In this document: piece by piece, positions 1 to 64,000 of the stretch
Position numbering within the stretch: position 1 is the first letter of the stretch
Layout: every line of letters begins with the position of its first letter
Source of the DNA: Botryllus schlosseri
Lineage: Eukaryota
Assembly (NCBI GenBank): GCA_051294905.1
Contig: CM119371.1
Span: 37,512,001-37,576,000 of the forward strand
Reading direction: 5' to 3'
DNA: 64,000 nucleotides
Made by a program: the position numbers and the translations under genes
Notes under the pieces: model-generated
Told to the model about the DNA's origin: nothing
Databases searched by the model: none
What the model saw: only the letters and a program-made list of their open reading frames with translations

Positions 1-681
1 GAATTCTGTTAAAATCAGTATTTCAAGACGAAGTCAATATCCGAATTCTGTCAGGCTACGATAAAACAAACAAATTCTGGTTCATGAACAGGGTCGTGAT
101 GACCTCTGATGGTTGAGACACTTTCATATTCCTGATGCCAATGATATCTGTATGTGTAACCAGGTAGGTATCCAGGTTGATAGGCGCTAGTGCTGGGCGG
201 ATCGACAAATGTCCTGGTCCGACTCCAATCATGTTGCTTCAAAAGGGAATACGGCTCAGATCCGACCCCGGTCGCATCTAGAAAAGGTAAGGATCCAGCT
301 AAGATGCTGCTCCGGCCAAAAATTCAAAATTCCTGCTTACATCCGCCCCAGTTCCGGCTCAGCTCTATTACGCCGGTAGTGTTATTTAAAGGGAAATCTG
401 GTTATAACACGATTCCGGACGTATCATGAAAAGTATGAATCCGGTTCAGATTTAGCTCCGGCTCAAAGTTGAAGATCGGTGTGATTATGCTGTTCCCTTT
501 CAGATACCAGTTCAGAAATTCAAGGCATTACCTCGGAAAGGGCCATTGTATTGTTCGGCGTCACAGCATGATACCGATTACTTAATTAAAAATGAGCTGA
601 CATTTCAAAAAGACTGGGGTTGCTTGTCGAACCACAGTCTACCCCGTGTGCGCCACTGCACACGAACTGCCACCTGATCAA

Positions 682-959
682 TTGTTGTTGTTGTCTGTGG
701 TATTCATGGTGTTTTTCGACTACCATGGCCATCTACACCAGGCCAATTTTCTTCATTTTTATTCCGTAGATGCCGAGTTGTAGCACGGGCAACTTCTAGG
801 ATTTTCTAAGACACCGCTTGCACGGATGAGATGGCGAGGAGGAGTCTAGGTAAACCTCCAACACTTATACAGGAGTTCTCGAGTTGACCTCGGTCGGCCT
901 CGAACCCGCAACCCATCGGCGTTGCAGCAGTGGTTTATACCACTACGCTATCTCACCAC
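682..959 (-). mobile_element. tRNA-derived SINE family 1
   Basis: A-box TAGCGTAGTGG, B-box GGTTCGAGGCC, (AAC)n tail. Homologs at 16038 and 47278; fragments at about 1215-1355 and 1940-2000. Confidence 0.8.
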
Positions 960-1389
960 CCACCGCTACAGTAAAATTCGACTACTGCTCGCTCCCAATT
1001 ACCTGCAATCAATGATGACCAAGACGGGCGAAATCATATGTACGAGTCGAGTTTGTGTATTTACGTCCACGAAACCCCCGTGACTTGCTCACGCAACACC
1101 TATCGTTTTATTGAACACAAGTTTAAACCACTGTGTTAGTATCTTCCCTCCAACCTTTGTATATGACTAGTTGCTTAATCCGTGACAAAATTGTTCCATT
1201 GTTCGTTCCGTGGTGTTTGTTTGTTTGAGGTATTTATGATGTTTGTTGACTACACCGGTCATTTGCATTTGGCATATTTTCTGAATTTTTTTATTCCGTA
1301 TCTGTCGACTTGTAGCACGGCCTACTTTTAGGCTTTTTGTAAGACACCGCTTACGTGATGTGGTAGCTTATATCATATTTGACATTACT

Positions 1390-1868
1390 GACTTATTTGA
1401 AGATATATTAGATTTGAATTGCATTGGACATTTAACCTTTATCATGGAGGTTCTACTAAGACGGAGCTGGACGGAGTCATCGTGGCCAAGTCCCAGCTTC
1501 TTGACGAAGAAAAAGTTCGATCGGCTGGGGGCGCTATTCTCAGAATGCTATTTTCAGCTCATTTGAATACCGGATTGACAAGCCGATTGTCTTTGTATGT
1601 AGAAATAACGACAAATTTTGTACAGTTTTTATCAGTGACGACTCACCTGTTCTTTACAATGAAGAAGAACCTAACGGATATAAGCAGAAATGAATTAAAT
1701 TACGATATATCATTCCATTTGATGCATCCTGATAGATATAGCTTCCAACAATAAAAGCTGCAGGTCTTCATGACATGCGCTGCTGGCGTGTTTCTATATG
1801 GTGGTAGTCTCGCGATAAATGTAACAGCAGCCATCGTCCTCTGTCCGAGCTGAATATTCTAACGGGTT
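1390..1868 (-). pseudogene. Decayed C-type lectin paralog fragment
   Basis: After a CAG acceptor (exon starting 1868) it reads NPLEYSARTEDDGCCYIYRETTTI*KHASSACHED, colinear without gaps with copy B exon 5 NPLAGYTQVGDDNCYYKLSTDTLNWNEAKAKCEET. Further downstream VFK*AENS...VQCNSNLIYL resembles a CTLD C-half. Confidence 0.65.
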
Positions 1869-4800
1869 CTGAAGACATCAGATCAGATCATCAACAATTG
1901 GGATCTAGGCTTCTCTCCATCCCCGTGATCCGCGCATATACGGTGTCTTGTAAACGCCTAGGAGTGGGCCGTGCATCGTTTTTTATGCGGTAGACAGTAA
2001 AATTTGAATAAATAATAATAATTCGTTTAAAATCGAGTCGAAATTTTCAAACTACTATAGCTTCACATCTAATAGTTGGGATTGAACCTATAATTTGGTG
2101 TGCAACCTTTTTTAGCCAGTCTAACAATCTTGAAAATTGAAAAAGAGGTATTTATGAACAACCTTAGGCTACTGCGCAACCATTGCATGACTATGGTTGC
2201 TCACCAGGCGGGTCACCTCGGCGTACCGACAATATGTACGTTCAGGTACCGCGGTTTTGTCGCCACTGATCACTTTATGACAAGAAATGGCGAAAAGTGA
2301 ATATACACCCATGGCACATGAAACCAGAACCTACCTCAGACTTATACCGCGGTATGAATCGAGTAAAACATTTTAATCCAACTTTTGCATGCAATGTAGC
2401 AACGTAGGAAGGTACGCACGTAGTCACGTAGGATTTGTAACCACCAGATAATTATGATTTGGATTCGTTTTTCGCGCACCACCCTTTTCGTCCCTTTTCG
2501 CAAAGAGTGCAGTGTCTCTCAGTTACAGCTGTTAAATTTCAGTCGAAATGACAAAAATCATCTTCACATACCCTTTTTTAAGGTGCATATTATAGTGCAA
2601 TTTTGATTGCCCCCATCATCGAATAGGATTTGAAAGACACATCCAAAACTAATCAAACTTTTCGTGAAAATGAGCTGCCCTTAATCTGGAAGACGATTGC
2701 CTGATTTACGGCTTCCAAATGGATTAACTACCCACGTATATCTGTTTACATTATATACTGAAAAATATTTTTAGAAGTGTAGGTTGAACTCCAGACAATG
2801 TGCTCGTGACTTGCGACACGATATTCAACACGAATCAAAGAAATTAATTCAAATATGATGAGGACATTACCCCACTCATGGGCCATGCCTTGCCACATGG
2901 TTACGAGTGCTTTTTATCAGCTATTGAGATGTTAGACCGCTTTCAATTCGGCTATGCTTGTCTGCATGCCTTATTGTCAATATTATGCTGTTCTCACCCA
3001 AATTCCAGAATAACTCGTGGCCCACCTTCGAATCTGCGAAGGCAGAGTAAGTGTGCAACGGAACAAAGTGTAAGAATCTTTGATTTAGTAGAACGAATAG
3101 AAAAGTGCCAGCCATTGATTTAAGTCCGCAGTGATGCTCATTCCATGAACTAAAACGATTCAGGTATATCGGCTTACGTAAATACACTTCTATATATCAA
3201 TCCTATTTACTCTCTGCTATCTTTGCGAACCCCTTTTGAACCGTCAATGACCACACGGACCCCCTCAAATGTTAGTTCAACTGTCGTGCAACCGTCATCT
3301 GTCTTGTTAAAATAGCCTATTCACAGCAGGCTTGTGAAAACAGCAGCATTCTTGAAAATAACATCATACTATATTTAGAAACTGGGTAGGCTTTTACTAT
3401 TTCAAATCGATTCTGTAGCTGGAATTTCGGGATTTTGTTTTAAATCCGCGCGGTCGAATTGATATGAACAAGTGCCAAAATTCCATTTCCGCAAAGATAA
3501 GTGGTGGCGAATGTAATATTAACACGTACGACCCGACGACACCTTTCGGTATGATCGCAACATATATGGCACCGAAACTGACAAACAGGTTTTAATTTGG
3601 AGCATTGAGAGTAGTGGTTGTATATATGAGAGGAAAAATGTATTCCCGTGGCGAAGTTTCAATACCGTTATTGGCACAGATCAGGAAAAAAACTTCAGGG
3701 ATTTCCAGCGACTGTTCACTAATTTGCTGACACTAACAACTTCAAATCCGAAATCTTTTGCAAACATGTCGAAGTCACCCTGATTGACTTTACTGCTCTA
3801 ACTTTTTATTTTTTCCACAAATCCCGACAAACCATCTCTAAACAGCCATATGTTTTTGTCAGTAGGCTGTTGGCAATTTGGGAATTATGGACACTTTGCA
3901 CAATAGGATAATCCACCTCTGGCCTCAATTCTGTGAAATTGAGTCTTAAAGTATTAGCACTTATGAAGCGAAACTGTCTCGCGATTTTCCTGACATAAAA
4001 AATCCAAATTATCTGTCATCAGTAGGGCGATTTTTGTTGACCTAAAATACGGAAGATTCAAACATAAAATCAGAATTTTGACATTTTTTGTCCCTAAGAA
4101 ACCTAATTTTGACCAATTTGTGACCTCATGTATGCAAATTAGGCGTTTTCCCACAAAATGTTCGAATTGTACTAATTATCTTCATTTACGAGTCAATTTC
4201 AAGTCATCAAGTAAACGGTGTCGAATAAATCACTGTATCTTGTGCAGAACTGCGTAGTCGGTAAATTTTACCACCGACTCCAACTCTGACTCCGACTCCA
4301 CATATTTTCAATATACTGACTCTGACTCCGACTCCTGAGTCTTTAAACGTACCGACTCCGACTCCGGCTCCAACAGTATTACCAATTTGACATTGGTCAT
4401 TAATGAAATTTGGGATGTAGTCAAATATCATATGTCTTGTCCAGTGCTCTTCAACCTTTTTCATCGTGGTACACCCTTCTAACGTTTACTCGAAATTCGT
4501 ACACCAGATAACTCAATGATTCCGTATAACCTTACCCAGGGGTGTTCAACCTTCTGGTTATTGACGGTCGTGCTTCGATTCGATATATAGCATACGGCCG
4601 CATTCCGACGTATATTTTTACGTGCCCCTTCTGGACGTCACATACTCATGTTAAATTGGGTACTGGGAACTTTTGCACCACGGAGAGCGTCTGAATGGTG
4701 TTCTATGCCATCACTGATTTCTTTTTAGATATACCTTGCATATAAAAGTTATAAAATGTAGCAGCTTACTATCTATACACAAAAATCGCGCATATGAATG

Positions 4801-5233
4801 TTACGAGACAGACGTTATCTTGATTCCCTATCTAGTCGCGCGGAGCGCGAAAATCTTTTGCATCTAGAAAATTTATTTCGTCGATAATATTGTTTTTTTC
4901 ACCAGATTAAAGAGCCCTGCTCTAGTCTACATGCACTTAGTCAAGTATTCAAGGAATAGGACTTGCAGTCTTTCTTAATCATTTGTTCGACCCAAGCAGC
5001 TAAGTCAAAATACAAATAGTTTCAATTTTGTCAAGTGGGAAGTAGCGTTTGGTTATTTACGTCAATTTTTCAATTTTACAAAACCAGATGATGCATTCAC
5101 TCTGTCGCAATATCATGGTATACTTTCAAAAATTGCATTAATTTGTGACTGCATCACGAAGATGCATATTGCGTTTTTCTCCCTCTGTGAAACTGAATTG
5201 TAATTTGCAAATTATGTCTAATTTTATATATAT

Positions 5234-7387
5234 CAGGGGTAGCCAACCTTCTCGGCCAAAGGTCCACATGAGAATTAAGACCCATTGCGTAGGCAACTGG
5301 AATGTTGATAACCTTTATTTTAGTCGTCAGATTGGAGCGAATCGAATTACGAAACATTAAAAACAAGACTTGTATTAGTACGCTTTAAAATTGATACCAA
5401 TTATGTCATGCAACTGTGCAGTGTGCAGTCATGCCCTGGTCTCGCTAAGCGCGAAATTTTTTCAAAGGCAATGAATGAATTCTATCAATAAATATGTTAT
5501 ATTGATATATTGGAGGTCACCTCCGTATACCACTGGGCTGATTAGGCAAGGGTAGGATCAGTGGCGTAGCAGCCACTTGGCGGTTCTGGCTCTGCGCCAG
5601 GGGCGGCAGGCTCCAAGGGGGCGGCAAAATGTGGCTGCACAGTGAGAGAGAGAGAGATATTGTATTCTTTTTCGCATGAACCATCGAGATGCTTTGACGA
5701 CGGTGATGCGCTACGGACTTTTTTAAATAATAATGACATCTAGTCTGCACCCCCATTTTTCCCTTCGTGATTGCTGAGCGCCTAGCGCAGTGGTTCTTAA
5801 CCTTGCCTCCTGGCGATTTTGAAGGGGGCGAAAACGCTCGGGGGGCGATATGGCGGGCGCTGGGATCAGGGAACGATGTGGGGGCGCTGATGAAAAATAG
5901 CTTCGCAGTAGATGATGTAGTAGTAGGACCTATCCTTAATGAGTATTCAGAGCGAATTAACATACCACAAAACATGTCAAATCCCGAGATTTTTGGTCGC
6001 GCGTCGCGACGATGTTTGTTACATATGTTTTCATACATGTAGTAGGTTATTTTAATTCGTGTAAAATGAATTGCGCGTACCTTTAGATCGCCAATTCCCC
6101 GTTAAAACAATGCCGTCACGCTTATGCTAGGGTTATTTTCAACAAAATTTTACGAACTAGGTATTATATCCTGCAGCGCACAGCGTGTGGAAATTGAAGA
6201 AGGGGGCACTGTAGCCTATATACCACATTTGATAGTGAGAGCCCAATTTTCATAAAATATGTTTGGTTAATCACGCTATATGTGCGCATACCGCGGATAC
6301 CAGTTTTCGAGTCTTTGGTCTGACCCGGTCGGGGATCGAATCCACGCCCTGCCTACTGAGAAGTCGGACGCATTACCATTACACTATCTCGCTCGACACG
6401 GTGTGCGCAGCCGGCTAAAAGAAGCTAGTCCTACAGCGCGCGTCCCGTGAGCTAAAATTTAATTAAACAGGTCTCAATCGAAAGCTAGTGTCGCGCTGAT
6501 AACCATTGGTGTTTCAATTGCGACCTGCGCGAGGCGAGCTTCTCAAAGCCCGAACTGATTAAGTCTTATTTACGTTCTACCATGAATGATGATCGGCTAT
6601 CAGCTCTGTCCATTTTGTCTATAAAAATAGACTACGTTCAAAAACTTGAATTTGAGGATATTATCGCTGATCTTGCTTTGAGGCGGTTATTGATTTTCTA
6701 TTTGCACAATACATTCGTTCGCTATTTCTTGTCTTTATTATTTTTGGCTTCATTAACGTTGAAACGATGAGGCTGAGACGCGGCATATTGTTTGTAATTA
6801 TTTTTATTGACAAGGTTGCTTGAACATGAATCTTTGTCGAAATTTGCTGCGGTCTACTTAGGGGAGGGGCGGCATTTTAGACGACAGCCAGGGGCGGCAG
6901 CACATGCTGCTACGCCAGTGGGTAGGATTATTCCGCGTTTAGACACAGCAATATCGACGGTTTCGGTGAGCATGCTTCTAACATTTTGTGCAAATGTTTC
7001 GTCACCGACGATCTCGCTGCGAGCGCACAAGCGAAGTCACATGTTGGACGACACGTTATCTCCTAATTGCGAATATAGTTGAACTCAACTCCGTAAATTA
7101 CGCGTATTTATAATTTTCAGGAGGGGGCTCCAATACTAAATGCAAGAAATCGAGTGAAAATAAATCATGCGAAGTGCATGCTGAGAAAAATTGCGATAAA
7201 TGTGGCTGGCTACTGGTTACGTCAATGTGTCGGAACTGATCGAATTTCGCTGTCAGGCTAATCAAATTTTGGTTGGCCTTGCCAGTTTACCTGATTTAAT
7301 AACTAATTTCAGGAATTACCTCGCAGGCCACACAAAACCTTCTCGCGGGCCACATTTGGCCTCAGGGCCTCTGGTTGGCCGCCCCTG
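5234..7387. mobile_element. Charlie/Buster-like hAT MITE
   Basis: TIR CAGGGGTAGCCAACC / GGTTGGCCGCCCCTG; degenerate TSD ATATATAT/ATCTGTAT. Confidence 0.65.
5559..6920 (+). mobile_element. Internally deleted hAT element retaining the transposase C-terminus
   Basis: TIR CAGTGGCGTAGCAGC; TSD GGTAGGAT on both sides. About 6535-6680 encodes SFSKPELIKSYLRSTMNDDRLSALSILSI, a hAT C-terminal dimerisation-domain-like motif. Confidence 0.85.
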
Positions 7388-7736
7388 ATCTGTATCGGTA
7401 TTAAGAACAGTGATTAATGGTAGGCCTACATAAAAATCCTATTGAAATTCCTTTGAAAGCAATTGTTTCATGATAAAGAAGTTGCAGTCGGAGTCAGGGT
7501 CATTTTCACAAACTCCGACTCTGACTCCAGTTAGTATTTTTTCCCCGACTCCAACTCCGTCAAGCGAAAATTAGACCAACTCCGACTCCGACTCCACAGC
7601 CCTGCTCTTGTGTATGTTCGGATTGCTCGTGACACGCCAGCGTCACTTGTGAGAGCAACGACTCATTCTTTTAATATGCATTTCACTTATCCTCCATTGT
7701 TACATCACAAATAAATGGTCAGCAAACGAAAAGATC

Positions 7737-8099
7737 GGCGTGAGAATGCTATTACCGAGAAGGACAATACTGAGAATTGACATTACCGAGAATAGACACC
7801 GCCGAGAATCAATATTACCGAGAATGCGATATATGCAATGCAGGCATGTTACGCATATGAACAGGTCGTGTGAGTACATCACGGCATTGCCACATTCGGT
7901 ATCGATTCTCAGGTATAAATTTCTCGACAACGTCCGTTACATTAAGCACGATTCTTGGCATTCGCCATTCTCGGTAATGTCCATTCTCGGTAATGTCCGT
8001 TCTCGGTAATGTCTATTCTCGGAAATGTCCATTCTCGGTAATGCTCGTTCTCGGTAATGTCCATCTCGGTAATAGCATTCTCGGTAATAATATGGAACC
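7737..8099. mobile_element. Foldback-like MITE built from inverted arrays of a 16-bp unit
   Basis: ATTACCGAGAAT-type units on the left and ATTCTCGGTAATGTCC x about 8 on the right; flanking duplication AAAAGATC(G). Confidence 0.7.
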
Positions 8100-9123
8100 A
8101 AAAGATCGAAGCTTACTCTGTTGTAGTATAGCAGTAGATTGTTGTAACAGCAACGTATCTCTGTTAATTAGACGGCTCTGTGCTTACATTGCACAGCGCT
8201 CACCTTTACCAACCCTCTTGTATGATTTAAATGGAACGAATATAGTTTGTGCCTTTATATTCCTACGGATGTGTAGATGGTTAGTATATTGTACCATACC
8301 AATTTGTTTCAACTTCATGAGGCTTCATATTCGATCCTATATTTCGGGTTATAACAACAGAATGTAGCAAGTGGCTACACATTTACTCACCGCCTTTTAT
8401 TAGCTGTACTATGTGTGCGTAAGCGATACAACGCATTTTTGCATGTATATTTAACTTTACATCCGTTATTCGATTCAGGATAAATGGCCAATTAATTTGT
8501 CTTTAACACAGCTAGCAAAATGTAATGACTTTGAATGATTGATTACTCGTACTTTTAAAATTCAATTTAACTTGGATTGTGACTTGACTGGTGACATAAC
8601 TTGACTTGAGTCACCTCCAAAAATACGAGTGACTTGACTTGACTCGAGTCAAAGTGTGCAATGACTCGAGAAGACTTGATCCCAACATTGCCATAACCAT
8701 TTACCTATTCTACTACTATCATCACGAACCAGTGGCAGCTCGTGACAATATCGGGTGGTGGGGCAAGGGCTGCGAGCGACTTTTATCAACATGACGTCAC
8801 AATGGCGTTTTCCAACGTAAAAAAGTAACTTTATTATGATGGTCACATGAATTTCCCGACAACAGTGATTTTAACGTAGGTGCCGCGAGAGGTTTGCCGG
8901 TGAGCCGTGACTTGAAGTGTGGTAACAAATGTTTTATTCATTTTTTTTTAATCAAAGGATTATTTTACATAATGTACGTGAACTAAGAATCGTCCCTATG
9001 CCACGAATCAATTATCAGGTCATCCTTAGTAGCATGCGTTATGATTTCATGGTAGAGTTAGAGATTACGCAAATCGATAGGCCGTCCGAAAGTGTTTCGT
9101 ACACGATCCTGGTGTGTTACGAC

Positions 9124-9638
9124 TAGGGCTGGGCAAAATCGAGTACCTGAGTGATTCGATTCTGAATCACGAAATATGCTTCGAGTCGAGTCGAGTAATC
9201 GAGTATCACCCATTATGACGTCCGAACAGAATTTTATACGTCAACGTTTAAATATGTACCGTTTATGCCACCACAAAGAATATAATGCCTGTTTTCCATC
9301 TCATAAATAATACTTTGGTATTTTTTCGACCATACCGCTTTCATCCACTTGGTGACAATGTTGTGGGATAATCATGACTTCAAAAATGTGCTACATCCAG
9401 TAACCTTCGTAGCTTTGTACTATATGTTTCGTAGGCTACGATACCGCCAATCAAGGTTTCAAGGCTTCAACAGTGAAAATTAGTATCGAAACCTAATTCT
9501 CGTTGATAAATTAACTTTCAGTGGCGAGAAGCGTATAATTTCAGTACTCGAAAAAATTGTCTTTTACTACTCGACTCGAATCATTAAAATTAATACTCGA
9601 TTCTGATTCGAGTACTCGAATCATTGTGCCCAGCCCTA
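9124..9638. mobile_element. hAT-like MITE
   Basis: TIR TAGGGCTGGGCA; TSD GTTACGAC on both sides. Confidence 0.88.
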
Positions 9639-10464
9639 GTTACGACCACTGAGCTGGTGGTTACGAGTTACGACCAGGTGATAGGCAACCAAAGCGGAGG
9701 TACCCGGCGTACGATTGGATCAATGGACTGGACAATTTCTATCATCATCATCATTGGTTTATTAGCAATTTTATCAGTTCAATACACCACAAAAATGCGA
9801 TACAATGAAAAGACAGGAATATGTCGAAGCGACAAGGAGTAGTCTTCTAGACCTTTAATTTTCGCTCTAAAGGCAACTGCGTAAACTAGCCTACGTACGG
9901 AGCAAAGATTCAATACGATTCATGTTCGCACTTGACTTGACCAGACTAATTCCAATGACTAAAACTCGAGAGATTGCGTAAGCCTAACTGCAAAGGTCAA
10001 CGACTTCGGACACATACGCAATTGTTATCTCATAGATTGGGCCTGTCATATTGAATCCAGAACATCAATTTGAATGGTCTTTGAAGAACTAAGGACAGCA
10101 GCCTCGGAACTTCGGTCTCGGAACAACATAGGACATTTTGGCCTTGAAACTGGAGACTGTGACACAACACATACGGCTTACTGTCTGCTGCCAAATCGCC
10201 GTTGGAAAATATATTAATCAATAAATACATGAATGAAAGCCGTAAACTTAGCATACTGTTACATGAAATCATCGAGAAGTAGCATTCGCAATCTCATAAC
10301 CCATTCCGGCATGGTACACTGTCAAAATCAATACAAACAGACGAACACCGAACTTTGAGTAAAATAGATCAAGGAATAGGCTGATCGAATGATCAGCTGT
10401 TAGCCGACATCGAAAATGAAATAGCTATCGCAATTGACAGGGGATTGTAAGCAAATGGTTTGAA

Positions 10465-12422
10465 CAGTGGCGGCTCGTCCTATAGGGCAACTGGGGCATT
10501 GCCCCACCTAAAATTCTTTTCAATAACAATTCTTTACCATTTATAGACGCACAACAATCTATATATACCGAAATCACAGCGAAAATCGTATTCTTCTTGT
10601 CCTTTCGCTTGTAAATGCCCAGCCCATATATAGCGAAGTCTCTGCGAAAATCGAATTCTCTTCTGTGTTTTCGCTTTGCGAATGCCTAGCCGGGGCATGC
10701 CCCGGTAGCGCTCATAACAAGCTTTCACTGTCTATTCTCTCAAAGCCGCGCACAATGAAGAAACGGTGATTGACTCTCTCCTATTCATAAAATTACCGAG
10801 CAACCGGGGCTCAATAGGTCTGTGCCCCTAAGGTGTGATGTAACAATAGTATCTATAGCTGAACTCGGTTACCGTCATATGCGTTTAGTCGACCTTTGCT
10901 GGTATAGGTCGATTTTGATGGTGTTTCACACCATGAAAACTCTTGAAACTTGGTATGTCATGTCGTGATGGTGATATTTAACATTGCTCCAAGTTTCAGG
11001 GTTTCTACTTAAAGTTTAGGGTAGTAATTCCGTTTGCGAAGTTGAGTGTGTGCTGATCCGTCATGTATCGCAAACAGATTTTACTCGAAAGCCGGTATTG
11101 GTATCCATTGATTTTGACGATGTTCAATACTGAGATCGGTTATGACATTTGGCACGGTAAGTCTTAATGTTAGTATCGAACGCTGTACCAAGTTTTAAGT
11201 TTGTCACTGAACTATGTTAGTGGTAATTTCGTTTCCTAGGTCGAGTGAGAGCTGACTCGTCATTTATCGCTAACAGATTTTACGCAAAGCCGGTATTGGT
11301 CTCTATTGATTTTAACGATGCTCCTTGCCTAGATCTGTCATGAGCTTTTGCACGGTGTGTTTTGATTTTAGTATCGAACGCTGTGCCAAGTCTCAAGGTT
11401 GACACTCAATGATTAGGGCAGTAATTTCGTTATCAAGGTCGAATACGGTACATATGTGCTCTGATCTGACACTTCAGCCTACAACGCATTGCGGATTTCA
11501 CGCAAATGCCGGTGTATCTGTGGTAACGTTAACTGTGTTCCAAACTGAGATAGGTGACGAGATGATGATATCATTCTCATTTGCATTCAAATATTTACTT
11601 TGATATTATATTCTACAATGTCAATTTCACCGTGAAATTGTGGCCTTCAAGCCATTTGCTTACAACCCCCTGTCAAGCGCGATAGCTATTTCGTTTTCGA
11701 TGTCGGCTAACAGCTGATCACTTGATCAGCCTATTCCTCAGTAAATTTTACGCAAAATTCGGTCTGTTCGCATTAATTTTGACAGTGTACCATACCGAAA
11801 AGGACCATGAGGCTACTTCTCGATGATGTCGTGTAACAGTGTACTAAGTTTACGGCTTTCATCCGCGTATATATTCGGTAATATATTTTCCAAAGGCGAT
11901 TTCGCAGCAGACCTATAGACAGTAATAAAACCATATGTGTCGTGTTACAGTCTCCAGTTTCAAGGCCAAAATCTCCTATGCTGTACCGAGACCGAGTTTC
12001 CAAGACTGCTATTCTCTTCAGAATGATGTTTTGGATTCAATATGACAGGCCCAATGTATGAGATAACAATTGGGTATGGGTATGTGTCCGAACTCGTTGA
12101 CCTTTCCAATTAGGCTTACGCAATCTCTCGAGTTATAGTCATTTCCATTTCTGCAGATAATTATTCAGGTCTAGTGCGAACATGAACCGCGTTGAATCTT
12201 TGTTCCGTACGCCGTTTACGCAGTTACCACACTTCAAGTCACAGCTCACCGGCAGACCTCTCGTGGCACATACGTTAAAACCACTGTTGTCGGGAAATTC
12301 ATGTTACCGTAACATCATTAAGTTACTTGTTTACGTTGGAAAACGCCATTGTGACGTCATCTTGATAAAAAGTCGCTTGCAGCCCTTGCCCCACCACCCG
12401 ATATTGTCACGAGCCGCCACTG
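10465..12422. mobile_element. Same-family hAT-like element nested in inverted orientation
   Basis: TIRs CAGTGGCGGCTCGT; TSD GGTTTGAA at 10457-10464 and 12423-12430. The sequence corresponds to the reverse complement of the outer element. Confidence 0.9.
10990..11520. repeat. About 199-bp tandem repeat (about 2.7 copies) inside the hAT element; mirrored at about 12600-13130
   Basis: CAAGT unit starts near 10990, 11188 and 11387; recurring GCCGGTATTGG and TAGTATCGAACGCTGT. Confidence 0.75.
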
Positions 12423-13739
12423 GGTTTGAAGGCCACAATTTCACAGTGAAATGCACATTGGCGAACATAAAATTATGTGAATATTTGAATGCAAACCGAG
12501 AATCTTAGTTAGCTGTTTCATGCGATCATCGAGATATACCATTGGAAATATCATCACCGATCTCGTTATGGAACGCAGACTAGATTAGCACAGACAGACA
12601 CCGGCTTTTCCGTGAGATCCGCAATGATGTAGGTAGGCTAAGTATCAGATCAGCGCGCATCTCTACCATACTCGACCTCGAAAACGAAATAACTGCCTCA
12701 ATCATTGAGCGTCAACTTTAAGACTTGGCGCCGCGTTCGATACTAAAATCAAGACATACCGTGCAAAAGCTCATGACAGATCTAGGTATGGAACATCGTT
12801 AAAATCAATAGAGACCAATAACGGCTTTTGCGTAAATCTGTTAGCGATAAATGAAGAGTCAGCTCTCACTCGACTTTGGAAACGAAATTACCACCCACAT
12901 AGTTCAGTGACAAACTTAAAACTTATTACAGCGGTCGATACTAACATTAAGACTTACTGTGCCAAATATCATGACCGATCTCGGTATGGAACATCGTCAA
13001 AATCAATGGAGACCAATACCGGCTTTTGAGTAAAATCTGTTTGCTGTACAATGTACATGATAGATCAGCACACACTGAACTTCGGAAACGAAATTACCAC
13101 CCTTATCTTTGAGTAGCAAGCCTGAAACTTGGAGCAGTGCTAAATACTACCTTCACGACATATCGTACCAATTTTCAAGAATTATCATGGTGCGAAACAC
13201 CATCAAAATCGACATATACCAGCAAAGGTCGAGTCAACGCATATCACGGTAACCGAGTTCAGATATAGATACGATTGTTACATCACACCTTAAGGGCGAC
13301 AGGCATAGTTGCCCCACTTGCTCGGCCATTTTACGAATAGGAGAGAGTAAATCACCGTTTCTTTATTGTGCGCGGCTTTGAGAGAATAGATAGTGAAAGT
13401 TTGTTATGAGCGCTACCGGGGCAAGCCCCGGCTAGGCACTCACAAAGCGAAAACACAGAATTGAATTCGATTTTCGCAGAGACTTCGCTATGTATGGGCA
13501 TTTGTTAGCGAAAGCACAAGAATAATGCGGGTTTCGCCGTGATCTCGGTATATACTGATTGCTGTGCGTCTATAAATGGTTAAATTGTTATTGAACAGAA
13601 TTTTAGGTGGGGCAATGCCCCAGTTGCCCTATAGGACGAGCCGCCACTGTCACGAACTTCTTTTGGGTTGATATGCAGCACGGTACTGCCTCCTAACGGG
13701 CGCAGGATCTAGCTTTCTGCGGGTGTATCTATCTTGTCG

Positions 13740-13741
<2 letters not shown>

Positions 13742-13800
<59 letters not shown>
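13742..13800. repeat. (GT)n microsatellite, about 29 units
   Basis: Direct reading. Confidence 0.97.
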
Positions 13801-13803
<3 letters not shown>

Positions 13804-14817
13804 ACAGTGTGACTTTAAACGCTATTCAAGGACCAAAATTATTTCGCAGATGAATATCAATTATAAGTGGAATATTTCCTCCGACAAGTCACAAGCCTTT
13901 TTTCGCAGTTACGCAGAAATTGCAACTTGGGTCGCTGAGGTACTTTATTAACTCCAAACACCGCCAATTGGGCGGCGATAAACATTTGGCTGCCAAAAAG
14001 ACGGCACGTTGGACGAAACCTTCGACATTGATCATTAGGGCAAGTTTTTGTTGCACTAAAATCGCTGGAAAGTTGCATTTAATTTTACCAAAAGTTGCAG
14101 TGAAATCTTGCATTTATAATTTTTGTAGAATTATTAGGGTATGGGATACTCGAAAGGTTCCGCTGTATAACCTAGTTCCTGCAGAGCTGTCAAATTTGTT
14201 ACTTTATTGCCATTTAACACACGGTCTGGCGAAACCGCCATAAATTACATTTTTCCGGCACATAGCAAGCAAATTATGCAATGCGGGAATAATTTTCCCC
14301 AAAAAAGTCAAACACCATAGCGATAACCCCTCCCCCTAAAAGAAGTCATATACCACATCCCAAACCCCTTTGGTCTGCAGACTTGACCCAAGGCATTACA
14401 GAAAAACTCACTCTCGGTGACTTTACCAAAATCAATAGCCTGAAAAGGTGATTCAGTGAAAATGTAATTTTCGGCGGTCTCGCCTGGGCGCTCGTGAAAT
14501 GGTAAGCTATTTCAATTAAAACAATATAATTATTAAAGCGATCTATTGACATATTGTTCGGGCGCGGTGGGGCTTGGTAGGGGTGGTTGAGCTTCTTGCT
14601 TGCAAGCCATTGTGTCATAGATAACAGTGAGATGCAGCTAACCCATCATATAGCTCTTTGTTTTGCAAATCAAAGAGATTTGATCGAGAGAGAGAGAGAG
14701 AGAGAGTCTTTATTTTCATCCAACCAAAATACATAACAAACGGCAGTGATGGTGGTACAGAAAATATGCATGCACAGTATTCGGTATTAGATAGGAATGA
14801 TCGATAAGACCGTGAAG

Positions 14818-17377
14818 CAGACATGGGGTGATTACTTCATGAATGTAATCGATTGCGATTACGATTACTTCTGAATGACGCGATTACGATTACGATTACG
14901 ATTACAGTAAAATCAGGAAGTAGTCGATTACGATTACGATTACATTGGAAAAGTAATCACGATTACTCACGATTACATTTATTTTGCATCTTAGAAGCTA
15001 TGTTGGAAGGCAATATATGGATTGCGCTGAGAAGGCCTAATGAGATAACAAACTCCCTTTAAAAAAGATGCGTCATTTGTTTGTTACGTCATAATGACGT
15101 CATAATGTATCCATTGCCCATTTTCACAGAGGTCAATTTATCGCGCCCAACGATTTGCATTCTTGCCAGGGCCGCAACTGCCGCACCGCAAATTTCCCGA
15201 TAGGGTGGAGAGCGAGCTCGAAGGGGACTCAAAAAGTATTTCTTAAACCAACATAAGTTATAGAGTATTTTCGAGAGATCTAATTAACTTGAAAATCCTC
15301 TCTAGATCAATGATTGCCAACCGCGGGTCTGAGAGCCGCATGTGGCTCTCAGCTAGACAACTTGCGGCTCCCCTTGACGTTGGAAAATCCAACAAAAATA
15401 ATAAAAAATCAATCTATAACAAAAAAAATTGATATTCCAAAATTTCACATGCTTTGCTTAGAATCTGTGAGCATACTTTTTGTCGTGAGTTGAGTAACGA
15501 AATCGTTGCCGAGTAGAGAATCGCTACTCGACACCAAAGAAATTGGTCTTCACTCTAAATTATAAACTTCACTCAAATGCGTCTGGATCGGCACTCAAAT
15601 TTAAGTCTGCTCATCACCAGACTTAATAAAGTGCAGGTGGTGTTACAACACGTTTGACAACGCTATCTGACCAGCAACCAATGGATTATTTGACTTGATT
15701 GTTAAGTTCAACGGCCGCATTGAATGAATGCTTTTTAACCTTGATGAAATGTTTTCAAGTCATATTGTAGTTAATGTGGCCACTGACCGTATTGTAATTT
15801 ACAACTTGAGTTGCTATACATGCATTCAGATATAAAGACATGACAATTTGTTTATGCGTCTCACGAAAGTTTTCTTTTAGTCTGCTAGACTGCTACGTTT
15901 GAGCCACTATAATATCTTTTGATTATATAACTAACCGGAGGTCACGAATTACGAACATACACTAAAGTAATTATAACAAGAAACCAGAGGTCATAATTAT
16001 GAATTACGTTGCCCGAGCTCTACAGGTAGGTAATTGTGTGGCGAGATAGCGCAATGGTATAATCCACCGCTACAACATCAATGGGATGCGGGTTCGAGTC
16101 TGAACGAGGTCGACTTCGTAATTCCTCCCAAAGTGTTGGAGGTTTATCTAGGCCTCTCCTCGCCGCCTAATCCACGTAAGCGGTGGCTTACAAAAATCTG
16201 AGAATTGGGTCGTGCTACAAGTTGACGGATACGGAATCGAAAATGCATAAAATCGGCCCGGTGTAAATGTCTGTGGTGGTCGACAAACACCATGACTACC
16301 TAAAACAAATAAACTCTGCAGGTATATCTGACCATCGCGGGCTGAGAGAGGATTAAAAATTATTAATAATATATTGCAATTACTAAATTTCTTGACGAAA
16401 TTCAATCTTCAACTTGAGATTACAACCCTACGGGAGCCAAAGACCAACGTTTGGACTGAGGGACGAATTGCTGTTTTGGTTCTGGTTCCAGCTACAACCC
16501 ACGCTAACATGATATATAAGCCATGGCGGGAGGTCCAAATGTTGAATAAAGAATTATGAAATAACGATAGGCGCCCGAAATAACGATAGGCGCCCGTTTC
16601 AAGTACAGTCGTATGAGAATAAGACGAATTGAACATAAAATTCTGCCTTCAACTTAATACAGATATTGTACTGCAAGCTGCCGTTACGAGAAATGGCAAC
16701 TATATCACCAGCTGTTGATTTTTACTGCTTCGTTGTGGAAACCGCAATGTTTTATTTGACGAGTACAAAATTTCAAATCTTTATCTGGTGTACGACGTAC
16801 GTACGTAGACTGGAGAGGCCTTCTGCTCGCCAAGCAGCAATGGTCAAACTGCGTTTAACTAAGCACAAGCATAACCAAACATCAACGCATGAGTTACTAT
16901 TTTAAACTATAGGCAGAGCGGAGATAAATTATACTGCTGCGAGGTAGTGGCGTGTGGAACGCGTTGATAACCCGATATACAGCACGGCGGGTGTTCTTAC
17001 AATCAGACCAATGGACGACGTAGGTACATCGAATATCTATTTACTGTGGATATACTTTTTACACAATGACGCTCAAAGCTAATAGGCTGCTTCTGACGTA
17101 ATAATGAGCAGTGGCGTTTGAAAATCAGACGTTTGTGCTATCAATAAACCTGATATGCTTCCTTGTTCACAAATGTTCAGTTTATGTCATAGTCCTTGTA
17201 CAAATAAAAAGTAATCGTTCTCTCACAGAGAAATCGATTAGATATGGGAAGTAGTCGATTACGATTACGATTACTTCGGATTTTTTTCGAATGTAATCGA
17301 TTGCGATTACGATTACTTGAAAATGCTGTAATCGTCGTAATCGATTACGATTACTAATCACGATTACCCCATGTCTG
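14818..17377. mobile_element. Non-autonomous hAT-like element with (CGATTA)n subterminal repeats
   Basis: TIR CAGACATGGGGT; TSD CCGTGAAG at 14810-14817 and 17378-17385. Homologous to 48855-51777. Confidence 0.9.
16038..16314 (+). mobile_element. tRNA-derived SINE family 1
   Basis: TAGCGCAATGG...GGTTCGAGTC; body homologous to 682-959. Confidence 0.8.
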
Positions 17378-19159
17378 CCGTGAAGGTCATCTAGTCTGAT
17401 CACACCAGCATCAAACAGGTACACTTGACTCTGAACAGTCTGGCAGTAAAAAATGTTCAGTTAAAAAAGGAAAATAAAAGAAAAATTAAACGATGGTAGC
17501 AAATGATTAAAGAAGCAATGTCTGGGCGAGGTAGGGCAACAGTGTTAGTAGTATAACGACAGGAGGTGATCAAGTAGGTCTTTTTTTAATCTATTATAAG
17601 GCAATTCACGTATATGTGGTGGTAATGCATTCCGGATGATAGGTCCCGAGGATTCGATAGATCTCTTAGTTAGGTTGCTATTGGGTGGGGGTAAGTAGAT
17701 ATTTCCCTTTGACGAGGATCTCGTGTAATGGGAATGGACATTTTTAGCAGGTATGAAAAAGTCATCAAACACAGGAGGCAAACTATTGGAAAAATATTTG
17801 TGAACAACTTTTGATACTTCGAAGCGATATAGTTCATCAACTCGCAAAATTCGATGCTTACGGTAGTAAGGCGATAAATTGGTACGTAAAGGTACATATG
17901 AGATCAGCCGTATCGCACGGTTTTGCAGGGTTCGAATTCCGCACAAAAATGTTGTGCATGCATTTCCCCATACTACGATTCCATATTGCAGATGTGAGTG
18001 GAAAAGAGAGAAGTAGATGGTTCGTAGTACTGATCTGGAAACCAATGATTGGAGACGGGTCATTATTCCCACACACCGAGCTAGTTTTGATATTGTGCAT
18101 TCAATATGCTGCTACCAAGACAATTTGGAATCGATGGTGACGCCGAGATATTTTGCTGAGTCACGTATGGAGATTTGTTTATGATTGATGTTCACAGTGA
18201 AATTATGACTGGCATTATTTAAAACGAGCATCTCGGTCTTATCTGCATTCAAACTTAGTTTGTTTGCTTGCAGCCATCTCGACACTTTTGGGAGTTCCCT
18301 ATTCACAGATGCATGCAAATCATCGACAGTGTTGGAGGTTATGAAGAGGTGAGTATCATCAGCAAATAGGGTTGTGCGGAATAAAGATGCATTAACAATG
18401 TCGGTAATGTAAATGAGGAAGAAAGTCGGCCCAAGGACTGAGCCTTGTGGCACTCCACAAGTTATATCTCTGGTAGTCGATCTTAATGTCCCCAGTTTAA
18501 CAAATTGTTTGCGGTTTGCCAGGTAGCTTTCAAGTAGAGTTGCTGCAATACCCCAGATTCCATAGTGTTCTAGCTTGTATCTTAAGATTCTGTGGTTAAC
18601 TGTGTCGAAAGCTTTGCGGAGATCGATAAAAATGCTACAGCCACTTTTTTTGCTTGATGGTTTGGTAATAGTCCGTTACAATTGATAGTATTGCATGGTT
18701 GGTGTTATGGTTTGATCTGAATCCATGCTGAGTCGGAGACAGTACTGCATTCAATTCAAAAAAATTCTTGAGTCGGCAGTCAATCAGTTTCTCAAAAACC
18801 GTGGCAAGATTTGGCAAAACAGATATTGGTCGGTAGTTAGAAATTAGCTTTTTACAGCCTTTCTTAAACACTGGCATTACTCTGGCAGTTTTGAGAGCAT
18901 CTGGAAAATGCCTAGACGTATCGACTCATTAAAGAAAATGCCTGTAACATCACCAATAATATTAAAGACTAGGTTCAGTAAGTGAGTTGGGATGAGATCG
19001 GGTCCTACTGCTTTGTTACTTTTCATTTCAGATAATACGATCGCAACTTCTCCTTTACTTGTCGGCTCAAGAAAAATGGATTTCTGAGGGCCAGGACTCA
19101 AGTACGAGAGTTTATAGCATGTTTTCAAATCACTGCTTTACATTTTAACGCAACATTTG

Positions 19160-19900
19160 ATAAAACCTGTCCTACTGATCATAATTCTAAGTGTAGTTGT
19201 AGCTACACAATGTTTACCAATTACATTCGCAAAAGAAATTGGCTAGTTGTTCAAGTCTGACTCCAGGAACTGTTCCATTATTCTACTTGAGTAGCAGGTG
19301 AGTATAGCCTGGCGGCCGGTGGTCGAAACCCTTCCCATTCCATATGTTGCCTCATGAACATCTGTACAAGTTTATAATAGAAAGTGGTTCGAATCCCCAA
19401 AGTCCAATCCTGGCTACGCCATTGTTAGTAGTGACCACTCTCATCGCGCAATGACTGCAAGAACATCACAAAACCAAGCACAGGTTTCACCATCCACGCC
19501 AAACGACGACACGTGTTTTCTTAGTGGTAGGAAACTATTTTTACTTAAAAGCACAACTAAAACTGGATCTAGAACTACTCAATGAAGCAGCAGTTGGTTG
19601 ATCGTCAACCAAGCAGATTTGCAGTTTGTACAGGTCTGACGGCAAGCGCTGCATTGGGATTGTTATGTTGATGCATTTACTTCGGTATCTTGAGATAGAC
19701 CTTTCTGTATGACAAGTCATCGTTGCCAAATATTGTTTACACCTGTCCGGTAGCAGGAGATTGAAATGATGATTCGCCCTCTTTGCGTCATCAAACTTGT
19801 CAGTTATGTGACAGTGATGCGTTTGATGTTTATTAGTTGGTAAAAAGCTTCAGACGAATGGCTGCACGAAAAAATCTTTCTAGTTCCACACGACATAATT
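19160..19900 (+). pseudogene. Possible decayed secreted CTLD-like gene
   Basis: IKPVLLIIILSVVVATQCLP (signal-like)...G*LFKSDSRNC followed by a GTGAGT donor near 19298. G*SSTKQIC at about 19596-19622. D*NDDSPSLRHQTCQLCDS is homologous to 48497-48553, with mostly third-position differences. Confidence 0.35.
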
Positions 19901-20012
19901 CATCACCAGATTATCGTGTATTTTCTCATGAAATTGAACTAGAAAAGAATGTCCCATCAGATCTCTAACCAGAGCTACAGTGTAACTAGTAACTTGCATA
20001 TAAGGATCGTAA

Positions 20013-20561
20013 CAGGGTTGTAATGACTCGAGTCACGATTTTCTGATGACTCCGCTTGACTCGAGTCATTTTCTCAAAATACGGAAATGACTCGACTCGA
20101 CTCGAGTCAATGTGTGTATGGACTCGACTTGGACTCGAGTCATTACGCATGACTCGCGATTAAGACGGCCAAGAGCGACGTTCATTGTAATTCCGTAAAA
20201 GTAAAGTAATACTCACCCTATTTGGAGTTCGTCTAGTGGTACTGGTGCTGGAAAATGCGACCTGAAACTATTAAAAGGGAGAAAAATTAGTATAATATAA
20301 ATGCGAACCATTCGATATCATCAAACAGAGTTATAACAGTGAGTTTAACAAGACTTCATCTGGAAACTGAGCAGTCAACACAATGACTTGGACTCGGACT
20401 CGAGTCATAATACCATGACTCGGACTCGAACCTCTGCTCGATGACTTGGACTCGAACTTGACTCGGTGGCGAATTTAAAATGCCTCGACTTGATTCGAGT
20501 CAAAACTAAAAAAGTGAGATTGACTTGTGACTCGGAGCCTTGTGACTTGGTTACAACCCTG
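20013..20561. mobile_element. hAT-like MITE, GACTCGAGTC-rich family
   Basis: TIR CAGGGTTGTAA; TSD GATCGTAA; empty site at about 48733. Confidence 0.9.
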
Positions 20562-20875
20562 GATCGTAAATGCCGCAGTCGAAAAAGGTACAAAACCCCG
20601 ACGATAGTCTACTCTTGGAGCAGTTCGACTATTTCGGAAGTACTATTTTACAGTTGACAGTCTAAGAGTCTACGGAATATGACGAAACTAACAACGTCAC
20701 ACACCAATTAATTAACTCCATATTCGTTACTCGATTTGGAATAAATAACGACTCAATATGCGAAGCGCAATGAATTGAATCACGTCTTACACTTGAAAAT
20801 CTAGACTCGATCCGAGTCACGTCGAACAAGTGAGTAGATTTGACCCGAGCCAAAATGTGACTCGATACGATCTGA

Positions 20876-21450
20876 GGGCGGAGATAATAACGTTGGATTG
20901 GCAGTGAAGTCGATTATCGCGTTCGTCAGGATGTATCAACCCGGGATTAAGGAAACCGGTCGATCGCAGCGCCTAACGTTAGTAATAATCTCATGATTTA
21001 ACAAACCGGAACTAGTTATCCATAAAAACTACGTACACTGCGTACCATTCCTACGCATAAATATTTCCAATAATGACCGTATCGACTGTCCCCTAGGTAA
21101 TGACTTCACTAAACAATTAACGAATTATGCACCCACCATTGCTGAGCGATATCAATATTCTATAAACCGTTTCGTAGCTTTACCGTACTAATTGTACACG
21201 ACTTTCATTTGACGATGATGATAATTCTACCTAACACAGTGGCAGGCTGCTGTTTCATTCAACAAATTGACAATTGACAGACTATAACGCATTTTCGCAT
21301 TATGATGCAACAGATAAAGCCACTTGATTGAAAACTCGGGACACCGCGACCATCGCGCGTGACCTTTCGCAACTTTATGCGTCGCGATTAGCAGTATCTA
21401 ATCACACGATTAGCATTCTTCTGGATCAGCTAACTTTATTATCTCCGCCC
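20876..21450. mobile_element. PIF/Harbinger-like MITE
   Basis: TIR GGGCGGAGATAATAA; 3-bp TSD TGA; partial second copy from about 32113. Confidence 0.65.
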
Positions 21451-21691
21451 TGAAACTTAAAGATGGCGACTTGGTTCCGACACTGACGTTGGCACTCATG
21501 TTAAAGCAGAAATAATGCCGTAACCTTTCACTCAAGAAGTTGCGATTCCAGAGTAAGTAAAATGTAGGTATTCAAGGCTTAGCATTGTATTAAAACCTAT
21601 AGACTCCGAGGTACACTCTTAGCAAAAAGCATGTCTATTCATAAATAAAGGCCGAAACTGGTTGCAAAGGAAAACGGAACTTAACTCAGGT

Positions 21692-24495
21692 TAGGGTAAC
21701 CATATTTTCGTTGTCCGAATTCCGTAATTCTGTAACGCCTCCTGGCGGGGCTTAAAATGAGGTATGAACACACATGATGTCACACTGGCAAGGCTTTGGC
21801 TGTCAATTGTGTAGATGAACGGATATCTTAACATAGGTCGTGAATAAACAAGACTAGACTATTAGAACATCTCGAATTTGAGCTCCAGTGATTGCTAGGG
21901 TCGGTATTCTCATTTGGTCTGCAACAGACTTCTTCACGGACCGGATTAAATTGTTTAACCCGCCGGCCCTGTGTTTGACAGCCCTGTTAGTTTAGGGTGG
22001 CCATACGTCCGGAATTTCCCGGACATGTCCGGAATTTCATTGTTCAAACTAGCGCCCGGGAGGAATTTCTAAAATATGCCAAATGTCCGGAATTTTGAAG
22101 ACTTGCCGTAGGCTCATAATTTGTTCGTAAATAAACATAAAAACATCATTTTTGGGAATATTTATGCTGATGCATGACATTTTTCTTCGCGCTGCTTGCG
22201 ATTTACAATCACATTTATTGATTTTATTGTGAATATTACCACCCTCGCAAAAACTGCAATAAATACATATAAAAACAACATTCATTTATTGGAATTAGCC
22301 TAATTGTAATCGTAATTATAGGTGAACGGTAGCCCTATATTCCTAGATATCGCTAAGGCCGTTTAAATGCTTTATTCAAAGATTGTGGTTCGTTCCAAAC
22401 GTGGGGTCGTTTGCCTTTGTTCTGGGGTTCGCGAATATGTTGAACGTAATCAGCTTCCAAAATAGCCCGTGAGCATTGTTCCCTCTAATTTGTGACGAGT
22501 CTGCACACATAGGGTTATCATATTCTGGAATCGGGAAAAGAGGATACTTATTTTCAAACACAGAATACCAGTGGGAAATCCTGAAAAGTTGGTAAACTTC
22601 TTCCACAAAAAAAAAATTGGTATCTTTCTCGCTCGGCGCCCAAAATACTGTTTTTTCCTTTCACATCGTCGGATGGTTGACTAAAAAAAGGTCAACTTTC
22701 GCTCAGCTCCCGAAATACCCGCCAAAATCTCAAAAAGGATGACACTTATGCGTCCTCGGTTGACATTTTCAAAAACCCGAATAAGAACCACAAATCCTCC
22801 GAAAGGAGGACGTATGGTAACCCTATGCATACACCCACCAAATTATTGAGCAGGCCCTTGGACAACAGTGCATAACGACTAAAAAAAGGTTATCACATCG
22901 ATTTTTTTGTGCGCAACTTAGATTTTCTGTGCGTAGAGACCGTGACAGTACTGCGCATGTTAGAGGGAACATTGTACGTGAGTAAGTCTGGGCAAAGATG
23001 CTGACTTCTTTTAGTAATCAGCTCGCCAAATTTTGATCAGAGCCAGGGAAAATTTACAAATTGGAGATGGATTCGCGACCATAAAAGGTTGGAAACCACC
23101 GGATGTGGGGTGTTTTTAAGGCCCCAGGGTGCGCACCGGCATAAGGCTAATAAACGAACTTATCGGTGGGGCATGAACATGACTCAACAATGTACAATTA
23201 CGCTCCCTGTATTTTTGAACTCATCACCCCCCACCATCTCTACCGCAAACTCTGATCATGTGGACGAAGAGTAGTAACGATCTAGTAATATATGGAAGAA
23301 CCAATATTATTCAAAAAATTTAACGACCAGGTGCATATAGAAACCAAATTCATATAGCAAGCCCCCCCCCCCCCCAGAAGTTGCATCGACTACCCGATTG
23401 TGGACTGAAATCGTTGTATATTAGGGCGGGAAGGGGCTGAAAACATGTGCTTTCGGTCCCAGTTACACAACACACAATCACATACTCCTGAACCGCATCG
23501 TGACCACCTCTGCTCTATGAGCAAGGCTTTGTTAGTGTGACGTCATACCTCATTTTGGAACCCACTAGTGGGCGCTACAGAGTGTCCGGGATTTGGGTCA
23601 CAGAAATATGGTAACCCTATGTTAGTTAGATCGTTACGATAGGTAGCTGCGTGTTGTAACCGAAAAAAAAAACACTTTCAAGCCAATTACCGTCCCAAGA
23701 AACACTGGTCTTGGTTCCACCATAAGGTGATCGATTCACCTTCTGTCAGGCTTGTATATGCATTTGGTATCTTCTGTACATTTGAGTGTGACATTTTGTG
23801 AAATGATTCTGTCAATAATATTGGTTCTCCATCTATCACTATAAACTTTTTATACTCTCCAAGTGTTCAAATTAGCGGTAGAGCTGGTGGAGATAATGTA
23901 TTTGAAAATGCAGGGAATGTAATTGTTCATCCCGAAGTCTTGCTCCTGTCACACGGATAAGACTATTTATGTGCCGAAATGCCGGTCCGCACCAGCATAT
24001 TGCACATCCAATGGTTTTCCAAACTTTTATGGTCGCGACTCCATTTTCAATTTGAAAATGATCCATGGCCCACCTCAAAATGCGATAAGCTGATTACCAC
24101 ACAAATGGTCAGGACCTTTGCCCATAGACTTACTCACGGCCTATGTTGGCCAGCTGATCAAGTTCAATATATTCGCGATCCCCAGAAAAAGACAAACGAC
24201 CCCCCGCTTTAGAACCAATATATTTGACTAAAGCATTCAAACCGCCCTACCGACACTAGGAATATACCGTTGCGATTAAAATTAGTTTTATTACCGTAAA
24301 AGATAGGTATTTAAATTTTTCTTTTACTGTACTTTGTGCGAGGACAGGGCTACACATATTAAAATCAATATCTGTGACACTAAATCGCGAGAATCGGTGA
24401 ATTAAAATTTCAAGTGTAGCATACTTCTCCCCGAAAATAAGATATTGTCTATATTTCGGACATGTCCGGAAAATTCTGGACGTATGGTAACCCTA
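21692..24495. mobile_element. hAT-like MITE (TAGGGT-ACCATA TIR), outer
   Basis: TSD ACTCAGGT at 21684-21691 and 24496-24503. Confidence 0.85.
21993..23619. mobile_element. Related hAT-like MITE, nested and inverted
   Basis: TSD TGTTAGTT at 21985-21992 and 23620-23627. Its left end resembles the reverse complement of the outer right end. Confidence 0.85.
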
Positions 24496-27400
24496 ACTCA
24501 GGTGTATATCGCGGTCATAAATCCCACGTGTCCACTTGCTACCTTCCTACCTTCCTATTTACATGCATAAATGGGATTAAAATGTTGTACTCGATTTATA
24601 CTGCGGTATAAGTCTGAGGTAGGTTCAGTTTTCCTGTGCCATGGGTGTATATTCACACCCGCATATCAGGTGTGTTCCACGGGTGGAGATACACTCTTCA
24701 CTAAGAGTGTAGATAGAACGAGAAGTATTTTAAAATCATAGCCATGTAAGTAATTCCGTCTCTACTTTGCTACTGGAGTAGGAGTAGAAGCAATGTCGCA
24801 AATTATTACACGGTTACAAAAAGAATCAGCGATTTCCAGTAAGTAAAAACTTTTCAGACCTGGTTTTCTTGAAAATCCTGGAAATTTTAAAAGGAGATAG
24901 GGATGTAGTAAAAAATGACAATAACATGAGTAAGTAGTGCAAGTACGTACTGGTGTACTTCTAAAAAGTAGAAGTCCTCCGTTACTGCGTCTGCGTGACT
25001 CAGGTTGGAAGTGTACGACGTAACATAGATTCATGATTCGTCACTAATGACGCACGAAATCAGACACCAAACATAAACAATCTACTTCACTGGATTAAAA
25101 TTGTCAACAAACGGCTTTAGATAATTCTCACAGCTTTAATCAGATGACTTTAATGACGTTCGCTCAGAGAGCTGATTATCAGGTGACCCCGTAACCTGTT
25201 CTTTCAGATTCACCATATAATCATACCTCAAGCCACATCACTCCTGACTCCTGATGAACTTACACACAGTAAGCTCTTCTTTATTGCAATAACATTTCCC
25301 CATTTTCCGATCACGGCAGACACCGAGAGATATTTCTTGTAGTTGAATATATTTAATAACGAATAAACAATGCTTTCGAAAGATGTTTTGTCATCAAAAA
25401 TATGAGTCATTAATTTCGAAAAAAATGAGAATTCATCACAACTTATTTCAAACTACAAAATAGCGTTGAAATTGATCGTCCGTGACGACGAACTGGGATA
25501 CTCATATTTGGGCAGGTAACCTGGATCCGAATTTTCAAAACATTGTACCACCTGAAAATAGTACATTGAACGCTCTCTCGTTTGAAATTTCATGCTGGTG
25601 ACGTCATATTTTGTGATGCGATTGTTGATGTACAATGTTCTTTCCAATTCTCTACTAGTTGCTGACGATTACCCCTGACAAGCGTCAGCCGAAAATATTC
25701 GGGTTTATTTCAATAGGAATATACTATTCAATTGTACATTGAAGTTCAGCACCTCCAAGGAGCTCTTCAAACATTGAAATCCGGACCGTATTCGGAAATT
25801 CCTACATTTCTTTGCTTATCACTTAGTCGCCCGATCCAAATCTTTCCAAAGTCAACAAATTTTTTTTTTTTTTTTCAAATCGAAATCCCAACTCAGATGA
25901 GATAAGCATCGATTCGAAAAAAATGGATTTGATGACCTTAGACAGATTTGTATCAGGTATGGATTCACGATCTCATTGAATCTGTAATTGGATTTGGGCT
26001 CGGATAAATTTTTTGCAGTTTTTCAATATACTTGCGACTTTCGAACAAATTTTTCTCAATGTTGAATTTGGAGATGGATTTAAACATAAGACAAGAAAAC
26101 CAAAGATTTAAAAAGTGTCTTTAGAGCTGCACAGACAAAAAGAAGCATCATCGGTATTCCAATAGCTGGCGACCCAGTGGTAAAATTTATGAAACTGGCC
26201 TTAGCGGAAAGCTACTGTTACACTGATTCTGAAGATCTAAATTAATATAAGGTCAGGGCACTGAAATTCACCCAAATATCGTTCTGAAAATCGTAAATCT
26301 GCATTGCTCCGAACAATCGGAGAGCCGCAACACAACGAACATAACAATGACTCTGCGATTGTTCGTAACTATGATGATTTCGGGCTTTGAGGGTGATCTT
26401 AGGGTCATGCCATTACCCGGGCAATTTTTAATTGATATTTTTCGAACTGGTAGGACATTAGCTTCCTATTAAAACTGGTTTTATTAACTTTTGCGCGCTG
26501 GTCGACAGCTCAAAGATTACCGTAACTGTTTAGAAAGCTATCATGCAGTAGCCAGCTAGAGCTCCCAAGAGCACTCTTTATTCAAAATGGTGGGGGAAGT
26601 TGCGTTATTTAGCGTTAGTAATAGGACGAAATAAATGTTGTATTTGAATTGGAATCGAATATTTTAGATCACAAGCCTATCTAATGTGACAGGATTTGGA
26701 TCTATAATCCGGAACTAGATTGGAATTTCAAGATATGGTATCCGCTCATCCCTGATAGGCGTGTGATCGATTCGTTGGGTATCGGTGGGATATTTCGTTA
26801 TATCAGATCCGGTGCTATCTGTCAGGCCAAAAGTCCGTAGATAAAAGTTAAAAGGACAGTCAGGTGTACATGTAGCGGCGAACTTCGTCGTCACATGCTT
26901 CGAATTGCAGTGTGTCCACATCGGTGGAATCCACGCGACCGCAGAGAGTGTCGCCGTCCGTAGCGTCAGCATCAGATATCGCCGGAGTGAAGTTGGGGGG
27001 ATCAGATGACACTGAAGAACCATCCAACGGAGCGATGAACTCGGCAGGGATGACGGCTCCCATCAATGCCGTGCCGTCTGCTCCAATCCAGAAAGTCATT
27101 CCCTCAGCACCGAGCACTTCGATCAGAGTTCTGCAACATTTCATGAGAATGTTTTAGAAGTCACTCCCTTACTGGTAGTTTAGAAAAGTATTGAAGAGCT
27201 ACTTTTAAAGTCTAGTTTAAGTCAAAATATAAAAGTTTTTAATATCTAATGTAAATTCCACTTTTATTTAAGTAGATATTACCGAAGTCGATATTGCTTC
27301 TACCTTAAATAGTTTTAACATGTCTTGGAAATGTATTTGTAAATTCTAATCCATTGGTTCTCAAACTATTTTCAGCGCGCCCCTTGACGATGTCACGCCC

Positions 27401-28999
27401 CCCTTGAAAGATGTCACGCCCCTTGTCGTCATATCAAAAATATATTGAAAAGAGTAACCAGAATGTTTGTAATCCAAACGCATTGTTTGGTGGCATGGAA
27501 AGTGTTATGGCTGTTGAGTCACTTAACAAATACGGAATTCGGACTATACTCAGAACGAAGATTATGAATATGAGCTGGAGGTAAGTCTCGCGGAGCGCAA
27601 AAAATGGTCAGTTGAATATGTTGTTGAACATAATCATGTGCAATGGTCGTAGGTTAGCACATGAATATTTTAGCGATTTTCATTTCTAATTCCTTCAGTT
27701 ACCCACTTGAGCTTCCCTCAAACGCACCCGATCGTAAGCTAAAACTAAAACCAATGGCACAGCCACAAGCATTCGTCAGGTACACTTCATTTAGGGACAT
27801 CTTCTGATTATGCAAAGTGCCACATCAGTCAAAATCTGACATCAGTGTGGGTATGGCAAGGCGCAATTATGAAATTTAAAATCGAAATATTATTATGATT
27901 ATTTTCATTTGTGAAACCTGGAAGTTTCAGCACAAATTAAACTCATTCAGAGTCCAAGAAAAAATCATTTCTCTCTGGCGGCTCTGCGCCTCCCCTCAGA
28001 TGCATTCACGAAGCCCAACGTGTCGTGCCCCCCAGTTTGGGCAACAATCTTCTAATCTAAATTTATATCTACAAATTGTAATTTCCAATCTAAATTCTAC
28101 TAATAGTCTAGTAGACGTTCGCGCAGTGTATTGGCTTCTACTTCAAGCAGTTCCGAGATATTGCGGAAATTGCTACTTGTACTTGTAACCGAGTAGAAAT
28201 TTACGGCGTTACTACGACTTCTTGCTGTATGTCAAATTTGACCAACTTTGTATATAAAAGAGTCGAGTCCTATCACTGGGGGGTTCTTGTCAGAGGTAAT
28301 GAGAACTTTTAAAACAGCCACCGCCTACGATCGACAAAAAGTGTGTGAGCAGATTTACTCTTAGAAACTACTTGCTTGGTACATCTCCAGGCCTTCATTT
28401 TTTGCTTGCAATTAAGGTGGTTTCGTCATGTTTTGGAAATTACTCCTTTCATTTGTTACATGCGTTTCAGCAATGCGGTGAGAATCACTGAAGGGAAGAA
28501 TGCAAGGAAATAAATCTCACTCTCTCTCGGCTGTTGGCGCATTGAAACCGACGACGGCGAGTCTGGCTCCTTCGGTTTCTTCGCATTTGGCCTTGGCCTC
28601 GTCCCAGTTCAGAGTATCAGCAGACAATAGGTAGTAGCAATTATCATCGCCCACTTGAGTTCAGCCGGCTAACGGGTTCTGCAGAAATCGGATAAGTGAA
28701 TTGCTAATGAATAGCAGAACCATAAATTTGTCGAAGCATTTGTTTTCCAATTTCGATTCGGTGGTGTTTCGACGCAACCTCAGCGAACATGCTTGTACAT
28801 AATAGCAAACTAATTAGTTGACTTTCAACATACTATTGGTGTATTAAGTAGTTCTACTTTTCTTTACAAATTAAAAAATTGGCTCAGGACAACTAGATAA
28901 TCCGCGTCGTCGTTTGGCGTGAATCATAATACCGGTTTCGCTGTGTGATGTTCTTGCAGCCATTGCTATATAGCTCGCATAGTCATGCAGGGTCTAAAC

Positions 29000-29543
29000 C
29001 AGGGGCGGGCAACTTCTCCGTTCGACGGGCCGGATATGGGAAAATGAAGCACCTGGCGACAAAATTACGGAATCGATACATTAATCGCGTATTTATCCAC
29101 TTAAATCAATGGTATTTATTGTAAAATTTATGTTTAAATTTTAGAGACCAAAAAGTATGAAGTTATTAACAGTAGCTGTTAAAGTCAATCATGCATCTGT
29201 GGTCGGTCAAAGTTGTCAACAAGTTCTTTGAACTCTGGCTGCATGTCTTATGTACAAACCCTGAGTAAAGACGGCATGCGCGTGAACATAAGTTATATTG
29301 TAACGCAGCCTTGTCTCGTTAATGTTCATTGTCTAAAATACATGTAGGCTACACTCGATCAGAGAATGTAGTTTCATGTCCATCTTTCTCAGGTTGGCAA
29401 ACTTGTATTAATTCTGTGACGCATAAAATTTGTCAATACTTTCAGAATATCATTTCATTTTTGAGGTAGAAACTCTCTGCGGGCCGGTCAAAATCCTTTC
29501 GCGGGCCGGATCTGACCCGCGAGCAGTATGCTGCCCGACCGTG
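29000..29543. mobile_element. Charlie-like hAT MITE in intron 4 of copy A
   Basis: CAGGGGCGGGCAAC start; TSD GTCTAAAC on both sides. Confidence 0.85.
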
Positions 29544-30308
29544 GTCTAAACACACTCCCTCTCAAACTCGATACCCTGTCCTCTTGAAATACCGGCTCTA
29601 TCTTCAATAATCAGGTATGAGTTAGTTGTGATTAGTTAGTTGGTTGTGGATATTTGAAGAGCGTCAGTTCTAGATCAGTTCAGTTCTAGTTCAAGTTCTT
29701 GTGGCGCAACTTGAAATTCAAGTAGTTTGCACAATTGCACACGACAGAATTTCAGTTCACCAGATTCAAGTTTTTATGAATCACGCTCCTTTTCGAGCAG
29801 ACATTGTCCGTAAACAGTAGTGATTTGCAGCATTTAACTGCGTTACGTTTAGTAACACCATAACAATCGCAGTCATACTCCAGAAAAACGTCGTATGTTA
29901 AACGCCACAGTTATCCATTCTTCCTCGGCATTAGTGCATTACTAAATTCCAAAATCCTTGATATAAGAATTATAGCCCAGCCGATGTCAGTAGTTTGATA
30001 GAACCGAAAATTAACGCCTTGAACGACAACCTCGATATATTCAACAGAAATGGGATCTAGTCTAAGGCAAGTGTCTAAACGCATCTATTTCAAAGGTTTG
30101 ACATCCTTTGTGATGTTTGGGCATGAACTAAACTGGAATGTTTGGTCAGGCTATATTATTAATGTTATGATGATAAATTTGTCATTATATGAGACACAGA
30201 ACTTTCGTGGCGTATCGCAACATTTACGGTTTTTTTGCTCTTCCTGAAGCAGTTAGAGATTTCACAGTCAGTTTCACAATCTGACTGTAAGTGTTAGTAT
30301 GGCCATAG

Positions 30309-30868
30309 CAGGGTTGTAATGACTCGAGTCACGATGTTTTTGGTGAATCGACTTGACTCGTGTCATTTTCTCAAAACGGAGAAAATGACTCGACTCTACT
30401 TGATTCTGTGTATTGACTCGACTTGCACTCGAGTCATTGCGCACGACTCGGACCAAGTCATATGACTCGAGACTCCGACGACTAAGACCGACATTTCATT
30501 GTAATTTCGAAGAATAGGAAAGTTACCCAACTATTGGTATTTTATTTATTAGTACTGGTACTAGATAATGCGACCAGAAACCGGTAAAAGTTAGGAAAAT
30601 TAGTGTATTATAAATGTGGAGCATTATACACCACCAAGCAGAGTTAATAAACGTGGGCTTTATAAGAATTTAACTCGACACTGCACAGTGAACACAATGA
30701 CTTGAACTCGGACTCGAGTCATAACACGATGACTCAGACTCGACCGTCTTCTCGCCGACTTGGACACAGACTTGACTCGGTGGGGAATTGAAAATGACTT
30801 GAGTCAAAACTATAAAATCGGGATTGACTTGTGACTCGGAACCTTGTGGATTGCTGGTTACAACCCTT
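30309..30868. mobile_element. Same MITE family, in intron 4 of copy A
   Basis: TIR CAGGGTTGTAA; TSD GGCCATAG/GCCCATAG; absent from copy B (about 56237). Confidence 0.85.
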
Positions 30869-31294
30869 GCCCATAGGAGGTCACGGACCGGCATAGTAAG
30901 TCAAAGAGTCGATAGACGAGCTATGAAGATAGTCTCACTGCAGTGGTCGTGCCTGGGGCCATTGTAGTCGTTGCTGCTGTTGTAGTCGTGGTCCTTGTCA
31001 TCGACACTGAAAAAAAGACATCAGAAAATCGTTCGTAGGTAAAAATCTGAAATAGCACATCTGCGTGAGAATGAATGAAGGAAACATTAAACTAGAGCCC
31101 GACCGATTTATCGGTTCGACGTTAATATCGAGTCGATAACACATTTGGACAAAAAAATCGGTATCGGTAATTTGATTTGAAAATATACAGCCAAATTTTC
31201 GTGACGTCACAGCAGGGTAATAGGCAATCACACAGCCATAATGTGAGACTCCTCGACTGCATGTGAATATTAATATGTTTCATATACCTTACAT

Positions 31295-32053
31295 CAGGGA
31301 TGGCCAACCTTTTTGCCATTCACGGCCGCATTTCGACTACACATGTAGCCTACGCCCGCAATCCTTGGCATAGTCCTAATAAACTAGCTGGACGCCAAAT
31401 ACCCATGTTAGAGTGTCTCTGTCCATTTCTGGTGAACTCCGGACTAATCGATTTAATCATACAGGCTTGCTATACGCACCGAAATCGCGAGTGGTCACTG
31501 GCCATGTTATGGGTATGTACATTTTCGCGCGAAGCGCTAAAATTTCCTCAGATTAACTAATGAATTTCGTGAATAATATTAGTAGTTTTTCAGATTACTA
31601 ATAAACATTTATCCTTTCTCAGCCCATGGATGTGATCAGATTCACTGGTAGAGTTGATGAAGGGGGTGTTTTCGAAAATTTAGGGCGAGTTATAAATGAT
31701 GATGCATCTTCGGGTGGGCCAATCGTTATTGGTCACTTTGTTGCATGCTGGTATTTCTTGAGCTCCCATCAGGATTGTCGGTATAGTGAGGAGTACACGA
31801 TTCAAAATTGGTATTTTTACATGGGGCCCATCAATTTCCTCTGCTGTTCGAATCTGTAATGTGGGGCTCTGATTGCAAATGGCCCTACTACATTAAAATC
31901 GAATAATGAAGTCACATTGAATCGCGCCAAGCGCGAACAAAATTTCAAGGTTTAATAAAATATATCAAGAAATCTGGAGTCAATACGTAAATTCAAATTA
32001 CATGTCCACGGCCGCACAAATTTCCTTTTACGGTCACTGGTTGGCCACCCCTG
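31295..32053. mobile_element. Charlie-like hAT MITE in intron 3 of copy A
   Basis: TIR CAGGG(A/G)TGGCCAACC; TSD CCTTACAT; related copy at 58232-58854. Confidence 0.85.
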
Positions 32054-32958
32054 CCTTACATGCAGAGGAGGTCAAAGTAGTCTTGGTTGGTAGTCAAGTA
32101 TAAGTAGAAGTGAGGGCGGAGATCAGATAATTGGATTATTGACAGAGTCGATTTAACAATCCAGGATTAAGGAAACGCATTTTCATCTTATGATTTGACA
32201 AACCGGAACAAACAATAACTTGCTATCTAATAAAAACTGCGTACACTGCGTATCATTCCTATGCGCAAATATTTCCGATAATGACCGTGACGATTGTTTC
32301 CTAGAGAAGTGGTTCTCAAACTAGGGGCGCGCTCCCTCTTGGGGGGCGTAAAGCGTCTGAAAGGGGGCATATATCTGCGGTTAACTGAAATTTTTTTGTC
32401 GTGCGCTGGGTGATTTACCTCCAGTTCATAGTTGTTGCTCTAAGTATATTCCGAATCTAAAATTTAGGAATTGTCTTATCAACAGTCATAACATTCCATG
32501 TCATCAAACTATCCGTTGTATTGCTAGCATTCAGGTTGCATTTTGTTATATGACGATAGGGGGCGTGCGAAATTTTTCAATATCATAAAGGGGGCGTGTC
32601 AAAATAGCTTGAGAACCACTGCCTTATACAGCTAATGGCTTCACCAAACAATCAGACAATGAACGATGCGCCAATTAGGTGAAAAGTAAGTATTATAATT
32701 AAGTGAACTTATCACTGTTAAGTGACAATAGTCAAAACCATAAACACCTGTGTAAGTAGTGTACAGTAAGTAGGCAGGCAAATCCGACTACTTGATTTGA
32801 AGTACTTCCTTACTGACCACTTACAGGTGTCCAAATACAGTCTTTGCAGTGTCATTCATGTCAAAGCATAGCAATGGTCGAAAAACCGTTCGAACGGATG
32901 CTCTGGGGTTTTCGAAATACGATTAAGCTGGATGCCATTATTTAAATATCGTCTAAAT

Positions 32959-33318
32959 CAGTGATTCCCAACCTTTTTCGACTCATCGTCCCCTTTTCGA
33001 GCTCCACATCATTCATCGCCGCTAAATATTGGGAACCGAAAAATGGGCATTCAAACTGTAATCACCGGCGAGTTGACTAAAAAATAAGTCAACTTCCCGA
33101 CTCCACCTCGAAATTATACTTTTACAACTCCGACTTGACTCCAATATAGCCGTTTAACCCGCATTCGCCCCCCTATCGCCCCTTCGATATTTTCGCCCGT
33201 TATCGCCCCCTTCGTCCGTTTTCGCCCCCTATCGCCCCTTCGTTATTTTCGATCCCTATCGCCCCTTCTTTATTTTCGACCCCCTAGACTGCCAAATCGC
33301 CCACGTAGGGAACCACTG
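32959..33318. mobile_element. hAT-like MITE with internal ATCGCCCCC tandem array
   Basis: CAGTGATTCCCA...GGGAACCACTG; TSD GTCTAAAT/GTTAAAAT. Confidence 0.7.
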
Positions 33319-34421
33319 GTTAAAATATATCGGGGTTTACCGTGACGGTGTTGGTTATCGATTTTATCGGTATCGTTACAAAAATCCTATATCGAACGTA
33401 CTAAATGTGCGTTGATACTCACTGAATAGGGCGATGAATAGAAGGGGGTCGTCGAAGATGCTGTCTCGTTTAGGTTTGACGGCAGGTCCATGATAAACGG
33501 GCAAATGTTGTACGATGGGTTGTTGGTAGATTGGCTGAGGTTGGACCACAGGTGGATAATGGATGGGCTGATGAGGTTGGACCATGGGTACATGTTGGCT
33601 GGGCTGGTGATATTGGGCCATGGGTACATGTCCGTATTCGTGAGAATCTTCATACATCATCTATAAAAGAGGGAAATTTATTTAAAAGGCTTGGAGTCGA
33701 TAGCTGGCAAGGATGTGGTCTCGATTTGAAAACCAGGAAAAATGGCGGACGCAAATGCTCGCGACTTTCTGACAAAATAGTGAATTGACTCACATGGTGC
33801 GCCATCGGTTCTCTGTTTTCGGCCTCTGTTTAAATCGAAATCAGATGCGATTGATTCATGAAACATATTGCAGAATACTCACCTCCAGAAGCATAGACGA
33901 CGTAAGCGAAAATCGCGAAGCAAAGAATTGCGATCTTCATTTCGAATCTACAAGCTATGAAATACAGAATGCAAGAACACGGAGGTGAACAGTTAGCCGT
34001 CTTGAGCTATTTTAACACCATCATCCATGAATTACTTCATGTGACGTGGTTAAACTTATTGATAACAATGATATTTTGAGTGGCGGCCCTTTCTTCTGCA
34101 TTTGTGTATTTAATTCAACGGGAATGGCGAGAATGTAATCCGATATCAATTGCTGTAATTTATCATGCCCGTGTGGTGTCAAAATAACCTTCTCATCAAG
34201 GTCCTCCATAATTTGTCCTGGTGTAATATCACAATGTGGTTTGCTTTCCTCCGAGCCAACTCCCGGTGTAATATCACGAGAAGTTCAGCTTCTTTTCGAT
34301 TACATTGGACTACTGCTGCTGCCAATAGAGTTATCATCCATATCTACCTACAGTAACTCATAAATGATATTCTCAGTCAGTAATTACCAATCGATTTTTT
34401 CCAATTTAATAATATCTAGAT

Positions 34422-36422
34422 CAGTGATTCCCAAGTGCGGCCCCGAGGGCCGCATGCGGCCCCCAGATAGCCTTCGTGCGGCCCCCAAAATATATTAAGA
34501 AATCGGATTATGACAAAAAATAAAATTTATATTTATAATATACTTTTGCTTGACTTGGCCTCTGTAGTTTTTAATTATAGAATTGCAGGAAAGTTGTGAG
34601 TATAGACTGCTAACGTTACGTCACTGCTGTTTCAATGCAGAGCCCTAACTTTCCAGTTGAACGAGCAGTAGCTATAGATATAAATAGGTATTGATAACTT
34701 TCAAAACCGGAGGAAAATCCTGAAAAAATGGTAAATTTTTTCCACTTCGTGGTTGCTTGACTAAAAAAGAAAAAGAGGCTCAACTTTCCGGTCCAGCTCC
34801 CGAAGTAGTCGCCGAAGCGTTCCTAAAGTGCTGACTTAATATCAGTCGAATTTGGCCCTATATGTAACCAAAATCCTCAATAAAGAAGACATAATCTCAA
34901 AAAAGAAGACATTTGGGTGTCATCCGAGGAATCTTTAAAAAAAATCAAAAAAGAGGACAAATCATCTTAAAAGAGGACGTATGGTAATCCTATGATAACT
35001 AGATGTGGAACACTGGACTCACGGTTGAATACGCCGAGATGCATACTGCTTAGCCCGATAAAAGCAGCATAAATGGTAGTCCTATAGTCACGGCCGTAAC
35101 TGCCGCACCCCAAACCCCCAATTGAGGGGGGCCGAGCTCGAAGGGGGCCCAAAATTATTTCGTGAATTAGCATAAATTATAGAGTAATTTTTGAAAATTT
35201 ATGCGAAGTTTTTGAAAATTTTCGCGCAATGCGCGATTTCAATTCGCCGCATAACATGATTATTGGGTAGGCTACTCTTCCCCAAGAAAAATACGCAAAA
35301 TTTATAGAAATGGGCATATCATCGTTGGCCATGACCGCACCACAACGTACCAAGACATATAAATTTTTAGGCCATGTAACATGTGACTCCAAGAAGTGTG
35401 TTAGAACGATCGGCAGCGAGAAAGCCATGGCCGTACAGGAGTGCTTTTATGCTGACCAAAAACTTCGTTATATATACAAAATACAGATAGGTTTAATTTT
35501 CCATATAGGCGCCTAAATGACTGGCGCCGAATGTTCTTGTCTTGGCAATCTGAACCTCACAAGACAAATACCATCCCGCAGGAAAGAAAATTATATGCCA
35601 GCGAAGAAATACCAATCTGAAATCGTGTGATCTTTCAGTTTAGTAGGTTTGGGCAATTCTACATTTTTTGATATAGCAAACAGGAGGTCACGAAATAACA
35701 TAATGTAAAGAAGTCATACCTAGGGGTCCGCCCGCCCGAAGATAGAATTTTACGGGGTCGGCAGTTTCAAAGACATCTCTCACTCAGCTATACCGGTAAA
35801 TCTGATTACGTGGGCAAAGAGGACGACCATGCAATTCCTGATCTTATTCACCGATTTTATCATGAATTATCGAAATATTCGAGCGTCGCACTGTCTCACT
35901 AAACAGTACAACTTTAATTTCGTGGCAAAAGCGAACAGCGTGATGCGGGGTCAGTTTATCACCCTATGGGAGCCCGGGGTCCTGACGAAGTGCTGTTACG
36001 TTCCTGTCAACGGCCTATACCCCAGAGATGTTTAATTGCTGTTGATGGGGCCTATCCCTTTTCAAACACACCGCACTCAGCTCTACCGGTAAATCAGATT
36101 ACGTGAACAGAGACAGGATGAAAATTGATAGCAATACATGCAATTCCCGATCGTATTGACCGATTCAGTCATGAAAGTAAAGAAATTTCCGCGCTTCGCG
36201 CGTTTAGGCGAGAAAAGCTGATTCACTCAACGGACACCCAATAGCAGATAAGTAGTGGTAAACAGTGTACAGTTTTGAAATATCGCCAGGGCAATAAAAC
36301 TACTCCGAAATAGACATGATGACTCTTTGGGTCCGTTTCATAGCCGTAGTATTCGTGCGGCCCCGACCGTACTCTGAAATTCTAAATTTGGCCCTTACAC
36401 CGAAAAAGTTTGGGAACCACTG
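34422..36422. mobile_element. Charlie-like hAT element with nested fragments
   Basis: TIR CAGTG(A/G)TTCCCAA; TSD ATCTAGAT on both sides. Confidence 0.85.
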
Positions 36423-36509
36423 ATCTAGATTATGAAAACGTCTTCTCCTTATCAATATATACAAAAACCTATGTAAGATTATACAAATCAAGCCGTTTCA
36501 AGGAAACCT

Positions 36510-37200
36510 TGACTGAAGAATGACAGACAATATGGCAACCAATTGATAACATTGATTGAGTGAATTTAGTGACTTCTCTTGCTCATCAAATATCTTACTG
36601 ATATGAATGCTTTGAAGCCGCGCCAATTGGTAGATGTACTGCGCCACTAAATAATCTGTTCTCAATGCCCTGCATCCTCTCCAAACCAAACATAACTGCA
36701 TTTTTAACAGTCAATCTGGCCGACAACAATCCGCCTGCATGCTATGAAACGACCACAAATCGGCAGCTGCACCGCGGTACTCAGGTGTTGCGCATCTATT
36801 CGCAGGTTAGTGAATGAACTCATAAACAAAACAAAATTCTCCGCAAATCTTGGGAAAAATGACTTGACTCCAATTTTAATTGCAATATTACTTCGAAGGA
36901 TTTGTTGTTTATAACTTTAGTTGGGTTGTCCATGGAAGCAATGCATCAAGCAATCTCTCTAAAGAAGAGCTGTTCATCAATTTACAAAAATGCATATTTG
37001 TTATAACGCTGTTTCTACAGAAATGGATGAGTTATGGCTGTCTCCTATGAAATTCTACATCACGATGAGTACTAAAGTAATAGAAGTTTTACCGCCATTG
37101 GCATCTTCATGACTATGTAAACATAAATTCTTTGTCTTGAGTGAAGTTAATAACTGTACAGGAGGGAGACTGCTTGGAATTAACGAGGACATGGGGGTAT
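36510..37200 (-). pseudogene. Possible decayed CTLD fragment
   Basis: YVWFGEDAGH*EQII*WRSTSTNWRG and a frameshifted CYQL-LPY-VC at 36510-36720 resemble the CTLD C-half. The N-half signal near 37100-37200 is weak. Confidence 0.3.
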
Positions 37201-37669
37201 GTTGGTCGAGAATGCGACTTAACCTCATTTCAGTCGTGTATATCTTCGTATAAATGAGACCAGCCATCGCATTACTGCAGGATTTCTTTTTCAAAAAGCA
37301 TATATTTTATAGCTACGATTTATTATTTTTCTAGTGTGACCCAAGTCACAAAAGTTCGGGAACACTGATTTAGACCTAAATTAAATTAATATAATAAATT
37401 TAACTCCATCTTTCACCGTGACCCGCATAAAGTATAATTACGGTTACACGGAATTACTCAAGCACTTGAATCGAAAACTAGTCTTAATTGTAATCATTCG
37501 AGTTGACTTTTGATAGACGACATCACTACTAGTACTGAAATTATACGCCTCTTTCGACCAAGACTTATCTTAACGTGGATAATTTTAGTTTCAATGCAGT
37601 CTTCCAACATGAAAGCCTTCAAACCACAAATGATCGTATCACAGCATCCCAAGACAATGTAGTACAATA

Positions 37670-38236
37670 CAGGTTGTAATGACTCGAGTCAAGATTTTTC
37701 AGTGACTCGGCTTCACTCGAGTCTTTCTATTTAAATGCGTAAAATGACTCGACATGGGATAATTTGTGTAATGACTCGACTTGTACTCGAGTCATTGTGC
37801 ATGACTCGAACCAAGTCATATGACTCGTGACTAAGACGGCGAACACAGATATTTCATTGTAACTTCGAAGAACAGTAAAGTTGCCAGATTTTTGGTATTT
37901 CGTCTATCAGTCCCGATACTTGGAGAATAGGCCCAGAAATGTTAGGACTGAGGAAAAATACGATATTATGCTGAATGTGAGCCATTCTATATCACTGGAC
38001 CAGAGTTGATACAAGTGGATTGAACCGTATTGAACTCAAAACTGAACAGTGAACACGATGAATTGGACTCGGAGTCGAGTTACAACAGTATGACTCGGAC
38101 TCGACCCTCTACTCACTGACTTGGACTCGGATTTGACTCGAGGCTGAATTGAAACTGACTCGACTTGACTCGAGTTAAAACTAAAAAAGTGAGAATGACT
38201 TGTGACTCGGAACCTTGTGACTTGGTTACAAACATG
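37670..38236. mobile_element. Same MITE family
   Basis: Homologous to 20013-20561; TSD GTACAATA/GTTCAATA. Confidence 0.85.
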
Positions 38237-41200
38237 GTTCAATACTAAGCACGTTAGTGGTAATGGCATTAATGAGAACTAGTGATCAACCGGCAGCTTT
38301 GTACCCTGCAAGCATAAATTTAAAATTTCAAAGTCATCCATATTGTCATGACGTCGTACTCAACTCGACTCGATGACTAATACTCGATTCAAAATCGTAT
38401 CATTCAGATACTCGACACAATTTATGAGATCCGATACATTTAACTGCATCAATCACACAAGGGAGAACATGAATTGATAATAACTGCATGCTGGTTTTAA
38501 TCGACTGATATTATCGCACTGATTCCGGATGTCTAAAAATTATTAACGTCAGAGCGTCAGAACCTTTTCAAAATCTCCAAGGAACATGCGATTCGGCTTT
38601 AGGTACAATGGCAGCGATGTGCAACAATGACCAGGTGAGGCACAGATGCATTTGCCTCATTCAATGCTATGTAACAATCCGATAATCGCAACGTAGTGAT
38701 ACAATACGCGAGGGGTTCTCGAACTCTTTTCACCGCCATCCAAATCTGCGTGCTACTGGTATCTCGCGACCCAAGCCTAGCATATCGGAATATATGCATT
38801 TTTAATGTTAGACACTACGTTTCACGGGCCTGTACGAAATATAGAAGGTCGACACAATCCGCTGCTCAAAACGCAGATCTATAAAATATATGTCACCCCG
38901 GTTTTTACGAATTGGGAACGTTGTTTTCCTCGCTGGGTCGCATTTGCGCTGCAGGACTTAGATTGCAAGGGTTATTTCGACGACCGGACACATCAATATG
39001 GAGGGTTTTGGCCAACCATCGACGGTTTTATCACCGCCGATCTTATTTGCACGGCTTTTGGCCCAAACCTCATGTCTTCATGTGTCCTGGTGCGGAAAGG
39101 CTCAGCCCAGAAATGCCTGTGTCTAATAGTCTCGCACCCGCAGCATATTGCCATCCCTAGACTGAAGCATCCCACCGGTCTAAGACGGCGAAGAAATTTC
39201 CGTCTTTCCCAATTGCGAATACGTTTGAATTGTTTCTGTAAATTATTCGCATTAAACATTATGAGGTGTCGCAGTTATGACCCCTTCCCTCTTCCATATC
39301 CGAGTATTAGCCGCGCAAGTTATAGCATTCCAGAGAAACTAATGTCAGACAAATCTTATCATGACATCAAACAATTTTTGTAATACAAAAGTCCGCACAT
39401 ATTTATGCTCAAGCCATATTATCGTAACCATTTGTCTGCGTTTCCCGCTTATTGGTGATACTACCCAGGACAATGAACAGAACACGGACAGGAACGAAGT
39501 ATCCACTCGAAATCACGCCGAGGCGCGAAGAATTTTTTTGTTGCGGAAATTTCGGCAACTAATACATGCATATTAACAGATGATGCTGGTGCGGTCGGGA
39601 CCCAAATTTATAGCCTTCGCAACCCATACTTTAAGAACCCCTGCGATAGTCTATTCCCATAGCAAGGTGACGTTGTAATACGAATCGTGTATTTGCGACG
39701 GCCGACATGTATCCTATTGCTGAGCAAATTATTTCACTTACTGACGTATAGGCTAGCTGTTTTGTGTTTTCCGTCCCCACCTATAGGCTACCTCCAATTG
39801 TGGATACATGTAGTAGCTTCTTACTTTGTGTGCGTGTGAAAATTGCTAATGTAATAAGAAAAAGGTGGCCAATTGAAAAAATCCACCATTTTGGGTTCAT
39901 ATATTTGTAAATCTGACTCTAATTCGTCAGTGCCTCACCAGACATGAACCTCGCCCCATGTCACTGACATACTATAACACCCGGACTGCGCCCCCTCTCA
40001 CTCATTGCGATGTCAGCGGAATTTCAATTCTGAATATTTTATATTTATCAGATCCGGCCTGCAAAAATTGCTCGGAGCTCTCTTTTTCACGAATAATAGT
40101 AGCCTAATAATAACAAAAAACATTTAACCTACTTTTGAATCTTACTGCGTGGAAAAAAATGTATATGGGCTGCATAAACTGATCAGGAAAATTGTTTACG
40201 TTGAAGCCTGTTAGTTCACGTGCCTTGATTACGTAGCCAACGTACGTCGTATGCGTAATCCATATTCAATATAAAGCCAATATAGCAATGAATGCCGTAG
40301 CAATCAATTACACAAGTCACCATTTCCAAGTAGTATAGTATTTAGGCGCATTTGTTACTATTGCTGCATTACAAATTACACGGTCTTCGTTTTAAATTGT
40401 TACAGCACACGTCTCCAAGTCCCCAATTCGTGAAGAAAGTAAATCATTGCATGCGATTAGCGGTCATCGTCAGTAATAAACGATGGGTGGGCGTGTCTTG
40501 AATAAAAATAAAGGTGGACGCTGAAGGCCGGTAGTTCGAGAATCGTTAAAGCATTAAATATTTGACTACTGAAGTCAGGGTTAAATCTGTCATTTTAGTT
40601 TGGCATGATCACGTAACTGTTTTTAAGGAATACAAAATAAGTCGGCATTATAAGAAAAACCACGCGGCGAAATGGAAGACCTCGTCTGAGGCCGAGAGAT
40701 AGTAAATTTCAGAAGATCTTCTAGTGAAGCTACCAAAACCACACGGCTACTTAACAAACCAATGTAGGAACCAAGCTGGGCTCTGTATTATCCCAAATAC
40801 ATTTTGGTGTCCTAATAAAAACGTGTCGTACGCTAACAATATTATTTACTGCTTTCTATTTAGAATTAAAATTAATTCACCGATAAATATAGTTCAAACT
40901 TTTCGCTCGACCAGTCAACATATTTTCTGCTTCTAACTAGGCCCGAAGTGAGAAATAATCTTCGATACTTGTTTTAGGGTAATCTGAGGAGCGCCGAACT
41001 ATATTGAAAATAAAAAACTCCAAGCAAATAGTGATAGTTGAGTCTATGAATATAGGAACGGACCAACGTAAAGCCACGAACACTCAGTTGGAACCAAAGT
41101 TCGCCCAGCCCTCTCTTCACGTACTAAATCCTTCACCCGGTGCTAGTTGCTCTCCAGTCTATCTTAAGGTTGTGATACGCCTAACATCAATGTAACCAGA

Positions 41201-41605
41201 TTTATGGCCCGGAGAACGTCAGCGAACAATAAAAAAGGTAGAGACGACACGTAAAACTATTCCTTGTAGAGTTACACGCGGAGCGGTCGATGCCATCACC
41301 GCGCGTGCCGGCCAGATACACCAGAGGGCATATCCTATCGCCGCCAGCAGACTGTGCAAAATATTCCGAAACAAGTGCTGTGTTATAGTCACGAATAAAC
41401 CAGTTATCCCACCTCAAAAGCACAAAACGATCAGCCTTAGTCGGTTAGCCTTAAGACAAATAGATAACTCTAGTAAGTCTATAAAGAGCAAACTGTCGGT
41501 AATTTAAATTTAATCTAATTTGTGAAATGGTTTTATTCTCTCATTTTATGTTTAGATCAATTATATGTTTTTCTGAATATGATACAAAACTGTGTCGTGC
41601 GAAAC

Positions 41606-43243
41606 GAGCCAAGCATGGTGTATAAATACGTTTTCCATCCTCGTGCTTATAAGAATGAGCTTCGATTTGATAGGAACAGAACTTGATTTTTTGCATCTCC
41701 TTCTACTTCGGTATTCAATTCAATGTCCATGAATTCCATAAGTTTGAATCTGATTTAATTTGGAGTAAATTGTCTAGCGATAATTCCTATTCCAATCTAA
41801 TTTTAAAGAGCTGAGAAAGGGAAGCGAGAGGCGCAGTTGGTCAAGCACCAGCGTCACGACACCAATGGCAGTGGTTCGAATCCCGGTTCGGACCAACTTA
41901 TATGTGTCGGAGGTTCCTCAGGGCTCGTCATCGCGGACCACACTGCAGGTGCAATGCATTGAAAAGCCCGGACTGAGCGTGACCCGGCAGCAAAGACCAC
42001 GATGGGGACGAGGGTACGAGAGAAAGATTGCAGTCGTTCGCACGATTTCCAAAGACCTTTGACACATAGCCTGAAAGAGGCGGGTAGCACCACTGTAAAA
42101 ATGTCAATCAATAATAACGATAATAATATTGAAGAACTGAGAGTAGGCCTATGTAGTTGTCCGTCTCTGCCACTTCACTAACCTAATTAGGAAAATTATA
42201 CGTAAGTAATATAAACCATTGATTCTGGCACATCAAGAGACATACTTCATGACTTGAGCACGGGATTAAATGCTTCGACATATGAGATTCGACATAATAT
42301 CATGCGACATTTGAGCAGGTGGGTAGGATTTGGGGTCAGGGCCGAGTACATGGTTGAGATTAAGGATTGGGTTTGGGATTAAAATATATATAAGATTTTA
42401 TTTCGGGGTTAGGGTGGGGATTAAATTAAGTTTGGGGTTGTGAAAGCACATGTAACAATGTCTCATGATGATCTGTCGTTTTTCAATGTGTCGCATGCTG
42501 GTATGTCGGGCAACTGCTACGACCAAGTGAGAATTCACGTTACTTGATCGACTGTTACAATTACAGATTGAGAGTCGTCGGACCAGTTATAAGATGTGGT
42601 CTTAGTTCCGTGATTACGGTTATTGCATTCCTTTGTCGTCATTGCTACGTACACATCTTACAGGCTGCATTTAACACAAAGGCGCTTCTTCTATTTTCGC
42701 ATTTCCTCAAATCTGGTTCTCCAAGATGACCCGTAGCGCACCCATATTAGACCGCCCGGGTTGAATTTTGAATTTTAAAACCAGAGTCGAAAGTGTTTAA
42801 GGTTTCGCTTGAACATTTCTGCAAGGCCGTTCCGGGAATTATGATATGGATTTGAAATATGAAACGTTATCTTGGATCTTCTGATAAAAGAAATCGAGAA
42901 TTGACTCCGGTGTCGTTAAATGGTTCCAGTAAATATCAAATGACTTCTTCCCAGAAGGTGGATCCAATCAGGTTGCCGCAGCTGCGCAATTATCGCGTCA
43001 TTGAAGCGGTTGATACCCCGGCGGATATCGTGCCAGTCGGTCATATGGCAAATATTCAGCTTTACCCATTAATCTAGAATTAGAATATGGATAGACACTT
43101 TTTTCCAAATTAGATTAGGATTTAGATTACAGAATTCGTAAAAAGCGGTAATTGAAATCTCTTCCATTCATATCAAATTAGAGCTTATTGTTTTCATAAG
43201 CACGGGAGTAACAGATAGGTTATTTGTACACCAAGCTTGGCTC
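41606..43243. mobile_element. Long-TIR (about 200 bp, degenerate) element, possibly MULE-like
   Basis: GAGCCAAGCATGGTGTATAAATA at 41606 mirrors TATTTGTACACCAAGCTTGGCTC ending at 43243. TSD not convincing. Confidence 0.55.
41824..42128 (+). mobile_element. tRNA-derived SINE family 3
   Basis: GGCGCAGTTGG A-box, GGTTCGAATCCC B-box, (AAT)n tail. Confidence 0.7.
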
Positions 43244-43581
43244 TTGGCGCAACCTACAGCTCTCCTACAGCATCTTCAGAAGAAAAGAAGCACGAATTAG
43301 ATAGCGGCACCGTCATTTTGATTTAATCCAGTGGTTCTTAACCATTTTCCTCCGTCATCTTTTACCAAAATTTTAAAGGTCTGGTGCCCCTCCATATTTA
43401 AAGGACTGTAGTAAAAAAATAGATAAAAAGTCGAAGTCCAGTCGGTCTTTTAGCCTTGCTACTTTACTATTAGAAATATTTTGCGCTTGAATCGCGCCCG
43501 AGAACCACTCTGCTTCACGATATAAAAATTTTATGTGCTATATTCCACGCATCGTTGATAGAACAACCATCGGGTTCGAAC

Positions 43582-45958
43582 CAGTGTTAGGATCAAGTCA
43601 CTATCTTCGAGTCACAAGTCATCACGAGTCATTGCACATTTTGACTCGAGTCAAGTCAAGTCAATCGATTTTTGAAGGTTACTCGAGTAGGTCAAGTCAC
43701 TCGATTTTTTGAGGTGACTCGAGTCAAGTCGAGTCAAGTCAAATCAGGTCACGAGTCAAGTTACTAGTCAATTCAAGTAGAATTTTTGAAGTACCCGGCA
43801 TGATTCAGAGTCATTGCCTTTCGCTAGCTGTTTTTAATACAGATTGAGATCCCATATTTTCTGCATCAAGGAACGAATATTGAGTTGAATATGCACGCAA
43901 AAAGGCGTTGTATCGCTAGGGCAGCGGTTCTCAACCGGGGGTCCGCGGACCCCTAGGGGTCCGCGAAGCAATTTCAGGGGGTCCGCGAGACCTCTAAATT
44001 TTTAAAATGGTTGATAACCTAATTTTTATTTTATTTTTCAATTTGAGAAAGCATGAGGCAGTTTCGCACCACAGCTGCTAAAACCTCATGACTCATATCA
44101 TCATAATATTCGTCTGACATGCTGGACTATCGTAGTGTGGAAACTCATTTTCATTGCCAATTTTCCAATAACCTACTGATACAAACATATTGCTGTTTAG
44201 AGACGTTTTGTTGGGGTTTGTGGAAAAAATAAAAATATGGAGATAGTAACGTCAATCAGGGTGACTTCGTAATGTCTGCGAAACCTTCTCGATTTGAAGT
44301 TGTCAGTCTCATCAAATTAGTGAACAGTCGTTTGAAATAAAAATTTCCGAAGTATTCCCATAATTTGTGCCAATGCAAGGAACAGCTTCTTGGAGGTACA
44401 GAGGTACAGAACTTTAATATACAATTGATTAGTTTATTCATATTGAAATGAACACGAATATTTTCGGCTGACACTCGTCATAAATCGGACAATGATATAG
44501 CCTACCTGCTCTTAAAGCTCGGCTATCAGATTTGGCGCATTCTTATTGGGGATGCCCTATCGACAAGGCTGATTTTTTTTATGAACAAGGGGCGTTTCGT
44601 TATCAAAGCATTACGCTCAAACCCTGAAATTCGTATCAACAGTTATATTGGTATGCAGCCTTGTCTTGTTCATGTTCAATTGTTCGTGGTCGAAAATGTT
44701 TGCTCGTAAATATATATATCTAAACCCGAACAGAACAGGTCGTTTCATGACAGTCTTTCTCTGGTTGGAAAACGTGGATCCATTCTTAGTAGCATAAAAT
44801 TTGTTATATTTGTTATACTTTTAGATTAGGATTTCACTTTGACGGTAGAAATTCTCTGCGGGCCGAATCCGGCCCGCTGTCCGTATGGTGCCCGTTCCTG
44901 CGCTAGATGCTGGACGTGATATGTTCATAAAATATGTGTTTCTTCATTTTGGTGCCATGAATGTTGCGATCACACCAAAAGTATCGTCGGAAGCGTTATG
45001 CGTCAATATTGCATTAGCTTCCATCTATCTTTGCGGAAATGGTTTTCGGCACTCCTCGTTCATATCAAAACGAAGATGCGGATTTTCAAGACACGACCAC
45101 GTACTTCAAGAAATACAGCAGCAAAATTAGCTTTGAAATAATAAAAGTCCACCAATTTCTTCATAAATAGTATGATGATATCTTCAAGAAAAATCTTTAT
45201 TTTGCTGTTTATCACAAGCCTACAGTTCATATATGTGCACAAGAAAGATGAAGGTTGCACCATAATAGAGCCAAAATTAAACTAAAACTTGATGGGGTCC
45301 GCGAGGGTCCGTGAAGGTCAAAAGGGGTCCGCGAAGCCAAAAAGGTTGAGAACCACTGCGCTAGGGCATACGTTGAACTGCTTAACTACGTAAGTAATGG
45401 TATGGCCCCAGTCTATATTCATCAACCATTTCCGAAATACAAGGTAGAAAAAGAAACCATGATATACAATTTCAGCCTGCATTAATTGTTGACTAGTATT
45501 ATAAACGTATTAACGATATTCGTTCGATTTAATTCATACAAGAGGGTTGGTTATATGAGCACGGGCAATGTGACCTGTTCATAGAACATCGATATATTGC
45601 TATTAGATTACTTTAATACTAGTTTTCGACAACGTTACATATGTTGTAACATCCGATCGCAGCGTTTGTGATCAAGTTACTTGTGATATAGGCCTGAATA
45701 ACAAAGGAGTCTTGGTGAAACGCACCATCATAAAATGATTGGATGCTCTCAGAGCTTACAACAGCGTATAGCTAACAATCCGAACTTATTTCAGAAACCT
45801 CGATTTGGTCGACACCGATTACTTGATGACTTGAAATTGAACCGTAAATTTTGCTTCGGATCCCGAGTCGATCCACATTTCTGAAGCGTCGAGTCAAGTC
45901 AAGTCATTTTCGCAGAGTGAGTCATACGGAAAAGTTGACTCGAGTCATCCAAACACTG
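43582..45958. mobile_element. hAT-like MITE (CAAGT/GAGTC repeats)
   Basis: TIR CAGTGTT(A/T)GGAT; TSD GTTCGAAC/GTTCGAGC. Confidence 0.8.
43922..45358. mobile_element. Nested Charlie-like hAT element
   Basis: TIR CAG(C/T)GGTTCTCAACC; TSD CGCTAGGG on both sides. Confidence 0.88.
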
Positions 45959-46869
45959 GTTCGAGCCCGATGTACACATCCCGAATTCACATTTGCGATT
46001 GGCGATATTGAGAAGGTAATTGGAATTGTGTTTTGTTTTATTGCCTTGTGTGACTGGCAAATCAACTGAGAATGGGGTAGAGATCTTAGCTTACATTAAA
46101 TTTAATACTGCACCCAGCTATTAACTTTAACCTGAATGTATTCCAAACAAAAAAATCTATATTAGTGTAATAATGTGTGGTTGCGGGTCACAATAGGCTA
46201 CTACACAGTATCATCCTTTATTATACGACGAACAAATAGTCTGACGATTTGATTTCGTGTTCCCCAAATACATGTATATTCAGTTGATCAATTTGAACTA
46301 AAAGGTTGAAAGCATTTTCAATGTACAAATGGCTCTCACTCTCGAAAGTGGCACAGCACTTTTCGATTTTGACACGCTGTGCGATGCAGGATACAATATT
46401 TGTTTCAAAACTTGTTGTGGGAAATAAACCGCCAAGCTAGCTTGACAGGAGTGCGTAAACGGGGTATTCACGATGTAAAGGTATACGCGCAATTCACTTT
46501 ACATGAATTATGATAAACCACTGCATTATTCATTGAAACATCTTGCAAACATCGTCGGTATATATTTCGCTCGGTACATAACCGAATATTCCGAGATTTG
46601 ACCGATTTCGTCGAATGTGAATTTGCAATGAAAACTCAAGTATAGCCTACATAGAACTATTGTTTTGATACATAATCATACTACTTTAACGACACGTAAT
46701 TTCGACTGACCCCTCTCCTTTGCTGAAACGCCATTTCTAAATATTTTAATTTCTCAGTCAGTTCCGGAGGAAGTGTCCGCAATCGTAGCCGCCTGAAATG
46801 ATCTGAGTCTGCAACATCACGAAAAAAAACAATTTCGGCACTCTGGGAGGTGTTCATGCTATTTGAGGA

Positions 46870-47700
46870 TCGCCGATACCAGAAAAAATGCAAGTTTCAA
46901 CAAACACGACCCTCGAGTTCATGAATGTAGGAGCGAATGAACGGCAAGTCGTCAGCAGATGGAACCAATACATCGAATCCAGCTCCCTTTGCATCATAGG
47001 TCTTAACTTTACTCCCCGTTGCTCTCTCGTCCATCCGAAAGCTCCGGCTCGCGCAACATCTATATGCAACCAGTATTATAACCTGAAAAGTGTCAAACGA
47101 GGAAGAAATCCTGACACATCCAATAATTTTTTGTTTGTTTGTTTCTAAGAGCTGATCGTGCCCAAATGCTAAGCGGTCGATACCATTCTTTCATGTGTCC
47201 GTGTTGCCGGAATACACCCGATCTGATACAGGACACGCAGACCTTTCAAATTGCCGAAAACGAAACTAATCAGTCGCTGTCGAGGTAGCGTGGAAAGACG
47301 TATAATCCACAGCTGGAACATCAGTGGGTGGAGGTTTCGAGTCCGACCGAGGTCTACTCCAGAATTACTACCTAAGTTTTGGAGGTTTTCTATGTTCATT
47401 CTCGCCCTTTCATCCGTGTAAGCGGCGTCTCAAAAAAGCCTAGAAGTGGGCCGTGCTACAAGTCATCAGTCAGGTAATAAAAAGTAAAGGAAAACCGGTC
47501 CGGTGTAAATGGTCATAGTATAGTCGACAAACACCATAAATAGGATACCGCATAAGCAATTTCTGTCTGCTGCCGCAGGATTTCATCGCTTTTCACAGAG
47601 TGTGCTGGCGTAAGTGCTTTTTGCCTAATAATATACGAATGATTGATTAGGCACTTCCCATCTGTCCATACACGCGTGTAATTCAGATGGAACAGCACTT
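46870..47700 (-). pseudogene. Decayed C-type lectin paralog, split by a SINE
   Basis: Frameshifted pieces: LNYTRVWTDGKC and TL*KAMKSC (47550-47700), IGCIPATRTHER (about 47175-47230, cf. IGFNAPTAER), then after a ttttcag acceptor YWLHIDVARAGAFGWT and VPSADDLPFIRS (cf. C...LPFIC). Confidence 0.5.
47278..47548 (+). mobile_element. tRNA-derived SINE family 1 (degenerate)
   Basis: Homologous body (CCGAGGTCTACTC, GGGCCGTGCTACAAGT, CCGGTGTAAATG). Confidence 0.75.
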
Positions 47701-48060
47701 TTGATTTGGACGGAGCGCTAGCATTTGTCGTGTATTAATTAGCCTAATATGGTTTTATATTTGGCTTGGATGCGTAATATGTGTTTACCACGTCGTATTT
47801 GACTGTATCAAAGATTAAGTAATCATGATTTGGTCAGTTATTGTATCTTGATTCATCGTAAACGACGCATATTTCACTTTGAGACGACGCGTGCTGGCAG
47901 TCCAACGTGGTCGCGTACACAGAATTGGCAGCAATTGTCATCGATTGCACCGTGTTCTAGATACTTATGAACCTTCCATCTCAACTTCGGAACACATAGT
48001 TTGCTTGAATAAGCATACTATGGCACCTAACACCATATGATATCTATATTAATCGCTCTG

Positions 48061-48620
48061 TGGTTTGACAATACAGTTGGGCATCAAGGAAGTTGCTTCT
48101 TCCTCAATTGCACAATCGATACTTTTACGTCGTGAGCTGGCGCTATCGTTCTGCGAGTTTTATCAAGGCCTACCACATCTTGCGAAAACTGTTGACTCAG
48201 TGATGACATTGTCTAATGGGGACTCCACTACTTTGCCCAGTGGTTTGTTCATGGAGAATTTAGTTATGCTCGCGCTCGGGGTGAAATTACATTGTGTCAG
48301 TGTGCAAATTTTCAGTAAACTTGGAATAAGTAATCCAGAACAACACTACATTTATCAGTATCTCAGTACAAGCGTTACCATTCTAGTCTTTCATATGGTA
48401 ACTCCTGCAATATCACTCTCGACTATTTGACTATCGACGGGAATAACAAATTGTTATTGAAAACATTGCCACTGCATACCGGTATATTAGTGACAGATTG
48501 GAATGACGATTCGCCATCTTTACGTCAGCACAATTGTCAAAGATGTGACAGTGGTTCGTTGGTTGTTTAATTTGTCAAAAGATTCAGACGAATGGCTGTA
48601 ATCAAAAGTATTTTAGCTCC
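48061..48620 (+). pseudogene. Decayed plus-strand C-type lectin-like fragment
   Basis: GHQGSCFFLNCTIDTFTS*AGAI /frameshift/ CEFYQGLPHLAKTVDS matches the CTLD SCY..W..A...C...G.HLA pattern. Later DWNDDSPSLRQHNCQRCDS is shared with 19759-19815. Confidence 0.45.
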
Positions 48621-48854
48621 ACATAATGAATCACCAGATTATCATGTGTTTTCTTATGAGATTGAACTAGTAAGGAATCTCTCATGCGATCTCTAGTCAG
48701 GGCTACATTGTAGATGATAACTAGCATATAAGAATCCTAAATGCCACAGTAGAAAAAGGTACGAAACTGCGACGATAATCTTGGAGGGGTCCACTGTTTT
48801 CGGAAGGGAAGTAGTATCAGCTGACAGTCAAAGAGTCTACAAGCATATAGAAAC

Positions 48855-51777
48855 CAGACATGGGGTGATTACTTTATGAATGTAATCGACTGCGATTACG
48901 ATTACTTCGGAATCACGCGATTACGATTACGATTACGATTACAGCAAAATCAGGAAGTAGTCGATTACGATTACGATTACATTGGAAAAGTAATCACGAT
49001 TACTCACGATTACATTTGTTTTGCTTCTTAGGACTATAATCTTAAATGATATATTGGATGACAATACAAGGATTGCGATGAAAAGGCTTAATGAGATATC
49101 TCTTCATACACCATGCGTCATTTGCTTATTACGTCATAATATACCAATTGCCCAACTTTGTAGTGGATGATTTATCGCATCCAACAATTTGCATTATTGC
49201 CAGGTCTTTACCTGCCACACCCAAAGTTCCTTAGTAGGGTTGGGAGCGTGCTCGGAGGGGACTCAAAAGTGTTTCGTAACTAACATAAATTATAGAGTAT
49301 TTTCGAGAATTTAGTTAATTCTTGAAAATGTTCTTCGAGCTTTGCGATTCAAATATCTGTAGTACAGGGGTCACCAACGCGGACCAAATGAGTTGCCCGC
49401 GGTCGCTGTAGCAGTGGTGGCTTTTGGGGTGGGCGAGGTGGGCGGTCGCCCGCCCCCCCCTGGTCGAAGGGCCCCCCTATTTGGAATATGCGCTTTTTTC
49501 AAGGATAATAACGAATAAACATGAAAATCCGTGTAAAGCAAGAATAGGATTCTGTACAGATGTTTCAATCATCATCAAATCTCTACATTTGTCAGAAAAG
49601 TACCATATCCCGATAATCATCACGTCTCTGCATGCGGTGGAATTACCTAGTTTTGATGTAGTATATCCTTGCACACATGAAAAAATAGACATTGCCGAAT
49701 CCAACACCTGGCCGAACCTTGCCGTGGTGAAAGATAGATAATAATAACAGTTGCGAAAGGGGTGTTTGGGGGGCGAAGCCACCCATAAGTTACGGATAGA
49801 TACTTATGGGGGGGGGGGCCTCTTTAAGTCTCGCACAGCCACCCCCCGTTCGTAGGGCCACCACTGCGATGCGATGCGAGCAGTTGAACATGGGTCGGCC
49901 GACCCCAAGGAACATACGAACGCAGTCGCTCGGGGCATTGCTTGTCTTCGCCCACGCGGCGGCTGAACGGGAATATATAGGCCTAGTTAATATTCCCTAG
50001 TCTCGACGCGGAGATTGGCGCTTCGGCGCGCACTGCAGCAACGCAGCTGAGCCCGGAGGAGCTGGTGTGAGTCCCGGCGAGTGAGCGTTTTTTGTTCTTG
50101 GTAAGGGGCGGAAACCCGGCCGAGTGCTCTGATTGCCTTATTCTAAGTGAAGAAATCCAACTGAACACGGATAAACGGCAGGAGTAAGTGGTAACCCGTC
50201 GGTCGTCGCAATAATCAGTACACGCTACACAAGAAGTAGCTTTTTGTTTCAAAACGGTTGGTGACCCCTGCTCCAGTAGATAGCTGGGTTTGAAATGCAT
50301 ACCTCTTCCCCTCAAGAAAAAAACATGCATAGGCTATTTTATGGGAACAGGCATTTCGGAGCCGGTCATTACCGCGCCACGATCCCACAACACACCAAAA
50401 GACATATGCAGTTTTGGCCAACACGCAACTTCACGGGATGAGATACCAAAAAAAACTTAGGGTATTCGTCTATTGTCAATAGCCACGCTCGGTGGGCGTG
50501 ACTAATAACTCCTGTCCTTCCAATCTGGACCCACAATGCAAATGTCACCCGGCGCATCCACAAAGGAATAAAGCCATGACAATTTTGTGTGCGTCTCACA
50601 AAAGATATTCTTTTAGTCTGCTACGTTTGGGCGAGTAAAATATCTTCGGATTATACAACAGACTGGAGATCGCGAATTAACAACATACAATAAAGTAATT
50701 ATAACAACATACCAGATGCTGTGATTATGAATTACGTGCCCCAGCTCTATAGGTAAATCTGACACTCGGGGCTGAGAGAGGTTATAAATGAATAGTAATA
50801 TAATGCAATTACCAATATTATTGACGAAATTCAGTTTTGAAAATTGACCAACGGTTGGACAGGGGGACGAATTGCTGTTTTGGCTGAATTGCTGATTCTT
50901 GCTACAACCCACGCGTACATGTCAGGCTATATAAGCGGATGGTTATGGCGGCAGGTCCAAATGCTAAGTAACGAACTGTGAAATAACGATTGACGCCCGT
51001 TTCAAGTAGTTATATGAGAATAAGATATATTGAACATAAAAATTCTGCCTTCAACTTAATAGCTTACATATACTGCGGGCTGCTGTTACGAGAAACGGCT
51101 AATCACGGCTCGGTTATGATAAATATCAGCAGCTGTTTATTTGTAATGCTTCGTTGTGGAAACTGCAATGTTTTATTCGACGACTACAAAATTCCGAATC
51201 TTCGTCAGGTGCACGTGCGTACGTAGGCCTCCTGCACGCCAAGCAGCAACGGTAAACTGCGTTTAACTAAGCACAACCAAACATCAATACATAAGTTACT
51301 ATTTGAAGCTATAGGCATAGTGGTGATCAATATCCTGCTGCGATGTAGGGGCTTCTGTAGTGTATTGATAACCTGATATACACCACGGGAGGTGTTCTTA
51401 CAATCACACTACAATGTCCATTGCATGTCTGTTTAATATGTGTGGACTGTTGATACTTCTTACGCAATGACGAGCGGAGCTAATACTTCTGACGTAATAA
51501 TGAGTCAGTGGCGTTGAAAACAGACGTTTGTGCTATCGCTAACGTGGTATATTATATCATTCTTGTTAACGAATATTCAGTTTATGTCATAGTCCTTGTA
51601 CAAACAAAAAGTAATCGTTCTTTCACAAAAAAAATCGATTAGATATGGGAAGTAGTCGATTACGATTACGATTACTTCGGATTTTTTCGAATGTAATCGA
51701 TTGCGATTACGATTACTTCAAAATGCTGTAATTGTCGTAATCGATTACGATTACTAATCGCGATTACCCCATGTCTG
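48855..51777. mobile_element. Second, independent insertion of the CAGACATGGGGT family
   Basis: TSD ATAGAAAC at 48847-48854 and 51778-51785. The empty site is visible in the duplicated unit near 20680. Contains a nested MITE at 49365-50270. Confidence 0.9.
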
Positions 51778-53696
51778 ATAGAAACTAACAACGTCGCACA
51801 CACTATTTCATTAACTCCATATTCGTTCACCTCCATAAATCAAGTTTCTTGACTTGACTCCATTCGAAATGTACGATGACTCGATAAGAGCTGGGGCTGA
51901 AAGGTCCTGGCACTTGGGTTGGTACTCAAGTATAGAAGTATACAGATAACGTGGTAACTTTTCGATCAATAGGAAATACCGATTTCAGGGTGATTAAGAA
52001 TCATTCTCTCGATCTAGACCTAAGTTTCGTCAGAAATCCTGAAAGGGATGCACGAGTAAATGGTGCAACCTCGTACTGGTATACTACTAGCAGTAGAAGT
52101 ACCCCGTTACTGCTTGATTCTGGTCGGAGGTCTACGATGTAATATATATACATGATTAGCCGCTTTTGACGCACAGAATCAGACACAAAATAAATACAAC
52201 ATACTTCAATGGAATAAAATAAATTGTCAACACACGGCTTTAGATCATTCTGGCAGCTGTAATCAGACGACTTTCACGACGTTACGCCGAAGAGCTTATT
52301 ACTTGGTGGCCCCGTAACGTGTTCTTTCAGATCCAATACAAAATTATAACTCAACCTTTCACATCTTTTCCCGACGCCAGATGAACTCACGCACGGGAAT
52401 AACTTCTTCATTTCAAGAACATTTCCCTATCTGCTGATCACGTCACACACTGATATATATTTTTGTATAGTTGGATATATTTTATAACGAATATACAATG
52501 CTTTCGAAATATGTTTTGTCATCACAAATATGAGTCATGAATTTCGAAAGAGAAGAAAATTCATCACAAATGATTTCAAACTATGCAATCGTGTCAAACT
52601 GATCGTCCGCGACGTTGAGCGGTGTTACACTTATTTGAACAGGTGACTGTATACCGATTTTATCCAGACCGAATTAGGAAGTTTCTACATTTCTTTGAGT
52701 GTTCCCTCGTCACCCGATCCAAATCCTTCCACACTCATCAAATCAGTTTTTTTTCCAAATCGAAATCTCAACTCAGATGACATGAGCATGGATTTGAAAA
52801 AATGATTTGTTGACCATAGCTGGATTTGTATCGGGTATGGATTTACGACTGATTAGACGTTGAAATTGCATTTGAACCCGAATATAAAATTTCTGAAGCT
52901 TTTCAATTTTCATGCGATCGTTGAATAAATTTCACTCAATGTTGGATTCGGAGTTGTAGAGCCAAACCAGCATATTGGTTATCCCATAACTGGCGAACCG
53001 AGCGCTAAATTTAATGAAACTGGTCTTTATCAAAAGTTATTGTTGCACTGAGTGGAATATATATATTAAAATAAGGCCAAGGCACTAAAACCCGTCCAGA
53101 TGTCGTTTTAAAATTCCTAAATCTGCATTACTCCGAACAATCAGAGCGCCACAGCACAACGACCATAATAATGACGCTGCGATTGTTCTGAAAATTTACA
53201 ATTTCTGTCTTTGATGGTATTTTCAGGGTAATTGCATAGCCGAGCGATTTTTAATTTATATTTTCCAAACCAGAGAGACAAAAGCTTTCGGTTGAGACCG
53301 GTTTTATTACCTTTTGCGTTCTTGTCGTCTGATATAAGATTGCCGTATCTGTTTGGGAACCTACTAGTGGCCAGAAATAGCGCAAAAGAACACTGTTGTT
53401 GAAAGTGACGACTGGGGGGGGGGATGGGGGGCTTTAGCTAGCGTTAGAAACAAGACGAAATAAATGTGGATTGGGGTTTATTTTTTCGATCACAAGCCTA
53501 TGCCGGATGTGACACGAGTTGGAGCTATAACCAAGAACAGAATTTTGATATCAAAATAATATATCCACTCAACCATAGTGGTCGTGTGATTGACTTATTT
53601 AGTTTCGGAGGGATATTTAGTTATATCAAATCTGGTGCTATCCGGCAGGCCATATCTTCTTCTGTTCCAATTAAAACGGCGGTCACGAGATCTGAG

Positions 53697-56600
53697 TTAA
53701 ATGCAAATTTCGCATATGTAGCGGCGGTCCTCGGTGCCGCAGGCTTCGAATTGCAGGAGGTCCACGTTGGTGGCATCCACGCGACCGCAAACCGGATCAC
53801 CGGCAGCACTAGTGTCAGATATCGCCGTACCGAAGCCGGGGGTAGTAGCGGCTGTCGCATCGACGCCATCCAACGGAGCGATGAACACGGCAGGGTTGGC
53901 GGTTAGCGGCATTCCAGTAAGTACCGTACCGTCCACTCCAATCCAGAAAGTCGTTCCCTCAGCACCGAGCACTTCGATCAGAGCTCTGCAACATTTCAGG
54001 AACAGGTCTTGGAAATTGCTTCTTATATTGGTAGTTTAGAAAGTCATTGAAAAGCTATTCCTAAATTCTAGTCTAAGTCAAAATTTAAATGTTTCCAATT
54101 TCTAATGCAAGTTCTACATTCAGTCAAGTAGAAAAATTATTGCAGTCGATTTTGCTTGTACTGGAGGTAGTTCCAACATGTGTTGGAAATTGATTTCCTA
54201 ATTTTAATCTGAATTATAGTTCCACATCCTAATCTAAATGTCTACCTCACAAAATTTCAATTTCATTTCATTCATTCAAAATTTACCGATAGTCAAGTAG
54301 ATGCTCACGGAGTCGATTTCATTCTACTTTGAGTAGCTTTGGAATGTCTGTGAAATGTATTTCTAAATTCTAATCTAAATGTAAATCTGAAAAATAATAA
54401 TTTTCAATCCAAATTCTACCGATAGTCAAGTAGATGTTTACGGATTCGATTTTCTTCTATACTTAAAGTAGTTCTGAGATGTCTCTGACATTGCTACCTG
54501 CACTTGTAACTGAGCAGAAATTTACGGCGGTTTTTGTGCTTGTACTCGAACTAGCTTTGGCATGTCTTCGAAAGTGCTTCTCACTATAATTGAGCAGAAA
54601 ATCATGGGGTCAATTCTGCTTCTAATTGAAGTCGTTTTGACATGTCTTAAAAATCTCTACTTGTAGCTCTAATGGAGAAGAACTCTACGGCGGTATTTCC
54701 ACTTCTAGTTTTATGTCAAATCTGACCAACAATAAACGCCGACCCACCGCTAAAAGTGTGCAACCACATTTACTCTTAAAAACTACTTGCTTGGGTTCTC
54801 TCCAGACCTCCATATTTTACCTCCACTTGAAGTGGTTGGAACATGTTTTTGAAATTACTCCCTCCAATTGTTATATACGTCCAAGCAGTTCTGTGAGAAC
54901 CACTCAAGGGGAAATTGCAAGGAAATAAATCTTACTCTCTCTCGGCAGTAGGCGCATTGAAGCCAATGACTGCGAGTCCGGCATTTTCAGTTTCTTCGCA
55001 TTTGGCCTTGGCCTCGTTCCAGTTCAGAGTATCCGTGGACAATTTGTAGTAGCAATTGTCATCGCCCACTTGAGTATAGCCTGCTAACGGGTTCTGAAGA
55101 AATCGGATCGGTGAATTGTCGAAGAAGAGGAGAACGATAAATTTGTCGAAGCAATTGTTTACCGGTTTCGATTCGGCAGTGTTTCGACACAACCTCAACG
55201 AAAATATTTGTACCCACTACCAAACTAATTAGTTAATGTTCAACTAACTACTGGTTTTTCGAGTAGCTCTTCTTCTCCTTGCACATTAAAAATAGTCGCA
55301 CGACAACAATTAGAAAACCCGCTTCGACGTGAATCACGATACCGGTTCAGTTGCGTAATGTTCTTGAAGCCATTGCCATTGCTCAGCCTCACAGTTATCA
55401 ATTCTAACAGTCACATGGCCATGGCGGGTCAAAATCCAATCCATGTTAAACACGATACCCCGTCCGTTTGAAATGCAGATACTATCTCTAATACTTCTTG
55501 GCTGATTTTTAATTTAGTAATTCGTATTATCAGGTATTAGGTAGCTGTGTTTAGTTAGTTAGTAGTGGATTTTTGAAGGTCGTTAGTTCTAGTTCTTGTG
55601 GCGAGTTTTGAAAAGTTCGCAGTTGTAGTTACTCATTTTGAAAATCCATTAGTTTATACAACTGCACACGACCGAATTTTAATTCACCGGAAGGAAGTTT
55701 TTATGAATCGTGCTCCTTTTCGAACATGCATTGTCCGTTAACAGTAGTGACTTGCAACTTTTAATTTAATTTCGTGACTCATCAGCGGTGATGCAACAAC
55801 AATCTTCCTCATCTTGCCAAAAAATGACATATATTACGCGCCAGTTTTTCTTCTTCCACATTAGTGAATTACTAAATTCCCAAAGCCTTGGTATAACACT
55901 TATAGTCAGACCGGTATGAGATGTTTGAGCCAAACTGATAATTAACAACTTGAAGAACAACAACCTCGATATATTAAAATAAAACAGGGATCTAGCTTGA
56001 GGCACGTTTGTAAAAGCATTTATTTGAAAGGTTTGGCATCCTTTGTGATGTTTAGGCATGAACTGAACCAGAATGTTCTGTCCGGTCAATATAATAATAT
56101 TCTCATGGTAAATTTGGTCTTATATACAACATAGAACTTTCGTGGCGTATCGCAACATTGACAGTTTTATTGCTCTACCCAAAGAAGTTTGAGAGTTCAC
56201 AATGACTTTCACGATCAGTCTGTAAGTGTTAATGTGTCCATAAAAGGTCCCTGCCCGGCCCGGTAAATCAAAGAGTCGATTGACGATGTATGAAGATAAT
56301 CTTACTGCAGTTGTTGTTCCTGGTGCCAGTGTTGTCGTTGCTGCTGTTGTGGTAGTGGTCCTTGTCATCGACACTTAAACAAAGACATCAGAAATCGCTC
56401 CGATGTAAAAATATGAAATAGCTCGTATTCGTGCGATTAAATGAAAGGAACATTAAACTAATTAAACTAGGGCCCGACCGATTAAAGGTGCGCCGATAAT
56501 ATCGAGTCGATGTCTCACTTTGACAGAAAAGTGACTTGAGGTAAAAAATAAAGATCGCCAAATTTTCGTGACGTCACACCATGGTAATATAATATGTAAC

Positions 56601-57675
56601 TGCTTCTCCGAGATTATTGATATATTTCATATACCTTTCAGGCTGAGATGGTCAAATTATTCACCATTGATATTCCAGTACCAATTGAAGTAACAGCGCA
56701 AATTTCTATTCAAGTACGAGTAGTTTTAGACATTTTAAGTAGCAAAGAATAAGTATTATAGCCCTAGTAAACTGATGCCAATTAAGTAGAAGTAGACGAA
56801 AACATAGCAACTTGTGTAAGTAGCTAACAATAAGTAGGCTACATCCGACTACTTGATTTGGAGTACTTTCTCACTGACCCCTAACAGGTGTCCCGATACA
56901 GTCTATGTTGTGCATTTCATGCCAAAGCATAGCAATGTCTGCAAAACTGTTAAAATAGATGCTCTGAGGTTCTGGAGATTGTGATTAGGCCGGATGCTAT
57001 TGTTGAATTATCGTCCTAATATATTGGGGTTATCGGCAAAGTTGCCAATTATAGGTTTTTATCGGTATCGGCACAAAAATCCGACATCAATCGGGCTGGC
57101 TCTACATTAAACGTGCCTAAATATGCATTCCCACTCACTCAATAGGACGATAAGAAGAAGAGGATTGTCTAAGAGGCCGCCTTGTTTAGGTTCGGGGGCA
57201 GGTCCATAATAAACGGGTGAATGCTGTACGATGGGTTGTTGGTAGATTGGCTGAGGTTGAACCATAGGTGAATGATAGATGGGCTGCTGATGTTGGACAA
57301 TGGGTACATGTTGGCTGGGCTGTTGGTGTGGGACCATGGGTACATGTTGGCTATGCGGTGGAACCATGCGTTCATTCCCGTATTCATGTTGACTTTCATA
57401 CATCATCTGGAAAAGGTAAAAGGATTGGAGTTGTAAGCTTGCAAGTATAGCCTATGTGGCTTCGTTTATAAAACCAGAAAAAATAGCGAACGCAAATCAT
57501 CGCGTCCGAATATAGTGAATTGACTCACGTGCTTTGCAACAGATTCACTACTGTCGATTTCTGTTAAAATCGGAATGAGATACGAGTGTTTCATGGAATA
57601 TATTGCAGAATACTAACCTTCAGAAGCATAGACGACGTAGACGTAAATCACGAGGCATAAAATTGGAATCCTCAT
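53697..57675 (-). CDS. Secreted C-type lectin-domain protein with N-terminal Pro/Gln/His-rich repeats and Thr-rich stalk (copy B, intact, 6 exons, about 290 aa)
   Basis: Exons 57675-57618 (MRIPILCLVIYVYVVYASE, signal-peptide-like), 57560-57529, 57406-57139 (PQH repeats, LLDNPLLLIVLL), 56373-56306 (Thr-rich), 55093-54936 (NCYY..W..A...C), 53985-53697 (FWIG..C..C..YICE). All introns are GT-AG with compatible phases (1,0,1,0,2); total 873 nt, open frame. Copy A has the same exon structure. Confidence 0.85.
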
Positions 57676-57795
57676 TTTGAATCTGCACTCTACGGACTAG
57701 AGATTGCAAGAATACAGATATGATCACTTATTGGTCTTGAGCTATTTTAACAGTGATCTACGGACAGAATATAACATGGGATATTTGTACAGATT

Positions 57796-58135
57796 GACCG
57801 AGAAGATAGCGTAATGGTGAAGCGTCCGGCTTCGTGATCGGTAGGTCGTGGGTTCGATTTCCGGCCGGGTCAGACCAAGGACCTGATTAGAAACACTGGT
57901 ATCCATGACTTCCCTGCTTGGCGCTCATGTATTACTAGGATAGCATGGAGGGGTGGGGCATGACTTAGAAAGCCGTAAAGGTTATATCTGCACTTCCTTG
58001 TCCAGCGGCGTATGCGCATCATGCACTCATGATATGCACACATGGTGTGCACAGATCGTGTGTATGTGTATCATGAGTCGGTGCATATGCCGCAAAAAAC
58101 ATTGAGGACAAAAATAATCTACGTCCTTTTCTTTC
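57796..58135 (+). mobile_element. tRNA-derived SINE family 2
   Basis: TAGCGTAATGG...GGTTCGATTTCC then GGGTCAGACCAAGGAC...TGGTATCCATGACTTCCCTGCTTGGCGCTC. The head is also present at 6291-6394 on the minus strand. Confidence 0.75.
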
Positions 58136-58231
58136 CTACGATATTCCCCAGTTGCCACCCGTCAGAAGTTTGAATGGTTGGGCACTGGCTAAGAGTTATT
58201 ACTATACGGTTAAGAAACGTGTCCTCCAGAT

Positions 58232-58854
58232 CAGGGGTGACCATGGTTTGCAGTCTTATTGCTATTCATGGCCGCATTACGATCATATATGCAACCTATA
58301 CGGCCGCATTCCAGAGCATAGCCGTAATGAACTAACTGGACGCCAAATTCCCAGAATAAATTGTCCATGTCCATTTGCTATGAGCTCCAGACTAATCTAC
58401 TTGTTCATATCGGTTTATCATATGCATCGCAATCGCGAGTGGTCGCGTTACGATTAGTTACCGGGATTCCTTATGGTGGCGCCGCCATATTACTATTAAA
58501 TATATATCCTTTCTCAGCCCATGTGATAAGATTCAACCAAATTACTTTCCTAAGGAGCACACGATTCCAAGTTGGTATTTTTATATGGGGTGTATAATTT
58601 TAATCTGCTGTTTGCACCTGTACTGTGGGGCTCAGATGGAAAAGGGTGCTACTACATTAAAATCGAAATATGAGGTCGCATTGAATCACGGAAATCGCCA
58701 AGGAAATATCAAGATTACTAAAAATGTCTCAAAATTCCAGCAGTCCATTCGTATATTCAATTTCCATGTCGACGGCCTTCCACACATACCAACTGAATTA
58801 CACGTCCACGACCGCGCAAAATTTCGTACTACGACCGCGGGTTGCCAACCCCTG
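58232..58854. mobile_element. Charlie-like MITE related to 31295-32053
   Basis: Internal homology (AACTAxCTGGACGCCAAAT, CCTTTCTCAGCCCATG); CAGGGGT...ACCCCTG ends. Confidence 0.7.
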
Positions 58855-58882
58855 CTCTGCAACACTTTCTTCTAAATAGTAT

Positions 58883-59017
58883 TGTAGTGGTAGCTCTATG
58901 GCGCCACTAGGGTGTGACGACATCGCAGGTGCTTCGGTGCTTGGTCGTCACTGAATACATGGCTGCTTGAGAACTCACGTCTCGTATATTAGACAGACCG
59001 TCAGTCACGTTACTACA
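58883..59017 (+). repeat. 5' LTR
   Basis: Reads identical to 63063-63197; TG...CA termini. Confidence 0.95.
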
Positions 59018-59070
59018 TGGTGGCAACAGTATAAAAGCAGCTGATAGCAATTACTTAGCTACTCAGAATT

Positions 59071-62000
59071 ATGGCTAGTGGATATACTGCCTTGCAAGGA
59101 CTGCACCCGAAGCCACTATCACTGGCTGGAACCAACCCGCCTCAAGCGTGGGTTGATTGGAAGGAAGACTTTGAAACGTATCTCTGTGCTGCAGAATTAT
59201 CACAAAAGGATGACTGCGTCAAGGTAGGACACCTCCTGAGTCTTATTGGTCCGGAGGGAAAGTCAATTTACAAGAATCTCACGTGGCTTCCTGCTCGACG
59301 AGAAAATGATCAAGACATTCCTGCTGAGGATAAAAATGACTACAAACTAGTCATTGAGAAATTTGATGCAGTCACAAAAAAACCTCCACTAAAAACAGGA
59401 TCTACTGCTCGACAGAAGGATGGAAAGGATGCCAAGACGTCGCTGATAAAATGCAAATACTGTGGTAAGAAGCACCAGTTTGGTAGATTTTTCTGTCCTG
59501 CTGCCGATTACAATTGCTCGGTGTGTGAGAAAACAGGACATTTCGAAACTGTCTGCCGTGCTTCTGCTCGGACAAATATACGCTCCGTGGAATCCGATAC
59601 TGTTGGTGAAGACGATGTGGACGGACGCTCAAGTCCCATCGCACCAGTCTTTGTGGGATCCGTGATTGCTGCTGTAGATTTGGATAGTGCTCCCAATACC
59701 GATACAGTTAACATGGAGCCTGAAATCCCACACCAGGGGCTGACCATTAGCACGGTGGAACCAGCGGAAGATATTGGCTGGTTTGTCAAGCTCAAGGTTG
59801 CCCTTGACCTGCTTACATGGTGCGTTGATACTGGCGCACAAGTATCAGTCATGCCCTTGCACATATACAAGCGTCAATATGGATCCATCAGACCCTCCGA
59901 CAAACGTTTGATGACTGCAGGGAATAAGGAACTTTCCACCCTTTGCTATGTCGCTATGACGCTCGGGTTTGAGGATAACTCCGTTGTGGAAAAGGTCTAC
60001 GTTGTCCGGGATACGCCTAAACTACTCTTGGGTATCCCAGGGGCATTCAAAATCGGACTCCTGCAAGATGTGCCGGGTACAGTTAGCATCCGTGCAGTAG
60101 ACTGTGCAGTAACTCCCTCGCTTCGGTCTAAGGAAGAGGTCATGAAAGCTTACCCTGAACTCTTTCAAGGAGTTGGAAAAATGAAAGGACAGTACTATAT
60201 CAAACTGAAGGCGAATGCTAAACCATTTACCCTGAAAGTACCTCGCAGAGTTCCCATTCCTTTGCTTGGTAGTTTGACTGCTGAGCTAAATAAATTGCAA
60301 AAGGCGGACATAATTGAGCCTGTCAACGAGCCAACAGACTGGTGCGCACCGATCGTTGTGGTACCAAAGAAAAACTCTGAAATACGCCTGTGTGTGGATC
60401 TAACGAAACTAAATGATTCTGTTGATAGGGAACTCTACCCTATGCCGACAGTTGAGAGCACCCTGGGGAAGATTGCCGAAGGAACTGTTTACACCAAACT
60501 GGATGCAAATAGTGGATTTTATCAAATAGAACTTGAACCGGAGTGTCGTAAGTTAACTACATTCATCACCCCTGATGGGAGGTTCAGATTCAAGAGGCTT
60601 CCATACGGTATCGCCAGCGCACCCGAAGTCTACCAACGGAAAATGAATCAGGTGCTTGCTGGCATCCCCAATGTGATATGTCACATGGATGACATCATAA
60701 TTGCTAGCTCACCACAGGATTACAATACCACCCTCGGACTTGTACTGGATAGACTCCGAGATGAGGGAATTACATTGAATAAAGACAAATGTGTCTTTTC
60801 AGCGACTAAACTGGAATACCTTGGACATGTTGTTGGTAAAGATGGCATCGGCAAGGATCCTAAAAAGGTTGAGGCGATTGCCAAGTTCTATGCTCCCTCA
60901 GACGTCCCGGAACTGAGAAGGTTTCTGGGAATGACCAATCAACTCATGAAATTCTCACCCAACCTGGCTGAGCTTACAAAGCCTCTGAGGGATCTACTGA
61001 AGAAAAACACTTCGTGGCTCTGGGGTGCTGAACAACAGCTGGCCTTCGACCAGGTTAAGGCAGAGCTGTCCTCGGATGTGACTCTTGCTATGTACAGCCC
61101 GGATAAGGAAACTGTTATCTCTGCCGACTCCAGCAGTTATGGACTTGGAGCTGTGCTGATGCAACGTCAGGTAGACAACTCTCTACGCCCTGTCGCTTAT
61201 GCTAGCAGATCGCTGACTGAGACAGAGAGACGATACGCTCAAATCGAGAAGGAGGCCCTTGCTATAACGTGGTCTATGGAGAGATGGAAGGAACTCCTGA
61301 TCGGCTTGCATCAACTTCGCGTGGAGACTGATCACCAACCATTAGTTCCACTTTTGTCAACAAAGACTCTTGATGAGCTTCCGCTCAGAGTGCAACGATT
61401 TCGAATGCGGCTGATGAAGTTCAACTTCACCATATCTCATGTTCCGGGGAAACTGCTATATACCGCTGACGCATTGTCTCGTTGTCCGTTGCCAACTTTC
61501 GAGGACGTTGATGGCCTTCATAATGAGACAGAAGCCTATGTCAATGCCGTCACATCCAGCCTTCCTGCGTCTTGTAAACGGTTGGATGAAATTCGCTCAG
61601 AGCTCCAGAAAGATGACGTATTGCGCACAGTGATGCAATATGTATCCTCAGGGTGGCTGAAATGCAAAGAGACGCTGCATGGCCCACTTAGGCCATATTG
61701 GAATGATAGAGCCTGTTTATCTACTTATGAAGGACTCCTGCTTAAAGGGAATCGCTTGGTGATCCCCTGTACGCTGAGACAAGACGTTTTAAGATACCTT
61801 CATGATGCTCACCAAGGGGTGACAAAATCCCGACTCAATGCATCACAGTCATGCTGGTGTCCTGGAATTTCTAAGGACATTGAAGAAACCGTCAGAAATT
61901 GCGAAAAGTGCACGGAGCATCAGCGAGAAAAGGTTGAACCGATGCTGTCAGCATCCTTCCCAGAGAGACCCTGGTCCCGTGTTGGTGCCGACTTCTTTCA

Positions 62001-62877
62001 ATATCAAAATTCCATGTACCTGCTAGCCGTTGACTACTACTCCAGGGACATTGAGATTTGCATAGTCTCCAAAACAGTTAACGCAGCAGAGACGATTCTG
62101 AAATTCAAGAAGATTTTCAGTAGGCATGGCATCTGCGAGACTTTGGTCACCGATGGAGCACCTATGTTCTCTTCCCGCGACTTTGCGTCATTTTGCGAAA
62201 GCTGGAAAATTGAACATATCATGTCCTCACCTAGATATCCACAGGGGAACTCGGAGGCTGAGCGTGCCGTTCAGACCATCAAAAACCTCCTGCGAAAATG
62301 TGACGATGAATATCTGGCGCTACTCACATACCGCAACACGCCATTGGCTATCAGCTACTCGCCAGCAGAATTGAGCATGGGCCGCAAACTAAGAACAAGA
62401 GTACCGTGTCATCCAGACGATCTTCTGCCCAAGTCTGTCGACCGAACCGCCGTGAAGAAAGCTGAAGCAGATTACCGACGCAGAGTTACTCGTGATTACA
62501 ACAAAAGACACAGAGTAGTACCTGGAGATGAGTTCAAGGTGGGAGATCGCGTCTGGATTCCGGACTGCAAATCGCAAGGTGTTGTGGAAAAACTTGACAC
62601 TGACACTCAACCCAGATCGTTGGTTATCAGAACTGGGCGTGGCACCTTCAGAAGAAATCGCCGAATGGTGCGGAGATACCAGACGGAGAATGCCCCGCAA
62701 GAAGGCGTCGACATTACCGCCAGTGAGGAAGCTGATTTCTTCAAATTTCCCGATCAGGGAGGAGATAGCAGTTCGAGCGCTACTAGTGTCGATCGTGATG
62801 ACCATCATGTGGCGGCGATAGTCCGACGGTCGGATCGGAACAGAACCGCACCTCGCAGATACATCGAGGAGTACTGA
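59071..62877 (+). CDS. Gag-Pol polyprotein (Gag N-terminus, double Zn knuckle, protease, RT, RNase H, integrase)
   Basis: 1268-aa ORF with CKYCGKKH...CPA...CSVCEKTGHFETVC, VDTGA, RT LDANSGFYQI and HMDD, RNase H ADSSSYGLGAVL...EKEAL, integrase HHCC and D,D,E. Order PR-RT-RH-IN indicates Gypsy. Confidence 0.95.
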   Translation: MASGYTALQGLHPKPLSLAGTNPPQAWVDWKEDFETYLCAAELSQKDDCVKVGHLLSLIGPEGKSIYKNLTWLPARRENDQDIPAEDKNDYKLVIEKFDAVTKKPPLKTGSTARQKDGKDAKTSLIKCKYCGKKHQFGRFFCPAADYNCSVCEKTGHFETVCRASARTNIRSVESDTVGEDDVDGRSSPIAPVFVGSVIAAVDLDSAPNTDTVNMEPEIPHQGLTISTVEPAEDIGWFVKLKVALDLLTWCVDTGAQVSVMPLHIYKRQYGSIRPSDKRLMTAGNKELSTLCYVAMTLGFEDNSVVEKVYVVRDTPKLLLGIPGAFKIGLLQDVPGTVSIRAVDCAVTPSLRSKEEVMKAYPELFQGVGKMKGQYYIKLKANAKPFTLKVPRRVPIPLLGSLTAELNKLQKADIIEPVNEPTDWCAPIVVVPKKNSEIRLCVDLTKLNDSVDRELYPMPTVESTLGKIAEGTVYTKLDANSGFYQIELEPECRKLTTFITPDGRFRFKRLPYGIASAPEVYQRKMNQVLAGIPNVICHMDDIIIASSPQDYNTTLGLVLDRLRDEGITLNKDKCVFSATKLEYLGHVVGKDGIGKDPKKVEAIAKFYAPSDVPELRRFLGMTNQLMKFSPNLAELTKPLRDLLKKNTSWLWGAEQQLAFDQVKAELSSDVTLAMYSPDKETVISADSSSYGLGAVLMQRQVDNSLRPVAYASRSLTETERRYAQIEKEALAITWSMERWKELLIGLHQLRVETDHQPLVPLLSTKTLDELPLRVQRFRMRLMKFNFTISHVPGKLLYTADALSRCPLPTFEDVDGLHNETEAYVNAVTSSLPASCKRLDEIRSELQKDDVLRTVMQYVSSGWLKCKETLHGPLRPYWNDRACLSTYEGLLLKGNRLVIPCTLRQDVLRYLHDAHQGVTKSRLNASQSCWCPGISKDIEETVRNCEKCTEHQREKVEPMLSASFPERPWSRVGADFFQYQNSMYLLAVDYYSRDIEICIVSKTVNAAETILKFKKIFSRHGICETLVTDGAPMFSSRDFASFCESWKIEHIMSSPRYPQGNSEAERAVQTIKNLLRKCDDEYLALLTYRNTPLAISYSPAELSMGRKLRTRVPCHPDDLLPKSVDRTAVKKAEADYRRRVTRDYNKRHRVVPGDEFKVGDRVWIPDCKSQGVVEKLDTDTQPRSLVIRTGRGTFRRNRRMVRRYQTENAPQEGVDITASEEADFFKFPDQGGDSSSSATSVDRDDHHVAAIVRRSDRNRTAPRRYIEEY

Positions 62878-63062
62878 TGTAGTTATAGGAGTAGTGTGTG
62901 TAAATATGTTGTGTTCTTCATTCACCTCTTGCCTGCCAATTGCTTCGTACCTTTGTACCGCTAACTGCCTCAATTCGGATTGTTTATTGTCTTCATTCTG
63001 TGCTTGCGTTGTATATGTTTGTGCTGCTTATAAGCATTTGTGCTTGTCCCCGAGAAGGGAGA

Positions 63063-63197
63063 TGTAGTGGTAGCTCTATGGCGCCACTAGGGTGTGACGA
63101 CATCGCAGGTGCTTCGGTGCTTGGTCGTCACTGAATACATGGCTGCTTGAGAACTCACGTCTCGTATATTAGACAGACCGTCAGTCACGTTACTACA
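63063..63197 (+). repeat. 3' LTR
   Basis: Reads identical to 58883-59017; preceded by a polypurine tract. Confidence 0.95.
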
Positions 63198-63540
63198 AGT
63201 ATGTCGTGGGAGGCTTATTGATAGTACCCTCCGACAAATCGCTCTTGGAAAATGCTACCCATGGTAGCCGTATAATAATATAATTCGTCACTAATAAGGC
63301 ACACTGCGGACCAGGCACAGTGATTAGAGCACTTGAATCGAAATAAAATAAAAAATTCAATGATTCGAATCGAGCATTGATAGACGACGTTACGAGAACT
63401 GAAATTATACGCCCTTTCAACCAAAACTCGTGCAACCAAGGAGAATTTTAGTTTTGATGCATTTCTGTCAACAAGGAAGCCTTGAGACGACAACTGGTCG
63501 TATAACAGAGCCAAAGAAATGCAGCATAGTGCCATTGCAC

Positions 63541-63961
63541 CAGAGATGAGCGGATTTAAAATTTCTATGTCCTAATCCAATCCAAATCCAAACCTTCAAA
63601 TCCAAATCCTAATCTATAACTTTTTCATATTCAAGTTCATGTCCTATCCTAATCCGATTCCAACTTGAAATTCAGAAAAAATACTAATTTATGCAATGGA
63701 GGGATTCGAAAATTTTCTTTCACAACCAACGATACACTTGATTCAAGATAACTTAGTAACCATAAGTACATTAATAACTGATCTGAATAAAGTTTGTCGC
63801 CTTTCGCCACACGACATATCAATCTCCCGGAAAATAGGTAAATCCAATCCAAATCCTAATCCGTTCAGAAAAAAATGTCTAATCAAAATCCAATCAAAAT
63901 CCGACAAAATTTCATAAATTCTGTTTTTTCAAAACCTAATCCTAATCCATGCTCATCTCTG
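63541..63961. mobile_element. hAT-like MITE with AATCC repeats
   Basis: TIR CAGAGATGAGC; TSD CATTGCAC on both sides. Confidence 0.9.
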
Positions 63962-64000
63962 CATTGCACGCAAGCGGAAATGATGTATCGGAGAATTCGT

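Follow-up and report, generated by a model that had tools for sequence, protein, structure and literature searches.

In sea-urchin spicules, the matrix proteins are described as an SM50 family (SM50, SM37, SM32, SM29 and PM27) alongside an SM30 family (PMC2909932; PMC6771980). They are secreted and join one C-type lectin-like domain (CTLD) to disordered, proline-rich repeats, which are located N- or C-terminal to the domain (PMC2909932). The combination of disordered repeat and CTLL domain forms hydrogels (PMC6771980), and SM50 is given as the most abundant spicule protein (PMC2909932). The SCPPs of jawed vertebrates, amelogenin among them, derive from sparc-L and are encoded by a signal-peptide exon, a small S-x-E exon and then a P/Q-rich exon, with introns mostly of phase 0 (PMC9122587). 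In tunicates, several of the oikosins, extracellular-matrix proteins of Oikopleura, carry C-lectin domains, which were suggested to engage the house's cellulose scaffold; the oikosins named in that account are large multidomain proteins (fibrillin-like, VWD), none of which has the form of a P/Q/H repeat with a single CTLD (PMC3390340). The TC14 proteins of the styelid ascidian Polyandrocarpa, secreted single-CTLD proteins in small paralog sets, differ from the protein described here in their length of 145 aa, in calcium-dependent galactose binding and in the lack of a repeat arm or stalk (PMC3293724). A CTLD without carbohydrate-binding capacity is reported for the ascidian protein CiCD94-1 (PMC5465252).

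Here we describe a gene of Botryllus schlosseri, copy A, and its paralog, copy B, both on the minus strand of a 64,000-nucleotide stretch of contig CM119371.1 (the window, in whose positions all coordinates are given). The first-pass annotation had modelled copy A as six exons encoding a secreted protein of repeats and CTLD, and the model held: the exons together form an uninterrupted 290-aa frame and 5 of 5 introns are GT..AG, with phases 1, 0, 1, 0 and 2. When six pieces with the same exon lengths were chained at random 200,000 times, no open frame resulted, a rough null that ignores the freedom of the search. The predicted product consists, in order, of a signal peptide, the segment of a micro-exon, P/Q/H repeats, an apolar run, a Thr stalk and an acidic CTLD. 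Coding exon 1 (57618..57675), 81% identical to copy B, encodes the signal peptide (aa 1-19) with an apolar stretch of 14 residues, and cleavage would fall near Ala17/Ser18 by the -3/-1 rule. An AG 7 nt 5' of the ATG is conserved in both copies and may represent the end of an upstream non-coding exon or a trans-splice acceptor. The probable 3' UTR (53015..53696) contains poly(A) hexamers at 53482, 53308, 53255 and 53015. An Rfam scan of 57600-58400 returned a single match, judged to be due to chance, and ARAGORN returned none.

Exon 2 (57529..57560) is a 32-nt micro-exon for an acidic mature N-terminus with S-x-E sites at aa 18 and 23. When it is skipped, the frame of copy A runs into a stop at once, and none of the alternative exon-3 acceptors preserves the frame. 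Five frame-keeping micro-exon candidates were found in copy A and nine in copy B; only for the 32-nt candidate do the two copies share the location of a pyrimidine-rich CAG acceptor and of a GTGAGT donor, in agreement with the earlier claim that it is needed for the frame and shared by the copies. Exon 3 (57139..57406) is rich in P, Q, H, V and Y and ends in a short hydrophobic motif. Its four repeats, among them the previously quoted QPIYHSPMVQP and QPIYQQPIVQH, lie back to back (12, 12, 11 and 11 aa), P, Q and H make up 56% of the 59-aa repeat core, and both copies show a 36-nt period (TRF). The fold predicted for exon 3 from the single sequence is coil with one terminal helix (pTM 0.16). 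The apolar run after the repeats may resemble the mollusc nacre protein MRNP34. With just 11 residues and a 19-residue hydropathy of 1.35 (1.12 in copy B), it is unlikely to be a membrane anchor; it is preceded by Asp, Asn and Pro, and a rough insertion energy was positive in all windows. These values bear on the idea of a type II membrane receptor similar to CD94, which would start at the Met pair of exon 3 and use the apolar motif as anchor behind a Tyr-bearing cytoplasmic tail. The order of tail, apolar motif, stalk and CTLD is that of such receptors, basic residues lie ahead of the motif and two ATG codons open exon 3. Besides the short apolar run, the retention of the signal-peptide exon and the micro-exon in both copies and their RNA coverage (depth 1.6 in the exon 1-2 bin of run X4) render a receptor of this kind highly improbable. 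BsCD94-1 and CiCD94-1 are described as type II membrane proteins (PMC5465252), whereas copy A has a predicted cleavable signal peptide and no segment of membrane-spanning length.

Exon 4 (56306..56373), the best conserved exon, encodes the stalk, in which 12 of 23 residues are Thr, and is followed by exon 5 (54936..55093) with the first part of the CTLD (beta1, alpha1, Cys156 and Cys174). Coding exon 6 (53697..53985) completes the domain with the WIG at Trp209, the long loop and the stop. The hallmarks of the CTLD fold are four core cysteines (C1-C4, C2-C3) and a WIGL-type motif. In copy A these are encountered in order as Cys174, Trp209-Ile-Gly, Cys261, Cys277 and Cys286, with a further Cys289 in exon 6. 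The last strands of the domain may resemble those of TC14; searches of the PDB gave no TC14 match at E values up to 10. A strand motif, WND, marks the CRD of calcium-dependent C-type lectins, and EPN and QPD are the corresponding loop motifs (PMC514892). A motif search detected neither these three nor W-x-D in copy A or B, and Leu-Gln-Phe occupies the WND position ahead of C3. The canonical calcium site would thus be lost; glycan binding or an immune role would remain compatible with the sequence. The CTLD has a pI of 4.05, with 22 acidic and 7 basic residues, and the 48 residues of the long loop (213-260) include 9 Ala, 8 Thr, 6 Gly, 5 Asp and 5 Pro; the earlier description of an acidic domain lacking EPN, QPD and WND and bearing an Ala/Thr/Asp-rich loop was therefore accurate.

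Against PDB profiles, 14 of the 15 matches of exon 5 were CTLD proteins, all weak (best E 0.021), and 24 of 30 ESM Atlas matches of exon 6 fell in Lectin_C sets (top 0.93, 155/256 features). The Pfam check that the first-pass annotation had suggested gave no Lectin_C match with the exons queried singly; PF16404 appeared on exon 5 with an E of 0.02, short of the family cut-off. The products of exons 5 and 6 co-folded with a weak pass (0.60 vs 0.02 for the best control), with 84% contact agreement between runs and a partner pLDDT of at least 69. The mark for a pass was reached by 51 of 78 solved pairs and 2 of 108 mismatched pairs, and passes at or below 0.60 comprised only 5 of the 78 solved pairs, yet all 4 passing mismatches. 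The pass is likely owed to likeness to solved CTLDs. An AlphaFold model built from exon 6 by itself had a pLDDT of 39.9, too low for use, and Foldseek gave no matches. Matches of the last 39 residues to PRDM9 zinc fingers (E 1e-4) were discarded as summed weak repeats in which the His ligands are missing. The CTLD assignment is based on the motifs and on weak matches.

Copy B (26860..33940) is located 24 kb away and has the same six exons and phases (exons 1 to 3 at 33940-33883, 33825-33794 and 33660-33423; exons 4 to 6 at 31006-30939, 28678-28521 and 27130-26860). An in-frame TGA interrupts it early in exon 5 (codon 138), five codons past the stalk, and its diverged C-terminus ends short of the fourth CTLD cysteine (C4). 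Copy B is probably a pseudogene, and because of the stop and the loss of C4 the window contains a broken copy beside an intact one. The protein family announced by the first-pass annotation was for this reason overstated, as no outside member was found. Between the copies, the overall dN/dS was 0.45. It was lowest in exon 4 (0.05, with 7 synonymous vs 1 non-synonymous changes, p=5e-4), followed by exon 5 (0.20) and the CTLD (0.43); the non-significant 0.72 of the repeat exon 3 is expected for a low-complexity arm. As judged from these ratios, stalk and CTLD are under purifying selection between the copies.

RNA reads covered the exons at low depth in two of four runs. Run X11 gave no reads and is therefore uninformative, and run X8 had none on exons 1-3, 5 and 6. 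Run X4 peaked with 11 reads at 57299 in exon 3 and had 10 reads at 53169 in the probable 3' UTR; both X4 and X2 had reads on exon 6 as well as farther downstream. The copy A locus is a genuine gene, weakly expressed. The RNA check of the junctions, suggested earlier, brought no confirmation: none of the five was among the best 15 of 22 joints with at least 3 reads each. This absence would suit a gene whose main product is the N-terminal part only, the CTLD exons being joined seldom, never or in a minor isoform, as would the X4 depth (4.0 in the main exon-3 bin, 0.17 in that of exon 5 and 0 in the one covering the first 62 nt of exon 6) and the position of the copy B stop, five codons past the stalk. 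Such a product is nonetheless improbable. All five intron phases agree between the copies, exons 5 and 6 themselves contain neither a start nor a signal peptide, the read-through beyond the exon-3 donor differs between the copies, and reads do lie on exon 6 and 3' of it. The stop in copy B lies 140 nt ahead of the last junction, so its transcript would probably be a target of decay.

A secreted recognition protein in immunity, mucosal defence or gametes is possible, if unlikely. In such a protein the CTLD, lacking the canonical calcium site, would bind a protein or an unusual glycan, and the arm and apolar motif would bring the molecules into multimers, a part played by the collagen stalk in collectins. 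Duplication of the birth-and-death type and a mature N-terminus that changes fast would suit recognition proteins equally well: the tandem duplication left one copy dead, and the micro-exon has diverged faster than the flanking introns (17/32 vs 65/75 positions identical, p=4e-4). The low whole-sample expression points the same way. P/Q/H repeat arms, however, are typical of structural proteins, the CTLD ratio carries no signal of diversifying selection across the whole domain, and searches of the PDB and of proteins found no known ascidian immune lectin. In favour of a recognition role, CiCD94-1 is reported to act in immunity (PMC5465252), and a Botrylloides blood-cell cluster is described as marked by CLEC genes (PMC12212465).

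The SM50 parallel drawn in the first-pass annotation holds for the design, secreted repeats with a non-canonical CTLD, and no homology was found: word-seeded single-exon searches of low sensitivity gave no match to the SM50 or SM30 CTLD. In SM50 the domain comes first and the family is alkaline, whereas in copy A the repeats come first and the CTLD is acidic; the SM repeats are Pro-X-Y triads or MAQPG, unlike the P/Q/H/V units of 11-12 aa in copy A, which also has an apolar motif and a Thr stalk beyond the SM design. Amelogenin has a P/Q/H-rich composition. Copy A displays SCPP traits in its signal peptide, S-x-E sites and P/Q-rich region; in copy B the S-x-E sites are at positions 18 and 36. 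The resemblance is compositional only, as had been stated: there was no sequence match to SCPPs, the intron phases differ from those of SCPP genes and, unlike SCPPs, copy A ends in a folded CTLD. On the best reading, copy A stands outside the SM50 and SCPP families and is convergent on the SM50/PM27 design.

Botryllids are not known to make calcareous spicules or a calcareous skeleton. For this reason and because of the low expression, a biomineral matrix protein with a templating or inhibiting action on calcium carbonate or some other mineral in the manner of SM50, PM27 or amelogenin is quite improbable, and the mineral-matrix role proposed earlier is unsupported. Such a role could draw on the two modules in common with SM proteins (PMC2909932), on the acidic CTLD and S-x-E sites and on the spicules reported from some ascidian tunics (PMC5465252), but the abundance described for SM50, the lack of SM similarity in the searches and the difference from SCPP genes in intron phase argue against it.

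No true relative of the gene was found by protein and metagenome searches with single-exon queries, nor when exon 6 (328 candidates), exon 3 (9) and an exon-5 alignment (1184) served as word-seeded queries for longer proteins. Exon 3 had nothing at or above 0.9 in the ESM Atlas; in a full HMMER scan it retrieved two proteins (P0001, 2107 aa; P0002, 192 aa), dismissed as low-complexity repeats in which the remaining architecture is absent. The single metagenome locus retrieved (L001), a 17-residue match in bacterial DNA, was likewise dismissed. No ascidian protein joining an amelogenin-like part to a C-type lectin was found in the literature, searched in titles and abstract openings of mostly non-subscription sources. 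Catalogues of the matrix and glue proteins of ascidians are poor, and the gene, unmatched in the databases searched, constitutes a concrete new candidate for one.

A structural or adhesive role is most likely in our analysis. With a probability of roughly 0.45, we regard copy A as an ascidian lineage-restricted, secreted, non-mineral matrix or mucus protein of a restricted cell type or stage, possibly in the tunic or cuticle, the larval or ampullar adhesive, the egg coat or the feeding mucus. Its low RNA depth is not what a bulk matrix protein in the material sampled would show, and counts against this assignment. The signal peptide would be cleaved and the S-x-E sites might be phosphorylated; through the disordered P/Q/H/V/Y arm, together with the short apolar helix, molecules would adhere to one another as a gel or fibre. 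The Thr stalk, O-glycosylated, would project a calcium-independent CTLD, which may bind another matrix protein or a polysaccharide. An SM50-type hydrogel mode would thus have been reached by convergence with mineral absent, and copy B would be a recently disabled duplicate.

If copy A is instead a recognition protein of blood cells or mucosa, it would add another divergent protein to a superfamily that is already very large. It is doubtful that an ascidian independently evolved an SM50- and amelogenin-like gel matrix protein, used in a non-mineral structure such as tunic cuticle or glue, or in restraining mineral there. If true, this would represent a third unrelated deuterostome origin of the design, now in the vertebrates' sister group, and the design would serve soft matrices before or without mineral. 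If the protein self-assembles, it would test whether the joining of a disordered repeat to a CTLD, as in sea-urchin skeleton proteins, is a way of making extracellular gels in general and not an adaptation to mineral.

The spliced model places copy A, the intact gene of the window, on the minus strand in six exons at 57675-57618, 57560-57529, 57406-57139, 56373-56306, 55093-54936 and 53985-53697. All five introns have GT..AG borders (phases 1, 0, 1, 0, 2) and the joined frame is open over 290 codons; as a rough null, none of 200,000 random six-piece chains with the same exon lengths was open. The second exon measures only 32 nt. Its omission breaks the frame immediately, and no alternative acceptor restoring the frame was found. 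Frame-keeping micro-exon candidates numbered five and nine in the two copies, and the 32-nt exon alone among them has strong splice sites at corresponding places in both. The first-pass annotation had proposed this gene model, with a micro-exon that keeps the frame and is present in both copies; both points were confirmed, with the addition that the second copy is broken. An AG acceptor 7 nt before the ATG is kept in both copies (about 57683 and 33948, minus strand) and is a candidate for the border of an upstream non-coding exon or for a spliced-leader acceptor.

Copy B, the paralog at 26860..33940 (minus strand), belongs to a duplicated segment (about 24925-34017 versus 52051-57752, 70-80% identical) and is identical to copy A in its plan of six exons and phases. 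Over 271 codons dN/dS between the copies was 0.45 (p=1e-5), with 0.05 in the stalk exon, 0.20 in exon 5 and 0.57 in exon 6 (p=0.05); the repeat exon (0.72) and the signal exon (0.75) did not differ significantly from neutrality. These values confirm the frame in which the stalk and C-type lectin-like domain (CTLD) are read. In copy B, codon 138 is an in-frame TGA that lies 140 nt ahead of the last junction, and the C-terminus stops short of the fourth CTLD cysteine. Copy B is thus probably a pseudogene, and only copy A is intact in the window. No third copy was found by local tblastn within the 64 kb; of the family first proposed, the second copy with the same exon plan stands, while family status was not shown. 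The micro-exons (57529-57560 and 33794-33825) share only 17 of 32 positions, against 65 of 75 in the flanking intron (p=4e-4), for which diversifying selection on the mature N-terminus and conversion from an unseen third copy are candidate readings. This fast divergence and the loss of the duplicate would suit a secreted recognition protein, and there is an ascidian CTLD that acts in immunity and binds no sugar (PMC5465252, excerpt); we regard such a role as possible, though doubtful.

The GC content of the window ranges from 0.375 to 0.475 in 2-kb bins. About 130 nt upstream of the copy A ATG lies a tRNA-like SINE (57803-58130, plus strand) without a match in Rfam or ARAGORN; a partial second copy occurs at 6295-6389 (minus strand). 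Transcripts of its family are abundant, with a bin depth of about 300-3200 in three runs, and the template-switch oligo joined at 57803 shows a discrete 5' end. A young LTR retrotransposon follows about 1.2 kb upstream of copy A (58883-63197, plus strand), with identical 135-bp LTRs, TG..CA ends, a 5-bp target duplication and a single open frame of 1272 codons (59059-62877). Elsewhere, a large inverted duplication (9872-13650) has arms of about 1.8 kb, 78-84% identical, with 198-bp tandem units, and two neighbouring open frames at 17545-18675 (minus strand) resemble, by eye, pieces of a non-LTR reverse transcriptase.

Four RNA runs were mapped on 51800-58850 at 88% likeness, one of which (X11) gave zero mapped reads. 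In the bulk run X4 (12.9 million records), six of seven exon-bearing bins had depths of 0.17 to 4.0. Among the ten intron-only bins, seven were empty, one had 0.03 and two reached 1.4 and 2.4; the latter are probably repeats, because the bulk run X8 covers them too. At position 57299 all 11 X4 reads (nine starts) carried one allelic change, Ile66Met, and at 53169, downstream of the stop, all ten carried another. In the single-cell run X2 the exon-6 bin had a depth of 2.2 with all reads in the same orientation, probably sense to copy A as judged from the capped SINE reads of that run. Copy A is therefore transcribed at a low level, at about 1-6 reads per kb per million in X4 by our own arithmetic. 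X8 had no reads on exons 1-3, 5 or 6. None of the five junctions, including those that would join exon 3 to exons 5-6, was among the 15 listed of 22 joints, for which at least three reads were required. The exon-5 bin of X4 had a depth of 0.17 only, the bin with the opening 62 nt of exon 6 had zero, and depth in the exon-4 bin is mixed with that of a repeat. A product confined to the N-terminal part appears unlikely, given the reads on exon 6 and the intron phases shared by both copies. A short repeat at 52480-52572 showed a one-sided depth of 182 in X2 and a lower one in X4; the reads stem from copies at other places in the genome.

The predicted product contains the parts described initially. 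A signal peptide with an apolar run of 14 residues is followed by an acidic stretch bearing S-x-E at residues 18 and 23, and by a repeat region (residues 31-105) of 20% Pro, 19% Gln, 11% His, 11% Val and 8% Tyr, in which the four repeats quoted earlier stand back to back. The predicted structure of the arm is coil, ending in a single helix. After an internal apolar run of 11 residues (113-123), 12 of the 23 stalk residues are Thr, and the final domain, of 148 residues, is acidic (pI 4.05). A type II receptor anchored by the internal run is highly improbable: its 19-residue hydropathy is 1.35 in copy A and 1.12 in copy B, its rough insertion energy is positive, and the run is too short for an anchor, so the protein would be released.

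The motif order of the last domain is CTLD-like (Cys156, Cys174, Trp209-Ile-Gly, a 48-residue loop, Cys261, Cys277 and Cys286). The customary N-terminal partner of Cys156 in exon 5 is absent, and exon 6 has one more cysteine, Cys289, beyond the last core one; Cys156 and Cys289 may form a third disulfide joining the first and last strands. Searches and folding treated the exons as separate chains. Pfam gave no Lectin_C match with six single-exon pieces and the exon-6 pair, and exon 6 no CTLD row among PDB sequences. Exon 5 retrieved CTLD proteins in 14 of 18 PDB rows at E up to 1, and its two-copy profile in 14 of 15 (best E 0.021). For exon 6, 24 of 30 ESM Atlas matches fell in Lectin_C sets, the top score of 0.93 (155 of 256 features common) being what a distant relative, or else a chance match, would give. 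The products of exons 5 and 6 co-folded at 0.60 (best control 0.02; 84% of contacts agreeing between runs; partner pLDDT at least 69). This is a weak pass: 51 of 78 solved pairs reached the mark, as did 2 of 108 mismatched ones, but passes at 0.60 or below included only 5 of the 78 and all four mismatches that passed; likeness to solved CTLDs may explain the score. AlphaFold gave exon 6 alone a pLDDT of 39.9. The database support for a CTLD is weak, though all of it leans the same way. Neither copy has EPN, QPD or WND, as had been noted, so the canonical calcium site is lost; non-canonical binding may still occur.

Relatives were sought with single exons as queries, which limits sensitivity, and no true relative emerged. 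Word-seeded searches with exon 6, exon 3 and the exon-5 alignment found none among longer proteins, and exon 3 found nothing at 0.9 in the ESM Atlas. Two HMMER matches to exon 3 among 1.84 billion proteins were rejected as low-complexity, and a single metagenome locus as a chance match. No publication in the literature searched joined ascidian, amelogenin and C-type lectin, and supplementary gene tables might list the gene. A secreted CTLD with a low-complexity arm is a known type; this gene appears to have no relative in the databases searched.

To our knowledge, botryllids make no calcareous spicules, and the mineral role once suggested for copy A is very unlikely, while a structural or adhesive one is plausible. 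Spicules occur in some ascidian tunics (PMC5465252, excerpt). SM50-family proteins of sea-urchin spicules combine a single CTLD with a proline-rich repeat region that may precede or follow it (PMC2909932, excerpt), a layout that copy A shares and that on paper would work alike. Copy A nevertheless falls outside that family: its repeats are of neither the Pro-X-Y nor the MAQPG type, the single-exon searches revealed no sequence link, and its source is no echinoderm. Like P/Q-rich SCPP genes, the amelogenin group, it has a signal exon, then a small exon with S-x-E and a P/Q exon. The introns of those genes are mostly in phase 0, a pattern that copy A does not follow, and copy A carries a folded domain (PMC9122587, excerpt). 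Nor does it match TC14 lectins, either in length or in motifs (PMC3293724, excerpt).

Our preferred reading, at a probability of about 0.45, is a secreted non-mineral matrix protein. The signal peptide would route the protein for secretion, the repeat arm and its helix may drive self-association, the strongly conserved Thr stalk may be an O-glycosylated spacer, and the CTLD may bind protein or polysaccharide independently of calcium. This design would be that of sea-urchin proteins with a repeat arm and a CTLD, which form hydrogels (PMC6771980, excerpt), and CTLDs are present in the tunicate house matrix (PMC3390340, excerpt). Expression that is low and varies between studies suggests that the gene is active in a restricted cell type or stage.
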